The notes under the pieces: generated by a model
What the model was told of the DNA's origin: nothing
Databases searched by the model: none
The model's input: only the letters and a program-made list of their open reading frames with translations
Shown here: one piece after another, positions 1-64,000 of the stretch
Position numbering within the stretch: position 1 is the first letter of the stretch
Layout: each line of letters opens with the position of its first letter
Program-made: the position numbers and the translations under genes
Source of the DNA: a virus
Length of the DNA stretch: 64,000 nt
Strand: one strand, 5' to 3'
Virus record (IMG/VR): IMGVR_UViG_3300045988_126062

Positions 1-205
1 CCAACAAAATTCAATAGATCAGCGTTTTAAAACAGCATTTTGTAGTTTCTACCAACAAAATTCAATAGATAAGCGTTTTAAAACAGTGTTCTGTAGATCA
101 TTTCCACAAAATTCAATATGATAAGGGTTTAAAACAGCATTATATAGGTTCCTTCCAACAGATTAAGAGTTAAGGACTGCATTATGTGAGTATTTTTTTC
201 AATCG
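1..205. repeat. About 3.5 tandem direct repeats of ~52 bp (units at ~1-51, 52-104, 105-156, degenerate 157-200), each containing the perfect palindrome GTTTTAAAAC; iteron/operator-like array that probably continues upstream of the window
   Basis: Read directly: the core CAAAATTCAATAGATNAGCGTTTTAAAACAG recurs three times with a decaying fourth copy. Confidence 0.8.
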
Positions 206-234
206 GAATGTATAACAATTAAAACATAAACAAC

Positions 235-495
235 ATGAACGTATATGACTTTGCGCCTGACTTAGATTTGAGTAAGGAGGTAGAAGGTTCTATTTTCGGG
301 GTAAAAGGAATAGAAGGCAGTGATGGAATAGTATATGCTAAGGTAGTTAGCTGTGTAGACGTTAAGGATTACAGTTGTGATAGGTGTATTTTTTATGATT
401 GTTATAAGGATAAATGTTTATTATCGCGTAGTGATAGTTGTATAGATGGAGATTGGATTTGTAGGTACGAACAGGCTGCCATAGAGGGGGAGTAG
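235..495 (+). CDS. Hypothetical small Cys-rich protein (86 aa)
   Basis: ORF track; 8 Cys in CxxC-like spacing; no recognisable family. Confidence 0.4.
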   Translation: MNVYDFAPDLDLSKEVEGSIFGVKGIEGSDGIVYAKVVSCVDVKDYSCDRCIFYDCYKDKCLLSRSDSCIDGDWICRYEQAAIEGE

Positions 496-688
496 GCGGC
501 GCCTTGGGTTAAGGCCTGCGGTTGTAGGTAGGGCGTAGGTCGGAGCAGAGCCGGAACAGTTTATTGTGGAACGTGAAAAGAACAGATAAAAAAGGAGGAG
601 ATATGAAAAAGATATTTAAGACATTCTCTATTATGCTTGTCAGGTGGTTATATACAACTTTACACCAAAAGCGTAAAATAGTACACAT

Positions 689-1864
689 TTATACGGAAAT
701 CCGTACCGGGTTCCACCAAAACCCTCTACCTTTTGGTAACATCGTTACATCAAAGGATTCTTTTTCTGATTTTCTAATGATGTTAAAAGCACCATTGATA
801 TCAGCATTGATGATCTTACCAAACGAGGTTTTAAACAATCCTCGTTTGATTCTTCTTCCTTTGTAAGATTCATGTTTGCAAATCCGTTCATTATCTAAAA
901 AGCTACATTTTGAAGTATAAGATTCTTCAACGATCTTAACATTGATTCCTTCTAATGTAGCTTTATAAGATATCATTGAGATAAACATATTAAAAGGAAT
1001 AGATACAAAGTTCTGATTATTACGTTTTCCGATATTGATCTCTTGTTTCCAGCATTTGTTATGACCGATTATGATCGTATTAATACCATTGGAAACTACA
1101 TGATTAACCAATATCCTACTTGCCTTATGAAGATAATCTTTGATCTTGTTATTCCTTTTGTTGGTTAATGACCTGATTTGTTTTGAAATTTGTTTGTTAT
1201 CTTTTAATTTAGATTTTAAGAATGCTAATCTTTTATTATAATATTGGTTGATAGACTTCAGTGGTCTACCATTGATGATAAAACAAGAGCCATTGTTTGA
1301 AACACAAGAAGCTAAATTATCTAATCCTATGTCGATACCAAGATAGTTTCCATTGTCAGACATAAGATTCTTTTCCTTCTTGTTGTAAACTATTTCAAGA
1401 ACAATATACCCATTCTTAGGAATGAATCTAAGTTGCTGAATATTTTGTTTATTGGTTCTTGTTGTAAAAGAAAACTGTTTTGGTAACTTAACAACACCTT
1501 GTTTTATCCATTTTTGAGAAAAAGATGCAGTCGTAAAAACAGCAGGAAACAAACCACCTTTGTTAAGATACTTAGGCATTCTTACTTCCTCGGAATACTC
1601 ACCTCTGTTCCTTTTATTTAGAAGATTGAAGAAAGATTTGAAGTTTCTATCAACCATCATCAACACTTGTTGAGCAACTGGTGCTGGTAAAGCACGATAG
1701 TCAACATCATTTTCTGCTCTTAGTTTCTTTTCAAGAGAATAGTAGTTAAGATATTTGTATTTTACAGTATTATCATTCTTGTATTGGAAATAGTGTTGTC
1801 TAACAACATACAATCCTTTGTTGTATAAGTTTTTTACACTTATGCAATAGGTCATAAAGTTCAT
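689..1864 (-). CDS. tnpB: TnpB (IS200/IS605-family OrfB RNA-guided nuclease), 391 aa, apparently intact RuvC triad
   Basis: RuvC-I LGIDIGLDNLA, RuvC-II ESYTSKCS, RuvC-III NADINGAFNI; partial zinc finger (SKCS...CKH, second Cys pair missing); typical TnpB length. Confidence 0.85.
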   Translation of the reverse strand: MNFMTYCISVKNLYNKGLYVVRQHYFQYKNDNTVKYKYLNYYSLEKKLRAENDVDYRALPAPVAQQVLMMVDRNFKSFFNLLNKRNRGEYSEEVRMPKYLNKGGLFPAVFTTASFSQKWIKQGVVKLPKQFSFTTRTNKQNIQQLRFIPKNGYIVLEIVYNKKEKNLMSDNGNYLGIDIGLDNLASCVSNNGSCFIINGRPLKSINQYYNKRLAFLKSKLKDNKQISKQIRSLTNKRNNKIKDYLHKASRILVNHVVSNGINTIIIGHNKCWKQEINIGKRNNQNFVSIPFNMFISMISYKATLEGINVKIVEESYTSKCSFLDNERICKHESYKGRRIKRGLFKTSFGKIINADINGAFNIIRKSEKESFDVTMLPKGRGFWWNPVRISV

Positions 1865-2177
1865 TATAATAAACAGAACTTGGCTTGATTGTATGTTGTT
1901 CGACTAATCTCATGACACAAATGTAGGAATTATTATTTATATATAAAAACAATTTGACATATTTGTGGTGTAAAGTAGTATATAATCACCAATTAGAATA
2001 GTATTTTTGTTAATCTATTTTATTCATCAAATTAAGTTTTGGGTTTTGGTATGTCGGTTCGTGAGGATAGGCATGCCTATTTCTGTATCATATAGGGGGA
2101 TGACGCGGCGTGCCGGCATGTATGTACCGGTCCTGGTTCGATTCTGGGCATCTCACAAACAATAAAACAAAAAAGTT

Positions 2178-2411
2178 ATGAGAATATATAAGAATGATAT
2201 TATAAAGGCGTCAGCAATAAGCACCGGAGCCGACAGAGGCGTGTTGCTGTGTTCAATAACAGATTCAGGCTTTACGTCTATAGCGGGCGTAATATCGGCT
2301 GTTAAGGATAGGTTACCAAACGAAGATCACAAGAAGATGGTTTTTGAAATCTTGAATGATACGAAAAAAGAGTACGGAAGATATAATAATTGCGGAACAA
2401 AAGTATTGTAA
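2178..2411 (+). CDS. Hypothetical protein (77 aa)
   Basis: ORF track only. Confidence 0.35.
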   Translation: MRIYKNDIIKASAISTGADRGVLLCSITDSGFTSIAGVISAVKDRLPNEDHKKMVFEILNDTKKEYGRYNNCGTKVL

Positions 2412-2465
2412 TAAAGAGTAGAAAACAATATGTTTATGTAATATTAGTTTTTTCATTTTTATTGA

Positions 2466-2510
2466 AAGGAGCGCCGGCCTGTGAAGGTATGCGCTCTTTG
2501 TATTTGTATA
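2466..2510 (+). terminator. Hairpin (AAGGAGCGC / GCGCTCTTT, 16-nt loop) followed by a T-rich stretch; putative terminator
   Basis: Inverted repeat read in sequence, downstream of ORF 2178..2411. Confidence 0.4.
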
Positions 2511-2530
2511 ATGCATAAAACAATAATAAT

Positions 2531-2785
2531 ATGACAGATAATAACATAGATGTGAATATCGTACCTGTAAAGAATGGTGCGAAACGTGTTGTGGTATCAT
2601 ATTACCATTATTCGCGCAAGGACAAAAATCACATGAGTTCCCAAACGGATTACGTGTGGGAAACAAAGAATGAAGAAATGTTTAAATACTTTGAGGCCAG
2701 GAGGACAAAAGTATTTTATAGTCAGATTCGTGCCATGTGTAGATTCTATGGCAAGAAAAATGTACGTAAATACAAAAAGTTATGA
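2531..2785 (+). CDS. Hypothetical protein (84 aa)
   Basis: ORF track. Confidence 0.4.
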   Translation: MTDNNIDVNIVPVKNGAKRVVVSYYHYSRKDKNHMSSQTDYVWETKNEEMFKYFEARRTKVFYSQIRAMCRFYGKKNVRKYKKL

Positions 2786-3591
2786 TATTAAAAACGACAA
2801 CCAACGAGTTTTGTTTCATTAACGTAAGTTTCTATGAAACAATAGCAGATCCTCGCTATTTCTTTGAACAAGATTATGAAGAGATGCCAGAATATGAGGA
2901 TGAATTAGATTTTGATTTTGATTCTTATTGCAATAAGTTTATTCCTTTTGTACAGGAATGGGCGAATAAGGTGGGCGAACGCCTTTATGAATATGGTGTG
3001 AATAACATAAAGGTAATATCGGTCGGACATCCAAAAGATCACAATTATGGTACTGATTGGATGGATGTAAGGGTAGAGTTTTGTGATGAATGGAGGCAAA
3101 AGATGTTATCTAACATTGGTAAGATTGCCAATGATGATAAATGCAAGAAGTATGCGGAGGCTAATTACCGGTCGGTATCAGGATACATCTTTTTAGGGCC
3201 TGAAGATTTAAAGGAATTTGAAAAGGAAATAATAGAAAGAAAGTCAGATTCGGAATATGATGTAACAATATTATTAAATATGTATCTAACTTTGGCTTTT
3301 GTAAAAGAATTTGGATTTAAAGCCGGAGAAGCATGGAGTGAAATAACAGAATATGCTTACGGATGTTTATCGTATTCCGATTTTGCAACAACAGAGATGC
3401 TTATACCGGAAGGTTCGGAGCATTTATTCAAAGACATTTACACGGCAAAGGCCGACGAATTATATCATCATGTCCTGGATAAATTCGGATGGGCGTGGCG
3501 TGATCCGAAATATAAGTCAGAAACAGAATTATGCGCGATGCTAAAGTGGGCAAAAGAAAAAGGCTTGACCATTGAAGAGTTAAGTATTTAA
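2782..3591 (+). CDS. Hypothetical protein (269 aa)
   Basis: ORF track; ATGA start/stop overlap with the upstream ORF. Confidence 0.5.
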   Translation: MILKTTTNEFCFINVSFYETIADPRYFFEQDYEEMPEYEDELDFDFDSYCNKFIPFVQEWANKVGERLYEYGVNNIKVISVGHPKDHNYGTDWMDVRVEFCDEWRQKMLSNIGKIANDDKCKKYAEANYRSVSGYIFLGPEDLKEFEKEIIERKSDSEYDVTILLNMYLTLAFVKEFGFKAGEAWSEITEYAYGCLSYSDFATTEMLIPEGSEHLFKDIYTAKADELYHHVLDKFGWAWRDPKYKSETELCAMLKWAKEKGLTIEELSI

Positions 3592-3618
3592 TTGTTAAAC
3601 ATAAGGCAGTAGTGGTGC

Positions 3619-3903
3619 GTGAGTATAGGTGCTGCCGTTAAAATATTTTATAAGATGAAAAAAGAAGAGATTCAAACTATTTTATACACAATCAAAGAAG
3701 GAGACAGTATTAAAATCAAAGTACAAGACAAAAGTGAAGAGATAAGACTGCGGGATCATGTAAGAAGAGTACAGAAATACGGATACAGGTTTTGTTTGTC
3801 TCATTTACATGATGGAATTTTCTATCTGGAGAAGTTGAAAGAAGGGGATAAGGATAAATACTATAGAGTAATAAACAGAGGAAATGGAAAGACCGGAGTA
3901 TAA
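3619..3903 (+). CDS. Hypothetical protein (94 aa)
   Basis: ORF track. Confidence 0.4.
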   Translation: MSIGAAVKIFYKMKKEEIQTILYTIKEGDSIKIKVQDKSEEIRLRDHVRRVQKYGYRFCLSHLHDGIFYLEKLKEGDKDKYYRVINRGNGKTGV

Positions 3904-4177
3904 TAAGCTACGCAAAATGGCTAAGACTACTCCAGGTCTGATAGTGGACGAGGTGCAAAACATGATGCGTGTATCGCTATACGATAATGGGGAACTTAAG
4001 AAGGTGGTAGTAGTAATGAAATGCGATTCTTTTTTACAGTCAAAAAGTAACATAGAAAAGATAATGTTATTATCATCTTCTATAGAAGATAGAAAAAACA
4101 AAGAAAAAAATAAAACAAAATCAGAAAATGAACAGAATAACAAAAATAAGAGAAGAAATAGGAGGAAAACAGGTTGA
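3884..4177 (+). CDS. Hypothetical protein with K/N/R-rich basic C-terminal tail (97 aa)
   Basis: ORF track; low-complexity basic tail. Confidence 0.3.
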   Translation: MERPEYNKLRKMAKTTPGLIVDEVQNMMRVSLYDNGELKKVVVVMKCDSFLQSKSNIEKIMLLSSSIEDRKNKEKNKTKSENEQNNKNKRRNRRKTG

Positions 4178-4511
4178 TTTGACCTTTTACGGGCGCTTTT
4201 GCAGCCTTATCGAAGGTGATAGGAAGATAATACTAAGGGCAATAAAAAACGGTCGTAAAAAAGGCGTAATCGGAGCCATTCAGCCTGGGAGACATGATAG
4301 AATTTGGACCACATGGTCTATTGCTTTTGATGATTTGAAGGTAGGGGATACGGTAGAGTTCAGTACATCTGGAAAATACAATCCCAGATTTCATGCTACG
4401 GAAAAGTATGTAGGGTGTGTAGAATGGATAAAAGGGTCGGAATGTGCGATAAAAACCGGTAAGGGAATAGCAGTAGTATTAATTAAACACGTGGAAAGGG
4501 TGATAAAATGA
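4128..4511 (+). CDS. Hypothetical protein (127 aa)
   Basis: ORF track. Confidence 0.45.
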   Translation: MNRITKIREEIGGKQVDLTFYGRFCSLIEGDRKIILRAIKNGRKKGVIGAIQPGRHDRIWTTWSIAFDDLKVGDTVEFSTSGKYNPRFHATEKYVGCVEWIKGSECAIKTGKGIAVVLIKHVERVIK

Positions 4512-4792
4512 TGGATTTAAGAATGTTTATAGACCTATTTCAGGAGATTGAGGTAGAGAACTTGTTTAAAGCGTTAGATTTATGTATGGAATATGCAAGA
4601 TTAGATTTACATGTGTTTAATATAGGAGCTCATGTAACATGTTCATACAGTAATGATCTTGAATCGCTTTCACAGGCAGAAGGTTGTAATGTGAATATGA
4701 TAATAGAGGTGCCTCGCTTATTCGAAGCGTTCATGGAATACGCTTCACCGGAAATGAAGTTGTATTATGAAAAACTAACAGAGACAGTATAA
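4508..4792 (+). CDS. Hypothetical protein (94 aa)
   Basis: ORF track; 4-nt overlap with the upstream gene. Confidence 0.45.
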   Translation: MMDLRMFIDLFQEIEVENLFKALDLCMEYARLDLHVFNIGAHVTCSYSNDLESLSQAEGCNVNMIIEVPRLFEAFMEYASPEMKLYYEKLTETV

Positions 4793-4793
4793 T

Positions 4794-5267
4794 ATGAAAG
4801 AGGAAGTAGAACGGATAAAGAGGTTGGTTGGCATAGATCATAATAGATGGGAGCAGCCTTGTACATGTGATAAATGCAAGAACATGTGTAAGGTTTCTTG
4901 TATTGGTACACCAAAGGACATGGAAGCTATCATAGATGCAGGATATGCTGACAGGCTAAAAGAGACAATGTGGATGGTGGGGTATCTTGCAGTGAAAGAA
5001 AAACCAATAGCGATGATCCAACCAACAGAGAAAGACGGGTGGTGCGTGTTCCGCCGGCCAGACGGTCTCTGCGAGCTGCATGACCGTGGACTAAAGCCGA
5101 CTGAAGGAGTTCTGGCTTCTTGTAAGGTGGTTGAAGAAGACAATGTCCCAACATATGAAACGTCTGTACTTAGAGCAGTAGCTCATGAGTGGGTTAAGGT
5201 AGAGAACTTCGCAACTATAATGAGGGTCGTTTTTAAATTTTTGCATGAAAATGAACGTAGAAAATAA
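4794..5267 (+). CDS. Hypothetical Cys-rich protein (157 aa)
   Basis: ORF track; CTCDKCKNMCKVSC cluster. Confidence 0.5.
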   Translation: MKEEVERIKRLVGIDHNRWEQPCTCDKCKNMCKVSCIGTPKDMEAIIDAGYADRLKETMWMVGYLAVKEKPIAMIQPTEKDGWCVFRRPDGLCELHDRGLKPTEGVLASCKVVEEDNVPTYETSVLRAVAHEWVKVENFATIMRVVFKFLHENERRK

Positions 5268-5655
5268 ATTAGATAAAGTGGTTAATATCCTAAAAGAAAA
5301 AGGATTTGTAGTATATAGAAAGGGCGGGAAGGAGCCAGGTGTGTTTTACGCTAAAGAAGGTGACAGCCGGATAGGATTCGTTTATCCCAACAACGGATAT
5401 ATATATGATAGAATAAAAATGTGGTCTTTTTCAAGGATATATAAACCACATAAGAAAACCGGGTCTTCGTGTTTAATGAGCGTCAGCGACGAATTTACGA
5501 TAGAGAATGCGATTAAGAACATAGAGGATAGACTGTGGGTGAATTATATAAAAGATGGTAACAGAAAACGACCAGAAGAATATAAAAATATAAGAGAATT
5601 TGTTGGTAGCTTCACTAAATTCTACAACTCTGTAGAATTAGTTGAGGTTAAGTAG
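5245..5655 (+). CDS. Hypothetical protein (136 aa)
   Basis: ORF track. Confidence 0.5.
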   Translation: MKMNVENKLDKVVNILKEKGFVVYRKGGKEPGVFYAKEGDSRIGFVYPNNGYIYDRIKMWSFSRIYKPHKKTGSSCLMSVSDEFTIENAIKNIEDRLWVNYIKDGNRKRPEEYKNIREFVGSFTKFYNSVELVEVK

Positions 5656-5676
5656 TTTTCCATGCGAGTTAGTTGC

Positions 5677-5712
5677 CGGCACTGGTCTGTGAAGATAGGT
5701 GCCGTTTTTTTT
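5677..5712 (+). terminator. Rho-independent terminator: stem CGGCAC/GTGCCG, 16-nt loop, then T8
   Basis: Read in sequence, right after the stop of ORF 5245..5655. Confidence 0.55.
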
Positions 5713-5733
5713 ATTCAAGAAAGGAGGACAAAG

Positions 5734-5985
5734 ATGGGAAAAAGAGACAAGGAGATACCTTATGAGGTAGTCATACAGGAAAGAAAAAGAGTGGATTTAT
5801 ACGGTAACGTAGTGTATTATATCTATTGGTTTGATAAATATGGGTACAATATCACAAACGAATGGAAATTTTGGAGCAAGGGTCCGAAAAAGAAATACGA
5901 TAGAGTCAATTGTTATCTAACAGATAGTTGGTTGAAGGAATACTGTAAGAATAACAATTTAAAGATAAGTAGAATAAAGGAATGA
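5734..5985 (+). CDS. Hypothetical protein; start trimmed to the ATG (MGKRDKE...) downstream of the terminator and an AAGGAGGA Shine-Dalgarno-like sequence
   Basis: The ORF-track call at 5662 runs through the terminator hairpin; an internal ATG with an SD-like sequence is more plausible. Confidence 0.45.
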   Translation: MGKRDKEIPYEVVIQERKRVDLYGNVVYYIYWFDKYGYNITNEWKFWSKGPKKKYDRVNCYLTDSWLKEYCKNNNLKISRIKE

Positions 5986-6497
5986 AAAAGATAAAAGTAG
6001 ACAAAGTGATATTATATTACATGGATCGGGTAGACCCTGACGGGAACCTATACCGGTTCTATGTATATAAAGACATGGCATCTGAAATAGAATACTTTTG
6101 CACGGAAGAGACAGGTAATATGACTATACCAATCGGAGAAGGAAAGTATATTGAAATCGTGCCAAGGGAAATAGTGAAAATACCGGTAAGGGGATATAGG
6201 AAGCTTACTGGAATATGGAATCGTGAAACATGTAACGGGAAGGGATGGTATAGGCTTTTTAATTATTTCAAATACAAGCCGACCCTATGTTATTTTAAAA
6301 AAGCTGGACATGATGAAAATGGGAACACAAGATACGAAATATCATTATTTAATAGCATTATAAATGTGACAAGATATTTTAATCTGTGGAGAATGAAGCC
6401 AGGAAAGTATGTTATGGTAACAAACGAGTGTGGAGCCTTGGATGTTATAAAAGAAAAATTTGACAACATAAATATAGTGGAATATGGATCTGAATGA
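5982..6497 (+). CDS. Hypothetical protein (171 aa)
   Basis: ORF track; overlap coupling. Confidence 0.5.
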   Translation: MKKIKVDKVILYYMDRVDPDGNLYRFYVYKDMASEIEYFCTEETGNMTIPIGEGKYIEIVPREIVKIPVRGYRKLTGIWNRETCNGKGWYRLFNYFKYKPTLCYFKKAGHDENGNTRYEISLFNSIINVTRYFNLWRMKPGKYVMVTNECGALDVIKEKFDNINIVEYGSE

Positions 6498-6843
6498 ATT
6501 GTACAAAGAAATAGAAAAAGCAGAGATTGATCTGAATGCAAAAAGATTAAAGTACATCAAAGAGGCATTAGTGGAGAACGGTGGAAGTATAAAGCTAAAA
6601 TTTAAAAAATGGGGAGAAGATAATAATGCGTTTGACTTTGATGATCAGTTTCCGGTGATAATAGAAATTGCTGGGATTCCTATGTTTTTAACGGAGGTGT
6701 ATGTCAAAAAAAACGGTTTTCGTATGGTTCTGCTGGATTATGATGATATGACTTTAGGTGATTTTGATAATACAGGGGAAAATGAACAGGTTGCTTATTT
6801 TATTAACTATTGTTTAAATCAAGACAAAGATGGGAAAGAGTAG
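6484..6843 (+). CDS. Hypothetical protein (119 aa)
   Basis: ORF track. Confidence 0.5.
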   Translation: MDLNELYKEIEKAEIDLNAKRLKYIKEALVENGGSIKLKFKKWGEDNNAFDFDDQFPVIIEIAGIPMFLTEVYVKKNGFRMVLLDYDDMTLGDFDNTGENEQVAYFINYCLNQDKDGKE

Positions 6844-7018
6844 AAAAGATTATGAGAAGTTTCTTAACTCAATATCTCCAGATAGAGACGATGAGGCATG
6901 GATCATTGGAGGAAAGAACAGGTATTGCGGTAGAGAGAATTATGGCACTATGATCAAAAGGTATGATCCTATTGGTTTTAATGTAGGGTACAGAGAGTGG
7001 GCAGAACAGCCAGAGTAA
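6830..7018 (+). CDS. Hypothetical protein (62 aa)
   Basis: ORF track. Confidence 0.35.
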   Translation: MGKSRKDYEKFLNSISPDRDDEAWIIGGKNRYCGRENYGTMIKRYDPIGFNVGYREWAEQPE

Positions 7019-7111
7019 GGTGGCGCCTGCCCTGCCATGAGGTCGGCCTGGCTGTCTGTGGTCAGGTCCGTACATTAGTCAGATAGTGAACGACGAAAAC
7101 AATACAAATGT

Positions 7112-7591
7112 TTGTTAATTATGAGAGTAGAAGATTTAACGAAGTTTGAAGGAGAATGTCCTAACATAGTCATATTTGGTACATATATGGATATTAGGGT
7201 TCCATTAACGAAGAAATGGAAGAAAATTATTAACGAGAGAGGAGATAAGCCAAACACGTATCATAACTGTTTGATTAGTTATATCTCAGAGCAGATAGCG
7301 TTGTCCGGATTCAACATGAAAAGCATTGGGAACTTGTTAATAAAGGGAATAGTTTTCAATCAAAACGATTACTATAAGTATAACGACGTAGGAGGATTCC
7401 CGGCGACTATCAACAATTTGGGATATTGGGATAAAAACAGGGTAGAGCTAAATGAAGATTTTCACACTGTTAGGCTATTTAATACAGTAAGTGTATATGG
7501 ATTGATGTTTGGACCCATAAAACAAAATAATTTCATTACGCTGGAAAACGATATAATGCAGATTAATGTTGGCAGCATAACTTACATCTAA
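7112..7591 (+). CDS. Hypothetical protein (159 aa)
   Basis: ORF track. Confidence 0.5.
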   Translation: MLIMRVEDLTKFEGECPNIVIFGTYMDIRVPLTKKWKKIINERGDKPNTYHNCLISYISEQIALSGFNMKSIGNLLIKGIVFNQNDYYKYNDVGGFPATINNLGYWDKNRVELNEDFHTVRLFNTVSVYGLMFGPIKQNNFITLENDIMQINVGSITYI

Positions 7592-7605
7592 AGAGATAAA
7601 TTAAC

Positions 7606-8211
7606 ATGAAAACGAAGATAGAAAACCTAAGTTTTATAGTCCTGATATCTTTCCAGTTTGGTATAGGAACAGATAAGACATATTCATCCGAAGCTATATC
7701 AGATTTGAAAAAGGGTAAATACTTCATAGATAAATGTTCAAGTAGAGACGTAATACCTTTAGAAGAAAGTGATAATGGGTGCGTAGAACATAATTATGTA
7801 GGGCGTATAAATTTAGAAGGACTAAATAAACTGTTATGGAATTGGATTTATCCAGACAGCATAACCAATACAGGTGGAAGTCTGACTCTTCAGTATGGAT
7901 TATGCGAAGCTATCATGTTTGAAGGAACAATAAAACAAAAACATGACGTAGATACGAGGCTTGCCATACATAAGATGAACAAAGCTATAACAGGGAAGAG
8001 TGATACGTATCCGTTGCCATACAGATGTCAGATAGCAGAAGGAATGGCGGGGTATTGCACATATAGAGTATGTGTGACTCCTGTAGAGAAAAAGGATGAA
8101 GAATATGAATTATGTGAAGAGGTTTTTGATTTCTTTGAATCAATACAAAAACACCCATGTTGTGATTGGGAACAAGATTTTGAAGAGTTCTTTTACAACG
8201 ATAATGATTAG
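7606..8211 (+). CDS. Hypothetical Cys-rich protein with hydrophobic N-terminus (201 aa)
   Basis: ORF track; N-terminal hydrophobic stretch LSFIVLISFQFGIG. Confidence 0.5.
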   Translation: MKTKIENLSFIVLISFQFGIGTDKTYSSEAISDLKKGKYFIDKCSSRDVIPLEESDNGCVEHNYVGRINLEGLNKLLWNWIYPDSITNTGGSLTLQYGLCEAIMFEGTIKQKHDVDTRLAIHKMNKAITGKSDTYPLPYRCQIAEGMAGYCTYRVCVTPVEKKDEEYELCEEVFDFFESIQKHPCCDWEQDFEEFFYNDND

Positions 8212-8214
8212 GAT

Positions 8215-8529
8215 ATGACATTCAAAGAATTTATGAAAGAAATAGGCTATGACCAGATGACTACCTTTTGGGATGATTTCAGCATAGCCGACAAGTATGG
8301 TATAGCAGGTGTCAAAGATACCTACAAACGTGCGTTCAGCGAATGGAAAGACGATTATAAGTTCTTTACAGAATTGACGCTGGTATTGAATCATAAAATC
8401 TGGCAGAATTATGAAAGCAATCGTGAACTGGCTGCATTGTATGACCGGTTATGGCGAGAAGCTGACGAGTATGCCATGAACAACTTTAAGGGAGAAGAGC
8501 TCGATTATTATTACAGAGTAACAGATTAG
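8215..8529 (+). CDS. Hypothetical protein (104 aa)
   Basis: ORF track. Confidence 0.5.
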   Translation: MTFKEFMKEIGYDQMTTFWDDFSIADKYGIAGVKDTYKRAFSEWKDDYKFFTELTLVLNHKIWQNYESNRELAALYDRLWREADEYAMNNFKGEELDYYYRVTD

Positions 8530-8603
8530 AAAGTGATTATGAAAAATACGAAAAGAGAATGTCATATGATAAAGGTAAGTTAAACAATTAAAAAGATATT
8601 TAT

Positions 8604-9665
8604 ATGAACAATTCAATGGTCGCTCACTTGTGGGCTCATGAACAAGAAGAATCAGCATCAGGGAGCAATTTCTTCTTTGAAGGTACAAGTATTTATTCTT
8701 ATGGGCATCACTTTGAAGTCGGGAGAATAGTAAAAAACAAACAAGGGAAGAAAGCATACCTGATAAATGAAGATTATTATTCTGCTACCACGGGCAAACA
8801 TCAACGCTATGTTCGTGATGCGATACCAATTTGGGCAATGGTTTTCAGTGTAGGGGATAATATATCGGATACTGGTAATATGAGGTTTGTTGCCAGCAAA
8901 CTGGAATCAATTAAGAAGTCTATTGAAAAATACAAAAGAGCTAAGACAGAATTATCTTATACAGATATTTGGGGCGCTTTTGGGAATATGATGGATTACA
9001 TTCAGTTCTTTAACATGGGAACTGCTAAGAGTATCCTTAAAAAGAGTGCTAATGATTGGCTTGGAACCAATCATGAATTATCCAAGAGCGAAGATAGTAT
9101 CAAGCGTAAGCACGTACATGAATTAAAACGCATCTTTCAAATTTTATTGGATCATCAAGGATTAAAAGTGTTAGGGACCGTAAATGTGATTGTTGATGAA
9201 GTTTGCGGGGAAGGTACATGGATTAAGTATTCAGAAAGATCTGAAAGATGGAGAAAGGGTGAGGAAGAAAGAGAAAGAATAAAATTAGAGAGATTAAGAA
9301 AGGAAGAAGAAGCCCGTTACAAGGATTTTGATGAAAAACTGGAAGAGTGGAAGTCAGGAGAAATCAATTTCTTGAATACACCTTTCTATATTCCTGGTGA
9401 AAAACCTAACGCCTGGATTCGTATAAAAGGAAATATTATTGAGACAAGTAAACAGATAAAGATTGGAATAGCAGAAGCCAGAAAACTGTGGCGGGCTGTG
9501 TCGGCAATGCACCGGGGCGCCGAGTTTCGGCACGGTCTGGTGGAGGACATCACCGGTCGCCAGTGGAGTCTAAATCGGTACGAAAACGATTTGCTAACCG
9601 CTGGATGTCATAGGATAGCATATAACGAAATGGAGAGAATAGCAAAACAACTGGGATGGGTTTAA
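8604..9665 (+). CDS. Hypothetical protein (353 aa) with charged ERxRK coiled-coil-like segment
   Basis: ORF track. Confidence 0.55.
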   Translation: MNNSMVAHLWAHEQEESASGSNFFFEGTSIYSYGHHFEVGRIVKNKQGKKAYLINEDYYSATTGKHQRYVRDAIPIWAMVFSVGDNISDTGNMRFVASKLESIKKSIEKYKRAKTELSYTDIWGAFGNMMDYIQFFNMGTAKSILKKSANDWLGTNHELSKSEDSIKRKHVHELKRIFQILLDHQGLKVLGTVNVIVDEVCGEGTWIKYSERSERWRKGEEERERIKLERLRKEEEARYKDFDEKLEEWKSGEINFLNTPFYIPGEKPNAWIRIKGNIIETSKQIKIGIAEARKLWRAVSAMHRGAEFRHGLVEDITGRQWSLNRYENDLLTAGCHRIAYNEMERIAKQLGWV

Positions 9666-10444
9666 GTAATCCATCTTATTTTATAACAACTAAAAACAAG
9701 AAAAATATGGAAAATCCAATTATTGTTCCGTTTGATTTAAATACGGTGAGAAAAATTAAAAGTGGAGAAATAGAAGGTTCGGTATTAATTAATAATATTG
9801 AAATAGAATTTGTATATGAGTCGAAAGACTGCGCCGGTCCTTATAATTTACTTTTTGTAAGAAAAGATGGATATGGAATAAGTACTATATATGCCAACAC
9901 GGAAGGTTGTACTATTGGCGGCACCACTCTGGAATTGAAAGTAGAGGCTGGAGCGTATTTTAAGAAAGGAGATGTATTAACAAGCACTAATGGATATCAA
10001 TTCATATATGATGGAATTATTACCAAAGGGGTAATGGGATGTATATGTGGAATGGCAACATTTGGAGATATTGGGTTTGATTACAAATTATGGACTGATG
10101 TGTATGACGGATATAAAAAACGGCATGTAAGAAAGGCTATAGAGGAAGAGAAGAAATTTTTAGCAGAAAAGATTATAAAAGCCAAAGACAGTAGAAAAAT
10201 AAATATAATAAAAAGATATTTAAGTGAATATGAGTATCTATTAGATGAGATGCCGAAACATGACTTCAAACCATTTGAACGAGTGCTGGTGAGAAGAAAT
10301 AACCAAGAGAGATGGAAATTGCATCTATTTTCCAGAGAATCAGTAGGAGATAATAAATATGAATGCTTAGGAGGGGTAGGATTTAGTCAATGTATCCCAT
10401 ACGAAGGGAACGAACATCTTTTAGGAACTAACAAAAATGGATAA
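9656..10444 (+). CDS. Hypothetical protein (262 aa; alternative in-frame ATG start at 9707, MENPIIV...)
   Basis: ORF track. Confidence 0.5.
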   Translation: MGLSNPSYFITTKNKKNMENPIIVPFDLNTVRKIKSGEIEGSVLINNIEIEFVYESKDCAGPYNLLFVRKDGYGISTIYANTEGCTIGGTTLELKVEAGAYFKKGDVLTSTNGYQFIYDGIITKGVMGCICGMATFGDIGFDYKLWTDVYDGYKKRHVRKAIEEEKKFLAEKIIKAKDSRKINIIKRYLSEYEYLLDEMPKHDFKPFERVLVRRNNQERWKLHLFSRESVGDNKYECLGGVGFSQCIPYEGNEHLLGTNKNG

Positions 10445-10449
10445 CAAAT

Positions 10450-10725
10450 ATGAAAACAATAACATACGAAGGGGTGCAGCATGGAGACTGGGTGAGATGT
10501 GTCTTATGTGGGGCGCAAATGCTTCTTCCATGTGGGGCAGATAAATGCCCGGAATGTGGAGAAAATGGCACTTTAAGGTGGGTCGACGAAGAGAGGCAGG
10601 AAATAGATGCTAAGGGTCTGGATTGCTTAGATTATGTAAGAGAGTTGAGGGTAGATGATTATTTATCTCCAACAACATTAGAAGAGATCGCGGAAGAAAT
10701 AAAGAAAAAAGTAAATAGAGGATAA
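10450..10725 (+). CDS. Hypothetical zinc-ribbon protein (CxxC...CxxC), 91 aa
   Basis: CVLCGAQ...CPECGENG motif pair. Confidence 0.5.
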   Translation: MKTITYEGVQHGDWVRCVLCGAQMLLPCGADKCPECGENGTLRWVDEERQEIDAKGLDCLDYVRELRVDDYLSPTTLEEIAEEIKKKVNRG

Positions 10726-10850
10726 CTCTAATGAGAAAATTATTAAAAGTAAAATTTATTCGAAAATGCGCATACGTGGCGATCACTATCAGATCTGATA
10801 ATGACCGCTGAATTAAGTAACATAGCTAAGAATTGTAAAATATAGAAAAT

Positions 10851-11105
10851 ATGTATGAGAATATTTTAAGCAACATGTTAGGATGTCAGACATATTGTAT
10901 ATCAGACAGTCCTTCGAATAGATACTGTCTTATTGGACCTATTGAGTGCAATGAGAAGTTAATAGAAGTGTTTAAGAAGGGGATAATGGTAAAACTCAAA
11001 TACGTGGAAAAACGAGTCCTGGATACATTTACGGACAACGGAGTCGACCTGAGCAATTACACTCACTGTATTATTGCGAAGCGGAATTTTTATCTCGCTT
11101 GGTAA
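10851..11105 (+). CDS. Hypothetical protein (84 aa)
   Basis: ORF track. Confidence 0.4.
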   Translation: MYENILSNMLGCQTYCISDSPSNRYCLIGPIECNEKLIEVFKKGIMVKLKYVEKRVLDTFTDNGVDLSNYTHCIIAKRNFYLAW

Positions 11106-11123
11106 CAGCAAAACATAAACGAT

Positions 11124-11786
11124 ATGAACAATTTTGTAATAGATACTCCAGATAATTTCTGGCAAATAAGACGGCTTGACAAGTATATGGAAGGTCACAA
11201 AGGGTTTATAGCTGGTGGATGTTTTAAGAATATTCTTTCCGGAGAAAGAGTAAAAGACATTGATATTTTCTTTGAAAGCGAAAGCGATTTTCAAGAGGCT
11301 GTCGATTTGTTCAATGATGAAAAACATCAGAAAGAAGGATGGAAATTTAAATATAAAAATGAGAAGGTATGTGCGTTCCAGAAAGAGGGAGAAAAGGTAT
11401 GGATAGAGTTCATAGAGTCAGAGTTTGGAAAGCCAGAAGAGATTCTTAGGAGCTTCGACTTTACTGTGGCAAAAATGGCTTACTATAAGGAGCCTAAATA
11501 CGAAGAAAGGGAAGATGATTATTCTCCATTCTCATATGCAAGTATAGTAGCATACGAGTACAAACTACTCTATCATGAGAAATTCTTCGAACATCTTCAT
11601 ATGAAGAGGCTGGTCATTGACGAAAATATTCCTTTTCCGGTAAGTACATGGGAGCGCTCATATCGGTATAAGGGATATGGTTATAATATGTGCCGGGAGA
11701 CAAAGAAAAAACTTCTACAGGCTCTTAAAGGTGTAAATGTAGAGGAGGAAGATGTATCTTTGTATGCTACTGGAGGATGGGACTAA
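11124..11786 (+). CDS. Hypothetical protein (220 aa)
   Basis: ORF track. Confidence 0.5.
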   Translation: MNNFVIDTPDNFWQIRRLDKYMEGHKGFIAGGCFKNILSGERVKDIDIFFESESDFQEAVDLFNDEKHQKEGWKFKYKNEKVCAFQKEGEKVWIEFIESEFGKPEEILRSFDFTVAKMAYYKEPKYEEREDDYSPFSYASIVAYEYKLLYHEKFFEHLHMKRLVIDENIPFPVSTWERSYRYKGYGYNMCRETKKKLLQALKGVNVEEEDVSLYATGGWD

Positions 11787-11808
11787 TTGAAAAAAATAAT
11801 AGAATATT

Positions 11809-12645
11809 ATGAGCACAAGTAAAGAATACAAGTCGGTAAGAAATTGCATACTAAATGAACTTCGCCTTACCAAAGAAGATATAATCAAAAACATAGAATC
11901 ATTATTGGAAAAACTCGTAAAACGGTATATGCATAATACATACGGAGGAAACAATCAGATAGAAAATTGGATCAGATGTATGGTAAATGATGAGCTTAAA
12001 CAAAGGGATTATGGTTTTGTAGAAAGAATAAGCAAGGAAGTCATAAGAGATCATGTGTTGAATGAGTTAAACATAATTGTAAGACCCAAAAATGAAAGAT
12101 GTGTATGTGAAAATAGAGTGCCATCAAGAGAAAATGGTTTGTATTTAATCTATAGAGACGAACACGCTGAGCTGTTCAACAGAGAGAATAGCAAAGAGAA
12201 TGTGCAGTACATCGGGTTAAGACACGAAGACGTATCGTTTGCTATCTCGCTAACGGAGTATGATAGCGTACAATTGCTTGACGATGATAGACGTGAAGAA
12301 CCCGAAAGTGGGACATATTACGAACGTAAATGTGATGCGCTGTTTGACATTGATGGACGCGGCAATACAGAACGCCTTGTAGCCAGAAATCCAAAGTTGA
12401 AAAATCTGCTGAAAGATGGCGAGTATATACCATCTCTTGGTCAATTAAATTTAATGGCCCATTATATGGACGAACTAAACAAAGCATTCGCTTATGTTTC
12501 GGCATCTCCCCTCTCCTCGACGTGGTATAGGTCCAGTACCGAGAGCAGCCCGAGCGTCGCGTGGTACGTGGACTTCTCCATTGGTAGCGCGTACTACAGT
12601 GACAAGTACAACAGTAGCAGGGTTCGGGCGGTAATTGATTTTTAA
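11809..12645 (+). CDS. Hypothetical protein (278 aa); C-terminus encoded by a GC-rich island
   Basis: ORF track. Confidence 0.55.
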   Translation: MSTSKEYKSVRNCILNELRLTKEDIIKNIESLLEKLVKRYMHNTYGGNNQIENWIRCMVNDELKQRDYGFVERISKEVIRDHVLNELNIIVRPKNERCVCENRVPSRENGLYLIYRDEHAELFNRENSKENVQYIGLRHEDVSFAISLTEYDSVQLLDDDRREEPESGTYYERKCDALFDIDGRGNTERLVARNPKLKNLLKDGEYIPSLGQLNLMAHYMDELNKAFAYVSASPLSSTWYRSSTESSPSVAWYVDFSIGSAYYSDKYNSSRVRAVIDF

Positions 12646-12656
12646 AAAGGATTACA

Positions 12657-13463
12657 ATGATAACATCAGTAAAAATAAAAGACAATACAAAAACTCCATT
12701 TGAATATGTTTCGGATATAGAAGCATTTGAAAATGGCAGAGAATTTATTTTCAAGCCAGGAGTGAATGTGATTATAGGGAAAAACGGTAGTGGAAAATCG
12801 ACCTTGCTTAACATAATATCAATGTATGCGTTATGCGAGAAATCCATGTGCTCTGAAATGCCGACCGAGGCACTGGATTTTCCACCTATATTTGATGACG
12901 ATGATAAGGTTTTTGATGGGATTGACATATCATCCGATTATGCAGGGAAAGTATTCCGTTTATTGCCGTCAACGGAGACAAATCGAGATAGTGTATCAAA
13001 AAACATCAGCAATTTCGATTTGTATGTGAATAGCATTCAAAAATCTTATGGAGAAAAAGTGGTGTTATCATTGGAATCACTTTTCAATTTAATGTTCGGT
13101 CAAAAGGATTATACATTTCCAATACAAGATCTTGTAGAATACAAGAAAAAATCAAATGCGTTTTGGATTAAAAGAATTGATAACCTGTTGAAGTATTATA
13201 AAAGAAACCGCATAACATTAACAGAAAGCAGTTTTGAATACACGGTTCTCATGGATGAGCCAGACAGGAATCTTGATATTGACAACATAATGCAGATTTA
13301 CAATGTATTGTCATTTCATAAACCACAAACACAAATTATAGCCATAATACACAATCCGGCATTGATTTACAAATTAAGCAAATTAGATTGTGTTAATTTC
13401 ATAGAGATGACAGAAGGGTATCTAAAGAATGTTGTTAATTTTATAAGCGAAACAAATGAATGA
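12657..13463 (+). CDS. ABC-type ATPase domain protein (SMC/RecF/OLD-like fold), 268 aa
   Basis: Walker A GKNGSGKST, signature-like SYGEKVVLSL, Walker B VLMDEPDRNLD, H-loop IIAIIHNP. Confidence 0.65.
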   Translation: MITSVKIKDNTKTPFEYVSDIEAFENGREFIFKPGVNVIIGKNGSGKSTLLNIISMYALCEKSMCSEMPTEALDFPPIFDDDDKVFDGIDISSDYAGKVFRLLPSTETNRDSVSKNISNFDLYVNSIQKSYGEKVVLSLESLFNLMFGQKDYTFPIQDLVEYKKKSNAFWIKRIDNLLKYYKRNRITLTESSFEYTVLMDEPDRNLDIDNIMQIYNVLSFHKPQTQIIAIIHNPALIYKLSKLDCVNFIEMTEGYLKNVVNFISETNE

Positions 13464-13469
13464 AAGAAC

Positions 13470-13823
13470 ATGAGAAAGGAATTGAAAATAATAGGCTCAA
13501 AAGAGCGGCACGTATTTACAGCGACATTCATTCGTTTTGGATTCAGGGATGGGTATAAAGGACCTGTAAAGACAATACTTTTACAAGACGTGTTACTCGA
13601 TGATAAAATAGTAACAGATCATTTGTGGTTTGATTTGACAAAAGGATTCGAAAGCGCCGATTTATTACCAGGCGATGTGATTGAGTTTTGTGCAAGGGTT
13701 AGTATTTACGAGAAAGGATATAAAGGATATAGGAATGACGTATTCGATAGGCCGATAGAAAAGGATTATCGATTGTCAAGACCAACAAAGATTAAAAAGA
13801 TTGGGAAGAAATCAATAGATTGA
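13470..13823 (+). CDS. Hypothetical protein (117 aa); gene flanked by a ~24-bp direct repeat
   Basis: ORF track. Confidence 0.45.
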   Translation: MRKELKIIGSKERHVFTATFIRFGFRDGYKGPVKTILLQDVLLDDKIVTDHLWFDLTKGFESADLLPGDVIEFCARVSIYEKGYKGYRNDVFDRPIEKDYRLSRPTKIKKIGKKSID

Positions 13824-13923
13824 CATACTACCGCGAACTTTAGGTGTGGGAGTATGTCAAAGAGATGACAGAAGGGCATCTTAGTAAAACTTGTATATTT
13901 GTGTCTAATTAATTAAAGGTGAG

Positions 13924-14238
13924 ATGAACTGGAAGAAATTCAAAGAGGAAAAACCTTCAGAGGGAGAAGAAGTGTTGGCTTATCACCCAAGTTGGATAGA
14001 TGAAGATTTCAACCCAAGAGGTATAAGAATAGGGTTTTGGAATGGAGGAGACGATTTTAAATCGGCTCATTGGTGGGATTATCAAGATTGTTATATCACA
14101 ATCTCTCATTGTGATTGTGATGATAATTCTCTTTTTAGTGATAGAATAAAAAACAGCATAGAGCCAGAGTTATGGATATCACTTGATGTTATTACAAATT
14201 ACTTACCTGATATAAAACAAAATCACTTATCACAATGA
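13924..14238 (+). CDS. Hypothetical protein (104 aa)
   Basis: ORF track. Confidence 0.45.
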   Translation: MNWKKFKEEKPSEGEEVLAYHPSWIDEDFNPRGIRIGFWNGGDDFKSAHWWDYQDCYITISHCDCDDNSLFSDRIKNSIEPELWISLDVITNYLPDIKQNHLSQ

Positions 14239-14618
14239 GCTATTTTATATTAATGGGAAGAAGAATCCCCAAGCAAGCCATAACAGGCTTCAAATTTCAA
14301 AATGAAACAGATAACATTCGTCCTTTTCTGTCAATCAGGATAAGGGGAAAGGACGAAATTATACCTTTCAAAGATAAAAAGGAGATACAGTCTGTAGAAG
14401 CGCATCTGTGTTCTATCTTCTCCGGATTTGTAAAAATAGGCGACTGGTATCTCAAGATGTCGGAAGTTAAGGAGTATAAGCCGGTGACTGCCGAAGATAT
14501 GAACCCTTACATCTTGTTTAAGACATCTAAGTTTGGAAATATAAAAGTTCGTTTCCCGAAAGATGAAGATATGAATGCGGAATTGTTGGTGTTAGATCAG
14601 CTTTTTGATGTAGAATAA
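14235..14618 (+). CDS. Hypothetical protein (127 aa)
   Basis: ORF track; 4-nt overlap. Confidence 0.45.
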   Translation: MSYFILMGRRIPKQAITGFKFQNETDNIRPFLSIRIRGKDEIIPFKDKKEIQSVEAHLCSIFSGFVKIGDWYLKMSEVKEYKPVTAEDMNPYILFKTSKFGNIKVRFPKDEDMNAELLVLDQLFDVE

Positions 14619-14642
14619 ACTATTAATCATCTTTTAAAAATC

Positions 14643-14894
14643 ATGACCTGGAAAGAATTGAAAGACAAAATATCCCTTATGACGGAAGAAGAGCAACGAC
14701 AAGAAGTTGCAGTATGGGGAGAAAATATGAATCTAATGAAAGATTGTTCCTTGGAAAAAACAAACGAGGATATGTACTACAACTCTGAATGGGATTATAC
14801 TCGTGAAGAGAGCGAATTGGAACCGGAAGACAAGAATGACCCTGATGTACATAAGGTGTATGAAGCAGGAATGTATTATATTTATTCGAATTGA
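14643..14894 (+). CDS. Hypothetical acidic protein (83 aa)
   Basis: ORF track. Confidence 0.45.
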   Translation: MTWKELKDKISLMTEEEQRQEVAVWGENMNLMKDCSLEKTNEDMYYNSEWDYTREESELEPEDKNDPDVHKVYEAGMYYIYSN

Positions 14895-14912
14895 TTTTAA
14901 AAAGATCTGATT

Positions 14913-15659
14913 ATGGCAGCATTAACAACACTAAATATAACGGAAAAGAACGCTAATAACAGTTTGTCTGTAACTGCTAAAGTGAATGTCACCAAAGAAG
15001 GAGTGTTTACCACTACCTTGTCAAAAGAAGATGTGGACAAGATTCATTCTTATGGGATCAAATTACCTACAAACAGATTAGGCAACGAAGGATATTTCAA
15101 TAGTATAGCACTTTCTGATTTGGAAAGTCAAATCAGGGAAGTTCTGAAGAGATGTTTGAGTTATAAAATAGTAGAAGAAGTGCCTGTTATTAAGTATCAA
15201 CTGGAAACGAATTGCGTGTTTTCCTATGACAAAAACGGAAATATTGTCCCTAACCCCTCTAAGGAATGGACAGGAGGCGATGAAAATGGAAAATGGAGAG
15301 ATGGAACTTCCCGTTTAGATGCCTTAAACACCCAACCTTTTGGTTTTAGTGTTTATGCAAAACCATTTCTAAAAAGAGTAATTGAATATGGAAATGGAGA
15401 GACAAAAGTAGAATACGGCAGGTTAAATACAGAAAAAGGAACTTATGCGCACTGGCTGAATTGTGTAACGAGCATATCATACAATAGACATAAACAGGTA
15501 ATGGAAGTGGAGTGTAACGAATGTACCTCGAAATTATTCGTTGATATGATCAAGTCCATTTGTAATATAAGCGAACAAGTTAAGAGTTTTGTCAATCCAG
15601 AACAAATAAAAGCAATTGCGGAGTCAAATGAACCGATTTTGCTTTTATCTAACAACTAA
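14913..15659 (+). CDS. Hypothetical protein (248 aa)
   Basis: ORF track. Confidence 0.5.
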   Translation: MAALTTLNITEKNANNSLSVTAKVNVTKEGVFTTTLSKEDVDKIHSYGIKLPTNRLGNEGYFNSIALSDLESQIREVLKRCLSYKIVEEVPVIKYQLETNCVFSYDKNGNIVPNPSKEWTGGDENGKWRDGTSRLDALNTQPFGFSVYAKPFLKRVIEYGNGETKVEYGRLNTEKGTYAHWLNCVTSISYNRHKQVMEVECNECTSKLFVDMIKSICNISEQVKSFVNPEQIKAIAESNEPILLLSNN

Positions 15660-15819
15660 AAAATCATGAGGTATGTATGTGTTTTTATCTGCTTTCTGTT
15701 ATGGCTTATTTTTACATTGTTATTATCATCAACTGTCATAGGATTGGTTATAAGCGTGAGTGATGAATGGCAGGAAATGGATGACAAAATAATAGATAAA
15801 CTTTAAAAAGAAATGAATC

Positions 15820-16116
15820 ATGGGCGAACAAAATAAGCAATGTCCTGAATTTCCATTTTTTGGTGCATCTTATCCAGATGCTCGTTGTATCAACGGATAT
15901 CTATGGGATTTGGATAAATGTGACGAAAACGGAAATTTATATGGAGAAGGAGATATTCCTTGCCCATTCTGCAATACCGAGAAATTTATTGAGTATGATC
16001 CGTTTTCAAAAGAAGATGAATTTTATGAAGGTATTGAGAATGAAGAAAAAGCTAAAGAGATGTCCAGAGAGTGGTATTTGAATTGGATTAACTATATGCG
16101 AGAACACCTTAAATAA
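15820..16116 (+). CDS. Hypothetical Cys-containing protein (98 aa)
   Basis: ORF track; preferred over the overlapping alternative-frame ORF 15860..16081. Confidence 0.45.
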   Translation: MGEQNKQCPEFPFFGASYPDARCINGYLWDLDKCDENGNLYGEGDIPCPFCNTEKFIEYDPFSKEDEFYEGIENEEKAKEMSREWYLNWINYMREHLK

Positions 16117-16133
16117 TTAAGTATAATTGAATT

Positions 16134-16385
16134 ATGACAGCCGAGAAGTTTAAATATATTTGCGAAGAGAAAGGAATAACTTGGAATGATCTTGTCCGCA
16201 TTAGGGTTATCAGACCAAAGAAATTTCTCGGATTCTTTAGGCAATTAACAGGTATAACAATCGAAGGTGCGTTCAATGGCTGTTCTGCTTGTGTTGAAAT
16301 AATGGCTGATGATGACAACGGTGTTTCAATGATGCACTATATTGATTACGAAGATATTATAGGAGTTGAATTAATTAAAAATTAA
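16134..16385 (+). CDS. Hypothetical protein (83 aa)
   Basis: ORF track. Confidence 0.45.
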   Translation: MTAEKFKYICEEKGITWNDLVRIRVIRPKKFLGFFRQLTGITIEGAFNGCSACVEIMADDDNGVSMMHYIDYEDIIGVELIKN

Positions 16386-16571
16386 AAATAATTGAGTGAA
16401 CAGTTTGCAAAAATCAGTACGAATGCGTTGTTAGGATTATCAACATCCGCCACATAAGAACCATATAATCCCGTAAATATCGTGATGCGTTGGTAGTACG
16501 TGTACAGATAACAAACAGGCGTTGGGATAAAGCATTTGGCAAACATTCACTCTAAATAAGAAATAGTAGAT

Positions 16572-16844
16572 ATGAATACAAAATTTGAAAACATGGCTTT
16601 GCTGAATATAGAAGACTACAATGAGCTTAAAGCTAAAGCCGAAGCAACAGATGAGCAAATAAAGAAACAAGCCGAAGAAATGGCTAAGCCTGAAGTTGTC
16701 ACATTAAAAGTGTGCTTTGATACATACGGATTATTATACAGGCCATATACTTGTGTTGATGTTGAAATACCATTCTATGATGATGAAAAAATCAGAGATA
16801 TGCTTAACAAAGCAAGTGCTGATATACAGATCATAATCTTATAA
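16572..16844 (+). CDS. Hypothetical protein (90 aa)
   Basis: ORF track. Confidence 0.4.
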   Translation: MNTKFENMALLNIEDYNELKAKAEATDEQIKKQAEEMAKPEVVTLKVCFDTYGLLYRPYTCVDVEIPFYDDEKIRDMLNKASADIQIIIL

Positions 16845-16882
16845 ACTCTTACAGAAAGACACATGATGGTGCATCTATAGGA

Positions 16883-17497
16883 TTGGATTTTGGCCTGAAA
16901 ACTTATCTAACTAAAAGCGATGGTAGCAAAATTGATTCTCCACTATTCTTCAAACAATATCAAAACAAGATTAGAAAACTAAACAAACGGATTTCTAATG
17001 CAAAGAAAGGATCCAACAATAGAAGAAGGAGACTGTTTGAACTCCAACAAACGTATCGTAAAATAAACGATCTTCGATCGGATTTTCAATGGGGATTAGC
17101 ACACCAGTTATGCAAACAATATGATTATATTTTTATTGAAGATCTAAACATTGAAGGAATGAAACGTTTGTGGGGAAAGAAGGTTTCCGATCTTAGTCAT
17201 TCTTCTTTTATTGACAAACTTACGTATGTTGCTTCAAAGTATGGAGTGATAGTACACAAGATTGACAAATGGTATCCTTCTTCCAAAACTTGCGAATGTG
17301 GCTGCATTAATAAAGGACTGTCGTTACGCGACCGCACGTGGGTATGCCCGTCGTGCGGAGCGGTAAACGACCGTGATGTTCTTGCAGCCCGTAATATACT
17401 TCGGAAGGGCATTTCCGAATTGGAGAGCAAGAGTAATTCCAGCGATAGCAATATCGGGGTTTCTTGCGTTTGTATCCAAGAATCCCATTTGCTTTAG
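16883..17497 (+). pseudogene. tnpB: 5'-truncated TnpB remnant (RuvC + zinc-finger C-terminal half only, 204 aa; the WED/REC N-terminal half is absent)
   Basis: GLDFGLK (RuvC-I) begins right after an in-frame stop; RuvC-II IEDLNIEGM; zinc finger CECGC...CPSCG; RuvC-III NDRDVLAARNI. Confidence 0.6.
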
Positions 17498-17563
17498 CGA
17501 TGGGAGTGTGTCAAGTTAAAAGATATCGGCATCGGTTTTAGAACCATAGAAGGTGCAACAGAG

Positions 17564-18007
17564 GTGGCTAATTTGCTTATTAAATATAATGCATTTAAAA
17601 TGGAATCAAAGTTTCTGATAGGATCGTATGAACAGTTTTGGATCATAAATGGAAGTGTTTGCCCAGCCATTACAGGAGAAGCAGGATATAGCAAGGAAGA
17701 GTTTGATAAGGTAAACAAGGAAAACAAAGATCCAGAATTGGAAAGTATAAATTCCTTCAATGATACTGTGAAAAAAGCCAATGAAATTAAAGACAGGGTG
17801 TTGAAATACGTGTACAACATAAAACAAGAGCGTTCATATAACAATGACCTGATTGGTATCTTTGAAAGGTATAAAGATATAGCAGACGGTGATATGGAGG
17901 TAGCTATGAGTTTTATTAAGGAGGCCTATCCATTCAATGAAGAAACAGAGTCGTTTATCAGAAAAAAGTTTGACATGCCTATACCGGACGAATCAAAAGA
18001 GCCGTAA
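17564..18007 (+). CDS. Hypothetical protein (147 aa)
   Basis: ORF track. Confidence 0.45.
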   Translation: MANLLIKYNAFKMESKFLIGSYEQFWIINGSVCPAITGEAGYSKEEFDKVNKENKDPELESINSFNDTVKKANEIKDRVLKYVYNIKQERSYNNDLIGIFERYKDIADGDMEVAMSFIKEAYPFNEETESFIRKKFDMPIPDESKEP

Positions 18008-18054
18008 TTAAGCTAAATTAAATCATTTTGAATCTTTTTTATTATCAAAAGACA

Positions 18055-18062
18055 TATCTTTG
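18055..18062 (+). promoter_or_regulatory. Candidate Bacteroidota-type -7 promoter box TATCTTTG (TAnnTTTG)
   Basis: Motif read upstream of a 33-aa ORF and omega-RNA copy A; the consensus is from established Bacteroides promoter studies. Confidence 0.3.
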
Positions 18063-18224
18063 TCCAAAAAACAAACAAAATGGAAGAAAAAGAGATAAAA
18101 GAAGCTATGATTGAAGCCCTGACGCACTTAGAGGGGTGTAAGTATTTCGTGGCCACGATAGTAAATAATCGAGAATAATACATAACTCATACAAATCATA
18201 ACCAATTTGTATTGTATTATGCAT

Positions 18225-18463
18225 AATAGCCAAAAGCTATTCCGATTATTAGCCTAAGTGTTGAAACAAACACTACGTTATTTAAGAATAGATAGTTACC
18301 TACGGATATTTACCCAAGTCTGTAGCTCTAAGGTAGGTGATTAAACAGTTCTGGTATTCAGGAACAGTGTTGCTTACGAAAAACCTTAAATAACATTGGC
18401 GATGGGTACTAACAGAGTTTTACTCTGACTTATGTTGAATAAACATTAAAAACGTTTGTAGAT
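18225..18463 (+). ncRNA. IscB omega-RNA, copy A: variable guide-like segment (~18225-18246) plus conserved scaffold starting TATTAGCCTAAG at 18247 and running to the iscB start
   Basis: Directly upstream of an IscB gene; same scaffold found at 30020 and on the minus strand at 49345, with compensatory base changes in two stems. Confidence 0.65.
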
Positions 18464-19690
18464 ATGGTGTACGTACAAGACATAAATGGTAAACCTCTGA
18501 TGCCAACAACGAGGCATGGTAAGGTTAGGAGACTGCTTAAAGATAAAAAGGCAGTCGTTGTGAACCTATGTCCGTTTACCATCCGATTAACGTACGTAAC
18601 ATCTGATTACAAACAGGAAATTGTGTTAGGCGTTGATGCTGGAACTAAGCATGTTGGTTTATCAGCAACGACGAAAAGCAAAGAACTTTACAGCAGTGAA
18701 GTAATTCTTAGAAATGATATCGTAGATCTTTTGTCTACCAGAAGAGAGCTACGAAAAACAAGACGGAATAGATTGAGACATAGAAAACATCGTTTTAACA
18801 ATAGAATAAAAAGTAGGCGTCCCGGATGGACAGCACCTTCGGTGAAATACAAAGTAGACGCCCATATTCGTGTTATTGACAATGTATGTTCTATATTACC
18901 AATATCTCGTATTGTTATCGAAGTAGCTCAATTCGATACTCAAAAGATTAACAATCCTAATATATCAGGTAAAGAATATCAGGAGGGTGATCAACTTGGA
19001 TTTTGGAACGTTAGGGAATATGTTTTAGCAAGAGATGGACATAAATGCCAGCATTGCAAGGGAAAGTCAAAAGACCCAGTATTGAATGTTCATCATATTG
19101 AATCACGAAAGACAGGTGGAGATTCCCCATCTAATCTTATTACCTTATGTGAAACTTGTCATAAAGAATACCATAAAGGTAATATAGATTTAAAAATCAG
19201 AAGAGGCAAGTCGCTTCGCGACGCAGCCGTAATGGGAATAATGAAATGGAGATTGTATGAAGAACTAAAATCTAAATACGACAACATTTCTATGACTTTC
19301 GGTTATGTTACAAAATACAATAGGATTAAACATGGTATTGAAAAATCTCATGTTTTCGATGCATTTGTTATTTCTAAAAACTTTGATGCTATAAGGTTAG
19401 GATATTATTATAAAGTAAGATTAGTAAGAAGACATAATCGTCAGATCCATAAACAAAAGATTCCAAAAGGAGGAATCAAGAGGTTAAATCAATCTCCATT
19501 TGAAGTTTTTGGTTTCCGTTTGTTTGATAGGGTTATGTTTGAAAACAGTTATTACTTTATATTTGCAAGGCGTAAAACCGGTAGTTTTAATATTCGAGAT
19601 ATTGATGGTAAAAACCAAAGAGATATTACATACAAGAAATTGAAATTATCAAGGTGTAAACGCTTTATGGTACAAAAGGAAATGGATTGA
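18464..19690 (+). CDS. iscB: IscB RNA-guided nuclease (PLMP, RuvC-I, Arg-rich bridge helix, RuvC-II, HNH, RuvC-III), 408 aa
   Basis: PLMP motif; RuvC-I LGVDAGTKHVG; bridge helix RRELRKTRRNRLRHRKHRFNNR; RuvC-II IVIEVAQFD; HNH HKCQHCKG...NVHHIESRKTGGDSPSNLITLCETCHKEYH; RuvC-III HVFDAFVIS. Confidence 0.85.
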   Translation: MVYVQDINGKPLMPTTRHGKVRRLLKDKKAVVVNLCPFTIRLTYVTSDYKQEIVLGVDAGTKHVGLSATTKSKELYSSEVILRNDIVDLLSTRRELRKTRRNRLRHRKHRFNNRIKSRRPGWTAPSVKYKVDAHIRVIDNVCSILPISRIVIEVAQFDTQKINNPNISGKEYQEGDQLGFWNVREYVLARDGHKCQHCKGKSKDPVLNVHHIESRKTGGDSPSNLITLCETCHKEYHKGNIDLKIRRGKSLRDAAVMGIMKWRLYEELKSKYDNISMTFGYVTKYNRIKHGIEKSHVFDAFVISKNFDAIRLGYYYKVRLVRRHNRQIHKQKIPKGGIKRLNQSPFEVFGFRLFDRVMFENSYYFIFARRKTGSFNIRDIDGKNQRDITYKKLKLSRCKRFMVQKEMD

Positions 19691-19713
19691 TTAATTTGAA
19701 TAAAAATATAGAC

Positions 19714-20184
19714 ATGAATCGTTGGTTTGAAATCACAGTAAAAGCCGAGATTGATAATATCGAGAACGGCAAAAAAAAGAAAGTAACTGAAAAGTATTTA
19801 GTGGATGCCTTGTCTTACACAGAGGCAGAATCAAGATCGTTGGAGATCTTCAAGGATTTGTACAATTCTTTCGAGGTTGTAAAAATTAATCCTATTAAAG
19901 TGTCGGAAATCTTCTTCAACGGAGAAGCTGAGTACTGGTATAAGTGTAAGGTGAATTACATTACACTGGATGAAAAGAAAGGTAAAGAAAAGAAAACTCC
20001 ATGCTATATGTATATCCAGGCCGGCAATCCTAAGGATGCCGAAGCTGTGTTGACTAAAGGTATGCAGGGTACGTTAGGAGACTGGAATTGCGAGTCTATT
20101 GTTGAAACGAAGATTATTGACGTATTCAAATACGATCTTCAGAAGGGAGCTGAAAAATTAGGCGAGAAGAAGAGTGAAGAGTAA
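19714..20184 (+). CDS. Hypothetical protein (start moved to the ATG at 19714; the ORF-track start at 19687 is a TTG overlapping the iscB stop)
   Basis: ORF track with manual start choice. Confidence 0.5.
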   Translation: MNRWFEITVKAEIDNIENGKKKKVTEKYLVDALSYTEAESRSLEIFKDLYNSFEVVKINPIKVSEIFFNGEAEYWYKCKVNYITLDEKKGKEKKTPCYMYIQAGNPKDAEAVLTKGMQGTLGDWNCESIVETKIIDVFKYDLQKGAEKLGEKKSEE

Positions 20185-20413
20185 GGCTGATGTAGTTTCC
20201 AACATAGCGCTTGTTGTGGCGATAATATCATTGCTTTCAGCAGGCGCTTTCCTTCTGATAGTGATTAAGACAGACGAGGTATCTAAATTATTAATGAACG
20301 TACCTTATCTACTGGCTTCAGCGGGATTGTTCTTTTCAATAATATCATTATTATTCGAATGGAAAGCAAGGAAAAGAAGCTATACGTCTGCGAACGATGC
20401 GGACGAAAAGTGA
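20174..20413 (+). CDS. Small membrane protein with two predicted TM helices (79 aa)
   Basis: Hydrophobic segments NIALVVAIISLLSAGAFLLIVI and LLASAGLFFSIISLLF. Confidence 0.4.
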   Translation: MKSKADVVSNIALVVAIISLLSAGAFLLIVIKTDEVSKLLMNVPYLLASAGLFFSIISLLFEWKARKRSYTSANDADEK

Positions 20414-20886
20414 TGATAAGAAGTCATGGCTTATGCCAGGCTTGCAGGAGCAAAGAGTTGACTCCGAAGAAAAAAAACAGAATTACATCCATTAAAAACA
20501 GCAGCAAGAAGAAAAAGTTAGAGAACCCGGATTTATCCGGGTTTTTTCGTCTTATGTTGGAGGAGTTAAATAGTATTCGGATGTCTATGACTGGTAGGGC
20601 TATTCATCTTCCTACAGTATGTAACGTATGTCACATACTTCCGAAAAGGATATATAAGTCGGTTGCTACTTGCAGGGATAATATAGTTTTCCTTCATGAA
20701 TCGGAGCATACGGTATTCGACATGTATCTTGACCGGATGGAATTTGATAAACTTGAAACAGAATTTCCTTTTGTATGGAAGTATGCGGTAAAGAAGGTAC
20801 TGGATATGGAAAGCAGGGGAATGATTAAAGAAAGAGGTAGGTTGATTATTGAAATAATTGACAGGTATGATAGAAGAAAAGATTAA
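20359..20886 (+). CDS. Hypothetical zinc-ribbon protein (175 aa)
   Basis: CERCGRK...CQAC motif pair; overlaps the previous ORF in another frame. Confidence 0.45.
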   Translation: MESKEKKLYVCERCGRKVMIRSHGLCQACRSKELTPKKKNRITSIKNSSKKKKLENPDLSGFFRLMLEELNSIRMSMTGRAIHLPTVCNVCHILPKRIYKSVATCRDNIVFLHESEHTVFDMYLDRMEFDKLETEFPFVWKYAVKKVLDMESRGMIKERGRLIIEIIDRYDRRKD

Positions 20887-22186
20887 AATATTAACAGATT
20901 TAGGGTTTGTCCCTATGGTGGAAGGAGTAGAAAATACGTTGTTTAGAATGAACGATGTTGTGATGTCGGTGTCAGATCCTAATCAAACACCGGAGCAATT
21001 GAGAAAGGAAGTTATGTCTTTAATAAAAAACAAAGACATAGCAGAAAGAGGCGGACAGGTTCCAGTAGTTAAAGAGCCGGCGCCTGAGCCAGAGCAGGCC
21101 CAGGGAGAAGAACCGGAAGCTCCGGCAGAGGAAGCAGATCCTAACCCTGGAGAGGAAGATTCGAATCCGTTTACAGAAAATCAAGAAACGTTAGAGCCGT
21201 TTTATATCTGCGATGAGTTGAAGAAGATTGAGACTCCCAAATTCGTAAGATTGACATTAGACGATAATCGTTTTTATGTAAGGAAGATGGATGATGGAAC
21301 GGCCAAGATATATGCTTCGGTAACAACTTTAATCAAAGATGGGTATGTAGATGATAAGACCGCACTTCAGGAATGGAAGCAAGAGATGAAGATGCTTGGT
21401 CGCAATCCGGAAGAGGTGGCACAGTATGAAGCCGACAGGGGAACGATCATGCACTACTTATACGGATTGTACCTAACAGGTAGAGATATGGTCTTAAATC
21501 GAAGCTTTGTAGTTAAGACAGTGCAAGAAGGCAAGCTGAAAATATCTAAGAAAAATCTTGATCGGTTTTTTAACAGTATTGATGATCTTGATGATATGAT
21601 TGTCAGAATTATGAAGTTTGCCAAATTTTGTTCAGAGTATAAGGTTAAGCCGATGATGATTGAAAGAATATTGTCATTAGAAGACTATTTAGTAGCTACG
21701 CCGATAGATGCGATGGTTAAAATGACATTCAAATACAAAGAAGAAGGTTATTTTGGAGCCGTGTATCAAAGGGCTACAGGGCAGTTTAAAAAAGGTGATC
21801 CGAAGAAGGAGGTAAGAGACGTGGAGAAGGAAGAAGTGGTTATTCTCGACTTTAAATCAGGGGGAATATGGGAATCATACGCATTTCAATTAGAAGCTGA
21901 AAGAAGAATGGTTAAAGCATGGTATGGGATTGATGCACGTATTATGAACTTTTCTCCAAAAAGCACGAGCAGCAAAGGATATACGTTGAAAGAATGGACA
22001 GAAGACAGTATAGCACTTGAAAAGGCGGACTGCGTGTTCCAACAAGGTATGTTGAATCACCTTAGAAAAGATAAGAAGTTTAAAGTGAGAAAAGGAGTGT
22101 TGAATATCAATAAGCCGTACAATGAAGAAGATCATACGGTTGTATATGATATTGCAGAGGAAATGTCTAAAAGATTCATGATATAA
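20858..22186 (+). CDS. Putative PD-(D/E)xK nuclease (RecB-like core) with acidic low-complexity N-terminal region, 442 aa
   Basis: GTIMHYLYG, ATPIDAMV (motif II Asp), VVILDFKSGG (D-x-K motif III), Q...Y downstream; weak. Confidence 0.45.
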   Translation: MTGMIEEKIKILTDLGFVPMVEGVENTLFRMNDVVMSVSDPNQTPEQLRKEVMSLIKNKDIAERGGQVPVVKEPAPEPEQAQGEEPEAPAEEADPNPGEEDSNPFTENQETLEPFYICDELKKIETPKFVRLTLDDNRFYVRKMDDGTAKIYASVTTLIKDGYVDDKTALQEWKQEMKMLGRNPEEVAQYEADRGTIMHYLYGLYLTGRDMVLNRSFVVKTVQEGKLKISKKNLDRFFNSIDDLDDMIVRIMKFAKFCSEYKVKPMMIERILSLEDYLVATPIDAMVKMTFKYKEEGYFGAVYQRATGQFKKGDPKKEVRDVEKEEVVILDFKSGGIWESYAFQLEAERRMVKAWYGIDARIMNFSPKSTSSKGYTLKEWTEDSIALEKADCVFQQGMLNHLRKDKKFKVRKGVLNINKPYNEEDHTVVYDIAEEMSKRFMI

Positions 22187-22208
22187 AAAGCAATGAGAGG
22201 AGCTAAGG

Positions 22209-23222
22209 ATGCTTGATTTTAGAAAATACGAAAACGTACCTCGGTTTCAACTTGACCGCAGGCCTGGCAGGAGCCGACTGAAGCTAACCTGCCCGGCTTG
22301 CGGGAAAAGCCGGTGCCTTACCCCTTATATTGATGTGGCGACCGGTCAGGTCGTTGGCAATGAGTTTGGAAGATGCGATCATGAACGAACTTGCGGTTAT
22401 GATAAACGACCTACCGGCAAGGATGTAGGTGACAAAGATCTTTGGATTTCGGGAAATAAGTGCATAAGAGCTTATCGTCCTCCTGTAAATCCTGACGTTG
22501 TAAATTACATACCTTTTAGCGAGTTTGAGAGGACTGTGGTTCCAGACGATAGAAACACCGTATTTAGATTTTTATCGTCTCTATGGGGAAAAGAAAGGGT
22601 ATCTGATGTGTTCAGAAGGTATCATGTCGGAACAATGGACTTATGGGGATGGAAAGGGTGTTGTATATTCTGGCAGATAGATAAGGACTTTGTATGCAGA
22701 ACCGGCAAGATCATGGACTTTTATATAAAGACCGACAGCCAGGGGAATGAGATTGATGTAAAAAGAGTGAAGGAAAAAGACGGTGACAATGAGCGGCCTC
22801 ATGTTATGTTTTATCATTCGTTGCATGCAAGGGACTTCTTGTTTAGACAATGCCTGTTCGGAGAGCATCTTCTAAGCCAGTATCCGGATAAGGTGGTTAA
22901 TCTGGTGGAATCAGAAAAGACGGCTATTATATGCGCCGTGAATAAACCGGATGAGTTATTTGTAGCTACCGGTGGGTTGCAGAATCTAAGGCCGGAAGTG
23001 ATAGATGTTTTAAAAGATAGAAAGACTGTAGCTTTTCCGGACAAAGGACAAGCATTTGAGATATGGAGTAAAAAGATAGATGGGATGATGATGAAGTCAA
23101 GGATAAAAGTATCGGACTATCTTCAAAATGTTGAAAATGTAGGAGACGGAGATGATGTGGCAGATTTGATAATTAGTAACAAGGTAAAGGAAAAATATCA
23201 TGAGCCTGGATGTTTATATTAA
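22209..23222 (+). CDS. Putative DNA primase (N-terminal Cys/His zinc-binding region + TOPRIM-like region), 337 aa
   Basis: CPACGKS...CDHERTC zinc motif; VESEKTAIICAV and VAFPDKGQAFE resemble TOPRIM Glu and Asp motifs; lies next to the helicase gene. Confidence 0.45.
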   Translation: MLDFRKYENVPRFQLDRRPGRSRLKLTCPACGKSRCLTPYIDVATGQVVGNEFGRCDHERTCGYDKRPTGKDVGDKDLWISGNKCIRAYRPPVNPDVVNYIPFSEFERTVVPDDRNTVFRFLSSLWGKERVSDVFRRYHVGTMDLWGWKGCCIFWQIDKDFVCRTGKIMDFYIKTDSQGNEIDVKRVKEKDGDNERPHVMFYHSLHARDFLFRQCLFGEHLLSQYPDKVVNLVESEKTAIICAVNKPDELFVATGGLQNLRPEVIDVLKDRKTVAFPDKGQAFEIWSKKIDGMMMKSRIKVSDYLQNVENVGDGDDVADLIISNKVKEKYHEPGCLY

Positions 23223-23553
23223 GAACAAGAAGAAGGAAGAGGATCGTGAATGGGTTGCAAACATCACCCATAACATGAACAAGATGGCACAAAAAATATT
23301 CGTATCAGAAAACAAAGAAACACTATACGATTATATTTGGAGACCGGAAGAATTGGGCAGGGAAATAGATACTAAGGAGATGGTGAAGATACTCACAAAA
23401 GGTATATATATTATGATCTCCAAGAGAAAGAGTCTTTTGAGATACGAACCAGAAAACGGATGGGGGTCTTATGATTCATTTCTTAAGTTTCTTATCGAAT
23501 ATAAAGAGGCGTGTGAAGATCATCCGGGTTATATAATTGAAGCAAGCAGATAA
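23200..23553 (+). CDS. Hypothetical protein (117 aa)
   Basis: ORF track. Confidence 0.45.
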   Translation: MSLDVYIKNKKKEEDREWVANITHNMNKMAQKIFVSENKETLYDYIWRPEELGREIDTKEMVKILTKGIYIMISKRKSLLRYEPENGWGSYDSFLKFLIEYKEACEDHPGYIIEASR

Positions 23554-23812
23554 TATGGAAAATTATAAAAATACTTTAAATGAGGTAGTGGTGATCGAAT
23601 CGTCACCAGAAACGTATTTTGTTTACGCTATTCGTAATGCTATTCGTATCTCTAAATGTGCGTATCCGACAGCCAAGAAAGTAATTTTCAAAAGAGAGGA
23701 CGTAGAGGTAGAGATCTCAGAAATGGAAACTGAAAGCAGTTTGTATGAAAAGTTTAAAGAAAAACAAAAGAATAGGGTATGGAACTTAATGAGCGCCAAC
23801 AACGGGTTTTAA
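23537..23812 (+). CDS. Hypothetical protein (91 aa)
   Basis: ORF track. Confidence 0.4.
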   Translation: MKQADNMENYKNTLNEVVVIESSPETYFVYAIRNAIRISKCAYPTAKKVIFKREDVEVEISEMETESSLYEKFKEKQKNRVWNLMSANNGF

Positions 23813-24345
23813 GAGGCGAAATTTGTCCTTATTGCGGAAGAGAAACTGAGCTGGTAAATGCCGATAAAATATATAGCAGAAAAGGCTTAGGGATGGTTAT
23901 GATGTGCAAACCATGCAACGCTTATGTCGGTGTTCATGAATCAGGGCCGAATAAGGGAAAAGCTAAAGGCCGGCTTGCGGGGCCATCACTGAGGTCTCTT
24001 AAGATAAGAGTCCATGCCGAACTTGACAGATTATGGTCTACGCCGGAGGAACGGGAAAGGATGTATAAAGATTTATCTGAATTTCTATCTATACCGGAAG
24101 AGTACACACATATAGGTATGTTTGGCGAGAAGACGATGGGAAAAGTCTTTCAGTTCTGTCATGTAAACAAAGAACGATCAGGTTCGAGAATAGAATGGCA
24201 TAAGCCTGGAGATAAGTGCCCTAATAAGAACAATCAAATAGTGTCAGGAAGTAGCGCATGTAGAGGATGTCCTGAGTATCTCCATGATGAGAAAGATGGG
24301 TATGTCTGGTGTGATCCTGATATGAGCTACGGCAGGTTGAAATAG
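23779..24345 (+). CDS. Hypothetical zinc-finger protein (188 aa)
   Basis: CPYCGRE...CKPCNAY motif; a second Cys cluster near the C-terminus. Confidence 0.5.
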   Translation: MELNERQQRVLRGEICPYCGRETELVNADKIYSRKGLGMVMMCKPCNAYVGVHESGPNKGKAKGRLAGPSLRSLKIRVHAELDRLWSTPEERERMYKDLSEFLSIPEEYTHIGMFGEKTMGKVFQFCHVNKERSGSRIEWHKPGDKCPNKNNQIVSGSSACRGCPEYLHDEKDGYVWCDPDMSYGRLK

Positions 24346-24347
24346 GG

Positions 24348-24355
24348 CGCGAATT
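24348..24355 (+). promoter_or_regulatory. Candidate -7 promoter box TATCTTTG (TAnnTTTG), 41 nt upstream of the ATG at 24397
   Basis: Motif read in an intergenic region. Confidence 0.3.
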
Positions 24356-24396
24356 GCCTATCTTTGTGCTATTATTAATCAAAAAAATATAAGCAC

Positions 24397-24675
24397 ATGG
24401 GCAGATCAACAGAGTACTACAGGACTCATCCCGAAGCCAGGAAGAAAAAGGCTAAAAAGGACAAGGAGATAAATGCCAGACCGGAACAGAAAGCCAAACG
24501 CCGAGAGCTTGGTCGTAAAAACTACGAAACGGACAAGAAGAAGGGTAAGGGCTGGAGAAAAGGAAAGGATTGTTCTCATACCAAGAACGGTCTTAGGTAT
24601 AAATCAGTAAAAGCTAATAGGGGATCCAAATCGGATACGAAAGGTGACAAAAATGCAAGAGGATCTGAAAAATAA
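24397..24675 (+). CDS. Highly basic K/R-rich small protein (92 aa), possibly DNA-binding
   Basis: About 35% Lys+Arg composition. Confidence 0.4.
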   Translation: MGRSTEYYRTHPEARKKKAKKDKEINARPEQKAKRRELGRKNYETDKKKGKGWRKGKDCSHTKNGLRYKSVKANRGSKSDTKGDKNARGSEK

Positions 24676-25777
24676 AATAGATATAAGAAGGATATTCAAA
24701 ACCTCTAAACAGGTTATGGAAGAGGCGTATGAGAATATCTTGAAATACAGGCGGGGAGAGCTTATCCCCGCTAAAACCGGATACGATTATATTGATGAGG
24801 CTTTGCTTGGAGGTATTTTTCCTCAGCACGCTATTGCCATAGGAGCCCGGCCATCTGTAGGTAAATCGTATGTGGCCCAAAAGATATTGGAAAATGTGAT
24901 GAATCCGATGATCAACCCGCAAGCAGAAGATTATTTTCTTGTTAATTGCGAGTTCGAAATGAATCCTCAAGATCTTCTTCTTCGCAGAATGAGCCAGGAT
25001 ATGAAAAAGCGGGCTCCTGAAATATTAAGAAGGCAAGATTCTAATACAGTAGAAGAGATGAGGATGTTTGAAATCCTTCAAGGTGAAATCAGAAATAATA
25101 TAATATACATCGATGCTCCGTGTACGGTAAAAGAGTTTGAGGCGGCTGTGTATCATATAGCTACCAAACATAAAGACAAACGTCTTATAATATTTAAAGT
25201 CGATCATATTGCTTTGATAAAAAGAATGGGATTAGATCCTAAGTCGGCTATAGATGATTTGGTGGCGGTTATGAACGAAGCTAAATTAGTATATAAAAAC
25301 ATATTTTTCCTCATCATATCCCAATTCAACAGAGAAATAGAAGGAAGGATAAAAAGCCCACAAGAGCAGCCTCCGCGTCTTTCTGATTTTTACCAGTCTG
25401 ATACGCTGGGTCAGTTATGTACGTTAATGATAGGCTTGCACAATCCTCGTAGGTACGGGCTGGATAAGTATATGATATTTGGGAAAGATTGGTATCAGAC
25501 TCTTGATAGGTTTAAAACTGAAAACAAAACATCATTCAGGACAGCCGGACTGGTGTTTCATCATATACTGAAGGTAAGGCAAGTTAGTATGGAAGAGCTT
25601 ACTAATACAATCCACCCAGAGATACTGCCGGGACATGGATGGATGTACGGGGAGGGCGGGACGAAGTTCGTGAACCCCAACCAGCCGCCGACGCCGCCCA
25701 AGCTCTATACTGTGGAAGACGTTACGAACAATCAAGATCAAGAACAAGAGACAAAGGAAGAACAGTCATTGTATTAA
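24644..25777 (+). CDS. DnaB-family replicative helicase (RecA-like C-terminal domain; only a short N-terminal region), 377 aa
   Basis: H1 Walker A GARPSVGKS, H1a CEFEMNPQDLLLRR, H2 LIIFKVDHIALIKRM, H3 ISQFNREIEGR, H4 PRLSDFYQSDTLGQ. Confidence 0.8.
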   Translation: MTKMQEDLKNKIDIRRIFKTSKQVMEEAYENILKYRRGELIPAKTGYDYIDEALLGGIFPQHAIAIGARPSVGKSYVAQKILENVMNPMINPQAEDYFLVNCEFEMNPQDLLLRRMSQDMKKRAPEILRRQDSNTVEEMRMFEILQGEIRNNIIYIDAPCTVKEFEAAVYHIATKHKDKRLIIFKVDHIALIKRMGLDPKSAIDDLVAVMNEAKLVYKNIFFLIISQFNREIEGRIKSPQEQPPRLSDFYQSDTLGQLCTLMIGLHNPRRYGLDKYMIFGKDWYQTLDRFKTENKTSFRTAGLVFHHILKVRQVSMEELTNTIHPEILPGHGWMYGEGGTKFVNPNQPPTPPKLYTVEDVTNNQDQEQETKEEQSLY

Positions 25778-25792
25778 AAAAAAATAAGAACC

Positions 25793-26395
25793 ATGAGACT
25801 AACAGTAGAAGAAAACGAATACCTGATAAGTAAGTTCCTTTTGGTTCTTACCGAATTTGCAGGGGATGAAAGAGAGATGTTTTTAATCAACTCCATACAC
25901 GACAAGGCGGTGGCGGATATGAATTATCGTCTTCCGTCTTTAATAAGCAGAGAACGTAAAAGACGAGTTATTGAACTCCTTAAAGAAGGAACCAGAATAA
26001 TCAAGGACTTTTCCGGCTATGCAGGTGATATGGGTATGATTAACGAATACGATCGCCTAAAGAAAGAAATAGGAACCGTCCAAGATCAGCTTGGCGACGT
26101 AGAAGGTCAACTTCGGGCAGCAGGAGAAGTCATAAAAAAAGAACTTGATATGATTGCTGACCGAATCAAAGAAGATCTTCTTGACCGAGAGCTGGCTAAG
26201 AGTAATGCCGAGGCCGAAAGAAAAGCCAAAGTAGATCCGAGATATGAAGTAGCTTTAGGTGATTACAAGGAGATGCTGGAAGTGATTTTTACAACCAGAA
26301 ACAAGTATTCTACGGTAGATTCTGTACATGACGATCTTCGACAGTCGGTATCTACCGGTAGAAATTCGATTATCAAAGAAGGGTACAACAGTTAA
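25793..26395 (+). CDS. Hypothetical protein (200 aa)
   Basis: ORF track. Confidence 0.5.
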   Translation: MRLTVEENEYLISKFLLVLTEFAGDEREMFLINSIHDKAVADMNYRLPSLISRERKRRVIELLKEGTRIIKDFSGYAGDMGMINEYDRLKKEIGTVQDQLGDVEGQLRAAGEVIKKELDMIADRIKEDLLDRELAKSNAEAERKAKVDPRYEVALGDYKEMLEVIFTTRNKYSTVDSVHDDLRQSVSTGRNSIIKEGYNS

Positions 26396-26410
26396 AAACA
26401 AGGAGGAAAT

Positions 26411-26620
26411 ATGGAAAAGAAGGAATTTAAAGTAGGAGAAGTGTTTGATGCCGGACTTGTGAGATTAAAATGTGTGGATGCTCCAGAGCCAGACTTAGGA
26501 TGTGAAGGATGTATATTTAATGACCACATTACATGCGGGTCGGTAGATGTAGTCGCAGGCCCGTGTAATCACGTAGAGAGGGAGGATGGTAAGGATGTTA
26601 TTTTTATTAAAGCTGATTAG
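26411..26620 (+). CDS. Hypothetical protein (69 aa)
   Basis: ORF track. Confidence 0.4.
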   Translation: MEKKEFKVGEVFDAGLVRLKCVDAPEPDLGCEGCIFNDHITCGSVDVVAGPCNHVEREDGKDVIFIKAD

Positions 26621-26622
26621 GC

Positions 26623-27336
26623 ATGTACATCAATTTCAGACAACTTGCAGCATCAGACATGACTCCTAATGATCTGGCTAATCTTCTTGCTATAAGACAG
26701 AAGGATACGGTTATGATCGAAGCCATGCCGGAAGAAGATGCTGGGAGGTATATAGAGCTTGGCCTGGCTGAGAAATTAAAATCAGGCGTGATGAGATTGA
26801 CCAACAAGGGAACGTCTTTTGTGAATTATATAGAGACACCGGAAATGACAGACGAGGTTCTGGAAACGTTGAAGATTATGATAGGAATGTACGAATCATA
26901 TTCAAAAGACATAGGTGTCAGCAGAAAAGAAGCAGAATCCAGATTGTGTTGGTTTATGGGTAACACCTCATTCAAGAAAGAGGTCATACTTCAGGTAACG
27001 GAATCTTATATAGCAGAGTCAGGAGATTATACAATGAGCTTATGTAACTTCATATGGAAACCGCCTTCTCAAGCTTTTTCAGTTCATATGAACCTTAAAA
27101 ATTCAAAGCTCTTTGACTTAATAGCTGAAAAATTTAAGATCGCTACCGAGCCTTATTTGGAGCCTAAGAAGAATAAGGAAATGGATTGGTTGTTTGCCGT
27201 ATCTAAATTGCCTACGCCGCCGGCTAAAGGCAATCCGGATTATTTATTTACCGGAAGTTCTGAAACAGACAAAGAGAGATTGAAAAACATAAAAACATAC
27301 TTATTTAACAAAATTAGAAAGCAATGGAAAAAGTAA
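26623..27336 (+). CDS. Hypothetical protein (237 aa)
   Basis: ORF track. Confidence 0.5.
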   Translation: MYINFRQLAASDMTPNDLANLLAIRQKDTVMIEAMPEEDAGRYIELGLAEKLKSGVMRLTNKGTSFVNYIETPEMTDEVLETLKIMIGMYESYSKDIGVSRKEAESRLCWFMGNTSFKKEVILQVTESYIAESGDYTMSLCNFIWKPPSQAFSVHMNLKNSKLFDLIAEKFKIATEPYLEPKKNKEMDWLFAVSKLPTPPAKGNPDYLFTGSSETDKERLKNIKTYLFNKIRKQWKK

Positions 27337-27575
27337 GAATCAGAAAGATAATAGAGGATATAATTATTACTCAGTTTCTTAATTCGGAAATAGATATAGT
27401 TCATGAAGAAGATGTGTCGTTTAAAGAACTTGGATTAGATTCTGTTGATCGAATTGAGCTTGATGTGATGGTGGAACAAAAATTCAATATTGTTATTATT
27501 GATTATGATATGGAGACCATCAAAGATATGACTGATCTTGTTTACAAAATAATAACAGAAGGGTATGGGAAGTGA
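27324..27575 (+). CDS. Hypothetical protein (83 aa)
   Basis: ORF track. Confidence 0.4.
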   Translation: MEKVRIRKIIEDIIITQFLNSEIDIVHEEDVSFKELGLDSVDRIELDVMVEQKFNIVIIDYDMETIKDMTDLVYKIITEGYGK

Positions 27576-28059
27576 TATAATTTTATGCATGGCTTTAATA
27601 GCATCATTTGCTTTTGTTATACAGTTTTTGTTGTCGATATTAGGATCTGATCTGGATACGGATATTGATATTGATGATGCTTCTGATTTAAGTATGTCTT
27701 TGTCGGACATCATATCATTCAAGGGCATAACACATTTTATTCTTGGATATAGCTGGACTACCTACTTTTCGGGTTCCCATTTAGTAGGGGTTGTGATAGG
27801 GTCGTTTTTCTTTATCGTTTTGTTTTACGTATATAAGTTACTTCTTAAGTTAAAGCAAGAAATGGTGTACGAATGTCCGGAAGATTTAAATGGCAGAGAG
27901 GTGGAGATAGTGTTTAGATCAGGGAAGAATCATTATATGGTAAATATTTCGAAAAATGGAAGACAGGAGCAAATGAGAGTAAGATGCTTGTCTGGAAAAA
28001 CTTACAAAAACGGTGACAAGGTGAATATAAAATACGAAGAAGGAGAATTAATTATCTAA
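27565..28059 (+). CDS. NfeD-like membrane protein (multi-TM N-terminus + beta-rich OB-like C-terminus), the usual partner of SPFH proteins
   Basis: Three hydrophobic segments then GREVEIVFRSGKNHYMVNIS...; sits directly upstream of the flotillin gene, as in the yuaF-floT arrangement. Confidence 0.5.
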   Translation: MGSDIILCMALIASFAFVIQFLLSILGSDLDTDIDIDDASDLSMSLSDIISFKGITHFILGYSWTTYFSGSHLVGVVIGSFFFIVLFYVYKLLLKLKQEMVYECPEDLNGREVEIVFRSGKNHYMVNISKNGRQEQMRVRCLSGKTYKNGDKVNIKYEEGELII

Positions 28060-28090
28060 TTTTTTTATCAACAATTAGATTTTAAAAGTT

Positions 28091-29791
28091 ATGACAACAA
28101 TTATGTACGTGTCAGCCATCTTAGCTGTAGTGATTATTTTGACAATCATCGGAGTCTTATCAAGGTATCGTAGATGTAAGCCTAATCAGGTCTTGGTCGT
28201 TTATGGTAAGACAGGTGGAGAGAAGAAATCGGCGAAATTATATCATGGTGGAGCAGCATTCGTGTTGCCTATTATCCAAAGCTATGATATTTTATCTATG
28301 GAGCCTATGCAAATAGATTGTAGGCTTACCGGTGCTTTGTCATCTCAGAATATTAGAGTAGATGTGCCTACAACTATTACAGTAGCTATCAGTACAAATC
28401 CTGAAATCATGCAAAATGCAGCAGAAAGACTTTTGGGGATGGATACCGAATCTACTGAAAATCTTATTACAGACATCGTTTACGGTCAGATGCGTTTGAT
28501 TATTGCCGAAATGACAATCGAAAAACTTAATTCTGATAGGGATGAGTTTTTGGATAAGGCAAGAAAAAACATTGATAACGAACTTAATAAATTGGGTCTT
28601 TATCTTTTGAACATTAACATCAGTGACATCAGAGATGAAGCCGGCTACATCATGAATCTTGGTAAAGAGGCTGAAAGCAAGGCTCTGAACGAAGCACAGG
28701 CTAATATCGAAGAACAGGAAAAGCTGGGTGCTATTAAGATTGCTGTACAACAGAAGGAAAAAGAAACGGCTGTAGCTAATACCCAAAAAGAGCAAGAGAT
28801 TCAAATTGCCTATACTGAAAAAGAAAAAGAAACGGTAGTAGCTGAAACAAAGAAAGAAAAAGAAGTAGCTTTGGCTTTAACCGATAAAGAAAAACAGATC
28901 GGTGTAGCTCAAGCCGATAGAGATAGGGCTGCGGCTATAGCAAAGACTTTGGCTGACAAGGGATCAGCGATTGCAAGATCTAAGGCGGAACTTGAAGTAA
29001 ACAAAGCTGAAGCCGAAAGAATGGAAGAAGTTGGAAAGAATAAAGCTGAAGCTGACAAACAAGCAGCTATAGCAATACAAGACTCTGAAGCTCAGATTAA
29101 GAAAGCTGAGGCTGAGAAAAATGCTTCTGTAGGCTACAACAATGCCCAGAAAGAGGTTGCTGTATCAGAATCAGAATTGCAGGTTATCAAAGCTCAATCA
29201 GAAAAGAAAGCCGGAGAAGAGAAAGTTAAATCGGAAGCGGCTGTGAAAACGGCAAAAGAGCTTGCTGATAAAGAAGTGGAAGAAGCTAAAGCTAAGAAGG
29301 TTCAAGCTGCGCTTAAAGCTGAAAAGATTGTGCCGGCTGAAATTCAGAAGCAGGAGGCTATGTTGCAAGCTGATGCCGAGGCCGAGAAGATCAAACGCCG
29401 GGCCGATGCTGAAGCAGCAGCACATTTGGCAAAAGCAGAGGCGGAAGCAAAAGCTATTCAGATGAAGCTGGAAGCGGAAGCCGAAGGTAAGAAAAAGTCG
29501 TTGATGGCAGAAGCCGACGGATTTAAGGCTATGGTGGAAGCAGCAGAATCCAATCCTCAGATCGCCATCCAGTACAAGATGGTTAATCAGTGGAAAGAAA
29601 TTGCTGGAGAACAGGTTAAGGCGTTCGAGCACATCAATCTCGGAAATATCACGGTATTTGACGGCGGTCAGAACAGCACCGGTAATTTCCTTAACAATGT
29701 TGTTAAGGCCGTTGCTCCGGCATTGGGAGTCATTGATCAGCTTCCGATTGCAGATACTTTAAAGAAGTTAAAAGGAGATGACAAAAAATAA
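28091..29791 (+). CDS. SPFH/band-7 flotillin-like protein (N-terminal TM, SPFH domain, long EA/KE-repeat coiled coil), 566 aa
   Basis: YGQMRLIIAEMTIEKLNSDRDEF SPFH core; AEAEAKA-type repeats. Confidence 0.75.
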   Translation: MTTIMYVSAILAVVIILTIIGVLSRYRRCKPNQVLVVYGKTGGEKKSAKLYHGGAAFVLPIIQSYDILSMEPMQIDCRLTGALSSQNIRVDVPTTITVAISTNPEIMQNAAERLLGMDTESTENLITDIVYGQMRLIIAEMTIEKLNSDRDEFLDKARKNIDNELNKLGLYLLNINISDIRDEAGYIMNLGKEAESKALNEAQANIEEQEKLGAIKIAVQQKEKETAVANTQKEQEIQIAYTEKEKETVVAETKKEKEVALALTDKEKQIGVAQADRDRAAAIAKTLADKGSAIARSKAELEVNKAEAERMEEVGKNKAEADKQAAIAIQDSEAQIKKAEAEKNASVGYNNAQKEVAVSESELQVIKAQSEKKAGEEKVKSEAAVKTAKELADKEVEEAKAKKVQAALKAEKIVPAEIQKQEAMLQADAEAEKIKRRADAEAAAHLAKAEAEAKAIQMKLEAEAEGKKKSLMAEADGFKAMVEAAESNPQIAIQYKMVNQWKEIAGEQVKAFEHINLGNITVFDGGQNSTGNFLNNVVKAVAPALGVIDQLPIADTLKKLKGDDKK

Positions 29792-29798
29792 ATACAAT

Positions 29799-29830
29799 GG
29801 CCCAAGGTTACACTTGGGCCTAATTGAAGA
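29799..29830. terminator. Perfect 8-bp hairpin GGCCCAAG-gttaca-CTTGGGCC after the flotillin gene; the T-run is on the minus-strand side
   Basis: Inverted repeat read in sequence. Confidence 0.35.
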
Positions 29831-29999
29831 AGCAAAAGCAGCATTTATAGATTTCCTGCCGGCAGGGACAGTGCTTTACTAATTATAATATTTTTAACAT
29901 GGATTTTGGACAAGATTTAGAACCAGAAGAACTGACCGGGCATTATGATCGGTGTTATAACCCCAAATAGTATTAACCCAATATAATTCTATTATAAAA

Positions 30000-30268
30000 G
30001 TTTAATACATCTCTTTCAGAGATCGGGTTATTAGCCTAAGCCTTGAAACAGAGGCTACGTTATTTGAGAATAAATAGTTACCAAGGAATGTTTATCCAAG
30101 TTTCTTGCTCTAAGGATGGTGATTAAACAGGAGTAGTGTATTTGACGAAACAGTGTTGCCATTATATAAAACCTCTTATAACATTGGCGATGGGTACTTA
30201 CAGGAGAAATCATGACTTATCCCTAACGGGATTTACATCTACCAAGGAGACCGGAAGGTCTCCGAGGG
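30000..30268 (+). ncRNA. Orphan omega-RNA-like scaffold, copy B (no adjacent IscB): distinct 5' guide-like sequence, scaffold from 30020, 3' end replaced by GGAGACC-ggaa-GGTCTCC hairpin (30246-30263)
   Basis: Aligns with copies A and C over ~170 nt; stems retained through compensatory changes (GTGTT/AACAC vs GCCT/AGGC; CTAC/GTAG vs CAAG/CTTG). Confidence 0.6.
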
Positions 30269-30320
30269 GATGTATTAAAACATATGAATAGCTTTAAATA
30301 TATTTAATAGAATATGAGAT

Positions 30321-30668
30321 ATGGAATTGATTTTGAAACAGAAGAAGAGGAGGATGAAGAGTATGACTGATGAGGAATTTGCATTAGATAATAAGAAAAA
30401 GGTTGTTGTAAGAAAAAGAATATCCTATTTAAACAAAGGGGATAAAGTGTGGATCGTGTCTTCCGACGGGTATCTGCTACACACGGACGTGGTTAGAGCC
30501 GACCGAGGCCGATCTTATGTGGATATAGACGGGATACTGTATTGGAAACGTGGATTGGATGGCAAACATCGTAATCGTAACAACTACATGCAGTTCGCCA
30601 TGACACCAGAAGATGGTAAGAAGTATGTCGTATATTACCCGGAAGGATTTAAAGACGATAGCTTATGA
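30321..30668 (+). CDS. Hypothetical protein (115 aa)
   Basis: ORF track. Confidence 0.45.
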   Translation: MELILKQKKRRMKSMTDEEFALDNKKKVVVRKRISYLNKGDKVWIVSSDGYLLHTDVVRADRGRSYVDIDGILYWKRGLDGKHRNRNNYMQFAMTPEDGKKYVVYYPEGFKDDSL

Positions 30669-31684
30669 TGGTCCCGGAAACGCATTTGCTATATAAGGAG
30701 TTTAATGGTGTGAAACGTCTTGCCATATCTTATTCCCAGATAGATACGTTTCTTACTTGTCCAATGAAATGGTATAAGACTTATGTGGAAGGTAAAAGGT
30801 CTACAGAAAAACAAGAAGCTACGTCTTATGGTACGGTTATTCATAAGACACTGGAATACTTCTTCAAGAACGGAAGACAGCCTTCTGGCAAAGACCTGGG
30901 GGAAGCTATAAGTTACTATGCTTACCAAGAAGACATACCTTGGCAATCACCGGAAAATATGATGATAGCCATGAAACAATCTGGAGAACTTCTTGCTTGG
31001 ATTGTGGATCTGTTTAAAAAAGACGGGAATAGGTTTATGATAGCTGATAGTGATCTTAATCCCTGTGAAAAACTTATCAGACACGGCGCTATAGTTGGAG
31101 TCGAAGAAGATTTTGTGCTGCCGTATCGTCTTCCTAAGCCTGTTGATATAAATGGTGACGTTCATACACATGTGTACATAGTAGGATCGGTAGACCTTCA
31201 TCTGGCTATAAAAAGCAAGAACGTAGTTCACCATTATGTCATAGATTGGAAATCAGGAAATAAGGTTTTTGATTCTAAGAAATTGGAAACGAATTTACAG
31301 CATCCTATATATTCATTTTACATCTATAGAAAATATGGTGGAGTTCTACCAGATATGAACATCTATTTCTTTACCAGAACCAGACAATACCAAAAGGTTA
31401 AGGTGGATGAGGAACGTAAGACAAAATCTATAGAGATGCTAAATGACACTTTGTCTAAAATGTATGATTTTGAAGATAATAGTGTAAAATCATTTCAAGC
31501 GTACATCCAGGGAGCAGAAGGAGCCAGGTATAGCAAGCGGCGTGCCACCCTAAGCCAGCCTGTTCCGCAAAACAAGCTACCCTGCCCGTCAGCACTGTGT
31601 TACTATTGTGACTTTGGATTACATAACAAAAACGAATGCCCTTTCTCTTCGGATTGGGATCCGTCTAAAAAGATAAAACGATGA
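30665..31684 (+). CDS. Cas4/RecB-family PD-(D/E)xK exonuclease with Fe-S-type cysteines (one N-terminal, cluster at C-terminus), 339 aa
   Basis: ISYSQIDTFLTCPMKWY, GTVIHKTLE, GSVDLHL, VIDWKSG (D-x-K), QHPIYSFY (QxxxY), CPSALCYYC...C. Confidence 0.7.
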   Translation: MMVPETHLLYKEFNGVKRLAISYSQIDTFLTCPMKWYKTYVEGKRSTEKQEATSYGTVIHKTLEYFFKNGRQPSGKDLGEAISYYAYQEDIPWQSPENMMIAMKQSGELLAWIVDLFKKDGNRFMIADSDLNPCEKLIRHGAIVGVEEDFVLPYRLPKPVDINGDVHTHVYIVGSVDLHLAIKSKNVVHHYVIDWKSGNKVFDSKKLETNLQHPIYSFYIYRKYGGVLPDMNIYFFTRTRQYQKVKVDEERKTKSIEMLNDTLSKMYDFEDNSVKSFQAYIQGAEGARYSKRRATLSQPVPQNKLPCPSALCYYCDFGLHNKNECPFSSDWDPSKKIKR

Positions 31685-31850
31685 AATACGAGGACGTTCA
31701 AAAGTTAAGAACAAAATACCGGCAAGATCCGGAAGTTATAAACGTAGAATACATGAGAGACGTTGCTGTAAGATGTGGGAATTTCAAGAAAGCATTTGAA
31801 CTTCAGGAGAAGCTGGAGGATATATGGTTTAACTACTTAAAGGGAGTCCA

Positions 31851-32180
31851 ATGAAAGAAGATCTAATATGTGGAGTAGCGATCCTTTTGTATTTAGTTTT
31901 ATTATACTTGCTCACGACAGCTTTCATAAAAACAGGTAGAGCAGTAGATCGTTATAAGATGAAGAAGAAAACTGACAAAATCAAAGTAGGTCAAAGATAC
32001 GAACATAAGAACTACTTTGAGGATCCATTTGAAAGAGGCAAGCATGTGATTAAGATATTAGACATAAAAGAAGGGTACGTTCTATATGAGTACGAAGAAA
32101 AACCATATATACGTTCTTCTGTGAGTCTTGAAGATATTGTTAAAAAATACATTTTAATTACTGATGTTAAACACAAGTAA
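31851..32180 (+). CDS. Hypothetical protein with N-terminal TM segment (109 aa)
   Basis: ORF track. Confidence 0.4.
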   Translation: MKEDLICGVAILLYLVLLYLLTTAFIKTGRAVDRYKMKKKTDKIKVGQRYEHKNYFEDPFERGKHVIKILDIKEGYVLYEYEEKPYIRSSVSLEDIVKKYILITDVKHK

Positions 32181-32183
32181 GTC

Positions 32184-32561
32184 ATGAAAAAAGAAGTCAC
32201 AATCAAGGAAGATATGGCTGTGTTTTATAAAAATACAGGAAAAGAACTATGGATTTATAACGGACTTTTCAGAAACAAGGTGTTGTCTATAAAAAAAGAT
32301 AAAGCCATTATCATGTGTGAAACTGATGCTGAATATGCTGTACTGATAGAAGATAATCAGTTTATTGCCGTAGCAAAAAACATGGATTATGATTACTGCT
32401 GCGCATTCACATTAGGTAATGCCGAGGCTTATGGGGATCGTATGGGCATATCGTGCAGTGTATGCTTGCTTGAAGATAACGAAGATAAAGCAAGGGAGAT
32501 GTTGAAAGAGGCGATAATAGAACTTTCAAAAAACAGTAAAATAGATTGCGATGGGCTTTGA
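32184..32561 (+). CDS. Hypothetical protein (125 aa)
   Basis: ORF track. Confidence 0.45.
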   Translation: MKKEVTIKEDMAVFYKNTGKELWIYNGLFRNKVLSIKKDKAIIMCETDAEYAVLIEDNQFIAVAKNMDYDYCCAFTLGNAEAYGDRMGISCSVCLLEDNEDKAREMLKEAIIELSKNSKIDCDGL

Positions 32562-33972
32562 ACTTAGACCTTACCAAAAAGAGGCAGTAGATGCCGGGCT
32601 TAAGTTCCTTACAGGAAGATCTAAGAAGCCTGGCATAGAAGTCTTGCCGTGTGCAGCGGGGAAGTCTTTGATAATTAGCAAGATAGCTCATGAATTAAAA
32701 AGACCTATCCTTGTATTACAGCCATCTAAAGAGATTCTGGAGCAGAATTATGCGAAGGCTGTATCATTCGGTTCTAAACCTACCATATATTCTGCTTCAT
32801 GTAAAAAAAAAGAGTTATCGGCTATGACTTATGCTACACTTAAAAGCATAAAGAAAGACGTAGCAAGGTTGAAAGATATAGGGATAGACACATTATTGAT
32901 AGATGAGGTGCATAGCGGGTATTCTCCTGAAGAAGGTTCTGAATTTATGGAGTTTATGAACAGGTTCCCAGAGGCGAAGGTGCTGGGCTTCACCGCCACG
33001 CCCTGCCGCCTCCGGACCTACAGCTCCATGCTGGAAGGAAACTACAGCAAACTTAATATGCTGACGAAAGACGAGCATAATTTCTTTAAGAAGATAGTTC
33101 ATGTGACTCAAATACAAGAGCTAACTTCTCAGGGATTTTGGTGCCCTCTTAAGTACGAACGATGGTCGTTTGATGAATCGGCTCTGATATTAAACAGTAC
33201 CGGAGCCGAATATACCAACGAATCTATTAAAGAAAGCATCGTACGAAACGGCTTAAACAACTCTATCTACAAGCGCCTTCTTCAACTTATGAACGAGCGT
33301 AAAGCTATTTTGGTTTGCATGGATTCTATCGAATCATGTAATAGAATATCAGAGTTCATGAATGCCAGGATGGGAGCCATAACCGGTGTCGTAACATCGC
33401 TAACAACCAAAAAGAAAAGAGAGCAAATCATATCCGATTTCAAAGAAGGTAAGTTGAAGGTGGTTTTTAATTATTCAACGCTTGCTACCGGATTTGATTT
33501 TCCCGAACTTGATTGTGTGATGTTTGGACGACCAACATTCTCATATTCAACATATTACCAGGTGCTCGGCAGGTGCGTCCGCATCCATCCTGACAAGAAA
33601 GAGGCGCTGATAGTTGACTGCTGCGACAACATGAGGCGCTTTGGTCGGATAGAAGACCTGACAATCGAGCAATTCCCTTCTAAGGGCTGGTGTATGTTTG
33701 CCGGCGATCAACTTCTGTCTAATATAAGGATGGGTGATATTATTACCAAAGACGAGATCCTTCGTCGGGCAGCCTCGATTAAATCTGTGAATGGAGATGG
33801 TAGGAGAGAAGACGATCTTGACAGTATAATAATGTGGTTTGGAAAATATGAAGGAATTAGATTCAAGGACATACCGGTGTCGTATTTTAGGTTCTTGGCT
33901 GAGAATATGGCGGTAAAACCGGGAGATAGGAAAGAAAAGATTATCGAATATTATAATAGGATAAAAGCATGA
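32551..33972 (+). CDS. Superfamily-2 DEAH-box helicase (473 aa)
   Basis: Motif I PCAAGKSL, II LLIDEVHSG, III GFTATPCR, VI QVLGRCVRI. Confidence 0.8.
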   Translation: MGFELRPYQKEAVDAGLKFLTGRSKKPGIEVLPCAAGKSLIISKIAHELKRPILVLQPSKEILEQNYAKAVSFGSKPTIYSASCKKKELSAMTYATLKSIKKDVARLKDIGIDTLLIDEVHSGYSPEEGSEFMEFMNRFPEAKVLGFTATPCRLRTYSSMLEGNYSKLNMLTKDEHNFFKKIVHVTQIQELTSQGFWCPLKYERWSFDESALILNSTGAEYTNESIKESIVRNGLNNSIYKRLLQLMNERKAILVCMDSIESCNRISEFMNARMGAITGVVTSLTTKKKREQIISDFKEGKLKVVFNYSTLATGFDFPELDCVMFGRPTFSYSTYYQVLGRCVRIHPDKKEALIVDCCDNMRRFGRIEDLTIEQFPSKGWCMFAGDQLLSNIRMGDIITKDEILRRAASIKSVNGDGRREDDLDSIIMWFGKYEGIRFKDIPVSYFRFLAENMAVKPGDRKEKIIEYYNRIKA

Positions 33973-34331
33973 ACAGCAAAAGACGTAAGAAAATAGAGGA
34001 TATTATTTCCAATTTGGAAAAGCATAAAACAGATCTTGAGTTTATCAAATCAAAGCTGTTAGAGGTCAGGCATAATTTGGATTCAGCCAAGGATGATGTT
34101 GATATGATTTTAGACGAGGAGACAGAAGCAAGAGACAATATGCCGGAGTCATTACAAGATACAGAAAGATATTATCAATCAGATGAGGCTGTAGCTAATA
34201 TGGAGGCGGTTGTTGATGATATGGAAAGTATTGTAGGGGATTTAGAGAATGCGGTTTCAACCATTGATGATAAAATCGATGACATAGAAACTGGTATTAT
34301 AGGGAATTTAGAGGCAGCGATAGGCGCATAG
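33969..34331 (+). CDS. Hypothetical acidic coiled-coil protein (120 aa)
   Basis: ORF track. Confidence 0.45.
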   Translation: MNSKRRKKIEDIISNLEKHKTDLEFIKSKLLEVRHNLDSAKDDVDMILDEETEARDNMPESLQDTERYYQSDEAVANMEAVVDDMESIVGDLENAVSTIDDKIDDIETGIIGNLEAAIGA

Positions 34332-34378
34332 TATAAAAAATACAATAATAAAATTTAACACAGTATATTTGTATAAGT

Positions 34379-34415
34379 ATAATACGATACATATTTTTGT
34401 ATCGTATTATTTTTT
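34379..34415 (+). terminator. Rho-independent terminator: 12-bp stem ATAATACGATAC/GTATCGTATTAT, 8-nt loop, T6
   Basis: Read in sequence. Confidence 0.55.
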
Positions 34416-34429
34416 ATGTGTTATATTTT

Positions 34430-35164
34430 ATGAAAACAAATGTTACAATGGTATCAAAAGACCGAGAATTATTTGGCGTAATAATTAAGCAGGACACTAA
34501 AACTTCGTTTATGTCCTTAACAGACCTTCAGGAAGCCTATACGAAGAAGAGGGTTGAGATGGGGTGGAATGAAAAGAGAATAGAGAATATCCTATCTAAT
34601 AAGGAGAGTGCGGAACGTGTTTACTATATCCTTGAAAAACAAGGATATAAGATAGAATCAGGATTTCCTGGTTTTATACAATCTGTTGAAAAAGAGTCAC
34701 TTATAAAAGTGATGAAAAAAATGGGAGCTTATAAGACAATGGGTAGAGGAGAGAATAGGAGAACTATGTGTAATCCATATATATGGGTGCTTGTAGCTAT
34801 GGAACTAAACCCTATGTTGTATGCTGAGGTTGTTACGTGGTTAACAGATAAGCTTATCTTAAACCGAATAGAGGCAGGTGATAAATACAATGTCCTATCA
34901 AGAGCTATATCAAGATTTCCGGATGCCGATTACTCCAAGATGGCTAAAGGCTTAAATTGGATTGTATTTAATGAGCATGAAAGCATGATAAGAAATAGGG
35001 CTACACAGGAGCAGTTGAAAGAACTTGAAACCCTACAGTCTAATCTTGCATTCTGCATAGAGATGGGAACCATCTCTTCTTTCTCTAATTTAATGAACAT
35101 GATGAGATCTATATATGTAAAGAAATGGGGAGAAGAGGCTGTAACTTCTAAAAACGTAAAATAA
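34430..35164 (+). CDS. Hypothetical protein (start trimmed to the ATG at 34430, MKTNVTMVSKDRE...); possible N-terminal DNA-binding domain, not confirmed
   Basis: The ORF-track start at 34397 is a TTG inside the terminator hairpin. Confidence 0.5.
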   Translation: MKTNVTMVSKDRELFGVIIKQDTKTSFMSLTDLQEAYTKKRVEMGWNEKRIENILSNKESAERVYYILEKQGYKIESGFPGFIQSVEKESLIKVMKKMGAYKTMGRGENRRTMCNPYIWVLVAMELNPMLYAEVVTWLTDKLILNRIEAGDKYNVLSRAISRFPDADYSKMAKGLNWIVFNEHESMIRNRATQEQLKELETLQSNLAFCIEMGTISSFSNLMNMMRSIYVKKWGEEAVTSKNVK

Positions 35165-35165
35165 T

Positions 35166-35453
35166 ATGGGAGTAAAAGAAATAAGAGAACTACTTAGACT
35201 CTACAATCTCGAACATAGTGTCGTCCAGAACAAAAACTCTGGGCGGTATTCTATTATTCTCCATAACAACATCATAGGAACGAACGTAGATGGAGAGAAG
35301 GTAGTTGTGTTCAGAACCATTCCGGATGGAAGCAATACGTTCTCTATGGAGCGAAATAGATTCTATGAGGGGTTTGTAGAGGCTTTTGATGACGATAAGG
35401 CGATTGAAGCCGTAAAACAGTATTTTGAGAAAAACAGAAATGATAGGGTATAA
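35166..35453 (+). CDS. Hypothetical protein (95 aa)
   Basis: ORF track. Confidence 0.45.
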   Translation: MGVKEIRELLRLYNLEHSVVQNKNSGRYSIILHNNIIGTNVDGEKVVVFRTIPDGSNTFSMERNRFYEGFVEAFDDDKAIEAVKQYFEKNRNDRV

Positions 35454-35505
35454 GACGAAGATGGATTATATTGCTATCGAAATGAGGTAAAACAACGATA
35501 AAGCA

Positions 35506-36063
35506 ATGGAAAAGATGGATGATAATACTAAAAATATCCTTTATCCAAAAGGATCTATTTTTCGCATATTAAAAGATGATATAATCAGTGCCGAATTTAA
35601 AATCGTCAAAGGAGCTATAGCGGAGGCAGTATCAGACATAGAAGTAAATGATAAATATGCTGAGGTTTGTTGCAATGGGGAGACGTTCGTCATAGAAACG
35701 GATATTATGGATATTATTCTTACCAAAGACCCCATAGAAAACAAATCGGTGAAAAATGACATCATTGATGATAAACTACGATGGGATTTGCTTCCAATGG
35801 AAGAGATTGAGGATATTGTAAGAGTCTATCATGCTGGTGCAAAGAAGTACGGACCCAATAAATGGCAGAACCTTGACAACGGGTTTGAACGGTATCGTGC
35901 TGCGGCTGCCAGACACCTAATGGAATACATGAAAGGGGAAAGAGTGGATTCCGATACAGGATGTTTTCATCTTGCACAATGTGCATGGAACTGTATAGCT
36001 ATGCTGTGGTATGATAAGCATGGAAAAGGGTTGATACCATTAAACAAGGAGGAAAAGAAATGA
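35506..36063 (+). CDS. Hypothetical protein (185 aa); C-terminal all-alpha region with an EExxE-like motif, faintly MazG-like
   Basis: MEEIEDIVRVYHAGAKKYG...ERYRAAAARHLMEY; weak. Confidence 0.45.
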   Translation: MEKMDDNTKNILYPKGSIFRILKDDIISAEFKIVKGAIAEAVSDIEVNDKYAEVCCNGETFVIETDIMDIILTKDPIENKSVKNDIIDDKLRWDLLPMEEIEDIVRVYHAGAKKYGPNKWQNLDNGFERYRAAAARHLMEYMKGERVDSDTGCFHLAQCAWNCIAMLWYDKHGKGLIPLNKEEKK

Positions 36064-36371
36064 CAATAGAACAACTAAATTATTTATTAAGAAAAGAGCT
36101 TTATGCTATAAAAAACCATAAAGACAATATTGATAGAATCAAAAAAGAATACTTTGATTCCAATTATGGGTTAAAAGAAGGAGATAAGATCCGTATTTTA
36201 CACGAAACAGGAGATGAAATGATAGGCTTCTTGAAAAAAGTTGAAGTATGTGAAGACGGAGATCTGTACTTGACAATCCAAAAACAAAACGAAAAAGGTG
36301 ACAGAGGCAGAGGAAAATGGAATATGTATCTATCATCAAAATTAATTAAAATAGAAAAATTATTAGATTAG
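36060..36371 (+). CDS. Hypothetical protein (103 aa)
   Basis: ORF track. Confidence 0.45.
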   Translation: MTIEQLNYLLRKELYAIKNHKDNIDRIKKEYFDSNYGLKEGDKIRILHETGDEMIGFLKKVEVCEDGDLYLTIQKQNEKGDRGRGKWNMYLSSKLIKIEKLLD

Positions 36372-36378
36372 CAACGAT

Positions 36379-36909
36379 ATGATTAGAGCAAGATTTTACA
36401 TTAAAAAATCCGACTGCGACAACGACTACCGTCCAGTCAAATGGCCTATAAAATATCCATATTGGTGTAGTGCAGAATCCGATAATTCATTTGTATTGGT
36501 AGCGTATGCTGAAGATGAAGACAGCATAAAAGAACTGTGGCCGGAGGCGTATGATATTAATGTCTTAGAGAAAGATACCGAAATTAGATTCACATTAAGA
36601 TTCCCTAAGCCGGAATGGTATGAATTGTACGAAAGGGAATTAGAAGAATGTGATAGATTTATATGGGTTACGGATGCGTGCCTGAGAAACGGTATAATAA
36701 GAAAAGTAAAAGCTAAAATAGAAGAGTATGGTGGTCTTTTGTTAGCCGACATCCCTGATAGGTTCACTCCTTATGAAATAGGAATGGATGCTTTTGAGAG
36801 CAAAGAAGAAGCTTTAAAACATGCAGAGGAACGGAGAGCGCACCTGATCGAATTTATTAAGAAAAAATTGAATGAACTTGAAAATCTAAAATTTGAATGC
36901 GATGATTAA
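36379..36909 (+). CDS. Hypothetical protein (176 aa)
   Basis: ORF track. Confidence 0.5.
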   Translation: MIRARFYIKKSDCDNDYRPVKWPIKYPYWCSAESDNSFVLVAYAEDEDSIKELWPEAYDINVLEKDTEIRFTLRFPKPEWYELYERELEECDRFIWVTDACLRNGIIRKVKAKIEEYGGLLLADIPDRFTPYEIGMDAFESKEEALKHAEERRAHLIEFIKKKLNELENLKFECDD

Positions 36910-37615
36910 CTATGCAGCAAAAGCCAGAAAAGCTTATTTGATAAACAATTTCGATAAGATTCTTAACAGTCTTAACACGCTTCATTCAACGGTTGAGACC
37001 ATGACGTTATTCGTAAACGACCAGGCTTATAATTACATTCTTAAACTAAAGGAAATAATTAAAACCAGTCCTATGTATAAGCACAATATCAAGCGTCTTT
37101 TAAATGATATGGACAAAGAGATAAAGAGGTACAATGCTTCTATCTACTACATAAATAAAGAGCGTAGTGAGGTTATAGCTGATATAACACAAGCGATGGA
37201 GGATTGCCTCATGCCATACATAGACGACCTGGCCGGCGCTATAAGGGCAGCCGTGTGGTCGAGGGGTGTGTCCGAGGAGCGGACGGAAGCGGCGGTACTG
37301 TCCCTAATCGTATCCTCCTTGGCCACGACATCAGGCAGACTTATCTCAGGTGGATATCAGATCATGAAAGAAATGGGTGGTGGCTGGGGTGGTAATCCAT
37401 TTACGTTTATGAGCATTGATAAGATAAGACACTTATCTACATCATTATCTGATGCTATTACCGGTAGGGAAATAGCTCTTGAAGAAAAAGAAGCCAATGA
37501 TATAACTAAGGCAATGGATGTTTTTATTGAGAAAATGTCTGATTCGGATATTGTTGATAAGGTGATCAGCATACTCGAAGAGGCAGAATCTAAAAATAAG
37601 GAGGAGCGATCGTGA
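36893..37615 (+). CDS. Hypothetical protein (240 aa)
   Basis: ORF track. Confidence 0.5.
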   Translation: MNAMINYAAKARKAYLINNFDKILNSLNTLHSTVETMTLFVNDQAYNYILKLKEIIKTSPMYKHNIKRLLNDMDKEIKRYNASIYYINKERSEVIADITQAMEDCLMPYIDDLAGAIRAAVWSRGVSEERTEAAVLSLIVSSLATTSGRLISGGYQIMKEMGGGWGGNPFTFMSIDKIRHLSTSLSDAITGREIALEEKEANDITKAMDVFIEKMSDSDIVDKVISILEEAESKNKEERS

Positions 37616-37803
37616 ATTATTTGGATGGGTATGTAGAAGAGATTCTTTCTGAGCCGTACTATGATGATTATGGCTCTGGAATTTTTAGGTGGTGGGTGGA
37701 AGTATCTTACATTTGTGAAGGTACAGAATCAACTACTATCTTAATGTTTGATACGAGAGAAGAAGCGGAAGCTGTAAAAACAGGTTATAAATTTTTATGT
37801 TGA
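37612..37803 (+). CDS. Hypothetical protein (63 aa)
   Basis: ORF track. Confidence 0.35.
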   Translation: MNYLDGYVEEILSEPYYDDYGSGIFRWWVEVSYICEGTESTTILMFDTREEAEAVKTGYKFLC

Positions 37804-37810
37804 AAATAAT

Positions 37811-38047
37811 ATGAGGTATTTTATTTTATTGATGGCACTTGTGTTATCATCATGTTCGCATGATGATAGTCAGGTTAATAACGGATGGGTTATATATGAT
37901 TTACGTCCTTTAGAAGATGGATGTATAATGTATTATGGTAAAGACGAAAGAATTTCAATATTTTATAATAATAGGCTTATAAAATTCGTTGGATACCAAG
38001 GGGAATACAATATCGGAGATTCTATTAAGATCGTAAAAGTTAAATAA
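37811..38047 (+). CDS. Putative small lipoprotein (signal peptide ending LSSCSHDD), 78 aa
   Basis: N-terminal hydrophobic segment followed by a Cys lipobox-like motif. Confidence 0.45.
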   Translation: MRYFILLMALVLSSCSHDDSQVNNGWVIYDLRPLEDGCIMYYGKDERISIFYNNRLIKFVGYQGEYNIGDSIKIVKVK

Positions 38048-38048
38048 T

Positions 38049-38537
38049 ATGGAAAAGAATTTAAAACTCATATGTCCAAAATGTGGCACTCCTCACCAGC
38101 CTCATTCTCCGCACACGATGGATGCAGATGGATTTGAAAGGTGTGAGATAAGAACTGTCATGGAAGACAGGGGGTGGTGCTACGAATGCTCTTTTTGGCA
38201 AAACTTGTACGACAAGCACAAAGACGATCCAGGATGGGTTAGGATAGACGGTGAAAGCTGGGTGCTTAAGCCTATGGTGGAAAACGTACCGAGCGGATGG
38301 AACAGCCTTGGATGTGGTGGAAGAAAAATGTATATCAATATCGAAGGGAAAGGCATTGTTACATCAAATAACTGCTGGTGTCAAGGTGATGTTTCGGACG
38401 CATTCAAGGATCTTATGCCTGATAATGCTACTTGGGCTACGAAGGAGGAATTTGACAAAGCTCCTGTAGTAGGACATATCATAGAAGGTATTGGTTTAGT
38501 TTTCACAGATAGGGGAGGTCATGAAGTTAATGCTTAG
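38049..38537 (+). CDS. Hypothetical Cys/His-rich protein (162 aa)
   Basis: CPKCGTPHQPHSPH... Confidence 0.5.
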   Translation: MEKNLKLICPKCGTPHQPHSPHTMDADGFERCEIRTVMEDRGWCYECSFWQNLYDKHKDDPGWVRIDGESWVLKPMVENVPSGWNSLGCGGRKMYINIEGKGIVTSNNCWCQGDVSDAFKDLMPDNATWATKEEFDKAPVVGHIIEGIGLVFTDRGGHEVNA

Positions 38538-38580
38538 AAACTTATTTCATGTTCTGCTTATACAAGAAAAGATGGTAACT

Positions 38581-38627
38581 ACAACAATCCCCAACCATAC
38601 AATAGGCGTACGGTTGGGGATTGTTGT
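38581..38627. terminator. Strong bidirectional terminator between convergent modules: perfect 16-bp stem ACAACAATCCCCAACC/GGTTGGGGATTGTTGT with a 15-nt loop
   Basis: Read in sequence; lies between the last + gene and the first - gene. Confidence 0.6.
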
Positions 38628-39364
38628 CATATCGTAAAATTAAGTGTTTCTTCTAATATCAGATATTCAGTATGAACTTTACTTCCGCCATCATTTATCA
38701 AGTCCAAATTAATATAAGCTGTATATGATACATGATGATCACCAGGAGCAAGACGTTTCATATCTGATAAGAACACAGAATTTAAACCTTGGCCAGACCA
38801 TGATTCTGGATATGGCAAAGGTTTAAAGTCGGCGTCTGTACATCTTACAACCCAAGTAAGATTAGGATCTGCCCTAACTATTCTATCATGAGGTCCATCA
38901 ATTACAAGATCTGGCATCTCATATTGGTCACTACCATAATTAAGGACAATAGGATCACCAAAGTTTACACCGTATATAGCAGCAGGTGGAGTGAAGCTTG
39001 TTATTAAAAAGGTTCTATAAATCCTATTGGTTGTTCTTAGTGTAAACTCATCAGGTGCTATCACACTTACTCTAAATCCATAATAAGGAGAGGTTGTTAA
39101 AGCAATAGCAAGAACCACCGAATCCTGTTCAAGCAATTCCTCTGTCGTATCAACCTGACTATCGATCTCTTGCCTATCTTCCATTGGAACACCGCCTTGG
39201 ACACTTATGGAATCCAGCCGTTCTTTTTTAGACAGAAAGATAAATTGCCCGCCCTGTGGAATGGTGCCTACTTTCTTTCCTTCTACGATTACCCCCCCCC
39301 CTATGCAGTTGCTAACTATTTTATACTCATATAGTTTAGCATTATTTTGATATCTTCTTCTCAT
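38627..39364 (-). CDS. Hypothetical protein (245 aa) containing a G10 homopolymer at codons 22-24
   Basis: ORF track. Confidence 0.5.
   Translation of the reverse strand: MRRRYQNNAKLYEYKIVSNCIGGGVIVEGKKVGTIPQGGQFIFLSKKERLDSISVQGGVPMEDRQEIDSQVDTTEELLEQDSVVLAIALTTSPYYGFRVSVIAPDEFTLRTTNRIYRTFLITSFTPPAAIYGVNFGDPIVLNYGSDQYEMPDLVIDGPHDRIVRADPNLTWVVRCTDADFKPLPYPESWSGQGLNSVFLSDMKRLAPGDHHVSYTAYINLDLINDGGSKVHTEYLILEETLNFTI
39292..39301. repeat. Homopolymeric C10 tract (G10 on the coding strand) inside the 5' end of ORF 38627..39364; slipped-strand phase-variation candidate
   Basis: Counted directly: ...gattaCCCCCCCCCCtatgc... Confidence 0.9.
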
Positions 39365-39552
39365 AATTTCATAAAATTAATTCGGTAAAGGGGCGGACAT
39401 AATGTGAACTACCCCTTGAACCTGTATCCAAATGATCTCCTTGGATGTTTATATCATAATACCACGAATAGGTAAATTTTGTATTTCGAGTGGATGTCCA
39501 CATTCTATTACTCATTATCGTACCTCCTACCATTAAAAGGCATTCGTTTATT

Positions 39553-39987
39553 TCATTCGCATACAATGATATCAAAAAAAAACTCTCCGGCGCCACCTAC
39601 ATATCCATTTTGACCATTTTTAAATAAATAGCTATTAGCTTTATTAAAAGCGTAATTTTCATTACTGGTATCATATTCAAGATACGCATTCTGATTTTCA
39701 CGCCCCCAATAATCCTTTTTAATAGTTCCCATATTAGAACTATCTTGTGCAAATATATTGTCTATTTTTCCATCCTTACCCCAACGAAATGTGCCAATAT
39801 ATTCGGTGGCTATAACAAAACACACTTTATCTACAAGAGCTATTCCATTGCATAGATTATTGGAATATCCTTTATTAGACCAATTTTCTTTCGTATATAA
39901 TCCTCCGTCTACATGTTGGATATATATGCCTTTATTGATTATAAGCGAGGGATTTACCCCCATCCCTATTTGAAATCTTCGTCTCAT
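39553..39987 (-). CDS. Hypothetical protein (start at the ATG at 39987, MRRRFQIGMG...), 144 aa
   Basis: ORF track trimmed to the first ATG, which is preceded by an A9 leader. Confidence 0.45.
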   Translation of the reverse strand: MRRRFQIGMGVNPSLIINKGIYIQHVDGGLYTKENWSNKGYSNNLCNGIALVDKVCFVIATEYIGTFRWGKDGKIDNIFAQDSSNMGTIKKDYWGRENQNAYLEYDTSNENYAFNKANSYLFKNGQNGYVGGAGEFFFDIIVCE

Positions 39988-40014
39988 GATTTTTTTTTGC
40001 AAGATAGCAATAAT

Positions 40015-40064
40015 TGACAACATAAAAGAAACCGGTTCCCTATCATCTCTGACTGAGAACCGGT
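40015..40064 (-). terminator. Minus-strand terminator after the 2140-aa gene: stem ACCGGTTC/GAACCGGT followed by a T-rich run
   Basis: Read in sequence. Confidence 0.5.
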
Positions 40065-40200
40065 AAGAAAACAATTTCAGAAAAAATTTAACCTACATAA
40101 TCTTTCAAGTAAGAACAAAAAACATACAATCTACTCTTTGACGATGCTAATATAACATATTGGAATCATACAAAAACAATGCAAGTCCGATATTCTTCGT

Positions 40201-43200
40201 CTACTTGTAGCTCACATCATCGTCTCCTTCTGAATCAGGAGTAGCGCCGATGAAGAACATCATTGACTTGTTGTTTGTCTGCTGCCACCAATTATAGGCG
40301 CGCGCTACGTCTTCCGGCGTCTTGATATTATACCATTGTTTGATAAACGTCTGTTTGGCGAGTTGCCTAAATAACTTAGACTCTCCCTTGTATGTACCGG
40401 ATGTTACTTTATCAAGTGAATAATTCCTAAGATCGGTAAGATCCTTCAGTTTTCGCCCCATAACAAACGGATCGTTAATGATATCTACCACGTTAAGCTC
40501 CATAATAAACGGCATCTGTGAAGCTATTTCGTTTATGGTTCTGAATCCGACATAGGATCCAAATTGAGTAAGCCAACTTTCTTCGTTTTCATCATCATCA
40601 CGCCATCCGGCAAGAAGCATAGATACGGCCTGCATGATAAGGAACGTGCCGGCATAGACACTGAGACGTTTGAGATTGGTTTTTTCTACCTCATTCATAT
40701 TGTCTTTATTTTCGTTCCAGGCATCTATGATGTTTTTCATACCAGACTCGGAAGCCAGGCTAAATGTTTTGGCTATCATATTCTTTAACGTAATTGACAA
40801 CCCTTCCTCTTCTTGCATTGTCTGGAAATTGAAGCCACGTCTTTTCCACAGACGTTGAGCCGCCAGCACCAACCATCCTCGGTGGGCGGTCATGAACCTG
40901 GCTATCCAGTTGCGCGATGCGGCAGTTCGGTTTTCTTCATTCAAAGATCCGTTACATATCTGCGACAAGCTACGGACTTGATTCCTGGTTATAGCCATCT
41001 GGGTTTCAACTTCCTCAACAGTAACACCCGATCCCGGCTTTACAACCACCTTTCCATCCACGACGTCTACCATACTCCATAAAGTACGATCTTTTAATGC
41101 GTTCCATTCTCTTTTTATGGTACTCTGTTCTTTATTGCGTTCTTTTTCCATCTTGAAATCTTGGAACGTGTAGAACCGGCCTTTGTAATAACGAACATTG
41201 TCCATAGTAGCAATCATAACCTGCGGATCAAGAGGGTAGTTCAGGATTTCCATAAAAGCATACATAGGCGAACGCATTAAGGTCCTGGCCGCTCTATTGT
41301 ATCCGGCACCATACATACGATTTCGGATATTGAATATCCCCATTCTCTCACCTATGACATATAATTTGCTTTTCCTATCTATGTCTCCGGTTTCTGCTAT
41401 ACAAGATGGCGCAAGACGGGAAAACTCAGCCGATGCGTATTTAAGGGAATCTTTGCTTATATACTGTCCTACGGCTGATTCCATGATGAGGTTGATATGG
41501 CCTGTCAGGGCGCCGGTAGCTGCCACAAACGGAGACAGTGCCAAGTTCATAACCGACATAAATCTTTCAACAGCCATCATAATTCTTGTAAGGTCTACCG
41601 TATATCCTCCGATGTTCACCGTAAGTTTTTTGGTGTTCATCCTAATGCCATAATAATGATCGTTGAAGAAGTCCCTGAACATCTGATATGCTTGGGTTGC
41701 TTCAGCCTTTTTACCACCTTCAAATTGTTTATTTAGTAACATCTGCTCCAGTCCTTGGGCAAGCTCTATAGACTTCTGCTTTTCGTTGTATAACGATGAT
41801 TGCATCATAAGCATCGAATAAGAGTAGCCAAAATCGTGAGATACATCATCTTGGTTCTCCAATTCATATATGTAGTATTTAGGTATAGACCTAAGCCTGT
41901 CTTCTGGATCATACACTTCTCCTTGCCTGGTCTTACCATATAGAGAATCGTCTACTCTGTCCAGGCACAGATCTGATACAAAATTACGAACCGTATTTTT
42001 GAAGTTAATACCCAATCCTTCTACACGTTCTATATCTTGTTTGGATATCTGTGGAATAGCATACAGGTTCGGGCTCTGCTCTTTGTATAGATCAAGGGAT
42101 TGTCTTTTTATTTCCTTGAGTTTTTGAATCATATTCCACTGCTCTACGTTTTTAGTAGCAACCTCATTACCGTCAGCATCATACTTGATACCAAAGTCAT
42201 TGAAATACGATTCGTCACGATACAGGCTTTTCTTAGGCATTCGATGACCATACCCATGATCTTTTACATAATCAGGATTACGACCGCTATTTTCGGCTTC
42301 AGATTCAGCCACCCATGCCCTTGCAGGGTCGAAAGACAAGTACGATATGTCCATGCCATAATCTTGGGTGGATGTACCGTTTTGTACGTCCTTAACCATT
42401 TGCGCCACATCTATCTCACCTCGACCGATTTTGTCGATCATAGCTGCATATCCGGTAGGCGCCATGCGTTTATAGTACGAAAAAACCTGGCTTCTGGCAA
42501 ATTCATTAACAATAGCATTAGCTTCTTCTACGCCCTCTTCTCTTGTATTATTTAAAAATAAGCTGGCCATCTTAGCATTAACAGCATTCCTGAAATCTCT
42601 ACCGTCTAATTCTTTGCTTATACCAAGCTTTTCTGACAGGTAGTTGGTTTCAGATACGGTAAACAGATATCGGTTATCAGCAGCCTTAAACAGCTTATCC
42701 CTTAAAGCCTGAATCCTTTTTGCTTTCTTCGCCGTAGTATGACGTTGTACGAACTTCCATTCCACTTCCTTGGAGTCAGCAAGAGCATTTAAATAAGACT
42801 GATTTACTTCGTTTTCAGCCTTACTGCTTTTAGTAAGGTACTTATCAATATCTTCAAGACCCACCATCTTAGCATAATCTATCAAAATAGCGTAATCGGC
42901 TTCAATAGCTTCAGATGCGGCCCTAAAAGCATCTCTTTCGGATGAGGTAAATGTCGCTTCGTTAATTTCTCCGATATCAGCCACATCGCGATTGTTTCCG
43001 ATTATTTCCTTGATAATAGCCTTATTTTTTTCTATATCTTTCACAATAGAATCCACGTCAGTCGCATCTCTATCACTTGTCGTAGAACTAATGATATCAT
43101 GCGCCATTTTAAGATACGAAGCCTTGTTATTTGATTCGGTACGTGCCGACTGTTCTGATTCTACATCATTCCAAAACCGATCGTTGAATGACAGGTGACC

Positions 43201-46200
43201 TCCCAACATAAGTGTCTTCAGCGCAGCTTCTCCTCCAGACTCGCTCTGAATCGTTCTTAATTTTTGCAAAAACGATTCTGATACGGCATTAGTGGCATTA
43301 TTTGATTCCTTTCTCCAAACTTCATTTATAGCTTGTATTTCTTTGGCCATCTTAAGTTGGTCGCCGGTTTTTTCCACTCTCCTGGTTCCTACATATATGT
43401 ATTCTGAAGCTGCTTCCTTACGTTGTTTACGAAGCAGTCCTTCTTCTTCGTAATTGCTGCTTTTAAAATAGGCAACCTCATCAAAATTACCACCGCTATC
43501 AATAAAAGGCTGCCTCAATATCCGTTTTTGCCGGGATAGGGCATTAAGATATTCTTTGGTTGTTTGAGAAACCGGATACCCTAATTCTTCTTCAGCCTTT
43601 TTGTATATGGATTCCATTCTTGTGGCATAACTTTCGCTAAATTCCAGTTCCGAATTTTCAGCATCCCACTTTTCCATCTGCTCTGCATAGATCTTTTCCT
43701 GCTCGATGGTAAAAATATCGGTATTAACCCTATCAGACGATGGTTTGAATTTAGCGTTTTCAGTAACCGTATTTCCATCCTTGTCAACTACTTCTCTTTT
43801 AAATACGTAATTACGGTTATTGTCAACCACATCACCAATTTCTTCTTCTGATATCTCTATGTTCATGGCAGTCGCAAACGCTCGCATCTGCGCCAGCTTC
43901 TTATTACGATCGTATTTAGCCATATCAAGAGCACTACGAAGGTAATTAGAAGTTTTGCCGTCTACTTTCTGAAGCAGTTTTTCAAATTCAGATTTGTTAA
44001 AACCATGCTTTTTCGCATATGCCAGGAAATCGGATATGGCGGGCTGGGCATTCACCATCGCATTGTAATTGTCTTTGGCAATCATAGCTCCAAGAGCGTT
44101 ATTGAACGGACTGGAAGAATGCTCTAATATACCGAACCACCTACTTATCCAAGAAACATCGTGTTGAACCTTGTCGAAAAATTCTTTTACTCTCTTTACC
44201 TTATCTGCCGGCACATGAAGTTCGTTCATTAACTTATCAAGCAACGTACTTTCATCAAGGTCTTGTACTGATTTAATATCAGACTGAATACCATTGATGT
44301 CGGCAATGACGGTATTGATCCTATTTGTATAATCCTGCTTTTCACGTTCATCAAATTCGGTACTTCTGTTACGGATATATCCTCGAAGATCGTTCATGAT
44401 CGGAAGAACCTGATTGTTGATAATATCTACGTTCTTTCGATCATTGGTACTGAAGTGAAGCTTACCGTCTTTGGTATCACCATGAAGGATGGTGTTCACC
44501 ACATTGCTTAAGTATCTGACCTGAGCTTCGGCTGTAGAGATCATGCTGTTCATGGCAGCCGCCATCTCATTCTTGTCTATTTCGGTCTCTACCTTATTTA
44601 TCTTATCTTCTATGGTCTTAAGCTGAGCAAGGGTCATAGACGTAGTTACAGCCCTATCAGAGCTTATCTGACGTAAGTCTCTTAATGTTTTCCTTAATGC
44701 CAGGATCTTAGACTCAAGAAACTTGTTCTTGTTCATAGAAGAAAGGGAGTATAATGTAAAGTCATTATCCTTTAACAGAGAGGTGTCAAATCCTTTATCT
44801 ATGTCAGTAATGGCAAGATCACGAATGTTTTTAATAACGTTATTCAAATCTTGTCTTTGGGTTGATAAAGCTGATTTAAGCCAGCTTACGATTCCAGAGA
44901 AAAGCTGCCGGACGCGCCCCAGGAAGGAGGTGGGCTCTACCGGCGCCTGTGCTGTGCCGGTCTGCATCTCCCTGGCGAGGATCTTTCCAAGAATTTCTCT
45001 CCTAACAGCATTATCAAGTTCAGAGCCTTCATATACCTTACCGTATGTATTATAATACTGACCTGCATACTGATTCCATTCTTCAGTGCCTTCTACATCT
45101 TGCAAAACAGATTCAACAGCATTCTGATCTCTGTACGCCTCTACGAGAAAGTGTGCTGTTTCTTCTACTAAGTCAGACAAAGTAGCATCTTCACCGACTG
45201 CTATTACGTTATTGGCAATATCCGCCAATGCCTTAGCAGAAGGTTCGTGTCCGTATTTAGTTTGGTACTTCTCTATATAATCGGTCATGCCAACGACACT
45301 AACGCCCAGCGTTTTCAGTATCTCAACAATAGAATTTCGTTGATTACGTTCCTCTTGGCTATAATCCGATACTATCTTAGCTTTAGCATCAGCATAAAGA
45401 TCGTTGTCTTCTAATATGAATGAAACTACAAGCGCATCAAAATGATCGTACTTAGCATCCAATTCATTGTATCTTCCTGACTTGAGATCGTTCTTTATCT
45501 GCTCCTTGCTAATCCTCTCCGTTCCTCCGGTGGCGAGCCTCATAGTTACCTTACTATTATCCAATGAATTTATGGTTATCATACCCTGGTCGTTCATGGA
45601 AACATCGGAACCAAAATGATTACGGAGCTCAGTGTAGGATAAGGCTGAATTGAAAAGTCTAATTTGTCCTGTATGTCCTTCTCCTGTAAGATAATAGCTC
45701 CTTGTTTCAGGATCGAATATCTTGGATCCGGACAAAAGACCTTTCTTTATAAGGTAGTTAATTATCCCGCCTTTCGTTGATAAAGAAGTAGAAGCAGAAG
45801 CGGTCATGACCGGTATAAAAGATTTGGGATTATTAAGAACATACTTCCCAGCCTTGTAAGTAATGTCTGCCACGCCATCCACGGTAGATTCTTGAACGGT
45901 GCCGGATAAGAATCCTATTCTAATATCATTCCCGCCAGAGCGAAGAGCTTCTCCGTAATCTTCAAATAATTGACTACGATCGTTCATGAAAAACAAACGA
46001 GGCTCTCCGGTCTGATACGTTACACCCACAGGATTAGAATCTGTTTCTGGTAGCTCTTCTGGGCTAAATATCTTAAGACCGTCTTTTATAACCATATAAT
46101 CAACACCCTTATCCTGCACCATAGATACGGGAGTGAAGTCCGAAGATATAGCATCTTGTAGATACTGACCGGCGTCTATTCCAGGTCCTTCCGGCACGGA

Positions 46201-46623
46201 AATACTTGACGGAACCATAGCATCCACCAACATAATATTATCACCCAGATCTTGGCTGTAGAATCCAAAGCCCGATTCTCGGATTCCATAAGGTGCATCT
46301 GATTTTGACACAAGGATAGGGTTACTCATCTTAGAAGCCTTATCCAGCACCCTTTCCCTGTAGGTTTCAGGAATAAGATCAATATTGGATTTTACCTTAT
46401 TATAAGCCTGTTTATTAACAGGTACATTCCTTCTCCAGTCACCAAAAGCCTTTAAGAACTTATTAGAAAATACGGTTTTAAAAACAGTAGTAGACCGTTC
46501 CCTGTTCTCCATAAGAGGAATAGATGCTATTTTATCAAACAACATAGACCTGTCCCCTGATCTGGTAGAGACAGAAACAACTTTCTTTTTATTATCTCTT
46601 TTAATAATACACGTTGATACCAT
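40201..46623 (-). CDS. Giant protein (2140 aa), probably a crAss-like virion/ejected protein; could be the virion RNA polymerase, but no catalytic motif was confirmed
   Basis: Uninterrupted 6.4-kb ORF; a gene of this size next to a second giant gene matches crAss-like architecture. Confidence 0.8.
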   Translation of the reverse strand: MVSTCIIKRDNKKKVVSVSTRSGDRSMLFDKIASIPLMENRERSTTVFKTVFSNKFLKAFGDWRRNVPVNKQAYNKVKSNIDLIPETYRERVLDKASKMSNPILVSKSDAPYGIRESGFGFYSQDLGDNIMLVDAMVPSSISVPEGPGIDAGQYLQDAISSDFTPVSMVQDKGVDYMVIKDGLKIFSPEELPETDSNPVGVTYQTGEPRLFFMNDRSQLFEDYGEALRSGGNDIRIGFLSGTVQESTVDGVADITYKAGKYVLNNPKSFIPVMTASASTSLSTKGGIINYLIKKGLLSGSKIFDPETRSYYLTGEGHTGQIRLFNSALSYTELRNHFGSDVSMNDQGMITINSLDNSKVTMRLATGGTERISKEQIKNDLKSGRYNELDAKYDHFDALVVSFILEDNDLYADAKAKIVSDYSQEERNQRNSIVEILKTLGVSVVGMTDYIEKYQTKYGHEPSAKALADIANNVIAVGEDATLSDLVEETAHFLVEAYRDQNAVESVLQDVEGTEEWNQYAGQYYNTYGKVYEGSELDNAVRREILGKILAREMQTGTAQAPVEPTSFLGRVRQLFSGIVSWLKSALSTQRQDLNNVIKNIRDLAITDIDKGFDTSLLKDNDFTLYSLSSMNKNKFLESKILALRKTLRDLRQISSDRAVTTSMTLAQLKTIEDKINKVETEIDKNEMAAAMNSMISTAEAQVRYLSNVVNTILHGDTKDGKLHFSTNDRKNVDIINNQVLPIMNDLRGYIRNRSTEFDEREKQDYTNRINTVIADINGIQSDIKSVQDLDESTLLDKLMNELHVPADKVKRVKEFFDKVQHDVSWISRWFGILEHSSSPFNNALGAMIAKDNYNAMVNAQPAISDFLAYAKKHGFNKSEFEKLLQKVDGKTSNYLRSALDMAKYDRNKKLAQMRAFATAMNIEISEEEIGDVVDNNRNYVFKREVVDKDGNTVTENAKFKPSSDRVNTDIFTIEQEKIYAEQMEKWDAENSELEFSESYATRMESIYKKAEEELGYPVSQTTKEYLNALSRQKRILRQPFIDSGGNFDEVAYFKSSNYEEEGLLRKQRKEAASEYIYVGTRRVEKTGDQLKMAKEIQAINEVWRKESNNATNAVSESFLQKLRTIQSESGGEAALKTLMLGGHLSFNDRFWNDVESEQSARTESNNKASYLKMAHDIISSTTSDRDATDVDSIVKDIEKNKAIIKEIIGNNRDVADIGEINEATFTSSERDAFRAASEAIEADYAILIDYAKMVGLEDIDKYLTKSSKAENEVNQSYLNALADSKEVEWKFVQRHTTAKKAKRIQALRDKLFKAADNRYLFTVSETNYLSEKLGISKELDGRDFRNAVNAKMASLFLNNTREEGVEEANAIVNEFARSQVFSYYKRMAPTGYAAMIDKIGRGEIDVAQMVKDVQNGTSTQDYGMDISYLSFDPARAWVAESEAENSGRNPDYVKDHGYGHRMPKKSLYRDESYFNDFGIKYDADGNEVATKNVEQWNMIQKLKEIKRQSLDLYKEQSPNLYAIPQISKQDIERVEGLGINFKNTVRNFVSDLCLDRVDDSLYGKTRQGEVYDPEDRLRSIPKYYIYELENQDDVSHDFGYSYSMLMMQSSLYNEKQKSIELAQGLEQMLLNKQFEGGKKAEATQAYQMFRDFFNDHYYGIRMNTKKLTVNIGGYTVDLTRIMMAVERFMSVMNLALSPFVAATGALTGHINLIMESAVGQYISKDSLKYASAEFSRLAPSCIAETGDIDRKSKLYVIGERMGIFNIRNRMYGAGYNRAARTLMRSPMYAFMEILNYPLDPQVMIATMDNVRYYKGRFYTFQDFKMEKERNKEQSTIKREWNALKDRTLWSMVDVVDGKVVVKPGSGVTVEEVETQMAITRNQVRSLSQICNGSLNEENRTAASRNWIARFMTAHRGWLVLAAQRLWKRRGFNFQTMQEEEGLSITLKNMIAKTFSLASESGMKNIIDAWNENKDNMNEVEKTNLKRLSVYAGTFLIMQAVSMLLAGWRDDDENEESWLTQFGSYVGFRTINEIASQMPFIMELNVVDIINDPFVMGRKLKDLTDLRNYSLDKVTSGTYKGESKLFRQLAKQTFIKQWYNIKTPEDVARAYNWWQQTNNKSMMFFIGATPDSEGDDDVSYK

Positions 46624-46646
46624 GATAAAACATTTTTGTTATGAGA

Positions 46647-46654
46647 CAAAGGTA
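46647..46654 (-). promoter_or_regulatory. Candidate -7 box TACCTTTG (TAnnTTTG) 23 nt upstream of the 2140-aa gene start
   Basis: Motif read on the minus strand. Confidence 0.3.
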
Positions 46655-46766
46655 GTTAAAAATAAAGCATATCATAAAAAATAAAGCCACCTAACTTCTC
46701 AGTCTGATGGCTTAAAAATAATATGAAAAAAAAATTATAATCTGACGAAAAATCGTCAAGTTCAGC

Positions 46767-47090
46767 TTATATGTAATGCATGTACCCATCTCGGTGTATA
46801 AACCTTCCCGATTCAAAGCGCTCAATATCTTCAGGGCAAATAGGGCCCGAATCCTCTCTCCTGGCTTCAAACCAAAGCCCCGGCTTACGAAGTCGGCAAG
46901 TTATGATATAGTTAAAGCAATTGTGCGTAAAATGGAAAACAGATCCTACAGGGAAATACCTATCAGCTTGAAATACGATTCTTTTTCGTTTAGTATCAAA
47001 CGTGATATCTCCTACTATCTTAGCCACGTAATAGCTTCTGCCATTTAACGTTTCATCTGTTTGTGGTATCCAATAATAACCTCTTGCCAT
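46767..47090 (-). CDS. Hypothetical protein (107 aa)
   Basis: ORF track. Confidence 0.4.
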   Translation of the reverse strand: MARGYYWIPQTDETLNGRSYYVAKIVGDITFDTKRKRIVFQADRYFPVGSVFHFTHNCFNYIITCRLRKPGLWFEARREDSGPICPEDIERFESGRFIHRDGYMHYI

Positions 47091-47193
47091 GCCACAAATA
47101 TAAAAAAAAGTCGGATAACTTACGTACCCGACTTTATTATTTGTTTAAATAGTTCAATTCCGCCATTTTTTTATGATATGTCCTGCTTGGTAA

Positions 47194-47544
47194 TCATATG
47201 ATAAACATTTCTTTCAAGATACTATTTTTTATACTATATATCAATTTCATCTCATCTCTATCATATACGTCAAAAAAGGATTCACTGGGGTCCTTTGGAT
47301 TTACGTTCAATTGAATTATGCAATTACCAGTATAAACCTTAAGCCTATAATTATCGGAGTATATATCCTGCATGGTTTCAAATGTCTCAATTAAATTTTC
47401 AACAAGTGCTCTGTTAAATGAAAAAGATTCTTTACCATCACCTTTAAATGTGATATGATCTAAATCCCTGTTGTCAAATTCATACTTTAATTGATTGCCG
47501 TCCATCATATCATAAAATATTGACTTTCTGATTATAAATCCCAT
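47194..47544 (-). CDS. Hypothetical protein (116 aa)
   Basis: ORF track. Confidence 0.4.
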   Translation of the reverse strand: MGFIIRKSIFYDMMDGNQLKYEFDNRDLDHITFKGDGKESFSFNRALVENLIETFETMQDIYSDNYRLKVYTGNCIIQLNVNPKDPSESFFDVYDRDEMKLIYSIKNSILKEMFII

Positions 47545-47561
47545 ATTGTTTTATTTTTTAG

Positions 47562-47867
47562 TTAATACAAATCTTCTGAATACAACTGTTCTCTAATGGC
47601 ACTCCTATCTACTACCATTTCTTGATTATTATTTCTAACAAGTTCAGACGCTACCTCTCTTGTTGAAAATCGGTTCTTGGTCGTCAAAAATCCTTGAACA
47701 CTGCGGTTTTTATGGGCAATACCATAAGCTGCAAACTGAGAAATGATAGAACAATGTCTCAATCCACAGAACACGGCGCCGGATGGTATATTGGTGGGCT
47801 GATGGGGACGCTTCTTGCCGTCCTGCACCCAGATGGCGGCGCATATTACTATTTCTTTATTATACAT
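47562..47867 (-). CDS. Hypothetical protein (101 aa)
   Basis: ORF track. Confidence 0.4.
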   Translation of the reverse strand: MYNKEIVICAAIWVQDGKKRPHQPTNIPSGAVFCGLRHCSIISQFAAYGIAHKNRSVQGFLTTKNRFSTREVASELVRNNNQEMVVDRSAIREQLYSEDLY

Positions 47868-47904
47868 GATACGTTTTTCTATTAAATTTATTAAATCTAT
47901 TCAT

Positions 47905-49143
47905 TTACTTTAATATAATCGGATGCCTCTTCCCTCTAATGAGTTTAAACTTTTTGCGTGAAACATCTTTTGAATTTTCTCCGTTGAAATCCCTGATATT
48001 GAAACTCCCTGATTTTCTCCTTCCATAAACAAAACATATTTTATTATTATACAACACTTTATCAAACAACCTAAAACCAAAAACCTCAAAAGGAGCTTGA
48101 TTGTTTTTCTTCTTTCCTCCTTTTAAAATTTTCATTTTATGTATTTGCCTATTATGCCTACGAATTAAACGTTTTAAATATTGACATCCGATTCGTTTCG
48201 CATTAATGTTCTTAGAAATGACAAACGCGTCGGATGTATGGGATTTTTCAATCCCGTATTTAATCCGATTATGTTTCGTAATGTAACCAAACGTCATAGA
48301 AACTCTGTCGTATCTGGATCTCAGTTCTTCATACAACTTCCATTTCATGATCCCCATTACGGCCGCGTCGCGGAGCGACGATCCCCGTTTGATCTTCAAA
48401 TCTATATTACCTTTATGGTATTCTTTGTGACAAGTTTCACATAAGGTAATAAGATTAGAAGGGGAATCACCTCCCGTTTTTCGGGATTCAAGATGATGGA
48501 CATTAAGGATCTTATCTTTTGACTTCCCTTTACAATACTGACATTTATGCCCATCCCTTGCTAAAACATACTCCCTTGTGTTCCAAAACTCAAGTTGATC
48601 ACCTTCCTGGTATTCTTTACCTAATATTTCAGGATTCTTAATCTTTTGAGTATCAAATTGAGCTACTTCAATAACAATACGAGATATTGGTAGTATAGAG
48701 CAAATATTTTCAATAACACGAATATGAGCGTCTACTTTGTATTTCACCGAAGGTGCTACCCATCCTGGACGCTTGCTTTTTATTCTATTATTGAAACGAG
48801 GTTTTCTATACCTCAACCTATTCCGTCTTGTTCTTCGTAGCTCCCTTCTGGTAGACAAAAGATCTACGATATCATTTCTAAGGATCACTTCACTACTGTA
48901 AAGTTCTTTGCTTTTCGTTGTAGCTGATAAACCAACATGTTTAGTACCAGCATCAACGCCTAACACGATTTCTTGTTTGTAATCAGATGTAACGTACATT
49001 AATTTGATGGTAAACGGACATAGGTTTACAACGATTGCCTTTTTGTCTTTAAGCAGTCTCCTTACCTTACCATGCCTCGTTGTAGGCATCATAGGTTTAC
49101 CATTTATATCCTGTACGTACACCATACTTACAAACGTTTTCAA
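47905..49143 (-). CDS. iscB: IscB RNA-guided nuclease, second copy (412 aa; about 90% identical to the copy at 18464; alternative start MVYVQ at 49122)
   Basis: Same PLMP, RuvC-I/II/III, bridge-helix and HNH motifs as copy 1; C-terminal ~25 aa diverge. Confidence 0.85.
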   Translation of the reverse strand: MKTFVSMVYVQDINGKPMMPTTRHGKVRRLLKDKKAIVVNLCPFTIKLMYVTSDYKQEIVLGVDAGTKHVGLSATTKSKELYSSEVILRNDIVDLLSTRRELRRTRRNRLRYRKPRFNNRIKSKRPGWVAPSVKYKVDAHIRVIENICSILPISRIVIEVAQFDTQKIKNPEILGKEYQEGDQLEFWNTREYVLARDGHKCQYCKGKSKDKILNVHHLESRKTGGDSPSNLITLCETCHKEYHKGNIDLKIKRGSSLRDAAVMGIMKWKLYEELRSRYDRVSMTFGYITKHNRIKYGIEKSHTSDAFVISKNINAKRIGCQYLKRLIRRHNRQIHKMKILKGGKKKNNQAPFEVFGFRLFDKVLYNNKICFVYGRRKSGSFNIRDFNGENSKDVSRKKFKLIRGKRHPIILK

Positions 49144-49368
49144 TGTTTATTCAACATAAGTCAGAGTAAAACTCTGTTAGTACCCATCGCCAATGTTATT
49201 TAAGGTTTTTCGTAAGCAACACTGTTTCGCAAATACACTACTCCTGTTTAATCACCCACCTTAGAGCTACAGACTTGGGCAAACATCCGTAGATAACTAT
49301 CTATTCTCAAATAACGTAGCCTTCGTTTCAAGGCTTAGGCTAATATCCGGACCATTTATGGTACATTA
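49144..49368 (-). ncRNA. IscB omega-RNA copy C (minus strand): scaffold 49345 down to 49144, guide-like segment ~49346-49368
   Basis: Reverse complement aligns with copies A and B; directly upstream of the iscB start. Confidence 0.65.
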
Positions 49369-49460
49369 AAACCTTATAATGAAATTATATTGTTTTAATG
49401 TTATTTCGGATATGAAAACAAATTCGCCACCGTATCTTTTATTAGCCAATTCTTCTACAG

Positions 49461-49688
49461 TCATAACCTATCTCCTCCTAATCCTGAATTGATGCTAACA
49501 TACTTAACACGGACATCACTTCCACGTCCAAGCTGACCCCAGCCGGGCGATGGCGTTCCCTTAGCCGGAGCAGGGACAGCCCTAAGCCGAGACCAGTCCT
49601 GCTTTTGCCTCATGGCTTCGGCCTCTTTGTAATACCGGTTACACAGTTCTTGATCTTCGTAACCAACGTAATCTTCCTTATTTTCCAT
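49461..49688 (-). CDS. Hypothetical protein (75 aa)
   Basis: ORF track; part GC-rich. Confidence 0.35.
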   Translation of the reverse strand: MENKEDYVGYEDQELCNRYYKEAEAMRQKQDWSRLRAVPAPAKGTPSPGWGQLGRGSDVRVKYVSINSGLGGDRL

Positions 49689-49705
49689 AAAAAATACTTT
49701 TTCAA

Positions 49706-49713
49706 CAAAAGTA
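49706..49713 (-). promoter_or_regulatory. Candidate -7 box TACTTTTG (TAnnTTTG) upstream of the ORF ending at 49688
   Basis: Motif read on the minus strand. Confidence 0.3.
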
Positions 49714-49754
49714 CGACATTCATGAATTAATTAGATTTAAAATAAAACAATATG

Positions 49755-49793
49755 AATTAAAATAAAAACCCGATACGTTAAAATCGCATCGGG
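49755..49793 (-). terminator. Minus-strand terminator: stem CCCGATGCG/CGTATCGGG then TTTTTATTTT
   Basis: Read in sequence. Confidence 0.45.
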
Positions 49794-50155
49794 CCTGGTA
49801 TTGGGAAAAATAGGTTCAGATCTTGGGTAAAGATTCGAGCCAATTTTTAACATCTTTATACTTAGGGTCTTTGTCTATTCTATCTTTCAGTTCATGCAAT
49901 GCTGAGTCCATAACCGTATTCGGTACGCCAATCAACTCTCCTATTAAATACAATGGGGTTTTATTCGATTTAGATTCGTGTGCTATATTCATGTCAAAAA
50001 AAAGTTATGTGAAACAAACCGGCCACGGGTATTCTATTGCCCGCCGACCGGTATAATATTTTTATTCCTTTTTTTCCAAACGGGAAAAACGGGAATGCGG
50101 GAATCATATTTTTTACTATGGCTCCCGCACCACCGGAAGGACCTGGATCTGGATC

Positions 50156-50449
50156 TCAGGTCAGATCCTTCCAGTTTATTTTTTCGCCGAGGTAATCTTG
50201 CACGGCAAGCCATCTTATAAAGGCTACTCCTTCGGGAGCATCCGGATCATCCAAATACATTAACGTAGCTTTCACCAACTCGTTCTCACATTTGAAGACC
50301 TTCGGAAAACCATCCGAATAGTACATTGCAAAGACATATTGGACATCGCCCCATGTCGCTTTATCCGGCTTCTTCGCTCCGCACTTTTCAAAAATATCTT
50401 TTATTTCCGGCTGCTTCCAGATCCTCTTGGATCCATCGACGTTGACCAT
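50156..50449 (-). CDS. Hypothetical protein (97 aa)
   Basis: ORF track. Confidence 0.45.
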   Translation of the reverse strand: MVNVDGSKRIWKQPEIKDIFEKCGAKKPDKATWGDVQYVFAMYYSDGFPKVFKCENELVKATLMYLDDPDAPEGVAFIRWLAVQDYLGEKINWKDLT

Positions 50450-50542
50450 CTTCTTTACCGCCTCATCAGCGAGAGCATTAGAAAAATGGTAGCCGTAAGT
50501 ATCTACATATTTCTGATAAGCTGGATCCTCTGCGTCTGCTCC

Positions 50543-50911
50543 TCAATAAGAACGACCTCTGCCACGTCCGCGACCTCTACGCATCTGAGGTCCGTCACCG
50601 TAGTATCTGTCGTCTCCATAGTAATCGGTCGGGTAGGATTCGTAACCCATCCTCCGGTATTCCCGGTCCTCCATTTCATGACGACGTTCGCGCTCTTCAA
50701 GCCTTCTTTCCCTTTCTTCCAGCTCGTTTTCGCGTTCTTCCATTTCCTTCATCTTCTCATGCATACCGTAATGGTCGTAAATACCACCACCGTACCCCAT
50801 GTACGTCCCATCAGAACGCCGGCTTCTGCCTCTGCCTCCACCTCGTCTGTCTTCTATCTCGTCATATCCAGGATATTCTCTGTGTCCTGAATTTAAATCA
50901 TATACTATCAT
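50543..50911 (-). CDS. Low-complexity RGG/RG-, Tyr-Gly- and Glu/Arg-rich protein (122 aa), disordered RNA-binding-like
   Basis: RGRGRGRGRSY, YGGG, ERERRLEERERR segments. Confidence 0.45.
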   Translation of the reverse strand: MIVYDLNSGHREYPGYDEIEDRRGGGRGRSRRSDGTYMGYGGGIYDHYGMHEKMKEMEERENELEERERRLEERERRHEMEDREYRRMGYESYPTDYYGDDRYYGDGPQMRRGRGRGRGRSY

Positions 50912-51248
50912 ATTACACTTATTTCAAACGTTTGCAGGGTGGAATATGGGTGTGTTTATTTCCTATAGAAGAGAAGTATTTTCAGAAAAATAAGAAGAGA
51001 TGAGTAAATATCACCATAGACTCATCTCTTAATCACTTTTTATTGTAATAAAATTCAAGCCATGTCACACAACTTGAATTTATATTTATCAATTATATCA
51101 TTCAAATCGCAATCTGATAAGTTGAACCATTCTCTGTATATCCCTTTGATATCAAATCTTGCATGAAGCTCGCTCTCTATATCTTTATTCACATAAGCTA
51201 TTAATGTTAAGTTATCTTCTACAATAGACAACCCAGATAGCCTTCTTT

Positions 51249-51728
51249 TTACATCAGAGCTTTACCTATTTTATAAAAACCATTATTATTATTTCTTATT
51301 ATATATGTAAAATATTTTATACATTTTTTATTATACCTATCGATAGATCTATGTATTATATCTAATACCCGATCGTCATTTTTAATATTACAACAATCAA
51401 ATATATCATAAATAAAATCTTTAAATAAAGATCTATCACACTTCATATAGATGATACACAGAATCGATTTGGGGAATAAATAATAGTCATGCCTAAATAC
51501 ATGACTATTATTATCTATTATTTGTTCTCCATTATTATCATATCTATATGATATATAATCTATTCCATCCTTAAAATTAAAAGATGATATTACATCCTTA
51601 ATCCAATGTTTAAAATCATACTTACATTCTAACAATTTATGAACATGTTTTGCGTCAATCATTTTTCTGTCGTTTATTAACACAAAAGGAATACAAGTAT
51701 TATCCATAATAAAAAAAAATAGGCCCAA
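51249..51728 (-). CDS. Hypothetical protein (159 aa) in an extremely AT-rich segment
   Basis: ORF track. Confidence 0.4.
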   Translation of the reverse strand: MGLFFFIMDNTCIPFVLINDRKMIDAKHVHKLLECKYDFKHWIKDVISSFNFKDGIDYISYRYDNNGEQIIDNNSHVFRHDYYLFPKSILCIIYMKCDRSLFKDFIYDIFDCCNIKNDDRVLDIIHRSIDRYNKKCIKYFTYIIRNNNNGFYKIGKALM

Positions 51729-52410
51729 AAGAGAATGTCAGATCCCACTATGACAAACCCTAATGAGCCAAAAATATCTTTCAACATCAAACAACCAGAG
51801 GTGGGATCTCGTTGTTCATTGTTTCTGGAGCAAAGATAGGAACAGGATTTTAAATAGCAAATATTTTAATACCTTTTAAATCAAACCAGGGCCCGCATCA
51901 CTGCGAGCCCTGATCTCTAAACTAATACCATGAAAAACTTAAACCCAAAAACTAAAGAACAAACAAATGTATGAAAATGTATGCTTTTCACAAAGAATCT
52001 GTATCCTGTTCTTTTGTGTGATTCAAGACATGGGATATAGTTCTGATACTTAATCCGGTTTGATTTTGTATCAGATTATAAATATAGGATTTTGAAACTA
52101 CAGTTCTTAATTGACCTAAATCATTCATAATGTTTTTATACATAAGATGAATGCTGTTGTTACGTTTGATGGTACTGATTCTCATTTCCTACTGTTATTA
52201 GTTACGTTCGGTTCTTACTTTTTCCTTATTCCCATAATCCCTTCCTGAAACTAATATCGCAAACTTAACAAAAATAATCCATAAACAATGAAAATATAAC
52301 TTTTCTTGTATGTTATTGATATACGTACATATATGAGAAAAGTGAGACTTTCACAAGCCTCACTTTCCAAATCGTAATTATGAAAAAACTATATTATATG
52401 TATACAAAAA

Positions 52411-54669
52411 TTACCTGCATTCCAATTTATTAAGATCATCCAATTCAGACTTGCTTACGGTCATATCTTGCGTCAAGCCAGATCTGTTTTGGTATGGAGC
52501 GTAATCGGTTTCTACCGTCTTAGCCTTCTGAGTAGAATCGTATTTCACCTCCGATTCGGTTCCTGTTAGATTTTGGTAGATAGAGCCGGAACTACTCTCG
52601 CTTACTTTAGACCATATCTTATTACCTACTCTTATAAAATTATCATAAATACCTTCTGCTGTTATAACACCATCTTGCTCTACGATATTAGAACCCGATT
52701 TTTCTTTTAACAAATACGGGTGCCTGGTGTAAAAATAGTGTTCAAAATCATTCCCAGCATACGAAGGGTCATACCTCTCCAAATAAAACAATTCTGATAA
52801 AGAAGGGTCGGTACTGGTCATGCTATAATCAAACAACATCAACCTGTCTTTTCCAGATAAAGATAATTCTATTGATTTCAAAATATCAGGATCATCAGAA
52901 ATAAGACCCAAAGATGGACCAGGTTTGAAGTCAAGATACTTATAGGCATTATCATATAATTTTGTTTTATGGAGTTTGTTGTCAAGGTAAGATTGGTATA
53001 AATCGAATAAGGATAATGGGTTTTCGCTATCTTGTTTTTTGTTCATGTATCGACTATACTCCCGATCCACATCCACGTAAGGAACGTCAAGTACCGCAGG
53101 GTGCCCAAACGCCATCCTGGTCATTATCATGTCCTCTGTGTTCTGAGAATCCATGAACGATCTGACGTATTTTTTAATGGAAGCCATGAGCGTATTATTA
53201 TCTACGTTCCGTACTTTCTCTTTATCCAAAACGCCGTTCTTAAAACAAGATTCAGGATATATTTTAGTAGAAAAATGAGTTAGGTTGTGCTTGGCTAATA
53301 CTGTTGATATTTGATACATCTCGTTAAGATCATCTTTGCTGATCCTTTGATATAGATTATCTCCTACCTTGAGCAATGAATGTTTCTCAAATGCCTCTAC
53401 TGGGTCTATATCGGATTCAGAATAAACGATATTCAAATTATCCATATACTCCGGCAATAATCCAAAATAATAGTCTGTACTATCACCAAGAACATCATCT
53501 ATAGAAGATGCCAGCGTTGGAGCATAATTTACATCATTATGCCTGGCCACATAAATATCAAGATCCAGCATCAAATTATCTATCTTATTCAAAGATTCTT
53601 CTGTGCCATCATAAGTTTCCGATGTCCCTATTATATCTATGCCAAACCACGTACAAGCCTCTTCTATATCCCATATCATGCTTCTTAAATCGGATTCGGT
53701 GTCGGCATTAGCCCTATGTAAATAAGCTGATATACGAGCTCTTAGGAACTCTATTTTGCCGGAATTGTAATAAGAAAGATCTTGTAGCTTAGACAAAGAT
53801 CTTCTCTTGCCTTCCACCACATCATCCCCTTCTATGTTTATTACCGGAATCTTATTCGTAGATGAGAACTCATCAAACATAGATTCGGCAAATTCTTTAT
53901 CAGAAACGAATTTCTCAACCAGTTCAGGATATGAATTTCTCAACGATTCAAAAGCAGATGAAAATTCAGAAAAGTTTTTTATGCCGGCTACTGTTTTACG
54001 CATAGCATAATAAAGCTCAGAAGGATTATATGGTACTTTTTTACCAAATTGGTTAAACACTCCCTCCTTGTAAACAATAGGACCATACTGATAGTCAATA
54101 GACATAAAATAATTATCTTTTTCCCTATCATGTTCGTTAATAGAAGAATCTATTAACTTTCTCATGGAAGTCGAAACCTCGTTTAAAACAGAAGGATCGG
54201 ATAAAATACGACTTATTTCTGTTTCATCATACAAACCGGATCTCCTTAATTTCTGCTCATTCAGTATCAAACTGCCATCTACATAAAAATCGAAGAGAAT
54301 AGCATTAGACAATGAAGACGCATTGAAAAAATAATGAGTAGACAAAAGGAAATCCCTTACATCCTTAACATCCTGAGCCGTTAAAGGATCAGCAAAATAA
54401 GTCTGACGCTTCATATACGACAGCACGTCTTCTAAAAGAGGTTCACCATTGGGATCGGTATTAAACATCTCTCCTGGAGCCGGGTTATTCCAATGACCGT
54501 AATACGACAAAAAACCAGGAGTGTAAGCCTTAGCCCATACCTGAAGAGCCCGCTCGCTGTTTCCTAATACTTTTAAAGCACTTTCGTAAAGAACGGAAGG
54601 CTCCCCGTTAGGAGCCTTAACCCGTTTTATTTTATTTTCCTTCTTTTCTATCTGACATTTGACACCCAT
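52411..54669 (-). CDS. Large hypothetical protein (752 aa), probably a virion component
   Basis: Long ORF in the minus-strand module. Confidence 0.65.
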   Translation of the reverse strand: MGVKCQIEKKENKIKRVKAPNGEPSVLYESALKVLGNSERALQVWAKAYTPGFLSYYGHWNNPAPGEMFNTDPNGEPLLEDVLSYMKRQTYFADPLTAQDVKDVRDFLLSTHYFFNASSLSNAILFDFYVDGSLILNEQKLRRSGLYDETEISRILSDPSVLNEVSTSMRKLIDSSINEHDREKDNYFMSIDYQYGPIVYKEGVFNQFGKKVPYNPSELYYAMRKTVAGIKNFSEFSSAFESLRNSYPELVEKFVSDKEFAESMFDEFSSTNKIPVINIEGDDVVEGKRRSLSKLQDLSYYNSGKIEFLRARISAYLHRANADTESDLRSMIWDIEEACTWFGIDIIGTSETYDGTEESLNKIDNLMLDLDIYVARHNDVNYAPTLASSIDDVLGDSTDYYFGLLPEYMDNLNIVYSESDIDPVEAFEKHSLLKVGDNLYQRISKDDLNEMYQISTVLAKHNLTHFSTKIYPESCFKNGVLDKEKVRNVDNNTLMASIKKYVRSFMDSQNTEDMIMTRMAFGHPAVLDVPYVDVDREYSRYMNKKQDSENPLSLFDLYQSYLDNKLHKTKLYDNAYKYLDFKPGPSLGLISDDPDILKSIELSLSGKDRLMLFDYSMTSTDPSLSELFYLERYDPSYAGNDFEHYFYTRHPYLLKEKSGSNIVEQDGVITAEGIYDNFIRVGNKIWSKVSESSSGSIYQNLTGTESEVKYDSTQKAKTVETDYAPYQNRSGLTQDMTVSKSELDDLNKLECR

Positions 54670-54686
54670 AATAATTAACTTTTTTG

Positions 54687-54694
54687 CAAAGTTA
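54687..54694 (-). promoter_or_regulatory. Candidate -7 box TAACTTTG (TAnnTTTG) 17 nt upstream of the 752-aa gene start
   Basis: Motif read on the minus strand. Confidence 0.3.
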
Positions 54695-54757
54695 ATTATA
54701 AAACTGATTTATACAATGACGGATCCCAAACTCCTTCTATATAAATCTCCGGAAAAC

Positions 54758-55234
54758 TCAAACTGCCATCACGAAGAGTGGTGACTTCCAAGCTGGGATG
54801 TTGAAAACAGTACTGGTACTACCAAACTCACCATTCAACTTGATAGCATTTCCGCTGTTATTAGCCTCATAATAAAAATAACAATAATTTTCATTAATGC
54901 TTGGATCATATTCGTACCAATATGTTAGATCTTGTATATGGTCTTCTATATTACCAATTTTGTTTTCACCTAATATAAAAATACCATTATTGCTATGATG
55001 ATAAACCATAGATTCATAACCACCATAATTCCAATTACTATTAAACATTATGTAACTAACATCGGAATCATGATCTTTTAATACAGGCCCTATATGTATA
55101 TGAATTTTATTAAACTGACATACATAAGGTCTTTTTCCTCCAAGCCTTTTTATATCTTCATTGGATAACTTATTATAACATCCTCCCACGAAATTATCCG
55201 CAGCATTAAAAAATCTCCTTCTCATACTCAACAC
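54758..55234 (-). CDS. Hypothetical protein (158 aa)
   Basis: ORF track; 7-nt overlap with the upstream giant gene (translational coupling). Confidence 0.5.
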   Translation of the reverse strand: MLSMRRRFFNAADNFVGGCYNKLSNEDIKRLGGKRPYVCQFNKIHIHIGPVLKDHDSDVSYIMFNSNWNYGGYESMVYHHSNNGIFILGENKIGNIEDHIQDLTYWYEYDPSINENYCYFYYEANNSGNAIKLNGEFGSTSTVFNIPAWKSPLFVMAV

Positions 55235-58200
55235 TCCTTATTTAACTCATTTATCGAATCCGAATTATCAGAACCTTCTACGAGATTCTTATTCCTATCT
55301 ATCTCTTCCTGGCTCATATTACTCATCATATTTTGTATTTTTCTACCAGATTGAGATAAAGAACGGATGAATGCGCTGGAACTTATCTTAACTCCAAGAT
55401 CCGGTTTTGCCCTAAACGCTTCACCGGTACTGATATTATACAAATCATACACACCTGAGTTCATATAGAATTTATATATCCAGTTTCCACCAGCTTTTTT
55501 GTACCCTAATTTGGTTAACTCGACTACACTCATACCAAATTTAATGCCATTACGACCCATTATCTTCTCCGGTATAGGTTCTACCTTAGCCGGAACAGAT
55601 GTATATGCTTCATCGCCGCCGTACAGGAAATAAGGGGTTGTCACCCTTGATATGTGAGTAAGCGACTCTTCGGATATACGAGGTTCGTCTTTCGCAGCCT
55701 TAGATCCTTTCCTTAGATTGGATATTCTAATAAAAGGATCGTATGTCAAAAAGGTTAAGCCGTATTCTACTTTATAACCTGATACGCCGTTAAGGTCCCT
55801 TATAGCCTTAGTCGTATGCGAGTGATTGATGGTGTCTATACCATACCTTGATTCCATATCGGTCATAATACTATTAACCTCATCTCCCTCTACATAAACC
55901 TCTTCTCCTTCCGGGATAGAGGTTATGCCGGCAGCCCTTCTAAGTAGCCATAAAGTAACTTCAGCAATGTCAGAGAACTTATCTCCGTTCTTCCTATAGT
56001 TATCTACTCTTCCTTCTTCAGATCCAGGTAATTCGACATTTCTTTCAACTTCGACATTTGTTCTGGATTGTCCTTTGCCTTCTCCATCTCCCTTTTTATC
56101 GCCATCTTCCTCAGTGCGTACTGCACCGCCTTCTGCACTTCCTTCTTTTCCATCATTTAAAATATTATCTGATTCTGACTCTATAGACTCCACGACAGCA
56201 TCATACTCTGGTATGCCGCTAAGGAAATCTGCTACGTTATTCAAAAACTCTATTTTTTCCTCGTTTGTCATATCAAGGCTTTCCACGGGCCCCCATATGG
56301 CGGGCAAGTTGTTTGATTTTATTACAGTAGAAACATCTTCTATAGTTTGGTTGTCCACCGTAGGCAAAACTTTAGAAACCAAACTATTGATATCAGATTC
56401 CATTTTTTCTACTTCCTCTTTTGTGCCATATTCTTTTAGGGTATCCATGCCATTGACTCTAAGAGAATAATTCAAAGCCTTGCTTGGAACAAAATTAATA
56501 TATTTCAAAAAGTTTTTCAACTCTGATATAATTTGTTCGTCAGATCTTGGCCCAACATAATCCTCGACTACCTGATCTGTTTGAGAACGAAGCCAAGAAA
56601 CGTATTCTTCTAAAGTCTTACCACCTTTACCGGAAGGAGTGGATATTTTATCACCTACTGTTCCTTTAGGTTCTAATCCCATTTCCTCCTTAAGGCTTTT
56701 AGGATTACCTCTCTCACGAAGAAACCTCAAATCACCTCCTACAATCTTCCTTGCTATAAAATCAAAAATATTAGCATAAGGCGGCAATCCCTCTTTTTCT
56801 ATATGAGATTCTATTTCGTTTAACATAAGAGAGAAGTTTTTCCTGGAGGTACGCTTCTTGCCAGGTAAAGACTGCGCATCTTGTGCCGCAGGAGCCGGCT
56901 GAGCTAATGGCGCCGGCTGAGTCTCCCGGGCAGCCCCTTCCTCTGGCATTTCCTCTTCATAAACTTCCACATCTTCTACCTTAGAAGTAACGGTCTTACC
57001 CTCATCAGAGAAAGGAAGATCATCCTCTATAAGCGATTTAGGTCTGGAAGATGATTTGCCAAACTGAATCCTGATCTTAGGAGCGACAAACATCTCACCT
57101 TCGAAATCTATTCCAGATTCTACTTCAGACGTCACAATGTCTTTCACATTCCTGCTTTCATCTTCTACCCACTTAACAACATCAGGAACCGTAGATAATT
57201 TTTCTATAGCCTCACGAGCTTTTCTAAGCCCTGAAATAGGATTCAAATACGATACTTGATACGAAGCCGGATCAAGACCTAACTTGGTTAGATACGCATT
57301 AAGATCTTGTATGTCATCTTGACCCATCTGTAGCAATTCAGAATCACCAGATTCAAGCAGCATATCTATAAAAGACATCCATTTCTGCCCTTCCTCTGAT
57401 TCTACAGAACGTAGGCTAACTGGGAAAAGATAATTAAGACCGTTTTTACCTTTGATGACGACTACCGGAACTCTTACATTTTTGTAATTATTCCCCTTGT
57501 CATTTAATATAGAATAAGCAAATGGGAAGCCTGTGTATTTAGATCCGTTCTTAAGCACGACTTTGCCATTTAATACATATCCAACATCAGATACTTTTTC
57601 AGCACCTTTTTCGGTAATGGGGAGATTTTCTACCTGGCCATATCCTTGACCGTTCACCTTCATGTTAAACACCGGTCTTCCGGGAAGGGTCTGGGCAACA
57701 ACATGCGTGCCGACGCCGATGGTAGCCGACCGGCCGGCGTCCTTCTTCCACTTGTTAAAAGCCGTTCTTCTTATTTTACTTATACCATCTATGCCCCCTG
57801 TGTCAGCTTTTACAACAGAAACGAATCGGTTCCCACTCATGACCTTGATAACCATATTGGACACCAGTTTATTCTCAGCAGATTCTATTCTTTTTTTATC
57901 GCCGGACTGAACAGCATCATTGTATTCGGTAAAAAGAGACTGATTGTAGGTATCATTTACATCTATTTCGAGATTAACCTTATCTCCTTTTTTCAAAAAA
58001 GATAATGCTTCCTGATCTATTTTATCTACTTCATTCTCTCCGAATCCGACACCTGTTCTGTACGGAACCAACTCATCTGAATCAAGACGCTTATAAACCA
58101 AAGAATATGAATTACCCACGTCCTGAATAGACACGTCTGTGTAACGGTTAAGAACACGAGCCGATTCTTTGTCTATAGACCATCTCGCATGATAAGGCAG

Positions 58201-61200
58201 TTCTATCACGGTAGCCGTTTCTCCACCTATGTTAAGAGAATACCTTTTAGTGCCATTAGCGTTCGTTTCAGAGCTTATTTGAATAGGAACCAATGATTTT
58301 ATAGAAGATATAAATTTATCGGCTCTAAGACCTGCAATTTCATACCTTTCGTTGCCATCGTTGGATATTCTTCTAACCATCAACGTCTCTGGATTCTGGG
58401 CGCTATCTATGTTAGCTCCAGGCGTATTATCGGATTCATCTAACTCATTTACAAGAGAATCTATATTGGTATCATCCTCCCCAAAATTACTTAACGTAGA
58501 TTCGGAAATACGACCTTTATCAATAATCCTGTTTTGTTCGATATAAGGAAGGAGATCTGTGATGTTTCCAACCTGGCCAAGATCTTCTATGGTAAATACC
58601 GAATCGGCAAGCTTATCTTCGTCAACCTTCTCCCCTTTATCCCGTCTGTTCATTATGTCAACATACGAAGAAATAGCATCATCAAGCTCCTTCCTTTGAT
58701 CTGGTTCTAAATTGGATTTAGCCATATCAATAATAGCTTTATTATCCTCATACACAGATCTCGGACTTGTAAGCCTATCAGCCTTCTCAGATAATGATTT
58801 TATGAGATTAACAGGACTGTCACCCAAAGACGATACATAATCATCAAAATCTTGTTTATATTTATCATACACATCTTTTTCTCTCGCAGTAAGAAGATCG
58901 GTATTACCTGTATATAGTTTATCAATTATAGACTGCCTTACGGCCGGAACCATAATAGGATTATCCATAGCAGCCTCATAATCTTCATCTGATACAGACT
59001 CCGTAAGCGGTGACTCTTTTATATCATCTTCTGCTTCCTTCATCCTATCTTCCCTTACTTTATCAAGAGCATGCATAAAAGCCTTGATAGTCCAAGCTTC
59101 GTCTTCCGAAATCTTACCTTCTGACACAGCTTGATCTACTACCTCATCAGTATCATATTCACCGACTTTATTAGGCTCTGCAAAATCAGGAACCTTGTCA
59201 TCCCCCTTATAAGGAGTAGACCATAGAGAAGACAGCGCTTTTGAAAATCCCCTGTTTTCCTCAGCTAAGAATCTTTTATCAAGCATCTTAGACAAGAAGT
59301 TATTCATATTCCTATAGTCCATCAAACTCCTTCGGTATTCATTTACCAAGGATCTCATGGCTTTGTCTTTGGCTGTAAACTTCTTTTCCTGTCTTGATTT
59401 TACATTAAAATAATCATCAAAAGCCACAAGTGTATCATAGGCTTCTATTACATCTTGTGAACTTATGGGAGAAAGAGGAGATGATAAAACAGATTCGGTT
59501 TTACTTACCAGCTCTTCTATCGAAAACTCTTTTCCTATTAACGTTGATAACTCAGACAACGAATTGTTGTAATTGGTTCTAAGGCTTTCCAATTCTTTGG
59601 TTTTTCGTTGTATGGATTCAGCTTGTGGATCTTTCCCTTCTACGTTGCGAGGGCGGGTAGCAAGATCTTCTATTTCGGATTCAAGTTCTTCTATTCTTGA
59701 CCGTATGCCACGGATAGCCATCGCCCGCTCCCTTGCCCTGTCCGACAGCCGGGAGAACGTACTTAGAGCATCCGCCACGCGAGGCTGCCCCGAAAGCGTT
59801 TCTATGACAGAAGCTATGTCTTTCATTCTTGATTCCGATTGAAGACCAAGAAAAGCATTACGAGCCACGTATTTCCTAAACTCAATCTTAGAATCATCAC
59901 CTATAAGATCTTCGGCAAAACTCTGGGCAGATCTGAAATCCGAAAGACGATTATTATAATTATCAATAATAGAGTCCTTGTATTTCTTTGCCTCTTCCAA
60001 AGACATTCCATTAGCTTCGGCTATTTCCGAAATAGGCATCATATCAATCATCTGCCGGAAATTTTCAGCCGAATCCTCTAAGGTTCCCATTTGGTTGTCA
60101 ATAGACATCTTTTCAAACATAGCATCATCAAGCTCCTTACCAGTCATAGACTGGGCATCGGAACGAACTTGAGGCCCTAAACTCATTGATTTTTTCAACG
60201 TATTCAAAGCCGCCGTGTTAAGATTAGAAGATGCTTTGTTATATTCATTCACTTGCCTTTCCAGCAAGATCTGACTATTACTATACTCTTTCACCCCAAA
60301 GAAGCCTTCTCTCATACCAAACAAAAAACCGATAATAGCACCGATTCCTATTTCAGTCCATCCTTCTTTAGACGTATATTGCTTTTTAAATCCTTCAGAA
60401 ATAGCATCAAGAACATCAACGGCTCCGTTCATGGCGACATTATCATATCTTGACTTAACATATTCCTCAGCCGTATTCTGAACAGCACCTTGAGATCCTT
60501 CTTCCCATAAGCCTTCAGATACCGGTCTTTTCATGATATTGAAAACATTGCCTGCTATCTTCTGTCCTATATTGGGATTGGTTATTTTAATAGCCATCTC
60601 TCCCGGCTTCGCAACTTCCGTACCTAATCCAAATAAATGCTTGTTGAGCTTCTTTTCCAACCCAGGTATAGCCTTGCCTCCTAACCCTATATACTTACCA
60701 AAAAGAAGCCAGTTAGATAATCCTACGATACCCATATTGGCGGCAAATATAGCACTACCTACATCAGCATTAGAATTACGAAAAACAGCCATTTCCTCTG
60801 CATTGGGATCACGACCATAAATCTTACGATAATAATCCTTGAAATCAGACTCAGATTGCTTCATAAAAGAATTTGCTTCAACCGATGACTCGAATCCGGC
60901 ACTGGTAGCCAACAACGTCATGGTCTTAGCCGCCTCCCCTACATTTCTTCCGGTAGCAACTCCTTTTCTTACATAGTCGTTAAACACGCTTTTAAGGCTT
61001 CCTATGCCCCTATTGGCAGCTTGCCTTGCTGCTAACTTAGCTCCGATTCTTCCACCTAATTTAGCGCCTATATTACCCAATGATCCAACTCCAAGTCCTC
61101 CGGTCATGTACGCTGATATCATGGCTCCTACGGTAAAAGACATACCATTACCAAGGACGTCATTCCACAAGAAATTACCGGTATCCTTAAAAAGCTTCTG

Positions 61201-61872
61201 ACCAAAATTATAATCTTCTACCTCTTTCTTGTAATAATGGGGAAGAAGCATGTCTATTTGCTGGTCAAGATCACCTACAAACTTATCCATGTTAGTGTTT
61301 AACGCGGCTTTGTAACTTCCCTCAGATGCCATATTGATAAGTTTGTCAGGCAGTGACACAACTCCTTGCGCACCGTACAATGCGGATTTTAAAGCGAATT
61401 TGCCTACACCATTCCAAAACTTACTCCATCCGCTCTGTCTCCTGGCATAATAATCCTCATTGTTTATACCCGGAATATAGTTGGGATATTTTGTACGCCA
61501 TACCCCATCATTACCCATCTGATGACTTTCACGGATACTTACCTTCGGTCCATAGGGATTAAGAGGCGGCGGGGCAGGTGTAGCCCCCCTGTAGCTGTTA
61601 CGAGCCAGTGCCTCTGAGTAGCTGTTGCTTATCTCCTTGGCTATATACGGTTCTTCGTATTCGGCAGCAGCTATCCTTGATGCGTAATCCGGAAATTTAG
61701 GTTGGGCATACACACCTTCACCAGGCATATAATTAGGAACCAGAGGCGTTGTCGTCTCTGGTAATGTAGCCGGAGTGTAATTCTCTTCTTCGGCTAATTT
61801 CCTTTGCCTTGCCACATCTTCGTAAGTGGTTTTAGCAGCAGGATTATATCTATCTATATTATTGTCAGCCAT
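55228..61872 (-). CDS. Giant protein (2214 aa) with a central acidic/Ala-Pro low-complexity region; crAss-like virion/ejected protein candidate
   Basis: Uninterrupted 6.6-kb ORF; overlap-coupled to both neighbours. Confidence 0.8.
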   Translation of the reverse strand: MADNNIDRYNPAAKTTYEDVARQRKLAEEENYTPATLPETTTPLVPNYMPGEGVYAQPKFPDYASRIAAAEYEEPYIAKEISNSYSEALARNSYRGATPAPPPLNPYGPKVSIRESHQMGNDGVWRTKYPNYIPGINNEDYYARRQSGWSKFWNGVGKFALKSALYGAQGVVSLPDKLINMASEGSYKAALNTNMDKFVGDLDQQIDMLLPHYYKKEVEDYNFGQKLFKDTGNFLWNDVLGNGMSFTVGAMISAYMTGGLGVGSLGNIGAKLGGRIGAKLAARQAANRGIGSLKSVFNDYVRKGVATGRNVGEAAKTMTLLATSAGFESSVEANSFMKQSESDFKDYYRKIYGRDPNAEEMAVFRNSNADVGSAIFAANMGIVGLSNWLLFGKYIGLGGKAIPGLEKKLNKHLFGLGTEVAKPGEMAIKITNPNIGQKIAGNVFNIMKRPVSEGLWEEGSQGAVQNTAEEYVKSRYDNVAMNGAVDVLDAISEGFKKQYTSKEGWTEIGIGAIIGFLFGMREGFFGVKEYSNSQILLERQVNEYNKASSNLNTAALNTLKKSMSLGPQVRSDAQSMTGKELDDAMFEKMSIDNQMGTLEDSAENFRQMIDMMPISEIAEANGMSLEEAKKYKDSIIDNYNNRLSDFRSAQSFAEDLIGDDSKIEFRKYVARNAFLGLQSESRMKDIASVIETLSGQPRVADALSTFSRLSDRARERAMAIRGIRSRIEELESEIEDLATRPRNVEGKDPQAESIQRKTKELESLRTNYNNSLSELSTLIGKEFSIEELVSKTESVLSSPLSPISSQDVIEAYDTLVAFDDYFNVKSRQEKKFTAKDKAMRSLVNEYRRSLMDYRNMNNFLSKMLDKRFLAEENRGFSKALSSLWSTPYKGDDKVPDFAEPNKVGEYDTDEVVDQAVSEGKISEDEAWTIKAFMHALDKVREDRMKEAEDDIKESPLTESVSDEDYEAAMDNPIMVPAVRQSIIDKLYTGNTDLLTAREKDVYDKYKQDFDDYVSSLGDSPVNLIKSLSEKADRLTSPRSVYEDNKAIIDMAKSNLEPDQRKELDDAISSYVDIMNRRDKGEKVDEDKLADSVFTIEDLGQVGNITDLLPYIEQNRIIDKGRISESTLSNFGEDDTNIDSLVNELDESDNTPGANIDSAQNPETLMVRRISNDGNERYEIAGLRADKFISSIKSLVPIQISSETNANGTKRYSLNIGGETATVIELPYHARWSIDKESARVLNRYTDVSIQDVGNSYSLVYKRLDSDELVPYRTGVGFGENEVDKIDQEALSFLKKGDKVNLEIDVNDTYNQSLFTEYNDAVQSGDKKRIESAENKLVSNMVIKVMSGNRFVSVVKADTGGIDGISKIRRTAFNKWKKDAGRSATIGVGTHVVAQTLPGRPVFNMKVNGQGYGQVENLPITEKGAEKVSDVGYVLNGKVVLKNGSKYTGFPFAYSILNDKGNNYKNVRVPVVVIKGKNGLNYLFPVSLRSVESEEGQKWMSFIDMLLESGDSELLQMGQDDIQDLNAYLTKLGLDPASYQVSYLNPISGLRKAREAIEKLSTVPDVVKWVEDESRNVKDIVTSEVESGIDFEGEMFVAPKIRIQFGKSSSRPKSLIEDDLPFSDEGKTVTSKVEDVEVYEEEMPEEGAARETQPAPLAQPAPAAQDAQSLPGKKRTSRKNFSLMLNEIESHIEKEGLPPYANIFDFIARKIVGGDLRFLRERGNPKSLKEEMGLEPKGTVGDKISTPSGKGGKTLEEYVSWLRSQTDQVVEDYVGPRSDEQIISELKNFLKYINFVPSKALNYSLRVNGMDTLKEYGTKEEVEKMESDINSLVSKVLPTVDNQTIEDVSTVIKSNNLPAIWGPVESLDMTNEEKIEFLNNVADFLSGIPEYDAVVESIESESDNILNDGKEGSAEGGAVRTEEDGDKKGDGEGKGQSRTNVEVERNVELPGSEEGRVDNYRKNGDKFSDIAEVTLWLLRRAAGITSIPEGEEVYVEGDEVNSIMTDMESRYGIDTINHSHTTKAIRDLNGVSGYKVEYGLTFLTYDPFIRISNLRKGSKAAKDEPRISEESLTHISRVTTPYFLYGGDEAYTSVPAKVEPIPEKIMGRNGIKFGMSVVELTKLGYKKAGGNWIYKFYMNSGVYDLYNISTGEAFRAKPDLGVKISSSAFIRSLSQSGRKIQNMMSNMSQEEIDRNKNLVEGSDNSDSINELNKEC

Positions 61873-63940
61873 AAATTTTCTGCAAAAAATCGTTCAACTT
61901 ACTAAACTTGTCATTCATATTGGGCGTGATATTTATTCCTCTCATATACGGATCCCTCATCTGATCAAGACGTTCTTGAACAGCCTCCTTCACGTATTTT
62001 ACAAAGAAGTACTGAGGACACTTCTGGTGAATGCTATTCCAGTAATCCGCATACTCATCATTACCTGGATCCAAAGGAACAAAATCCGAGAACAACAATG
62101 CAGGATTTTTAGAATTTTTAGTCCTTTTGTCATAGAAATTGACCGCTACCTCTCTTGAACCCCTGTCATCCATTCCCTCCAACTGAACTGATATGTTATC
62201 AGACATGTCAATAAAATTATCAACAAGGGTTTTAACAACATTCATTTCTTCTGGCTTAAGGTAAGAACCATGAACCTTTACTATATCATAAAGATCATTC
62301 TTAACATCAGCCTTAGAAGCCAAACGGGGAAGACCATTACGTATAAGATACTTATCATAAGAATAACCTTCCTTCTTTCCGGTATCTACAAAATCACAGG
62401 TTCCAAAACTTGATTTGTAACCATCCACCGGATAATTACGCTCCTCGACCGAAGGATCTATACCCGCCTTAAGAAGCTCGTCATTCGTAATCTCAACCCT
62501 TTCTGTAACATAAGAATTTTTACCGGAACCTACTTGAGCAGTCAAGAATCTTCTAACAGTGCCATTATCTATCTCGGCATCCATATTAATGGCATTAATA
62601 GCAGTAGGATCCAGATTATTTACCTTTCCTGCCATGTAACCAGACAATCTTCTAAACTGAGCCTTCTGCAAAGACTTTTCCGGTGAATCGGCATTCCAAT
62701 TGTATCTTTTGTAAGAATCAAGGTAATGATACTGAGATAACTTATCAGAAATCTGATCAGGAGATACAGACATTTTTATCTCATCCTGCATCTGACCTGC
62801 TATCATATCAGACACTCTACTGTTTTTCTCAGCATATCTTAGCTGGGTAATAGTTAATGGTTCACCTTCCTGATAATCTTTTAAATCTATATCACCATCC
62901 TTATCTATGGTCATATAATCTGATATATTAAAATCAGGATCGCCGTTGAGTTTCTTCATTCCATTAATAAGAGCCAATGTACCAGTAGAAGAACCATTAT
63001 TCTCGCTTGTAATAGCATCAGATATGTTTTTCCCCAACTTGCCGGCACTCGCCTTAGCTCCTAATGACGGAGATATAGCACTAAGAATATCTATTCCTCT
63101 TGAAGGGTCCATCATGTATTCTCTGAACCCTACGGCATCAGATACACCAGTTGTTATGGCTGTGGCGAGCAGGAAGGCTCCAGCCTTATCATCTGTATCG
63201 GTAAGATTTATAAAAGAATTTCCTTTCATAAACTTAGCATTACGAACTTTACTGATAATATCCTTATTTTTTTTAGTAACTATATTATCTATTTGATAAT
63301 CAGTTATGTTATTTATAGCCTTTGTAGCTCCATTTGCCTTAGAATCAGAAAGAAGTAAAGCATCATAAGCTTCAGACAATCTGTTATTTCCTTGTCCAAA
63401 ATATCCGTTTTTCTGACCTCCATTATTTTTTAAATAAGAATATATCCGTTCTTCAGGAGTCATATTAGCATACAATCCTGGGTCAGTTTTTTCTTCTTCG
63501 TATGATGCTGCAACGATATTACTTCTGTCTGTAGGAGATAATGAATTATATAATTTCAATAAATTTGCTCTACGCTCTGTGGAAGAAGATGTGAGTTGTT
63601 CATAAGGGATATTAGCCAAATTAACAGATCCTATCTTACCCGTTCCAGAATTGATAGCCGTAGGCCCGTCCATAGGAGCCATCGGCACTCCTACACCGCC
63701 TGCTCCTCTTGTGCCTCCGGATGAGCTTTCAGTGCCCATCTTGGAACCGTAAGTACGCATGTATTCGGTTTCAATCTTAGCCTGTGCAAGTTGCTCTTTT
63801 GCCAACGATATTTCAACCATAGACTTAGCATTATCAGTCAAAAACTTTTGCTGAGCCCTATCCTCTGCCAACCTTGCAAAATAAAGATCATCTTTCTTCC
63901 TTTCAAAACTTGTATTGTCGTATCTCCATGCATCAGTCAT
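61865..63940 (-). CDS. Large hypothetical protein (691 aa), probably a virion component
   Basis: ORF track; 8-nt overlap with the downstream 2214-aa gene. Confidence 0.65.
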   Translation of the reverse strand: MTDAWRYDNTSFERKKDDLYFARLAEDRAQQKFLTDNAKSMVEISLAKEQLAQAKIETEYMRTYGSKMGTESSSGGTRGAGGVGVPMAPMDGPTAINSGTGKIGSVNLANIPYEQLTSSSTERRANLLKLYNSLSPTDRSNIVAASYEEEKTDPGLYANMTPEERIYSYLKNNGGQKNGYFGQGNNRLSEAYDALLLSDSKANGATKAINNITDYQIDNIVTKKNKDIISKVRNAKFMKGNSFINLTDTDDKAGAFLLATAITTGVSDAVGFREYMMDPSRGIDILSAISPSLGAKASAGKLGKNISDAITSENNGSSTGTLALINGMKKLNGDPDFNISDYMTIDKDGDIDLKDYQEGEPLTITQLRYAEKNSRVSDMIAGQMQDEIKMSVSPDQISDKLSQYHYLDSYKRYNWNADSPEKSLQKAQFRRLSGYMAGKVNNLDPTAINAINMDAEIDNGTVRRFLTAQVGSGKNSYVTERVEITNDELLKAGIDPSVEERNYPVDGYKSSFGTCDFVDTGKKEGYSYDKYLIRNGLPRLASKADVKNDLYDIVKVHGSYLKPEEMNVVKTLVDNFIDMSDNISVQLEGMDDRGSREVAVNFYDKRTKNSKNPALLFSDFVPLDPGNDEYADYWNSIHQKCPQYFFVKYVKEAVQERLDQMRDPYMRGINITPNMNDKFSKLNDFLQKIYG

Positions 63941-64000
63941 CTTATCGAAAAGATTATTGGTAACAACAAAATTAGCAGCCGCTACCGGATCTGATGAAGC

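Follow-up and report, generated by a model that had tools for sequence, protein, structure and literature searches.

A host-derived flotillin and NfeD-like gene pair in an abundant crAss-like phage of the human gut

The role of bacterial flotillins and their NfeD partners is still debated, and a classic effect of an SPFH complex on a phage decision is that of HflK/C–FtsH, the 'high frequency of lysogenisation' locus, on the stability of lambda CII. In Staphylococcus aureus, unfolded membrane proteins are stabilised by FloA–NfeD without ATP, and the flotillin oligomer is in turn stabilised by NfeD (PMC11222466). Human flotillin-1 and flotillin-2 assemble into a membrane-attached 44-mer dome (PDB 9bq2 and 9l3g; PMC11260169, PMC13000311), and Escherichia coli HflK/HflC are described (PMC13220708) as an SPFH cage in the inner membrane around the FtsH protease. 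On the phage side, the literature searched gave nothing relevant on flotillin in crAss-like phages or csAssE, nor on SPFH proteins in anti-phage defense; the one paper that ties a phage strongly to flotillin, on phage Perkons, deals with insertion of the phage at floA in the host chromosome and not with a phage-encoded flotillin.

Here we analysed a viral sequence of 64,000 nt (the window; IMG/VR record IMGVR_UViG_3300045988_126062), in which a first-pass annotation had placed a phage-encoded NfeD-like/flotillin gene pair at 27565–29791. Both frames are present exactly there on the + strand, each with an ATG start: the NfeD-like ORF (27565..28059, 164 aa) and the flotillin ORF (28091..29791, 566 aa) are co-directional and separated by 31 nt. 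Their phage location is borne out by csAssE-Sib, a human gut phage of the Caudoviricetes whose complete genome (OR575929.1) is 93% identical in this region. Annotation of the flotillin exists already in this GenBank relative, where a 'flotillin family protein' (WOZ57345.1, 96% identical) and a 'transmembrane protein' (WOZ57346.1, 98% identical) have the same neighbours as in the window. The csAssE-Sib record differs in that the partner is not recognised as NfeD-like and a 361-nt insertion is absent. This mobile insertion, which contains an orphan HEARO (IscB omega) RNA, lies a short way downstream of the flotillin gene in the window.

The cassette is flanked by phage replication genes encoding a DnaB-like helicase, a PD-(D/E)XK exonuclease and a further helicase; within this replication block the flotillin is on the strand opposite to the structural genes. 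The same region was found again in 164 IMG/VR viral contigs. From the start of an upstream acyl carrier protein (ACP) gene to the flotillin stop, the terminator-like scan called no site. An 8-bp G+C-rich stem-loop, GGCCCAAGGTTACACTTGGGCC (29799..29820, recorded without a strand), begins 8 nt past the flotillin stop; the scan flagged it on the − strand, a T-tract is missing on the + strand, and it is possibly a transcription-unit end or an RNA stabiliser. Sigma-70 promoter scanning gave 19 matches against 12.3 expected, with a model that is uninformative for Bacteroidales or crAss-type promoters.

The proposal that the larger protein is a flotillin of the SPFH family was confirmed by two Pfam matches over their cut-offs. 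Band_7 (PF01145, E 2.5e-25) reaches 90 bits (cut-off 23.6) and covers profile positions 4–176 of 176 at residues 30–211 (28178..28723), and Flot (PF15975, E 5e-9) scores 36.7 bits against 27 and covers profile positions 1–120 of 124 in the C-terminal domain at residues 450–559 (29438..29767). As profile scores, both lie far above chance. Ahead of the SPFH domain is a predicted hydrophobic membrane anchor at residues 4–22 (28100..28156), MYVSAILAVVIILTIIGVL, followed by RYRR, with a mean Kyte-Doolittle value of 2.83 in a 19-residue window. Hydrophobicity autocorrelation, with peaks at lags 11, 22 and 33, delineates a central coiled coil of ∼24 hendecads at residues 219–482 (28745..29536). Its length is polymorphic among natural phage variants by whole hendecads, and of 48 different in-frame deletions seen in relatives, 14 have a length divisible by 11 aa (binomial p 6e-5).

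Among solved sequences, human flotillin-2 and flotillin-1 are nearest to the phage protein (PDB sequence search, E 5.6e-23 to 6e-18), with its SPFH domain aligning to flotillin-2 residues 8–200; QmcA was weak (4e-4), and HflK/C, prohibitin and stomatin were not returned. The human proteins have the same order of SPFH domain, coiled coil and C-terminal domain; the match reaches E 5.6e-23 over the SPFH domain and is weaker in the coiled coil. They are, however, ∼427-aa hetero-oligomerising proteins with acylation/hairpin anchors and no NfeD partner, whereas the phage encodes one flotillin, which has an anchor of transmembrane type, carries ∼24 hendecads and is paired with an NfeD-like protein. 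HflK/HflC belong to another SPFH subfamily, are host-encoded, form a periplasmic cage and show no significant sequence match to the phage flotillin. None of the PHROG families matched it, and the NCBIfam FloT equivalog NF058507 matched partially (positions 4–274 of 477) with 144.9 bits against a cut-off of 700; because this score is below the cut-off, we regard the protein as a member of the flotillin family and not as a FloT orthologue. The first-pass annotation had named as an alternative that the coiled-coil protein could be a structural tail component. Such a virion tail or fibre role, with a spurious SPFH resemblance, would suit the ∼260 residues of coiled coil, but we rejected it as scarcely credible, since it is excluded by the full-length SPFH and Flot matches, the membrane anchor and ∼65%-identical Bacteroidales orthologues that come with the same partner; its place in the replication block, with the structural genes on the other strand, also argues against it.

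The likening of the pair to yuaF–floT was correct in that gene order and orientation are those of bacterial nfeD–flotillin operons. Compared with Bacillus subtilis yuaF (nfeD)–floT and S. aureus floA–nfeD, the pair stands apart in being phage-borne, in its conserved acidic loop, in a coiled coil of much greater length, and in a partner too divergent for the Pfam NfeD model. This 164-aa partner has a membrane helix at residues 2–26, helices at 52–69 and 72–96, and an OB-type beta-barrel at residues ∼105–164. Its AF2 model (pLDDT 89.4) combines N-terminal helices with a C-terminal OB barrel, placed at residues 112–163, in an NfeD-type architecture, and the solved domain nearest in structure to the predicted C-terminal fold is NfeD. 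Between the membrane helix and the following helices lies a conserved acidic DxDxDxD loop (residues 28–45, low pLDDT), then an SFKGxxHF motif that leads into the helices.

The profile searches proposed as a check matched SPFH in the flotillin and left NfeD unmatched in the 164-aa protein. Thus the NfeD-like designation stands for the fold and for the adjacency to flotillin, and fails for a direct profile match: PF01957 (NfeD) did not match the protein in Pfam even at E up to 10, and a precomputed PF01957 match was found in 0 of the 120 relatives listed. It does match weakly in three of 66 members of the partner family (best 6e-5). Profiles of PHROGs, NCBIfam, PADLOC and Pfam gave nothing useful for the 164-aa protein, with SpoIIAA (0.011), KfrB (0.18) and RseC (3.7) dismissed as chance matches. 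Against PDB sequences, a full-length profile of the family found nothing but transmembrane helices, from erbB-2 and proteins like it, and the search with an OB-domain profile was swamped by designed beta-propeller proteins (Bagel/Cake), which are artefacts because many short GxxGxIY matches are summed; the first natural whole-domain match was YuaF (E 0.18). One family member bears the JGI name 'membrane protein implicated in regulation of membrane protease activity', which we take to be the COG1585/NfeD name, and a viral homologue 35% identical to the partner, A0A8S5RJ68, is called 'NfeD-like C-terminal domain-containing protein' in BFVD/UniProt. We base the assignment on the weak Pfam matches, these two names and the conserved adjacency to flotillin. 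The family numbers 444 representatives at 50% identity and thereby defines a large unannotated NfeD-like group which current Pfam models miss.

The nfeD-like and flotillin genes are adjacent in all of 80 Bacteroidales loci. The operons of Bacteroides xylanisolvens XB1A (L138), Phocaeicola massiliensis (L088) and Parabacteroides goldsteinii (L104) share gene order and strand with the phage pair, encode proteins of similar length where the start is callable (∼165 aa and 542–566 aa), and have in common with it the DxDxDxD loop and SFKGxxHF motif of the partner and the hendecad coiled coil of the flotillin. Identity to host copies is 62–69% for the flotillin and 32–42% for the partner overall, and 62–67% and 32–41% across the 80 loci. 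In a neighbour-joining tree the phage flotillins form a clade of their own, sister to the Bacteroides/Phocaeicola/Parabacteroides clade and inside Bacteroidales; the tree of the partner gives a compatible picture. The phage pair is further distinguished from the Bacteroidales operon, which has no ACP, by its chaining to an ACP gene, its position among replication genes and its phage-like codon GC: GC3 is 0.36–0.37 in the cassette, 0.36–0.44 across the phage and 0.42–0.53 in the three bacterial flotillin copies checked. The levels of identity and the phage-like codon composition indicate that the capture is old. Judged from these sequence comparisons, a Bacteroidales chromosomal operon is evidently the source of the phage genes, which an ancestor of this crAss-like gut lineage took over from such a host long ago. 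With its nesting in a host clade and the purifying selection described below, the pair qualifies as a host-derived auxiliary gene set of the moron/AMG type.

The host's own flotillin is ∼65% identical to that of the phage and equal to it in length. Phage and Bacteroidales flotillins align over ∼557 residues without large gaps, which makes mixed phage/host oligomers conceivable. The phage pair might then co-assemble with, displace or mimic the host flotillin complex as a form of takeover or counter-defence, sequestering or re-routing host inner-membrane proteins such as an FtsH-type protease or membrane-acting abortive-infection effectors. We consider this interference rather unlikely. It would accord with the existence of SPFH hetero-oligomers (flotillin-1/2) and of FtsH-enclosing HflK/C cages (PMC13220708), with the variation of the phage coiled coil by whole hendecads, and with a partner that has diverged from the host copies far more than the flotillin has. 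The partner, however, evolves faster in bacteria too (60–62% identity against 88% for flotillin between Bacteroides and Parabacteroides), so that its divergence in the phage needs no special explanation, and no PADLOC or anti-defence family matched.

The description of such pairs as uncommon in phages agrees with our survey: tblastn matches to the flotillin occurred in only nine of 50,697 phage records, and only two of these cover most of the protein. Apart from csAssE-Sib, the only near-full-length match is the flotillin of Vibrio phage KIT04 (LC487410.1; 28% identity over 91% of the query). As in our phage, it is directly preceded by a small membrane protein, but this has 82 aa, with membrane helices, a short acidic loop and no OB domain. 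KIT04 is a T5-like phage of a gamma-proteobacterium, and its pair is unrelated in origin to the crAss-like one. The pair also occurs at two further loci (L082 and L083), in a sister species (L222) and, as a divergent copy, in a second phage lineage with genomes of 165–193 kb. In this second lineage, 52 of 53 loci show an NfeD-like match on the upstream side of the flotillin, and 41 of them satisfy a strict test of adjacency.

The pair is retained under strong purifying selection across thousands of copies from metagenomes. Flotillin and partner have pN/pS values of 0.04 and 0.09, compared with 0.10 for DnaB and 0.04 for the exonuclease. The largest protein clusters contain ∼2,400 sequences of the intact form for each gene, and clusters of truncated or fused forms contain 1–63. 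Natural genomes in which the pair is deleted, fused or frameshifted do exist (L166, L167 and L198); these events are several and independent, are flanked by microhomologies of 7–13 nt, and where they remove the pair, all neighbouring genes are intact. In window coordinates, deletion junctions such as those of L166 and L167 fall at 27905|29531 and 28766|29826. The rare deletion variants show that the pair is dispensable for propagation. They are also what a neutral or decaying passenger without a role in infection would produce. This explanation is very improbable, since selection equals that on essential replication genes, clusters of intact forms are some two orders of magnitude larger than those of damaged forms, both of the divergent phage lineages as well as sister clades at the species level have kept the pair, and its codon composition is fully ameliorated.

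Presence/absence polymorphism is typical of exclusion genes, for which fast turnover is usual. In the first-pass annotation, superinfection exclusion was one of the suggested roles, beside the organisation of membrane assembly sites and the modulation of host membrane proteases; all three are speculative, and the present observations do not tell them apart. In exclusion, a cage would cover or immobilise parts of the inner membrane used for DNA entry by competitors. The expected membrane location, the early/middle gene block and the dispensability of the polymorphic pair would fit. We nevertheless rate exclusion as quite improbable, because these are scaffolds of the host's housekeeping type, conserved in two phage lineages and subject to strong purifying selection, and show no similarity to known exclusion proteins in PHROGs or PADLOC.

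Upstream, the pair is chained to further phage genes. The ACP (27324..27575, + strand, 83 aa) carries a GLDSVD phosphopantetheine-serine motif and overlaps with its end the NfeD-like start by 11 nt; it matches Pfam PP-binding (7.7e-6) and phrog_5934 (2.1e-8), while NCBIfam ACP models stay below their cut-offs. Of 81 close loci, 79 keep it, as does the sister species; the bacterial operons and lineage 2 lack it. By this distribution, the ACP association is specific to the phage lineage and foreign to the bacterial operon. A conserved 237-aa protein, g237 (26623..27336, + strand; pN/pS 0.06), overlaps the ACP start by 13 nt, and it is possibly co-translated with the block on account of this overlap. 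It occupies the same position in the sister species (76% identical) and matched nothing in family databases, the PDB or other phages; a phosphopantetheinyl transferase-type ACP partner was considered, and its single-sequence AF2 model (pLDDT 35) was discarded. In lineage-2 phages a small lipoprotein replaces the ACP upstream of the pair. The small upstream ORFs of these phages are lipobox lipoproteins, which rules them out as diverged ACPs.

This chain of g237, ACP, NfeD-like and flotillin genes in the replication block, with overlapping stops and starts and an order kept in the sister species, could point to a scaffold for a process of the phage itself: a membrane patch for DNA replication or packaging, holin/lysis timing, or ACP-dependent lipid/acyl transfer. 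The small lipoprotein in place of the ACP in lineage 2 could be read in the same way. We think a scaffold of this kind unlikely. Neither the bacterial operons nor lineage 2 contain the ACP or g237, which are therefore not obligatory partners; the deletion variants keep intact neighbours without the pair; and the annotation of the complete csAssE-Sib genome lists no other gene of lipid metabolism.

The explanation that we hold to be the best, at about even confidence, is that the pair is a captured and functional membrane scaffold of host type that serves to maintain the infected cell. In this model, expression of the pair would go along with that of the replication (early/middle) genes around it, with translational chaining to the upstream ACP, and the N-terminal anchor of the flotillin would insert into the inner membrane of the host at its cytoplasmic face. 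Oligomerisation through the SPFH domains and the hendecad coiled coil would produce a membrane-attached dome like the solved flotillin/SPFH complexes, with the NfeD-like protein in the enclosed membrane patch and its cytoplasmic OB domain binding or stabilising the flotillin. By supplying or boosting such a scaffold, the phage may preserve inner-membrane organisation and membrane-protein stability, so that the infected cell stays productive while host gene expression and energy fall. The cassette would thus be an auxiliary host-maintenance module and not a part of the virion or of replication. Its product would most likely be a cage, attached to the membrane, by which the inner membrane of the infected cell is maintained or remodelled. 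Two observations sit less easily with maintenance: the host has a copy of its own, and a second copy at ∼65% identity fits interference models equally well; and the chaining to an ACP in lineage 1 or to a lipoprotein in lineage 2 is not explained by a simple maintenance role.

A bolder proposal, which we regard as doubtful, is that the phage builds flotillin cages of its own or, by co-assembly, poisons and re-programmes those of the host, and so creates an inner-membrane compartment under phage control. Similarly tentative is the idea that this compartment confines a client, be it a host protease, a membrane-acting defence effector or an ACP-dependent lipid/acyl step. If true, this would be the first virus-encoded SPFH compartment in bacteria, and the number of hendecads would set the height of the cage and its compatibility with the host flotillin.

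The phage lineage is one of the most abundant in the human gut, as seen in the ∼2,400 sequences per largest cluster and the 164 IMG/VR contigs. Here a lytic-type gut phage has kept the genes it captured, with a selective constraint equal to that of its replication genes. Such retention in an abundant lineage, and again in a second one, argues for a strong, selectable effect within a single infection cycle in Bacteroidales. Intact, deletion and hendecad-length variants circulate together and constitute a compact natural experiment on flotillin cages. An abundant crAss-like phage of the human gut probably uses a scaffold operon, and with it a module for membrane organisation joins the very few host-derived auxiliary genes known from crAss-like phages.

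The two open reading frames at 27565–29791 lie on the + strand exactly as the first-pass annotation had placed them, with 31 nt between the NfeD-like partner gene (27565–28059, 164 aa) and the flotillin gene (28091–29791, 566 aa). They are part of a + strand block covering about 1–38 kb of the window, which also encodes a primase/helicase, a DnaB-like helicase, a PD-(D/E)XK exonuclease, a helicase, and a methyltransferase. Beyond 38 kb follows a − strand block with very large proteins that are structural according to the annotation of a related record. Phage csAssE-Sib (OR575929.1; 151 kb, human gut, Caudoviricetes), for which the complete genome is available, matches the region at 93% identity. 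This identity and the neighboring gene content make the phage setting secure, and the claim that the pair is phage-encoded is thus upheld. The csAssE-Sib GenBank record names the gene preceding the pair and the pair itself ‘acyl carrier protein’, ‘transmembrane protein’, and ‘flotillin family protein’, so that the flotillin half is already known at the annotation level; a literature search found no paper with both ‘crAss-like’ and ‘flotillin’.

Pfam profiles identify the 566-aa protein as a flotillin, in agreement with the earlier SPFH assignment: Band_7/SPFH matches residues 30–211 over the whole domain (E = 2.5e-25) and the flotillin C-terminal domain PF15975 matches residues 450–559 (E = 5e-9), both above the curated cut-offs. 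The closest solved structures in a PDB sequence search are human flotillin-2 and flotillin-1 in their 44-mer dome (9bq2, 9l3g; E = 5.6e-23 to 6e-18), with E. coli QmcA a distant second; HflK/C, prohibitin, and stomatin were not returned by this search. Orthology to B. subtilis FloT was rejected, as the NCBIfam equivalog model gives 144.9 bits, below its cut-off of 700. Residues 4–22 are strongly hydrophobic and are followed by basic residues. Between the SPFH and C-terminal domains, a coiled coil (residues 219–482, 28745–29536, + strand) consists of ∼24 eleven-residue (hendecad) repeats, and its hydrophobicity autocorrelation has maxima at lags 11, 22, and 33. Near-identical phage flotillins span about 408–595 aa, as in-frame indels change the length of the coiled coil. 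Multiples of 11 residues are over-represented among the distinct coiled-coil deletions (14/48, p = 6e-5), indicative of the loss of whole hendecads. That this coiled-coil protein could instead be a structural tail component, or another part of the virion, is refuted by the Band_7 and PF15975 domains and by Bacteroidales orthologues encoded in an operon with the same partner, which leave this reading next to no probability.

The identity of the 164-aa partner as NfeD-like stands at the level of family, fold, and position, whereas the protein itself has no match in Pfam (even at E up to 10), PHROGs, NCBIfam, or PADLOC. An exhaustive profile search defined its family as 444 representatives at 50% identity, mostly 160–185 aa in length. 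The family alignment runs from a first membrane helix through an acidic DxDxDxD loop and an SFKGxxHF motif, which leads into two further helices, to a C-terminal beta domain beginning with an LVGR motif. D33, S51, K53, G54, H57, and F58 are nearly invariant, and the conserved acidic loop/SFKGxxHF segment (residues 28–58, 27646–27738, + strand) may form a metal-binding or regulatory site. Pfam NfeD is matched by 3 of 66 family members (best E = 6e-5), and the JGI name of one member is ‘membrane protein implicated in regulation of membrane protease activity’, which we take to be the name of COG1585/NfeD. In a PDB search with the OB-domain profile, the first natural whole-domain match was YuaF (E = 0.18), and a 175-aa viral homologue in BFVD, 35% identical to the partner, is annotated as ‘NfeD-like C-terminal domain-containing protein’. 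The AlphaFold2 model of the partner (66 sequences, pLDDT 89.4) contains helices at 2–26, 52–69, and 72–96 and a small barrel at 112–163, with the acidic loop as its sole low-confidence part. The middle helix (52–69) is weakly hydrophobic, and the membrane side of the acidic loop depends on whether this helix crosses the membrane. Based on the family-level matches, the annotations, and the model, we call the partner a short NfeD-like form, that is, a distant homologue or, at minimum, a counterpart in structure and position, and do not claim membership by profile. Overall, the gene pair holds up as identified and is a phage-borne nfeD-flotillin operon, a known operon type.

A scan of one genome per species yielded 80 partner loci. 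Bacteroides, Phocaeicola, Parabacteroides, and other Bacteroidales account for nearly all of them, and a flotillin gene is located directly downstream in 80/80 (one flotillin is cut after 200 residues). The phage flotillin is 62–67% identical over ∼540–560 residues to those of 74 loci from Bacteroides, Phocaeicola, Parabacteroides, and close relatives, and 39–45% identical to those of five divergent loci, i.e., three termite-gut Bacteroidales and the phage contigs L141 and L147. Partner identity to the window copy across the 80 loci is 32–41%. As the partner also diverges faster than the flotillin between Bacteroides and Parabacteroides (60–62% vs. 88% identity), this imbalance is a property of the family. 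Neighbor-joining trees place the phage flotillin clade (the window, an 83%-identical sister species, and a 481-aa variant) as sister to the Bacteroides/Phocaeicola/Parabacteroides clade, with termite-gut Tannerellaceae and Dysgonomonadaceae branching outside. GC3 of the pair is 0.36–0.37 compared to 0.36–0.44 in neighboring phage genes and 0.42–0.53 in three bacterial flotillin copies. Most simply, these sequence comparisons are explained if the two-gene operon was captured long ago from a Bacteroidales host and then underwent amelioration. Given that such hosts encode the operon, the phage pair could interfere with the flotillin complex that the host itself makes, or with clients of that complex, which we consider unlikely. 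Some Bacteroidaceae genomes harbor two paralogous nfeD-like/flotillin operons (L087 and L090 in the same MAG, HGM04771); the Phocaeicola vulgatus-type flotillin (L090–L095, L098, L113) shares ∼73% identity with the common Bacteroides flotillin and falls outside the main clade.

The pair is uncommon in phage records, as had been proposed: tblastn with the flotillin gave any match in 9 of 50,697 records, and most of the protein is covered only in the T5-like Vibrio phage KIT04 and in csAssE-Sib. PHROGs contain no family that matches the flotillin. The flotillin of KIT04 (LC487410.1; locus L168, 2180–3850) is the only other one from a cultured phage. A small membrane protein also directly precedes it, but this 82-aa protein combines three hydrophobic segments with a short acidic loop and lacks an OB domain. 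A survey of related phages found the cassette to be common within the window's lineage (lineage 1; 164 IMG/VR contigs), and each gene has about 2,400 member sequences in its largest protein cluster. Gut phages of a second lineage, whose genomes measure 165–193 kb (lineage 2; 53 IMG/VR loci), carry a far more divergent pair (flotillin ∼42%, partner ∼36% identical). The flotillin of L141 (CALEBD010000406.1, 153 kb, labelled Clostridium MAG) is 58–100% identical to those of 53 IMG/VR viral contigs, most of 165–193 kb, and 79% identical to that of L147 (CALUTN010000183.1, 140 kb, labelled Gastranaerophilales MAG). Both contigs belong to lineage 2, show a phage-like gene organization, and are probably phage genomes mis-binned into bacterial MAGs.

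In the window and in the sister species, the pair is preceded by a conserved 237-aa ORF (26623–27336, + strand) and the acyl carrier protein (ACP) gene (27324–27575, + strand). The ACP is translationally chained to the pair in lineage 1 and retains an intact GLDS serine motif, and a phage process, perhaps one involving the ACP, could use the pair as a scaffold. This appears rather improbable. The ACP is under weaker constraint (pN/pS 0.38), a ∼75-aa lipobox lipoprotein takes its position in 21/53 lineage 2 loci, and neither gene is found beside the bacterial operons. The gene upstream of the pair, ACP or lipoprotein, lies at 5771–6001 in L141, 5763–5981 in L147, and 377–604 in locus L083. Terminator-like sites were not called anywhere from the ACP start to the flotillin stop, and a G+C-rich stem-loop follows closely 3′ of this stop. 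Together with the overlapping or close reading frames, this suggests co-expression of the block with the replication genes.

Further downstream, the 530-nt gap behind the flotillin gene harbors a full-length orphan HEARO RNA (Rfam RF02033; 29957–30201, + strand; 95.2 bits vs. a gathering score of 83). HEARO is a class of omega-RNAs associated with IscB HNH nucleases, and no nuclease ORF adjoins this copy. It lies within a 361-nt segment (29959–30319) that about 13 of 83 related loci carry; from the remaining loci, csAssE-Sib among them, the segment is cleanly missing. Further ∼79%-identical copies are found elsewhere in some relatives (L007, L022, L037), and the segment looks like a mobile orphan omega-RNA element. 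Two further IscB-type elements in the window (18198–19690, + strand, HEARO at 18198–18413, 106.3 bits; 47905–49413, − strand, HEARO at 49176–49413, 89.1 bits) are apparently complete, each with the HEARO directly upstream of a 408- or 412-aa ORF with RRXRR (E = 1e-58 to 1e-60) and HNH domains.

Summed pairwise comparisons with 78–80 close relatives put pN/pS at 0.04 in the flotillin and 0.09 in the partner, compared to 0.10 for DnaB and 0.04 for the exonuclease. Synonymous divergence (pS) is raised to ∼0.22 in the flotillin and the downstream 115-aa gene vs. 0.09 in DnaB and 0.07 in the ACP, which suggests recombination with diverged alleles around the cassette. The pair is dispensable, as three natural variants show. 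In L166 (ENA assembly, 5001–5591), a 1.6-kb in-frame deletion fuses the N-terminal part of the partner to the C-terminal end of the flotillin; in L167 (5001–6302), the partner is frameshifted and the flotillin carries a 1.06-kb deletion; and L198 from lineage 2 has lost the partner. Flanking genes are intact in all three, with 7–13 nt of microhomology at the junctions. Counting these loci together with the proteins P0013, P0020, P0027, P0028, P0031, and P0032, the fused, frameshifted, or truncated forms have at least six different junctions with deletions of 0.8–1.6 kb, and are rare compared to intact ones. A neutral passenger could be lost in this way, and with the low pN/pS of both genes we regard such a role as highly improbable.

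Identity, architecture, origin, selection, and dispensability of the pair are thereby established. For its purpose, we favor, with about even confidence, maintenance or remodeling of the infected cell's inner membrane, so that the cell stays productive. Flotillin-1/2 assemble as a membrane-attached dome (PMC11260169, PMC13000311), and in S. aureus NfeD is reported to bind and stabilize the FloA oligomer through its OB domain, with unfolded membrane proteins being confined and stabilized without ATP (PMC11222466). By analogy with these relatives, the phage flotillin would anchor to the cytoplasmic face of the inner membrane and oligomerize into such a dome, and the NfeD-like protein would bind and stabilize the oligomer through its OB domain. 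Superinfection exclusion by the pair is a distinctly improbable alternative to membrane maintenance. The host origin of the pair and its strong conservation in very abundant gut phages are noteworthy, and the natural deletion and length variants make its function testable.

Follow-up and report, generated by a model that had tools for sequence, protein, structure and literature searches.

An IscB omega-RNA element without a nuclease gene in a phage genome, and its possible homing with IscB in trans

The RNA family of the locus described here, the presence of IscB elements in phages and the concept of an element that carries only an omega-RNA are already known. In the published architecture of IscB omega-RNAs the guide lies 5' of the scaffold, and the scaffold is bounded by the transposon end (Meers 2023 preprint, 10.1101/2023.03.14.532601). 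The same work describes PATE-like IS200/IS605 elements that have no protein gene but do encode an omega-RNA, and for which another locus would have to supply the nuclease; the earlier case for this dependence on foreign nucleases was mainly that bacterial chromosomes contain such elements. A review (PMC13565253) describes the non-restorative homing of transposons, with co-infecting phages or plasmids as recipients. What appears to be new in our case is a lineage of the IscB type that is borne by phages, is actively spreading and has a 3' hairpin module of its own, with a start-codon ATG motif and presence/absence data from a population. On balance we think it probable that the element in question, B, is a non-autonomous PATE/MITE-like derivative of an IscB element, which homes into the empty sites of co-infecting phages by means of IscB provided in trans.

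The window that we analysed is a stretch of 64 kb from the ~150-kb genome of a human-gut phage in IMG/VR (IMGVR_UViG_3300045988_126062). A scan with all Rfam models gave exactly three above-threshold matches in it, all to HEARO (RF02033), the IscB omega-RNA, and a fourth HEARO copy was absent even at E<=0.05. The three copies are:

18198-18413, plus strand: HEARO copy A, 106 bits
29957-30201, plus strand: HEARO copy B, 95.2 bits against a gathering score of 83, E 3e-18, model positions 1-211
49413-49176, minus strand: HEARO copy C, 89 bits

Copies A and C each lie directly 5' of an iscB ORF (408 aa and 412 aa) with the RRXRR and HNH domains of Pfam. The two proteins share 83% identity and are full-length homologues of OgeuIscB, with which their RuvC D/E/D and HNH catalytic motifs align. 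A tblastn search of the window found IscB coding sequence at A and C only, and therefore none after B; the preliminary description of this DNA, which had reported a third IscB omega-RNA scaffold without an adjacent iscB gene, is borne out. The first ORF 3' of B (30321-30668, plus strand, 115 aa) matches no Pfam family, and a PD-(D/E)XK nuclease gene comes after it. A scan for IscB found no close relative in Bacteroidales genomes. The best match of this host search was an IscB 88% identical to that of the gut phage (L261, NZ_JBHMEP010000019.1), on a 20-kb contig labelled Vibrio olivae, which in that assembly is probably a contaminant or of phage origin. All three elements of the window are co-oriented with their neighbouring genes. 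The omega-RNAs are spaced 12-19 kb apart, one of them on the opposite strand, and do not form a tandem repeat-spacer array. The CRISPR-like multiplexing that had been suggested for them is thus an analogy only, because the units are dispersed.

The boundaries of B can be read from the phage csAssE-Sib (OR575929.1, 151 kb, human gut), for which a literature search found nothing, and which served as the reference empty site. Around B the window is 94% identical to csAssE-Sib, with ~350 nt absent from the latter. Since this alignment shows a clean empty site, B is a 364-bp insertion. The empty site reads CATTATGATCAGTGTT(AT)GGAATTGATTTTG, with the junction GTGTT(AT)GGAATTG, and the insertion is precise and without target duplication, as seen against csAssE-Sib and the 110 IMG/VR contigs in which the site is empty. 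The start of B coincides with HEARO model position 1 and its ends are exactly those common to copies at other sites. The coordinates given previously (30000-30268) were too narrow, with the scaffold starting at 29957 and the element reaching 30320. No ORF of note was found inside 29957-30320. The element and its immediate surroundings are composed as follows:

29941-29956, plus strand: predicted 16-nt guide CATTATGATCGGTGTT, in the flank directly 5' of the scaffold and outside the inserted element
29957-30320, plus strand: whole orphan element B, 364-bp insertion, from the csAssE-Sib empty site (+/-2 nt, AT shared with the flank)
29957-30201, plus strand: omega-RNA scaffold core (HEARO RF02033, model positions 1-211), 95.2 bits, invariant positions kept
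29957-30031, plus strand: 5' domain with stem P1, ATAACCC (29957-29963)/GGGTTAT (30025-30031), from fold and covariation
30201-30214, plus strand: small 3' hairpin CAGGA-GAAA-TCATG, one pair broken by A30212
30219-30232, plus strand: hairpin ATCCC-TAAC-GGGAT, hallmark of the orphan lineage, from the comparison of orphan and IscB-linked copies
30234-30274, plus strand: long GC-rich hairpin module in place of iscB, dG -24.7 kcal/mol, z -6.2
30273-30320, plus strand: right end (48 nt), with element C as closest relative: homologous by local alignment to its final IscB codons and 37-nt right end
30321-30323, plus strand: ATG, inferred TAM and start codon of the ORF 30321-30668, from right-flank comparison

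Upstream of B a flotillin-like gene (stop at 29791) is followed by a perfect 8-bp GC-rich hairpin at 29799-29820, for which a terminator was called on the minus strand only; if this hairpin terminates plus-strand transcription, B would need a promoter of its own. The insertion also truncates a 35-codon acidic ORF at 29899-29970, a putative gene that is intact in csAssE-Sib (MDFGQDLEPEELTKHYDQCYGIDFETEEEEDEEYD).

The complete elements to which B can be compared are:

18165-19713, plus strand: complete element A, with omega-RNA 18165-18463, iscB 18464-19690 and right end to 19713
47868-49413, minus strand: complete element C, with omega-RNA 49413-49144, iscB 49125(49143)-47905 and right end 47904-47868; ends from the junctions

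The start of A at 18165 is fixed by its junction with csAssE-Sib, and a perfect 7-bp P1 stem (ATAATCG/CGATTAT) is found there. The Rfam match for A begins 33 nt late, and the 5' domain of A is longer than the model. A has a right-end motif, too. The idea that A lacks a right end was rejected, as the A-type end recurs beside several different right flanks. In comparison with csAssE-Sib, element A stands in place of 144 nt of other DNA, and the position of C is taken in that phage by a different stretch of 1246 nt (L003 2289-3534) with three genes, including a DUF2829 gene. csAssE-Sib also carries the left-flank guide sequence of C, followed by ATG. Elements A and C sit at boundaries of differing gene content between the two phages.

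The last 48 nt of B align with the final IscB codons and the right end of C, which makes B an internal-deletion derivative of a C-type element. Only two places in the window match the right-end motif TTTAAWWWATTTAATAGAA with one mismatch or none, the right end of B and 47877-47895; a third match at 42538-42556 has 3 mismatches, which is chance level. We considered whether the right end could be a general phage intergenic motif and rejected this, since it is confined to these elements. By its parts, B is an omega-RNA with a new hairpin module and a right end, derived from an element that lost iscB, and this agrees with an origin that the preliminary description had named as one of two options. 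The perfect GC-rich hairpin that it had placed where iscB would start is present too: GGAGACC-GGAA-GGTCTCC at 30246-30263 forms the core of the module at 30234-30274. Two roles for this hairpin were tried and found wanting. As a canonical intrinsic terminator it was rejected, because the terminator scan made no call and B has no U-tract after the hairpin, unlike the L004 and D types of orphan (introduced below), in which UUUU(U) follows the stem. As an end recognised by TnpA it is disfavoured by its G.U pairs, which lie on the RNA-sense strand, and by full-length relatives without such a hairpin.

Compared with HEARO, the IscB omega-RNA (RF02033), B is alike in its full-length match above the gathering score, in helices with covariation, and in a 5' end that is the element boundary with the guide in the flank. 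It differs in that no iscB follows, that its 3' hairpin has switched to AUCCC/GGGAU and that it has an extra 41-nt GC hairpin. B shares family and ends with the ISC (IscB-only) non-autonomous transposons (Kapitonov 2016, PMC4810608), of which A and C are ordinary members and B is a derived one, differing in the complete loss of the IscB ORF. MITEs are likewise short internal-deletion derivatives that are found at many sites and depend on the proteins of full-length relatives, but B has no terminal inverted repeats or target duplication, and its target is set by an RNA gene of its own that looks functional. With the PATE-like elements (Meers 2023) it has in common that it is non-autonomous and protein-less, keeps its omega-RNA, uses a fixed motif and makes no target duplication. 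It differs from them in being IscB-type and not TnpB-type, phage-borne and not chromosomal, in the full 5'-located scaffold and the new hairpin module, in that none of the 28 window ORFs scanned is a TnpA, and in population data that point to homing between phage genomes. The precise insertion, the inferred TAM and the ends common with full-length relatives are those of a non-autonomous IS200/IS605 element.

These likenesses raise the question whether B is a classical PATE, moved as a mini-element by a Y1 transposase (TnpA) from the host or another phage, with the omega-RNA serving only for 'restorative' homing after excision. The absence of target duplication, the fixed short motif and the many sites are the IS200/IS605 signature (Kapitonov 2016, PMC4810608), and reaching new sites needs some transposition step. 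However, there is no Y1 transposase among the 28 ORFs scanned in the window, which covers 64 kb of the ~150-kb genome, the IscB scan of Bacteroidales genomes gave no close relative, and iscB is rarely tnpA-linked in general (Meers 2023 preprint, 10.1101/2023.03.14.532601). Full-length C-type elements have no obvious subterminal hairpin at the right end. Hairpins are found near both ends of B, but their G.U pairs favour the RNA-sense strand, and for the GC hairpin this omega-RNA sense strand would be the bottom strand for TnpA. We regard movement by TnpA as a real, if doubtful, possibility, and one that does not exclude our preferred reading of homing with IscB in trans.

Following the published IscB omega-RNA architecture, the guide of B is its 5' flank at 29941-29956. 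The preliminary description had pointed to another guide-like sequence, CATCTCTTTCAGAGATCGGGT (30008-30028), which turned out to be an internal hairpin (30009-30023, ATCTCT-TTC-AGAGAT) and part of the 3' strand of P1 (30025-30031). It cannot be a guide, because it is near-constant across insertion sites (with one loop C-to-A change, in L010 and L023), whereas the true flank varies. The target of B's guide at the empty site is CATTATGATC(A/G)GTGTT, then ATGGA. The 16 nt and the ATG are present in csAssE-Sib and in 110 IMG/VR contigs with A for G at 29951, so that the guide of the window and the target on the empty allele differ by one G:T wobble; further matches to the guide in the window have 3 mismatches each, which is chance level. 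It had been proposed that a guide matching only its own flank would make B a simple remnant. This was misconceived, as an OMEGA guide is always the element's own flank and its target is the empty allele, here found in 110 contigs.

At position 29951 the G occurs in 16/31 occupied and 0/111 empty alleles, which all have A, and it tracks the B-like 364-nt subtype. This pattern is consistent with a very short co-conversion along with the element. An explanation of A at 29951 in empty sites as an escape mutation was rejected, since A is also found in 15 occupied alleles and G tracks the element subtype.

Of 22 distinct right flanks, taken from orphan and full-length elements together, 20 open with an ATG, which often starts an ORF of at least 100 aa. 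In the window the insertions lie directly 5' of ATG at 30321, 47867 and 19714, and in most cases the next gene begins with this ATG. Such positions suggest an ATG target motif by which insertions come to lie in harmless intergenic spots inside operons. Scaffolds begin with ATA and not with ATG, a difference from the empty site that may provide self/non-self discrimination.

In IMG/VR 110 contigs have the insertion site of B (site 1) empty and 31 have it occupied, an occupancy of 22%. This presence/absence picture bears on the idea of a domesticated weapon, in which extra guide-only genes would let one IscB cut competitor phages at several loci, to the benefit of the phage and not only of the element. 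A single genome does hold three omega-RNAs with three different flank-guides and two nucleases, targets of the B guide are common in related phages, and the guide of C, then ATG, also occurs in csAssE-Sib. But every guide is the element's own flank, which is what a selfish element would have; the units form no array, and the site is occupied in just 22% of genomes. We hold this idea to be quite unlikely.

The fold of B was the second subject of the preliminary description, which had read the stem differences from A and C as compensatory. The compensatory changes are real in three helices. P1 is AUAACCC/GGGUUAU in B, AUAAUCG/CGAUUAU in A and AUAUCCG/CGGAUAU in C; a helix reading CAAGGAA/UUUCUUG in B is CUACGGA/UCUGUAG in A/C; and the hairpin AUCCC/GGGAU of B is AUGUU/AACAU in A/C. 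The CAAGGAA variant, however, is also found in nine of 55 distinct IscB-linked cores, so that the differences of B from A/C mostly reflect descent from another IscB-linked lineage and not change within the orphan. In its core B is 73-77% identical to the omega-RNAs of A/C, and its nearest IscB-linked relatives, at 86%, come from other phages. All positions without variation among the 55 IscB-linked cores are kept in B, with the exception of A30212 and the switch of the hallmark hairpin. Position 30212 is A in B and L238 only and C in the other copies, and the small hairpin in which it lies (30201-30214) covaries elsewhere (CAGAG/CUCUG, CGGA/UCCG).

When B is aligned with A, C and five further copies, 26 of the 59 pairs of the consensus fold show compensatory change. 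We extended this structure with the 5' hairpins, of which P1 of B encloses two (29970-30008 and 30009-30023), and the 3' module. For the extended structure, which is partly built from B itself and therefore biased towards B, 91.7% of cells in the eight sequences are paired against 36-42% with slid partners, and 42 pairs have changed on both sides against 5-12 in the slid controls; 0/500 shuffles reach the observed values. The continued constraint that we propose for the orphan fold rests on the comparison of orphans with each other: in 37 distinct orphans alone 96.1% of cells are paired, compared to 35-43% when shifted, with 27 compensatory pairs. The G.U pairs of the orphan set and the GC hairpin make sense only on the plus strand, the sense of the omega-RNA.

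An exact-pattern scan of IMG/VR gave at least 121 omega-RNAs of B's family, of which, among the matches listed, 91 have an iscB, 26 have none and 4 are undeterminable. Nearly all IscB-linked copies among these matches read GACTTAT-GTTGAATAAAC-AT and then the iscB start (hairpin ATGTT-GAATA-AACAT). Two divergent IscB-linked lineages (L028, L051) have a different hairpin sequence, neither of which is the orphan form. Every orphan among the matches listed reads GACTTAT-CCC-TAAC-GGG-AT and then continues into the long GC hairpin, a form shared by 0 of the IscB-linked copies listed. The presence of the hallmark hairpin and the GC module in all orphans sampled shows that they are one coherent lineage. 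Its diverged members include the L004 type (MT838317.1), 75% identical to B across the whole 364 nt, and a second diverged subtype, the D type. At the place of the GC module a hairpin is kept, with differing sequences, in three divergent orphan types, and in L039 (AA>TC) and L085 (GA>TT) independent substitutions abolish the internal loop of the hairpin, so that the stem has 11 perfect bp. At least 11 orphan-bearing contigs also hold an IscB-linked copy.

Some copies are mosaic or decayed. L010, L023 and eight more site-1 copies, a 358-nt subtype, combine B-type ends and hairpin module with an A/C-like core, which is evidence that orphan omega-RNAs have recombined with IscB-linked ones. Decay is seen in L040 and in L236 (IMGVR_UViG_3300045988_124424), a site-1 copy of 203 nt in which the stretch between a CCAAGGA repeat in the scaffold and a second one in the hairpin module has been deleted.

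A different orphan is found in the cultured Parabacteroides phage PF672P2, in whose complete 61-kb genome an orphan HEARO of 130 bits (OP172820.1 57570-57828; L005 2930-3188) runs right up to the ATG of a DUF3127 gene, without a GC hairpin module. A tblastn search found no IscB homologue in the complete PF672P2 genome; this is an independent orphan lineage without a resident nuclease. Such an orphan may be seen as a hint that the role of these RNAs is independent of IscB, with site occupation giving immunity to the IscB elements of other phages, or with the RNA as a decoy that soaks up incoming IscB. The insertion of B does part the guide match from its ATG. Site disruption alone, on the other hand, has no need of a conserved 250-nt RNA fold, and we find a role of this kind very improbable.

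All 27 complete occupied copies at site 1 are nuclease-less, with lengths of 357-374 nt. Near-identical B-type copies are found in at least 6 left-flank and at least 5 right-flank contexts. The same B-type element occurs in L085, L072, L115 and L084 with chimeric flank combinations (same left and different right, and the reverse). Junctions at which phage modules recombine may be marked or mediated by B-type elements. Ten contigs carry an element with 0-4 differences from B over its 364 nt (0.6%), whereas the 300-nt flanks of the same contigs differ at 12-26 nt (6.3-6.6%), about ten-fold more. Markers in the flanks 18-60 nt from the junctions are not co-converted. The flank contexts, the low divergence and the ATG data indicate recent horizontal spread, ATG as the TAM and a simple distinction between occupied and empty alleles.

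Could B nevertheless be an inert remnant? This would mean that an IscB element inserted, its iscB was deleted and the rest is decaying, with conservation due to youth and to occasional gene conversion from functional copies. The copy in the window has a stem-breaking substitution, L236 (203 nt) and L040 are truncated, the mosaic orphans with A/C-like cores show that conversion from IscB-linked copies happens, and PF672P2 keeps its orphan without any IscB. Against this, 0/27 complete site-1 copies are full-length, which argues against recent deletion in situ, and the orphans have hallmark sequences of their own. The L004 and D types have diverged by ~25% and yet 96% of pairs are kept, with compensatory changes gained even in the orphan-specific hairpin. 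Near-identical copies at several unrelated sites and an element about ten-fold less diverged than its flanks are also at odds with simple decay, which we consider unlikely.

Homing with IscB provided in trans accounts for these observations by a series of steps, of which we infer the transcription of B, the loading of IscB, the cleavage and the repair-mediated copying. B sits co-oriented in a phage operon and, as all three elements are co-oriented with genes, read-through transcription could include the flank-guide. The RNA would then consist of the 16-nt left-flank guide, the scaffold and the 3' hairpin, which may act as a 3'-end block or weak terminator. IscB from complete elements, either A and/or C in this genome or those of a co-infecting phage, would load the RNA of B in trans; A and C are plausible candidate suppliers. 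The complex would cut related phage genomes with an uninterrupted site, that is, a guide match followed by ATG, and recombinational repair from the occupied genome would copy the mini-element into the break, as in the non-restorative homing of transposons. The occupied allele would be spared, because the guide match there is followed by the ATA of the scaffold start.

In its presence/absence polymorphism at one site, with the empty co-infecting allele as target and an element far less diverged than its flanks, B is like known phage homing systems (intron/HEG, collaborative, non-restorative; PMC13565253). It would differ from them in RNA-guided recognition and in a nuclease encoded at another locus. 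Several observations count against homing in trans. Firstly, the core of B is only 73-77% identical to A/C, so that its compatibility with the resident IscBs is an assumption. Secondly, the unconverted flank markers 18-60 nt away imply a tract that is short for repair-mediated homing. Thirdly, the PF672P2 orphan shows that a resident IscB is not always present. And finally, A30212 weakens a conserved small hairpin in the copy of the window. The low divergence could in part reflect gene conversion from IscB-linked copies, as mosaic orphans exist, and the decayed copies L236 and L040 are a further point against.

A broader idea goes beyond B itself, and we put it forward as improbable. Guide-only omega-RNA genes would be a distinct evolving layer of RNA-guided phage conflict, either as hyper-parasites that reprogram the IscB of other elements or as extra guides kept by the phage, cutting competitors at start-codon-adjacent sites. 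They would persist even in phages without an IscB, through that of co-infecting phages, and amount to a natural, trans-acting system of dispersed guides that stands between the logic of OMEGA and that of CRISPR.

B is a compact and well-bounded phage case of the IscB type, with a natural empty target and likely nuclease suppliers in the same genome, and its population data and ATG motif make RNA-guided homing that depends on a nuclease in trans directly testable. If homing of this kind takes place, the two modules of an OMEGA system, nuclease and guide, can part and evolve, one as parasite and the other as hyper-parasite. Such a separation would be relevant to the origin of dispersed guides and of CRISPR-like arrangements. 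Nucleases are already known to play a role at the boundaries of genetic exchange between phages, and this role would then extend to a mechanism guided by RNA.

Follow-up and report, generated by a model that had tools for sequence, protein, structure and literature searches.

A RecB-type nuclease, probably of the replication block of a crAss-like phage, and its incidental neighbour, a protein-less IscB mini-element

The stretch of viral DNA analysed here (IMG/VR record IMGVR_UViG_3300045988_126062, 64,000 nucleotides, referred to as the window) carries on its plus strand an IscB omega-RNA scaffold (HEARO) at positions 29957 to 30201, a small ORF at 30321 to 30668 (115 aa as listed) and a 339-aa nuclease gene at 30665 to 31684, whose start is overlapped by the stop codon of the small ORF. 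The first-pass annotation had described the nuclease ORF in these terms, and it was found as described. A genuine HEARO also lies upstream, as that annotation had claimed, at a distance of 464 bp from RNA end to nuclease start rather than the approximately 400 bp given there.

The 339-aa protein was identified as a PD-(D/E)XK nuclease of the RecB/Cas4 superfamily by Pfam and PHROG searches, a 31-sequence alignment, and AlphaFold2 (AF2) modelling with Foldseek comparison. A profile search for Cas4 or PDDEXK_1 had been proposed as the check, and PDDEXK_1 (PF12705) was matched at 75.1 bits (E=1.1e-20, cut-off 22) over profile positions 2-242 of 247; PHROG 69/1218 'exonuclease' was matched as well. 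When 31 homologues of 40-88% identity were aligned, residues C32, H60, E64, D177, D194-W-K196, Q212, Y216, C312, C315 and C325 were found to be invariant. These comprise RecB motifs I (GxxxH/E, H60/E64), II (D177) and III (D/ExK, D194-W-K196), the QhxxY motif (Q212/Y216), and a putative Fe-S set of one N-terminal (C32) and three C-terminal cysteines (C312, C315, C325). The full Cas4/RecB motif set attributed to the protein was thus present in its motifs and in its four cysteines but not in the spacing of the latter, which is C-x2-C-x9-C as opposed to the C-x2-C-x5-C of canonical Cas4; in the most divergent homologue, P0056, the last spacing is x5. A further cysteine, C306, is tempting to count with the others but varies across the alignment. 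Based on the motifs, D177, D194 and K196 are assigned as the catalytic residues. The protein is a stand-alone RecB-family PD-(D/E)XK enzyme of the putative iron-staple type, a class that includes the nuclease domain of AddB, AdnAB, Dna2 and the Cas4 family.

This is a known kind of nuclease, and a near-identical protein is already in GenBank: WOZ57342.1 of phage csAssE-Sib (OR575929), 98.8% identical and annotated 'exodeoxyribonuclease'. A tblastn search of 50,697 annotated phages returned csAssE-Sib and one Clostridium phage (33% identity) and nothing else; with just two phages matched, this collection says little about the spread of the family.

The AF2 model of the nuclease (pLDDT 94) was compared to the PDB by Foldseek, and its best structural matches (E 1e-9 to 1e-6) were AddB (1.2e-9), the Argonaute-associated Cas4-family protein ACE1 (3e-8), AdnA/B (5e-8) and Dna2 (3.5e-7). 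These proteins share with the nuclease the PD-(D/E)XK core and the arrangement of one N-terminal and three C-terminal cysteines. The phage protein differs in that it stands alone at 339 aa rather than forming a domain of a helicase-nuclease, and identity to these enzymes is just 10-16%. HMMER searches against solved structures with the single sequence and with the 31-sequence profile gave only noise, and the kinship with AddB and Cas4 therefore rests on Pfam and the predicted fold. Among 108 matches of the model in BFVD, those with names are called PD-(D/E)XK nuclease, RecB-like exonuclease or Cas4 family exonuclease. The phage 'Cas4 family / RecB-like exonucleases' (PDDEXK_1, PHROG 69) resemble the nuclease in Pfam family, motifs, four cysteines and stand-alone size; the nuclease departs from them in the x9 rather than x5 spacing of the last cysteine and in long beta-hairpin insertions at residues ~142-196 and ~274-300.

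The neighbours of the nuclease that were examined comprise a flotillin gene, small ORFs and a helicase. The latter, a 473-aa SF2 DNA helicase encoded at 32551 to 33972 on the plus strand (ResIII E=8e-18; Helicase_C E=8e-17; PHROG 16 'DNA helicase' E=3e-72), lies two to three small ORFs 3' of the nuclease in every relative examined, including the six loci L084-L089, and is likely its functional partner. The gene order DnaB, small ORF, nuclease, SF2 helicase is kept in relatives whose nucleases are 88, 70, 53 and 43% identical. No single-strand annealing protein was identified beside the nuclease. According to Yutin et al. 2021 (PMC7886860), crAss-like phages typically have a PDDEXK nuclease among their replication genes, and the present nuclease, placed between DnaB and an SF2 helicase, resembles the PDDEXK_b of that study in gene position. 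The annotation of csAssE-Sib uses crAss-type structural names (muzzle and ring proteins). We conclude that the nuclease gene is conserved and probably belongs to the replication/recombination block of a gut phage of ~150 kb that is close to csAssE-Sib and probably crAss-like. No primary report on csAssE-Sib, or on crAss-like phages with IscB, was found in the literature.

The conserved position of the nuclease between replication helicases points to a role in DNA metabolism. Whether that role is mainly the degradation of the host chromosome, for nucleotide supply or host shut-off, instead of phage recombination was weighed. Nucleotide-metabolism genes are present, with a dATP/dGTP diphosphohydrolase near the nuclease and a dUTPase and thymidylate synthase in csAssE-Sib, and the minimal replication apparatus carried by crAss-like phages of the Epsilon group, which are without a DNA polymerase of their own (PMC7886860), would also fit such a role. 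The tight conserved synteny, however, is with DnaB and the SF2 helicase and not with nucleotide-salvage genes, and in structure the nuclease comes closest to enzymes that process DNA ends in recombination and repair. We regard host degradation as the improbable one of the two functions.

A role in CRISPR adaptation was judged still less plausible. Cas4-like proteins encoded by Campylobacter phages have been proposed to steer spacer acquisition, and a phage-borne Cas4 that manipulates host adaptation in this or a similar way would be in line with the superfamily, motif order and cysteine set that the nuclease has in common with CRISPR-associated Cas4, with weak matches to the Cas4 models TIGR00372 (E=1.4e-5) and, in PADLOC, Cas4 (E=2e-6, alongside one to DruK) and with a fold shared with type I-C Cas4 (Foldseek E=5e-4). 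The latter match is weaker than those to AddB, AdnAB, Dna2 and ACE1, and the score against the CRISPR Cas4 equivalog TIGR00372 is 25 bits, far below its cut-off of 65. The nuclease is also ~120-140 residues longer than a typical CRISPR-associated Cas4 and is found without cas1/cas2, without CRISPR context and, by PADLOC, without defence-system context: no CRISPR-like repeat array was detected in the 64-kb window and no cas genes were seen in the csAssE-Sib annotation. Together with the conserved position between replication helicases, these results make the adaptation role very unlikely. The nuclease is not a CRISPR Cas4, and of the label 'Cas4-like Fe-S nuclease' only the RecB/Cas4 superfamily and the four conserved, putatively Fe-S-binding cysteines are retained.

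The small ORF at 30321 to 30668 is, as had been noted, the sole ORF between RNA and nuclease. Its homologues begin MTDEEF or MTDEQF, equivalent to a start at the ATG of position 30363, and its true product is thus probably 101 aa and not 115 aa. No match to it was found in Pfam, PHROG, NCBIfam or PADLOC. Relatives whose nucleases are 53-88% identical encode a homologue directly 5' of the nuclease, and loci devoid of the RNA insertion retain the ORF at 93-99% identity. It is a phage gene and not part of a mobile element; a remnant of IscB was ruled out, as the ORF occurs in all genomes with an empty site and is conserved upstream of the nuclease in those relatives.

The omega-RNA scaffold was matched to Rfam RF02033 at 95.2 bits (gathering score 83) over the full model (1-211). 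It forms part of a 364-bp mini-element (29957 to 30320, plus strand) that is devoid of any ORF and constitutes a clean insertion compared to csAssE-Sib, where the empty site reads ...CAGTGTT and continues, past the insertion point, with ATGGAATTG; its exact ends are ambiguous by an AT dinucleotide. The element is made up of the scaffold, two additional hairpins and a conserved 3' terminal stretch, and its 3' tail has ATGAATAG.TTTAA...TTTAATAGAA in common with the sequence past the stop codon of an IscB gene at 47905. The 'orphan' label given to this RNA is apt, in that no IscB ORF follows it (just the small ORF and then the nuclease), yet the window also contains two full loci of omega-RNA with IscB. 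The 80 best IscB loci included no full-length copy at the orphan's site that could be the parent of the deletion. A scan for sigma-70 promoters and terminators around the RNA gave 14 promoter-like sites versus 5.9 expected in this AT-rich DNA; promoters of crAss-like phages and Bacteroidota are outside the scope of such a scan, which is uninformative on expression of the RNA.

The scaffold begins at the insertion boundary, so that the 16 nt of phage sequence flanking it (29941 to 29956, plus strand; CATTATGATCGGTGTT) may, by analogy to known IscB architecture, serve as the 5' guide of the omega-RNA. When this guide was compared to 61 empty sites (60 IMG/VR loci and csAssE-Sib), which carry ...CATTATGATCAGTGTT or close variants followed by ATG, it had one mismatch to the target in each. 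The ATG at 30321 to 30323 (plus strand), which abuts the 3' end of the mini-element and follows the guide-matching target in empty genomes, is the candidate target-adjacent motif (TAM). IscB with the orphan omega-RNA is predicted to cut CATTATGATC(A/G)GTGTT followed by ATG or perhaps ACG.

Linkage of the RNA to the nuclease was assessed in those IMG/VR loci whose nuclease is 98-100% identical and whose site could be scored. The insertion was present in 18 (~23%) and the site empty in 60 (~77%), and csAssE-Sib, the closest annotated phage, has a precise empty site. No HEARO was detected within 5 kb of the nuclease in the six loci (L084-L089) of four more distant relatives, where the synteny of the nuclease is nonetheless kept. 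A consistent linkage of the two in related phages was therefore not observed. The occupied copies at this site (site A) score 90-111 bits for HEARO and differ from each other by compensatory stem changes that match omega-RNAs linked to IscB.

The mini-element is not confined to the nuclease site. A hairpin specific to the orphan was detected in 63 IMG/VR stretches, all of them ORF-less and none followed by an IscB ORF (0/63). Elements of 361-368 bp were found at no fewer than eight distinct sites of the phage population; away from the nuclease site, they precede seven or more unrelated genes or intergenic ATGs. Six of the eight sites (A, B, C, E, F and H) are clean or near-clean insertions compared to csAssE-Sib, and representatives of each of the seven other sites (B-H) carry a full HEARO of 91-101 bits. 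The right junction was ATG at seven of the eight mini-element sites and, for full IscB elements, at each of 18 distinct junctions; in csAssE-Sib the target is followed by ATG at ten of the sites examined and by ACG at two. An apparent TAM of ATG places copies of the mini-element directly in front of start codons.

Both full IscB elements of the window were delimited. Element 1 (18198 to 19690, plus strand) comprises an omega-RNA at 18198-18413 (HEARO 106 bits) and a 408-aa IscB at 18464-19690 with RRXRR and HNH domains (NCBIfam guided_IscB E=4e-106), and is a possible source in trans of protein for the mini-element. Element 2 (47905 to 49413, minus strand) comprises an omega-RNA at 49176-49413 (HEARO 89 bits) and a 412-aa IscB at 47905-49143, identified by Pfam and NCBIfam. 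Identity of the orphan scaffold is just 71% to the omega-RNA of element 1 and 80% to that of element 2. For these full elements csAssE-Sib does not provide a clean empty site, as the elements take the place of 145 bp and 1247 bp of its sequence. No TnpA was seen, and none is annotated in csAssE-Sib.

A precedent is provided by the PATE-like mini-elements of the IS200/IS605 type, protein-less and omega-RNA-bearing, which need a nuclease in trans (Meers et al. 2023, PMC10055086). The phage mini-element resembles these in its lack of an ORF, multiple copies, clean empty sites and presumed use of a nuclease in trans; as in the IscB omega-RNA on PATE-like elements, the HEARO scaffold is full and the guide position is at the element boundary. 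It differs in that it resides in a phage genome, has ATG as apparent TAM and no evident TnpA, and retains the iscB-distal end with an apparently precise deletion of the ORF.

The suggestion that the RNA and the nuclease form a functional module, in which the nuclease is RNA-guided or RNA-recruited or the RNA is domesticated to regulate a small ORF-nuclease operon, can draw on the same-strand position of the RNA upstream of the nuclease with one small ORF between, and on the retention of the insertion with an intact HEARO score in about a quarter of close relatives, but it is largely refuted by the presence/absence data, as nuclease, small ORF and helicase are equally conserved in the loci without the RNA and the same element precedes unrelated genes, and given also that the RNA is a canonical IscB scaffold in a window with two IscB genes and that no known RNA-binding domain was detected in the nuclease by Pfam search, we consider it the least credible of all readings, with hardly any probability left to it. 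The link of the omega-RNA to the nuclease is incidental, the landing place of a mobile element and not a functional module; the RNA adjoins the nuclease because a target plus ATG happened to lie there. The caveat of the first-pass annotation, that the juxtaposition may be coincidental, was well placed, the insertion being mobile and polymorphic at this site.

Taken together, these results lead us to favour, with good confidence, two independent neighbours: a RecB-type exonuclease of the replication block and a protein-less mobile IscB mini-element. The nuclease most likely carries out Mg2+-dependent resection of DNA ends by use of D177, D194 and K196, with a predicted 4Fe-4S cluster on C32, C312, C315 and C325 that would staple the N-terminal to the C-terminal part of the fold. 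With the downstream SF2 helicase it probably serves recombination-dependent replication and double-strand-break repair. The mini-element derives from an IscB element, of which it has kept the omega-RNA and the 3' end and lost the iscB ORF, and it has inserted between the 16-nt target and an ATG that lies upstream of the small ORF preceding the nuclease. Its IscB is probably supplied in trans by full-length elements at other positions of the genome it resides in. In co-infecting genomes IscB would cut the empty sites (target, then ATG), and homologous repair would copy the element in.

A more far-reaching version of these events, which we put forward tentatively and hold to be rather doubtful as a whole, casts the mini-element as a guide-only parasite that exploits IscB elements. 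It would spread through the crAss-like population on borrowed IscB, using ATG as TAM and replacing the leader of the gene in front of which it lands by its own 3' end, while the RecB/Cas4-like exonuclease and helicase of the phage resect the cuts made by IscB and so promote homing. The nuclease and the RNA would then be linked in a general manner and not by their adjacency.

The nuclease itself is of little moment, being one more phage exonuclease of the RecB/Cas4 superfamily, now relieved of a false association with a guide RNA. The by-product of the analysis is a clean natural data set for RNA-guided homing in phages: hundreds of genomes that are nearly identical, offer both occupied and empty sites, and contain full IscB elements as well as a protein-less derivative at many sites. 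The apparent ATG TAM would explain why elements of the IscB type sit just upstream of start codons.

Three matches to Rfam HEARO, the IscB omega-RNA, scored above the gathering threshold in the window. Two were followed by intact IscB genes (HEARO at 18198-18413 (+) with a 408-aa IscB; HEARO at 49176-49413 (-) with a 412-aa IscB), while the third (29957-30201 (+)) was positioned 5' of a nuclease gene (30665-31684 (+)) and had no IscB. The full omega-RNA and IscB loci spanned 18198-19690 (+) and 47905-49413 (-); both proteins carried the RRXRR and HNH domains of Pfam, matched NCBIfam guided_IscB at E ~1e-106 and were 80% identical to one another. The orphan scaffold shared 71% identity with the first IscB-linked scaffold and 80% with the second. 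The closest annotated phage, csAssE-Sib (Sib; OR575929, 151 kb, human gut), was without both full IscB loci at the corresponding positions, but these insertions were not clean: the loci stood in place of Sib stretches of 145 bp and 1247 bp, the longer of which contains a DUF2829 gene. Two Sib genes were annotated as 'TnpB' (L171 stretch, 58986-60125 and 64190-65413), of which the second (407 aa, IscB-sized) may be a mis-named IscB at another site; no TnpA (Y1 transposase) was seen in the Sib annotation.

The orphan RNA was found to lie in a 364-bp ORF-less insertion at 29957-30320, flanked by ...GGTGTT on the left and ATGGAATTG on the right; the placement of its boundaries is uncertain by the dinucleotide 'AT'. 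Sib has the same genes without the RNA and reads ...CAGTGTT followed directly by ATGGAATTG, a precise empty site, and the insertion and the HEARO scaffold begin at exactly the same base. Among 80 IMG/VR loci with a 98-100% identical nuclease, the insertion was complete at the identical position in 13 and truncated in five (by a contig end in four and a deletion in one); the site was empty in 60, and two loci were unscorable. When scanned with Rfam, HEARO was detected in 5/5 occupied loci and in 0/5 loci where the element was missing (four) or truncated at its 5' end (one). Sib and six loci of four more distant relatives had no HEARO up to 5 kb from the nuclease. Thus, the nuclease, the adjoining small ORF (30321-30668 (+)) and an SF2 helicase (32551-33972 (+)) are conserved whether or not the RNA is present. 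The first-pass annotation had regarded the proximity of nuclease and omega-RNA as suggestive, though perhaps coincidental; it is explained instead by a mobile mini-element whose insertion here is polymorphic, and, this one insertion aside, the linkage was absent from the related phages examined. Four contigs (L006, L023, L067 and L068) ended within the mini-element, as expected where assemblies break at multi-copy repeats. Two further loci (L075, L073) had deletions in the guide-forming flank, and one (L054) had lost both the flotillin gene and the 5' half of the omega-RNA.

The window and Sib were ~92% identical over the nuclease region, and the Sib counterpart of the nuclease, annotated as 'exodeoxyribonuclease', was 98.8% identical. 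Both shared the gene order DnaB-like helicase, acyl carrier protein, transmembrane protein, flotillin, small ORF and nuclease, continuing 3' with three small ORFs, the SF2 helicase and dATP/dGTP diphosphohydrolase, after which Sib encodes a cytosine methyltransferase. The core order of DnaB, nuclease, one to three small ORFs and SF2 helicase was maintained in contigs with 88, 70, 53 and 43% nuclease identity, and the small ORF adjoining the nuclease was retained in the first three. Homologues of this small ORF begin with MTDEEF, which corresponds to the window ATG at 30363; the probable product of ~101 aa has a conserved YWKRGLDGKHR motif, and its gene lies directly 5' of the nuclease gene and overlaps the nuclease start, also in relatives with 53-88% nuclease identity. 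No family match was found for this small protein, a possible partner for the nuclease. A PDDEXK nuclease within the replication block is characteristic of crAss-like phages, and their 'Epsilon' group has genomes of ~150 kb (Yutin et al. 2021, PMC7886860); the 151-kb size and crAss-type structural annotations of Sib are compatible with this group.

Several other features of the region were observed. The SF2 helicase contained intein/homing-endonuclease (Hint, LAGLIDADG) insertions in several relatives (L086, L087 and L088), with lengths of 632-849 aa in the intein-bearing proteins vs 473 aa in the window; L086 also encoded an intein-containing DNA methylase. The flotillin/SPFH protein (566 aa), which follows a 164-aa membrane protein (27565-29791), is not commonly expected in the replication region of a phage, and at least two close relatives (L027, L054) have lost its gene. 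A 51-bp tandem repeat (3.1 copies, 80% identity) occupied the very start of the window (1-160), and gene orientation and GC skew changed near 38 kb. Two giant ORFs (40201-46623 (-) and 55228-61872 (-); 2140 and 2214 aa) had no Pfam match; Sib has several very large ORFs annotated as 'structural protein'.

The 339-aa nuclease matched Pfam PDDEXK_1 (PF12705) at E=1.1e-20 (75 bits vs a cut-off of 22) and PHROG 'exonuclease' families 69 and 1218, and PF12705 was present in all 56 homologues recovered by database search. Alignment of 31 full-length homologues (40-88% identity) revealed invariant residues that included C32, H60, E64, D177, D194-W-K196, Q212, Y216, C312, C315 and C325, corresponding to RecB motifs I-III, QhxxY, and one N-terminal and three C-terminal cysteines. 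The spacing before the final cysteine, canonically x5, was x9 in the nuclease and x5 in the most divergent homologue of the alignment. On the basis of these matches and invariant columns, the initial description of a protein with Cas4/RecB motifs and a C-terminal cysteine cluster was correct. An AlphaFold2 model from the 31-homologue alignment was confident (pLDDT 94, pTM 0.88). By Foldseek comparison to the PDB, the AddB nuclease domain was nearest (E=1.2e-9), followed by ACE1 (Argonaute-associated, Cas4-family), mycobacterial AdnA/AdnB and Dna2, with CRISPR type I-C Cas4 matching no better than 5e-4; a sequence-level HMMER search against solved structures yielded no match. Predicted viral structures gave 108 matches at E<=0.001, those with names being 'PD-(D/E)XK nuclease', 'RecB-like exonuclease' or 'Cas4 family exonuclease'. 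Sequence and model thus place the protein in the RecB/Cas4 iron-staple nuclease superfamily, a well-known class, and it had already been annotated in a publicly deposited phage genome.

Identity as a CRISPR Cas4 was rejected. The nuclease scored 25 bits against the NCBIfam Cas4 equivalog (cut-off 65), PADLOC Cas4 models matched weakly (E ~1e-6), and no CRISPR-like array was found in the 64-kb window. Based on the fold ranking, the sub-cut-off score and the array-less window, the Cas4-like assignment holds at the level of the superfamily but not for CRISPR Cas4. Family, catalytic residues, cysteine set and synteny with replication helicases were established for the nuclease. By analogy to AddB, AdnAB and Dna2, it would resect DNA ends, its fold stapled by a 4Fe-4S cluster, and may act in recombination-dependent replication or break repair together with the SF2 helicase encoded 3' of it. 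Degradation of host DNA is a possible alternative; nothing found here supports a role in CRISPR adaptation.

The mini-element retains the two ends of an IscB element and has lost the ORF: in its 3' tail (ATGAATAGCTTTAAATATATTTAATAGAATATGAGAT) it corresponds to the sequence that comes after the stop codon in the 47905 IscB gene (ATGAATAGATTTAATAAATTTAATAGAAAAACGTATC). By use of a hairpin specific to the mini-element, 63 IMG/VR stretches were identified, none with an IscB ORF following. Representative elements were 361-368 bp and occupied at least eight different sites, including the nuclease site (site A); full HEARO was detected in all seven representatives of sites B-H (91-101 bits) and in the site A copies (90-111 bits). 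Compared to Sib, five of the non-nuclease sites were clean or near-clean insertions, one had a 545-bp deletion and one had mixed flanks. The site with the deletion precedes thymidylate synthase, and others precede a 522-aa ORF or are intergenic. Site D (L182, L185) combines two flanks that lie far apart in the Sib genome, suggesting a rearrangement between copies of the element. The ORF-less element, which has two additional hairpins (CCCTAACGGG and GGAGACCGGAAGGTCTCC), constitutes a separate family. Nuclease-site copies differed by compensatory stem changes (e.g., CAAGGAA/TTTCTTG in one, CTACGGA/TCTGTAG in another) that match IscB-linked omega-RNAs, suggesting that copies may exchange sequence with structure preserved. 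Taken together, the RNA is mobile and independent of the nuclease.

IscB systems have the guide 5' and the TAM 3'. ATG was found directly 3' of full IscB elements at 18/18 distinct right junctions (among the 80 best IscB loci) and directly 3' of the mini-element at 7/8 sites; in the window these ATGs are at 30321, 19713 and 47868-47870. Of the sites examined in Sib, ten had ATG directly after the left-flank match and two had ACG. In light of these junctions and the IscB architecture, the simplest reading is a putative TAM of ATG, perhaps AYG. The ATG was often annotated as the start codon of the gene that follows, which suggests insertion directly 5' of start codons in the orientation of the downstream gene. 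Six IscB elements (L134, L135, L138, L142, L143 and L150; ~2727-2800) were followed by the tRNA-gene-like sequence ATGGT.TATTTAGGACCCGTAG.TCAAT.GG..., so some may lie directly before tRNA genes rather than protein genes.

Insertion 5' of the nuclease operon would reflect a 16-nt target followed by ATG (30321). The putative guide of the window copy (29941-29956) differed from all 61 empty sites (60 IMG/VR and Sib) at one position, six bases from the putative TAM, with G instead of A: the empty sites read GATCAGTGTT (or GATCAGTATT/GATCAGTGTC) before ATG, and GATCGGTGTT precedes the element in the window and in several further occupied alleles. Where the site is empty, the insertion point is spanned by an acidic ORF of 36 codons (MDFGQDLEPEELTKHYDQCYGIDFETEEEEDEEYD; window 29900-30368, Sib L001 stretch ~4900-5010), whose end overlaps the MTDEEF start. 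The mini-element splits this ORF, and the element 3' end provides an in-frame ATG (ATGAGAT, then ATGG...) that would restart the same frame.

Protein-less, omega-RNA-bearing PATE-like elements that need a nuclease in trans have been described (Meers et al., PMC10055086), and the mini-element is of this known kind. It would depend on IscB in trans and may spread via homing. Processing of IscB-made breaks by the phage resection machinery is a possible connection, albeit a generic one that does not depend on adjacency. Of moderate interest as by-products of this analysis are the protein-less IscB mini-elements at many sites in a crAss-like phage population and their apparent ATG TAM.

Follow-up and report, generated by a model that had tools for sequence, protein, structure and literature searches.

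The window, the whole 64,000-nucleotide stretch of IMG/VR record IMGVR_UViG_3300045988_126062, belongs to an epsilon crAss-like phage (Epsilonunovirus) that is 97% identical to crAssE-Sib. Parabacteroides has been suggested as the host (PMC11054128), and a host/prophage search of 185,579 representative bacterial genomes returned no relative. Gene B, the putatively switched gene (38627..39364, minus strand), encodes a 245-aa protein without a Pfam or PHROG family and appears to be an accessory, non-essential gene located at the far end of the late/structural block, with a G10 tract in its 5' part. Upstream of it and in the same direction lie gene A (39369..39987, minus strand), which begins with the same MRRRF leader, and the gene for a giant 2140-aa "virion structural protein" (phrog_37651; 40201..46623, minus strand). 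A first-pass annotation made from the letters had taken gene B for the first gene of a minus-strand, virion-like module; because minus-strand genes are transcribed towards lower coordinates, gene B instead comes last (3'-most) in the minus-strand late block and in its operon, and the term virion-like would be owed to this position together with the predicted all-beta fold.

A perfect 21-bp hairpin (38581..38627; folding energy -35.1 kcal/mol, z = -7.9) adjoins the gene B stop codon, between gene B and the convergent plus-strand block; it is kept in crAssE-Sib and is likely a bidirectional terminator, and a promoter/terminator consensus scan near gene B gave nothing useful. Homology to crAssE-Sib stops at 39343 (codon 7), upstream of the tract, and crAssE-Sib is without the gene B body, carrying a replacement gene instead. 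The gene B protein begins with MRRRYQNNAKLYEYKIVSNCIGGGV. Its codons 1-21 (39302..39364, minus strand) form a conserved leader, MRRRYQNNAKLYEYKIVSNCI, the first ~7 codons of which, MRRR[FY][QE]N, are common to unrelated neighbouring genes.

The G10 tract and its reading frame

The ten consecutive G (C10 on the plus strand) at window positions 39292-39301 were singled out at first pass as a putative phase-variation switch early in ORF 38627..39364, and the coordinates proved exact: on the minus strand the tract reads ATA GGG GGG GGG GTA, which makes up codons 22-24 and base 1 of codon 25. The window allele is in frame (ON) and yields the 245-aa product. Directly 3' of the tract stands a TAA (39289..39291, minus strand) that becomes an in-frame stop once one G is lost. 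Simulated tract lengths agree with the earlier expectation that a gain or loss of one G truncates the protein, since G9 terminates at this TAA after 24 aa and G11 after 45 aa; the simulated G8 and G12 products are 44 and 25 aa long, respectively.

A tract of this kind is exceptional in its surroundings. The window has a GC content of 37.5%, its longest other G/C run is a single C6, followed by runs of 5, and the iid expectation of a run of at least 10 is 0.007 for the window, which places the tract well beyond chance as an SSR, as expected of a contingency locus. GGG is the rarest Gly codon of the window (14.5% of Gly codons), so the probability of GGG GGG GGG given Gly-Gly-Gly is 0.003; the sole other Gly-Gly-Gly among the window genes is encoded by GGT GGT GGC.

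Tract length in relatives and in genes of like design

We compared the homologous site in 74 related IMG/VR loci, which with the window give 75 alleles; all related sequences are metagenome assemblies, in any single contig of which a homopolymer miscall is possible. The orthologue comparison proposed in the first-pass annotation was positive: the site carries G8-G11 or an interrupted tract, with flanks that are otherwise identical. G8 was found in 12 alleles, G9 in 28 and G10 in 24, and other alleles are G11, interrupted or variant; 23 are scored as pure G10 ON, 25 as G9 OFF and 12 as G8 OFF, and in total 32 alleles are ON and 43 are OFF. The interrupted ON alleles, of a sort that contingency loci typically have, include G5TG4, G5AG4, G7AGG and G9A, and G7AGG, encoding IGGE, is the commonest form in full-length database clusters. 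G8, G9 and G10 all occur among alleles whose 680-nt bodies do not differ by a single substitution, and loci only 0.24% divergent differ as G10 vs G9.

The gene tree requires at least 35 changes in the tract and at least 21 in the ON/OFF state, counts that recombination can inflate; the average nucleotide column takes 0.8 steps and the maximum is 12. The scatter of ON and OFF over the tree is about that of shuffled tips (mean 24.4 changes). A6/T6 control runs never vary in these loci (e.g. 57/57 and 60/60), the fetched loci holding no control homopolymer of 8 or more in an essential gene. These data reveal that the tract mutates far faster than neighbouring sites.

Orthologues at 55% and 40% amino-acid identity retain exact G10. 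Tract length also varies within the 40% lineage (9 loci have G9, 5 have G10 and 1 has G11), and a remote homologue that shares the N-terminal domain only has an in-frame G9. Given the rarity of GGG, this retention in divergent orthologues makes the tract appear to be under selection. Gene B is present in thousands of public gut metagenomes, with clusters of 741 and 2677 member sequences, and the putative switch is kept across epsilon crAss-like lineages that have diverged from one another and occurs repeatedly in the gene arrays of a different crAss-like lineage.

Gene A is built in a similar way. When intact it encodes 205 aa (crAssE-Sib WOZ57324); here its frame is broken by a T9 run (39574..39582, minus strand; T8 is in frame, and T7, T8 and T9 occur in related loci), which cuts the product to 144 aa, and the T9 allele was found again in an independent Logan assembly. 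The same frameshift accounts for three upstream ORF fragments, for which neither an alternative genetic code nor a gene B ORF that extends further upstream is needed. The gene A leader contains GGGATGGGGG (39957..39966, minus strand), an interrupted version of the ATA-G10-TAA element that is followed by TAAA; locus L078 has G10 at this place, and the G5 part is G4, G5, G6, G8 or G9 in other loci. By BLASTP, the only similarity that gene A, gene B and the replacement gene of crAssE-Sib have to one another lies in the MRRR[FY]Q leader, and Pfam and PHROGs scans assigned none of the three to a family.

A further instance comes from another crAss-like phage (locus L082), which has four tandem leader plus poly-G genes. 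All four are out of frame in this contig, and a single-G change restores each to 167-243 aa; three of the four tracts show the arrangement Gn+TAAT, and no relatives of these array genes were found in IMG/VR. Gene A, gene B and the L082 genes thus have in common an MRRRF leader, a poly-G tract, a TAA(T) and a variable body, and because this design recurs, gene B is seen as belonging to a family of genes that can be switched.

A proposed reversible switch and its alternatives

We propose that the G10 tract is an SSR contingency locus, acting as a slipped-strand ON/OFF switch of gene B, and put the probability of this reading at about 0.75. The phase-variation switch suggested at first pass gains support from the length variation in orthologues, the intact bodies of OFF alleles, the many changes on the tree and the conservation of G10, and a reversible ON/OFF switch is the most likely reading because the tract ranges from 8 to 11 G among otherwise near-identical phage genomes. 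During phage DNA replication, slipped-strand mispairing would gain or lose a G. At G10, or any 3n+1 length, the reading MRRR...SNCI-GGG-VIVEG... would continue into the full 245-aa protein; G9 would stop at the adjoining TAA after 24 residues, and G8 and G11 would stop at 44-45 residues. As differences between assemblies suggest for heterogeneity within a population, for the switching rate and for reversibility, populations would hold, and lineages would flip between, ON and OFF forms of an all-beta two-domain protein, the fast-evolving C-terminal part of which is swapped as a cassette. If this protein takes part in binding or host interaction, ON/OFF heterogeneity could serve as bet-hedging.

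An unlikely alternative is decay, in which the phage is losing a dispensable gene and neutral, inactivating frameshifts simply arise where mutation is easiest, at the tract. The ON fraction (43% overall, 38% in pure tracts) is close to the roughly one third that neutral length drift predicts, pN/pS of gene B is 0.78 overall and 1.5-1.7 in the C-terminal half, and values near 1 are also compatible with relaxed constraint. Furthermore, the gene B body is missing from crAssE-Sib, and the neighbouring gene A is truly decaying, with deletions in L013, L016, L028 and L034 and absence of the gene from L026. However, the 220-codon body of gene B is intact in 41 of the 43 OFF alleles, and all 75 alleles together contain 1 nonsense mutation and 2 non-tract frameshifts, whereas 17-23 nonsense mutations would be expected of a decaying gene from the 553 inferred substitutions (P < 1e-5). 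With the OFF alleles otherwise intact, the change is probably reversible and not the formation of a pseudogene. Decay is also hard to reconcile with the retention of G10 at 40-55% orthologue identity against the GGG codon bias, with the interspersion of ON and OFF on the tree, which requires repeated frame restoration, and with the four L082 genes, each of which is disabled at its poly-G tract only.

Quite unlikely is programmed recoding or graded expression, by which the G run would be slippery for RNA polymerase or the ribosome and all alleles would be expressed at differing levels. The G9 stop directly after the run resembles a classic "shifty stop", at which a -1 shift restores the body frame exactly (tRNA-Gly shifting by -1 at GGG-TAA would land on GTA), and the Gn+TAAT arrangement is found again in other genes. 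G9 alleles also have a possible TTG start four codons ahead of the tract, which gives the 226-aa products called in databases. On the other hand, recoding sites are normally of fixed length across homologues, while that of the tract varies and is frequently the in-frame one; the out-of-frame peptides (24-45 aa) are not conserved products, and the G8 body frame is closed by a TAG just upstream, so that a +1 or -2 event would be needed. To our knowledge, efficient slippage on G runs has not been established for Bacteroidales. A programmed frameshift or transcriptional slippage site fits the locus poorly, as alleles differ in tract length, many of them need no shift to be in frame, and the alternative-frame products end at once. 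Under the switch reading, the TTG start or a -1 ribosomal shift at GGG-TAA that restores the frame means that OFF is perhaps leaky rather than null.

It is very unlikely that the polymorphism is a sequencing or assembly artefact, with a constant true tract and G8-G11, possibly including the G10 of the window, arising as homopolymer miscalls. Poly-G is a known trouble spot of short-read chemistry, the data all come from metagenome assemblies, one contig (L046) starts exactly at the tract, which indicates that assemblers struggle there, and the window and crAssE-Sib differ at the T8/T9 run as well. However, out-of-frame alleles make up 57% of the total, far above a plausible consensus error, and the variants were obtained independently in numerous IMG projects as well as in assemblies from Logan, ENA and NCBI. 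The length calls are reproducible, because tract length agrees between loci that differ by 0-1 substitutions over 6.7 kb, including pairs that are identical throughout. Short runs that are not error-prone vary too (gene A G5 to G4/G6, T8 to T7/T9), the A6/T6 runs remaining constant, and interrupted tracts such as G5TG4 and G7AGG are substitutions, not length errors. The exact protein of the window recurs in independent assemblies, as does its T9 allele.

Finally, the idea that leader and tract serve as a recombination joint, a short homology for the swap or deletion of bodies with frame changes as a by-product, would account for gene A leaders joined at the G tract to a gene B body by inter-tract deletion (L036, L048), for differing bodies behind one leader and tract (e.g. 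P0129 and the TGTTATG lineage), for identical gene B bodies in genomes with 5-10% flank divergence and for the MRRRF leader common to unrelated genes, but it is extremely unlikely as the explanation of the tract, because the crAssE-Sib homology break falls at codon 7, upstream of the tract rather than at it, and because one-base length polymorphism with intact bodies and exact 3n+1 conservation is left unexplained. Such a joint and the switch would complement, not exclude, each other.

The gene B product and comparable systems

The AF2 model of the gene B protein is all-beta (pLDDT 77.6) and of a generic fold: a small beta domain at the N-terminus (~residues 12-60) precedes a beta-sandwich (~69-245), and the tract-encoded GGG is located in the turn that connects strands 1 and 2. 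Proteins with different C-terminal bodies, some of which have BACON domains, share the N-terminal ~60 aa. No match came from a PDB profile search, a BFVD search returned gene B's own family only, and the N-terminal domain had no meaningful Pfam match even at E <= 10. By eye, this domain (V.S.C.GG.V.VDG..VGT.P...G.F...) resembles PEGA/CarboxypepD_reg; the idea was set aside as a visual resemblance only, since Pfam at E <= 10 was empty of significant profile matches. The product is probably a binding-type all-beta protein, which could act in host interaction as a virion-associated adhesin, as a receptor-binding accessory or as a target of host defence recognition. A diversity-generating source of the high pN/pS was also considered: the DGR of crAssE-Sib acts on a different gene (PMC11054128), and gene B was rejected as a DGR target because no repeat of it occurs across the 64-kb window.

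A close functional parallel is offered by Campylobacter Fletchervirus phages, in which hypermutable poly-G tracts lie in receptor-binding-protein genes (Sorensen et al. 2021, Cell Rep 35:109214, as cited in PMC12633550). As summarized in the citing paper (PMC12633550), length changes toggle the frame, populations are mixed ON/OFF, and the effects on receptor binding and host range are experimental. Within what that summary describes, our locus resembles Fletchervirus in having a phage-encoded intragenic poly-G of 7-11 G in late/structural-region genes, and in that several tract genes per genome are possible, here in L082. Unlike the Fletchervirus RBPs, gene B has no sequence relationship to them and no PHROG/Pfam match, so it would work alike without being a member; the phages also differ (crAss-like podovirus vs Campylobacter myovirus, with different hosts), and the gene B tract lies in a conserved N-terminal leader common to unrelated bodies. 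Receptor binding and host range, experimental there according to the same summary, would follow for gene B from its predicted character.

The contingency loci of T2/T4 are homopolymer repeats in ORFs whose frame polymerase slippage shifts reversibly (Gomez, Barrick and Waters, bioRxiv 2025, PMC12633550), and they have been read as bet-hedging, for example for escape from host defence (PMC12633550). They are mostly short runs (at least 6, typically A/T) in all gene classes, in contrast to the single exceptional G10 in an AT-rich genome described here, and unlike them the gene B tract is conserved in deep orthologues, with a dedicated leader and stop context. The evidence for T2/T4 is experimental, whereas that for gene B is comparative. 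Like the poly-G/C loci of Neisseria, Haemophilus and Campylobacter, gene B has an intragenic tract near its 5' end whose length sets ON or OFF, together with interrupted alleles of low mutability, intact OFF ORFs and a fast-evolving protein of the surface/binding type; unlike bacterial SSR loci, it is virus-borne, its tract would be copied by the phage replisome, and it would affect the phenotype of the phage, not the cell.

The internal-protein (IP) loci of T4 combine a conserved N-terminal capsid-targeting sequence with highly variable bodies. Gene B and its like are similar in placing a short conserved N-terminal leader on unrelated, rapidly exchanged small genes in a plastic region. There is, unlike in T4 IP, no evidence of MRRRF as a targeting or cleavage signal, we know of no poly-G-switched T4 IP gene, and the predicted Ig-like beta-sandwich of gene B would fit a binder better than an injected inhibitor.

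No earlier report of a homopolymer or polyG switch in crAss phages was found in the literature searched, where results were swamped by unrelated "crass-" words. The putative switch is most likely of a kind that has not previously been described for crAss-like phages and is known elsewhere, in Campylobacter phage and the T-even loci. More tentatively, crAss-like phages might carry a modular "phasome" of small late genes, each with an MRRRF leader, poly-G, TAA(T) and an exchangeable beta-sandwich body, in 1 to at least 4 copies per genome, that slip ON and OFF independently and whose bodies are swapped or fused by recombination at the leader or tract. Combinations of such genes would give mixed host-interaction phenotypes in each phage population.

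The crAss-like phages are among the most abundant human gut viruses, and they persist for years beside hosts that vary their surfaces. The Fletchervirus host has phase-variable surface structures, and the same may also hold for Bacteroidales. A switch on a fast-evolving binding-type protein would provide built-in population heterogeneity, and a phasome could be the phage's counterpart of the capsules and surface proteins that undergo phase variation in Bacteroidales, and could help explain stable long-term coexistence of phage and host. For annotation, gene callers split or truncate such genes (221-227 aa products), and "frameshifted" genes in crAss-like assemblies should be neither auto-corrected nor dismissed as errors. 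Elsewhere in the window, a third MRRRF-leader gene (54758..55225, minus strand), which is without a long G tract, lies directly downstream of a 2214-aa giant gene and encodes a 155-aa protein that begins with MRRRFFNAADNFVGGC.

The G10 tract of gene B and its setting

Ten consecutive G at 39292-39301 on the minus strand occupy codons 22-24 and the first base of codon 25 of gene B, a 245-aa ORF (38627..39364, minus strand, start MRRRYQNNAKLYEYKIVSNCIGGGVIVEG), in the context ...AGC AAC TGC ATA GGG GGG GGG GTA ATC GTA..., as the first-pass annotation had described. Its statement that a one-base change would truncate the protein was borne out in silico: G9 brings the adjoining TAA into frame and yields a 24-aa product, while G8, G11 and G12 yield 44, 45 and 25 aa. 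The run is a non-chance feature. The window is 37.5% GC, its second-longest G or C run is a single C6, and the iid expectation for a G/C run of at least 10 in 64 kb is 0.007. Among the Gly codons used by genes of the window, GGG is the rarest (14.5%), the probability of three consecutive GGG codons given a Gly-Gly-Gly tripeptide is 0.003, and the sole other such tripeptide in the window is encoded GGT GGT GGC.

Plus-strand genes occupy 1-38537 and minus-strand genes 38627-64000; the minus-strand block contains giant genes of 2140 and 2214 aa, the first of which encodes a match to a PHROG 'virion structural protein'. Gene B had been placed first in this module; transcription of the minus strand proceeds toward lower coordinates, which makes it instead the last gene of the block. 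Directly after it, between the convergent blocks, lies a perfect 21-bp hairpin (38581-38627; -35.1 kcal/mol, z = -7.9). The region shows 97% identity to crAssE-Sib, a human-gut epsilon crAss-like phage (OR575929, 151 kb) that belongs to the proposed genus Epsilonunovirus. Its genome was assembled from Illumina reads, and Parabacteroides has been reported to harbor prophage-like relatives of it (PMC11054128). Homology spans the giant gene and the small gene upstream, ends at window position 39343, seven codons into gene B, and resumes at the terminator hairpin; the gene B body is replaced in crAssE-Sib by an unrelated 149-aa ORF with only MRRRFEN in common and no G tract.

Gene A and possible recombination at the leader tracts

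The upstream neighbor, gene A (ATG at 39987; 39369-39987, minus strand), begins MRRRFQ, and its leader, ATA GGG ATG GGG GTA AAT, contains a G10 tract interrupted by AT (GGGATGGGGG at 39957-39966); one locus (L078) has the uninterrupted form ATA-G10-TAA. Gene A is a 205-aa ORF in crAssE-Sib and 144 aa in the window, where T9 at 39574-39582 breaks the frame that is open with the T8 of crAssE-Sib; the 144-aa form recurs in a Logan assembly of independent origin whose gene B protein is identical to that of the window. Across 75 loci, gene A is ON (frame open) in 40, OFF in 33 and absent in 2, and all four ON/OFF combinations with gene B are seen. The G5 part of its tract is elsewhere G4, G6, G8 or G9, and the reading frame changes accordingly. 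OFF alleles arise through T7 or T9, through G4, G6 or G9 in the interrupted tract, or through several internal deletions, and gene A therefore displays both switch-like changes and real decay.

In two loci, the gene A leader is joined at the G tract to the gene B body (L036, 3001-3693; L048, 2973-3669), which corresponds to a deletion of ~620 bp between the two tracts; the L036 fusion (G5) is in frame and encodes 231 aa, and that of L048 (G9) is out of frame. The G tracts seem to act as microhomology for deletion or fusion. These fusions, together with the cassette exchange at gene B, support a role of the leader and tract as a recombination joint; this role leaves the one-base polymorphism unexplained and is complementary to a switch.

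Tract length among orthologues and distant relatives

A protein search returned 227 gene B homologues, all metagenomic, and a scan of IMG/VR gave 77 loci, with tract state tallied for 75 alleles. In-frame tracts comprise G10 followed by TAATCG (23 alleles), G9 followed by TGTTATG (3 alleles of a sub-lineage whose in-frame length is G9 and whose G8 alleles are out of frame) and the interrupted forms G5TG4, G5AG4, G7AGG and G9A; out-of-frame tracts comprise G9 (25 alleles), G8 (12 alleles), G8AGG and G8AAG. The comparison of orthologues that the first-pass annotation had proposed is thus positive, with G8-G10 and interrupted forms dividing the alleles into 32 ON and 43 OFF, and in these metagenome assemblies it supports the phase-variation interpretation. 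Most homologues are 245 aa, and several are 221-227 aa, starting at or just after the tract. OFF alleles of the ORF at 38627-39364 are called as such proteins (P0060, P0075, P0115 and others), from a TTG or an internal codon beside the tract (MYRGGV...); gene callers thus report OFF alleles as shortened proteins, and database clusters therefore mix ON with truncated OFF forms.

A switch is set apart from decay or error by three results: the rate of tract change, the intact bodies of OFF alleles and the reproducible length calls. Compared with ordinary sites, the tract mutates at a far higher rate. By parsimony, the gene tree needs a minimum of 35 tract changes and 21 ON/OFF changes, against a mean of 0.8 steps and a maximum of 12 for nucleotide columns, and the ON/OFF states are almost as scattered as randomly shuffled tips (mean 24.4 changes). 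Gene B bodies of 680 nt that are free of substitutions carry G8 (L024, L025, L027), G9 (L026, L070) or G10 (L004). Across the genomes that carry these identical bodies (3074-3735), the 3-kb flanks differ by 5-10%, which implies that gene B was recently exchanged horizontally, or that one allele swept, among divergent epsilon crAss-like phages.

The OFF state may be leaky. Read from the sequence, G9 alleles have a TTG start in the body frame four codons upstream of the tract, and their frame could be restored by a -1 shift at GGG-TAA; in G8 alleles, a TAG just upstream of the tract closes the body frame. Programmed recoding at the G tract is argued against by the variable tract length; it may contribute to such leakiness. 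A sequencing artefact is an unlikely source of the length differences, given the proportion of OFF alleles, the many independent sources, the agreement of near-identical pairs, the interrupted alleles of substitution type and the A6 and T6 control runs, which at that length are invariant across the same loci. Tract-length calls are reproducible: pairs separated by 0-1 substitutions across 6.7 kb have equal lengths (L003/L035, L024/L025, L058/L059), and the closest pair after these three (L002/L039, 0.24% divergent) has G10 versus G9.

Past the tract, the body (220 codons) is still one open frame in 41 of the 43 OFF alleles. Outside the tract, a single nonsense mutation and two frameshifts occur among the 75 alleles; among 553 tree-inferred substitutions, 17-23 nonsense changes are expected if the gene is unconstrained (P < 1e-5). 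The tract is also conserved at greater distance. Among 1.84 billion cluster representatives, no more than 35 relatives came to light, and DNA was recovered for several: ATA-G10-T in a 55%-identity orthologue (L079, L080), ATA-G10-TAATC in a 40%-identity orthologue (L081) and an in-frame G9 in a remote homologue that has only the N-terminal domain in common with gene B (L083). The 40%-identity lineage is itself polymorphic in IMG/VR (G9, n=9; G10, n=5; G11, n=1, in a search that detects tracts of at least 9). Since synonymous sites are saturated at such divergences and a run of the rarest Gly codon is retained, these sequences argue that the run itself is maintained.

The design recurs in another crAss-like phage. 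A contig reached via a remote homologue (L082; Logan SRR33454295 contig 4076) has four small genes in tandem at 3235-8250; CrAss_Ring genes and a TnpB gene flank the locus, and the array itself contains a TnpB gene. Their leader, M[RIA][RV]RRFYN..., is followed by 8-20 more codons and a G9-G11 run (C-runs at 3894-3904, 7063-7072, 7656-7664 and 8195-8203), with TAAT directly after the run in three of the four; the bodies are 130-220 aa, and three of four end SEVD[AN][VI]GD. None of the four is in frame in this contig, and a one-G change restores each as an ORF of 167-243 aa. Four neighbors, each disabled at poly-G alone, are hard to explain except as switches. Neutral decay of gene B would fit the ON fraction near one third and the pN/pS near 1, and is contradicted by ORF integrity, tract conservation and this array. 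The motif TATCTTTG stands 20-30 nt upstream of three of the L082 leader ATGs (near 7110, 7700 and 8240) and fits the Bacteroidetes -7 promoter consensus TAnnTTTG; in the window, TATCTTGC followed by A9 lies at 39990-40005, at gene A. These motifs suggest that each small leader gene may have its own host-type promoter.

The gene B protein and the proposed switch

Gene B has no sequence matches in Pfam, PHROG or PDB. AlphaFold2 with a 31-sequence alignment predicts an all-beta protein (pLDDT 77.6) in which a small beta domain at the N terminus (12-60) precedes a larger beta-sandwich (69-245). In this model, the GGG falls in the turn between the first two strands, which fits the tolerance of an extra in-frame Gly in the 246-aa forms observed. 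The first ~60 residues are also found joined to different C-terminal bodies, in one case as two copies, and some relatives with this module carry BACON domains. Within the family, pN/pS is 0.45 for the N-terminal part and climbs to 1.5-1.7 for the C-terminal half. In sum, gene B, at the end of the structural block, joins a conserved N-terminal module to a C-terminal beta-sandwich that evolves fast and is exchangeable. This pattern is that of host-interaction proteins, and would place gene B in the virion with a ligand to bind.

By analogy with simple-sequence contingency loci, slipped-strand mispairing at replication would add or remove single bases in the tract, and these changes would be reversible, yielding mixed ON/OFF populations. 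More tentatively, such heterogeneity could be adaptive bet-hedging, for example between binding and avoiding a variable host surface, or in escape from a defense that senses the gene B protein. The closest system is that of Campylobacter Fletchervirus phages, with poly-G tracts of 7-11 G in receptor-binding-protein genes; homopolymer contingency loci of T2 and T4 are the subject of a 2025 preprint, which also refers to poly-G tracts of BPP-1 and PB1-like phages (PMC12633550). The gene B locus works like the Fletchervirus and T2/T4 systems but has no sequence family in common with them (Pfam, PHROG). The epsilon crAss-like genome paper covers DGR, repressors and taxonomy, and its abstract, outline and first half of Results make no mention of homopolymer variation (PMC11054128); literature searches, which were noisy, found no report of such poly-G switching in crAss-like phages. 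The kind of locus is thus already known from other phages, and the leader/poly-G/cassette family is possibly a new variant. The proposed gene B switch concerns an important phage group, with unusually clean evidence for an analysis of sequence alone, and the hypothesis is testable on existing public reads.

Elsewhere in the structural block, a third MRRRF-leader gene (54758-55225, minus strand) follows the 2214-aa gene. More MRRR[FY] genes occur in the structural region of crAssE-Sib, among them one whose product has a Pfam Gly_rich_2 domain; genes with this start (also L153 3286-4008, 4018-4116 and 32030-32608) typically follow giant genes, and another, of 192 aa, resembles gene B in its N-terminal pattern but lacks a G tract. 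Between small ORFs and the 2140-aa gene lies a 412-aa RRXRR + HNH endonuclease gene (47905-49143, minus strand), which may be a mobile element of the homing type. In crAssE-Sib, the stretch that separates the plus-strand block from the hairpin is ~200 bp longer (window 38555-38560 versus L001 3556-3761), the extra sequence holding an annotated 82-aa plus-strand ORF. In the hairpin stem, one base pair is changed on both sides between the window and crAssE-Sib (CAACAA/TTGTTG versus CAATAA/TTATTG), and two further positions differ on one side only.
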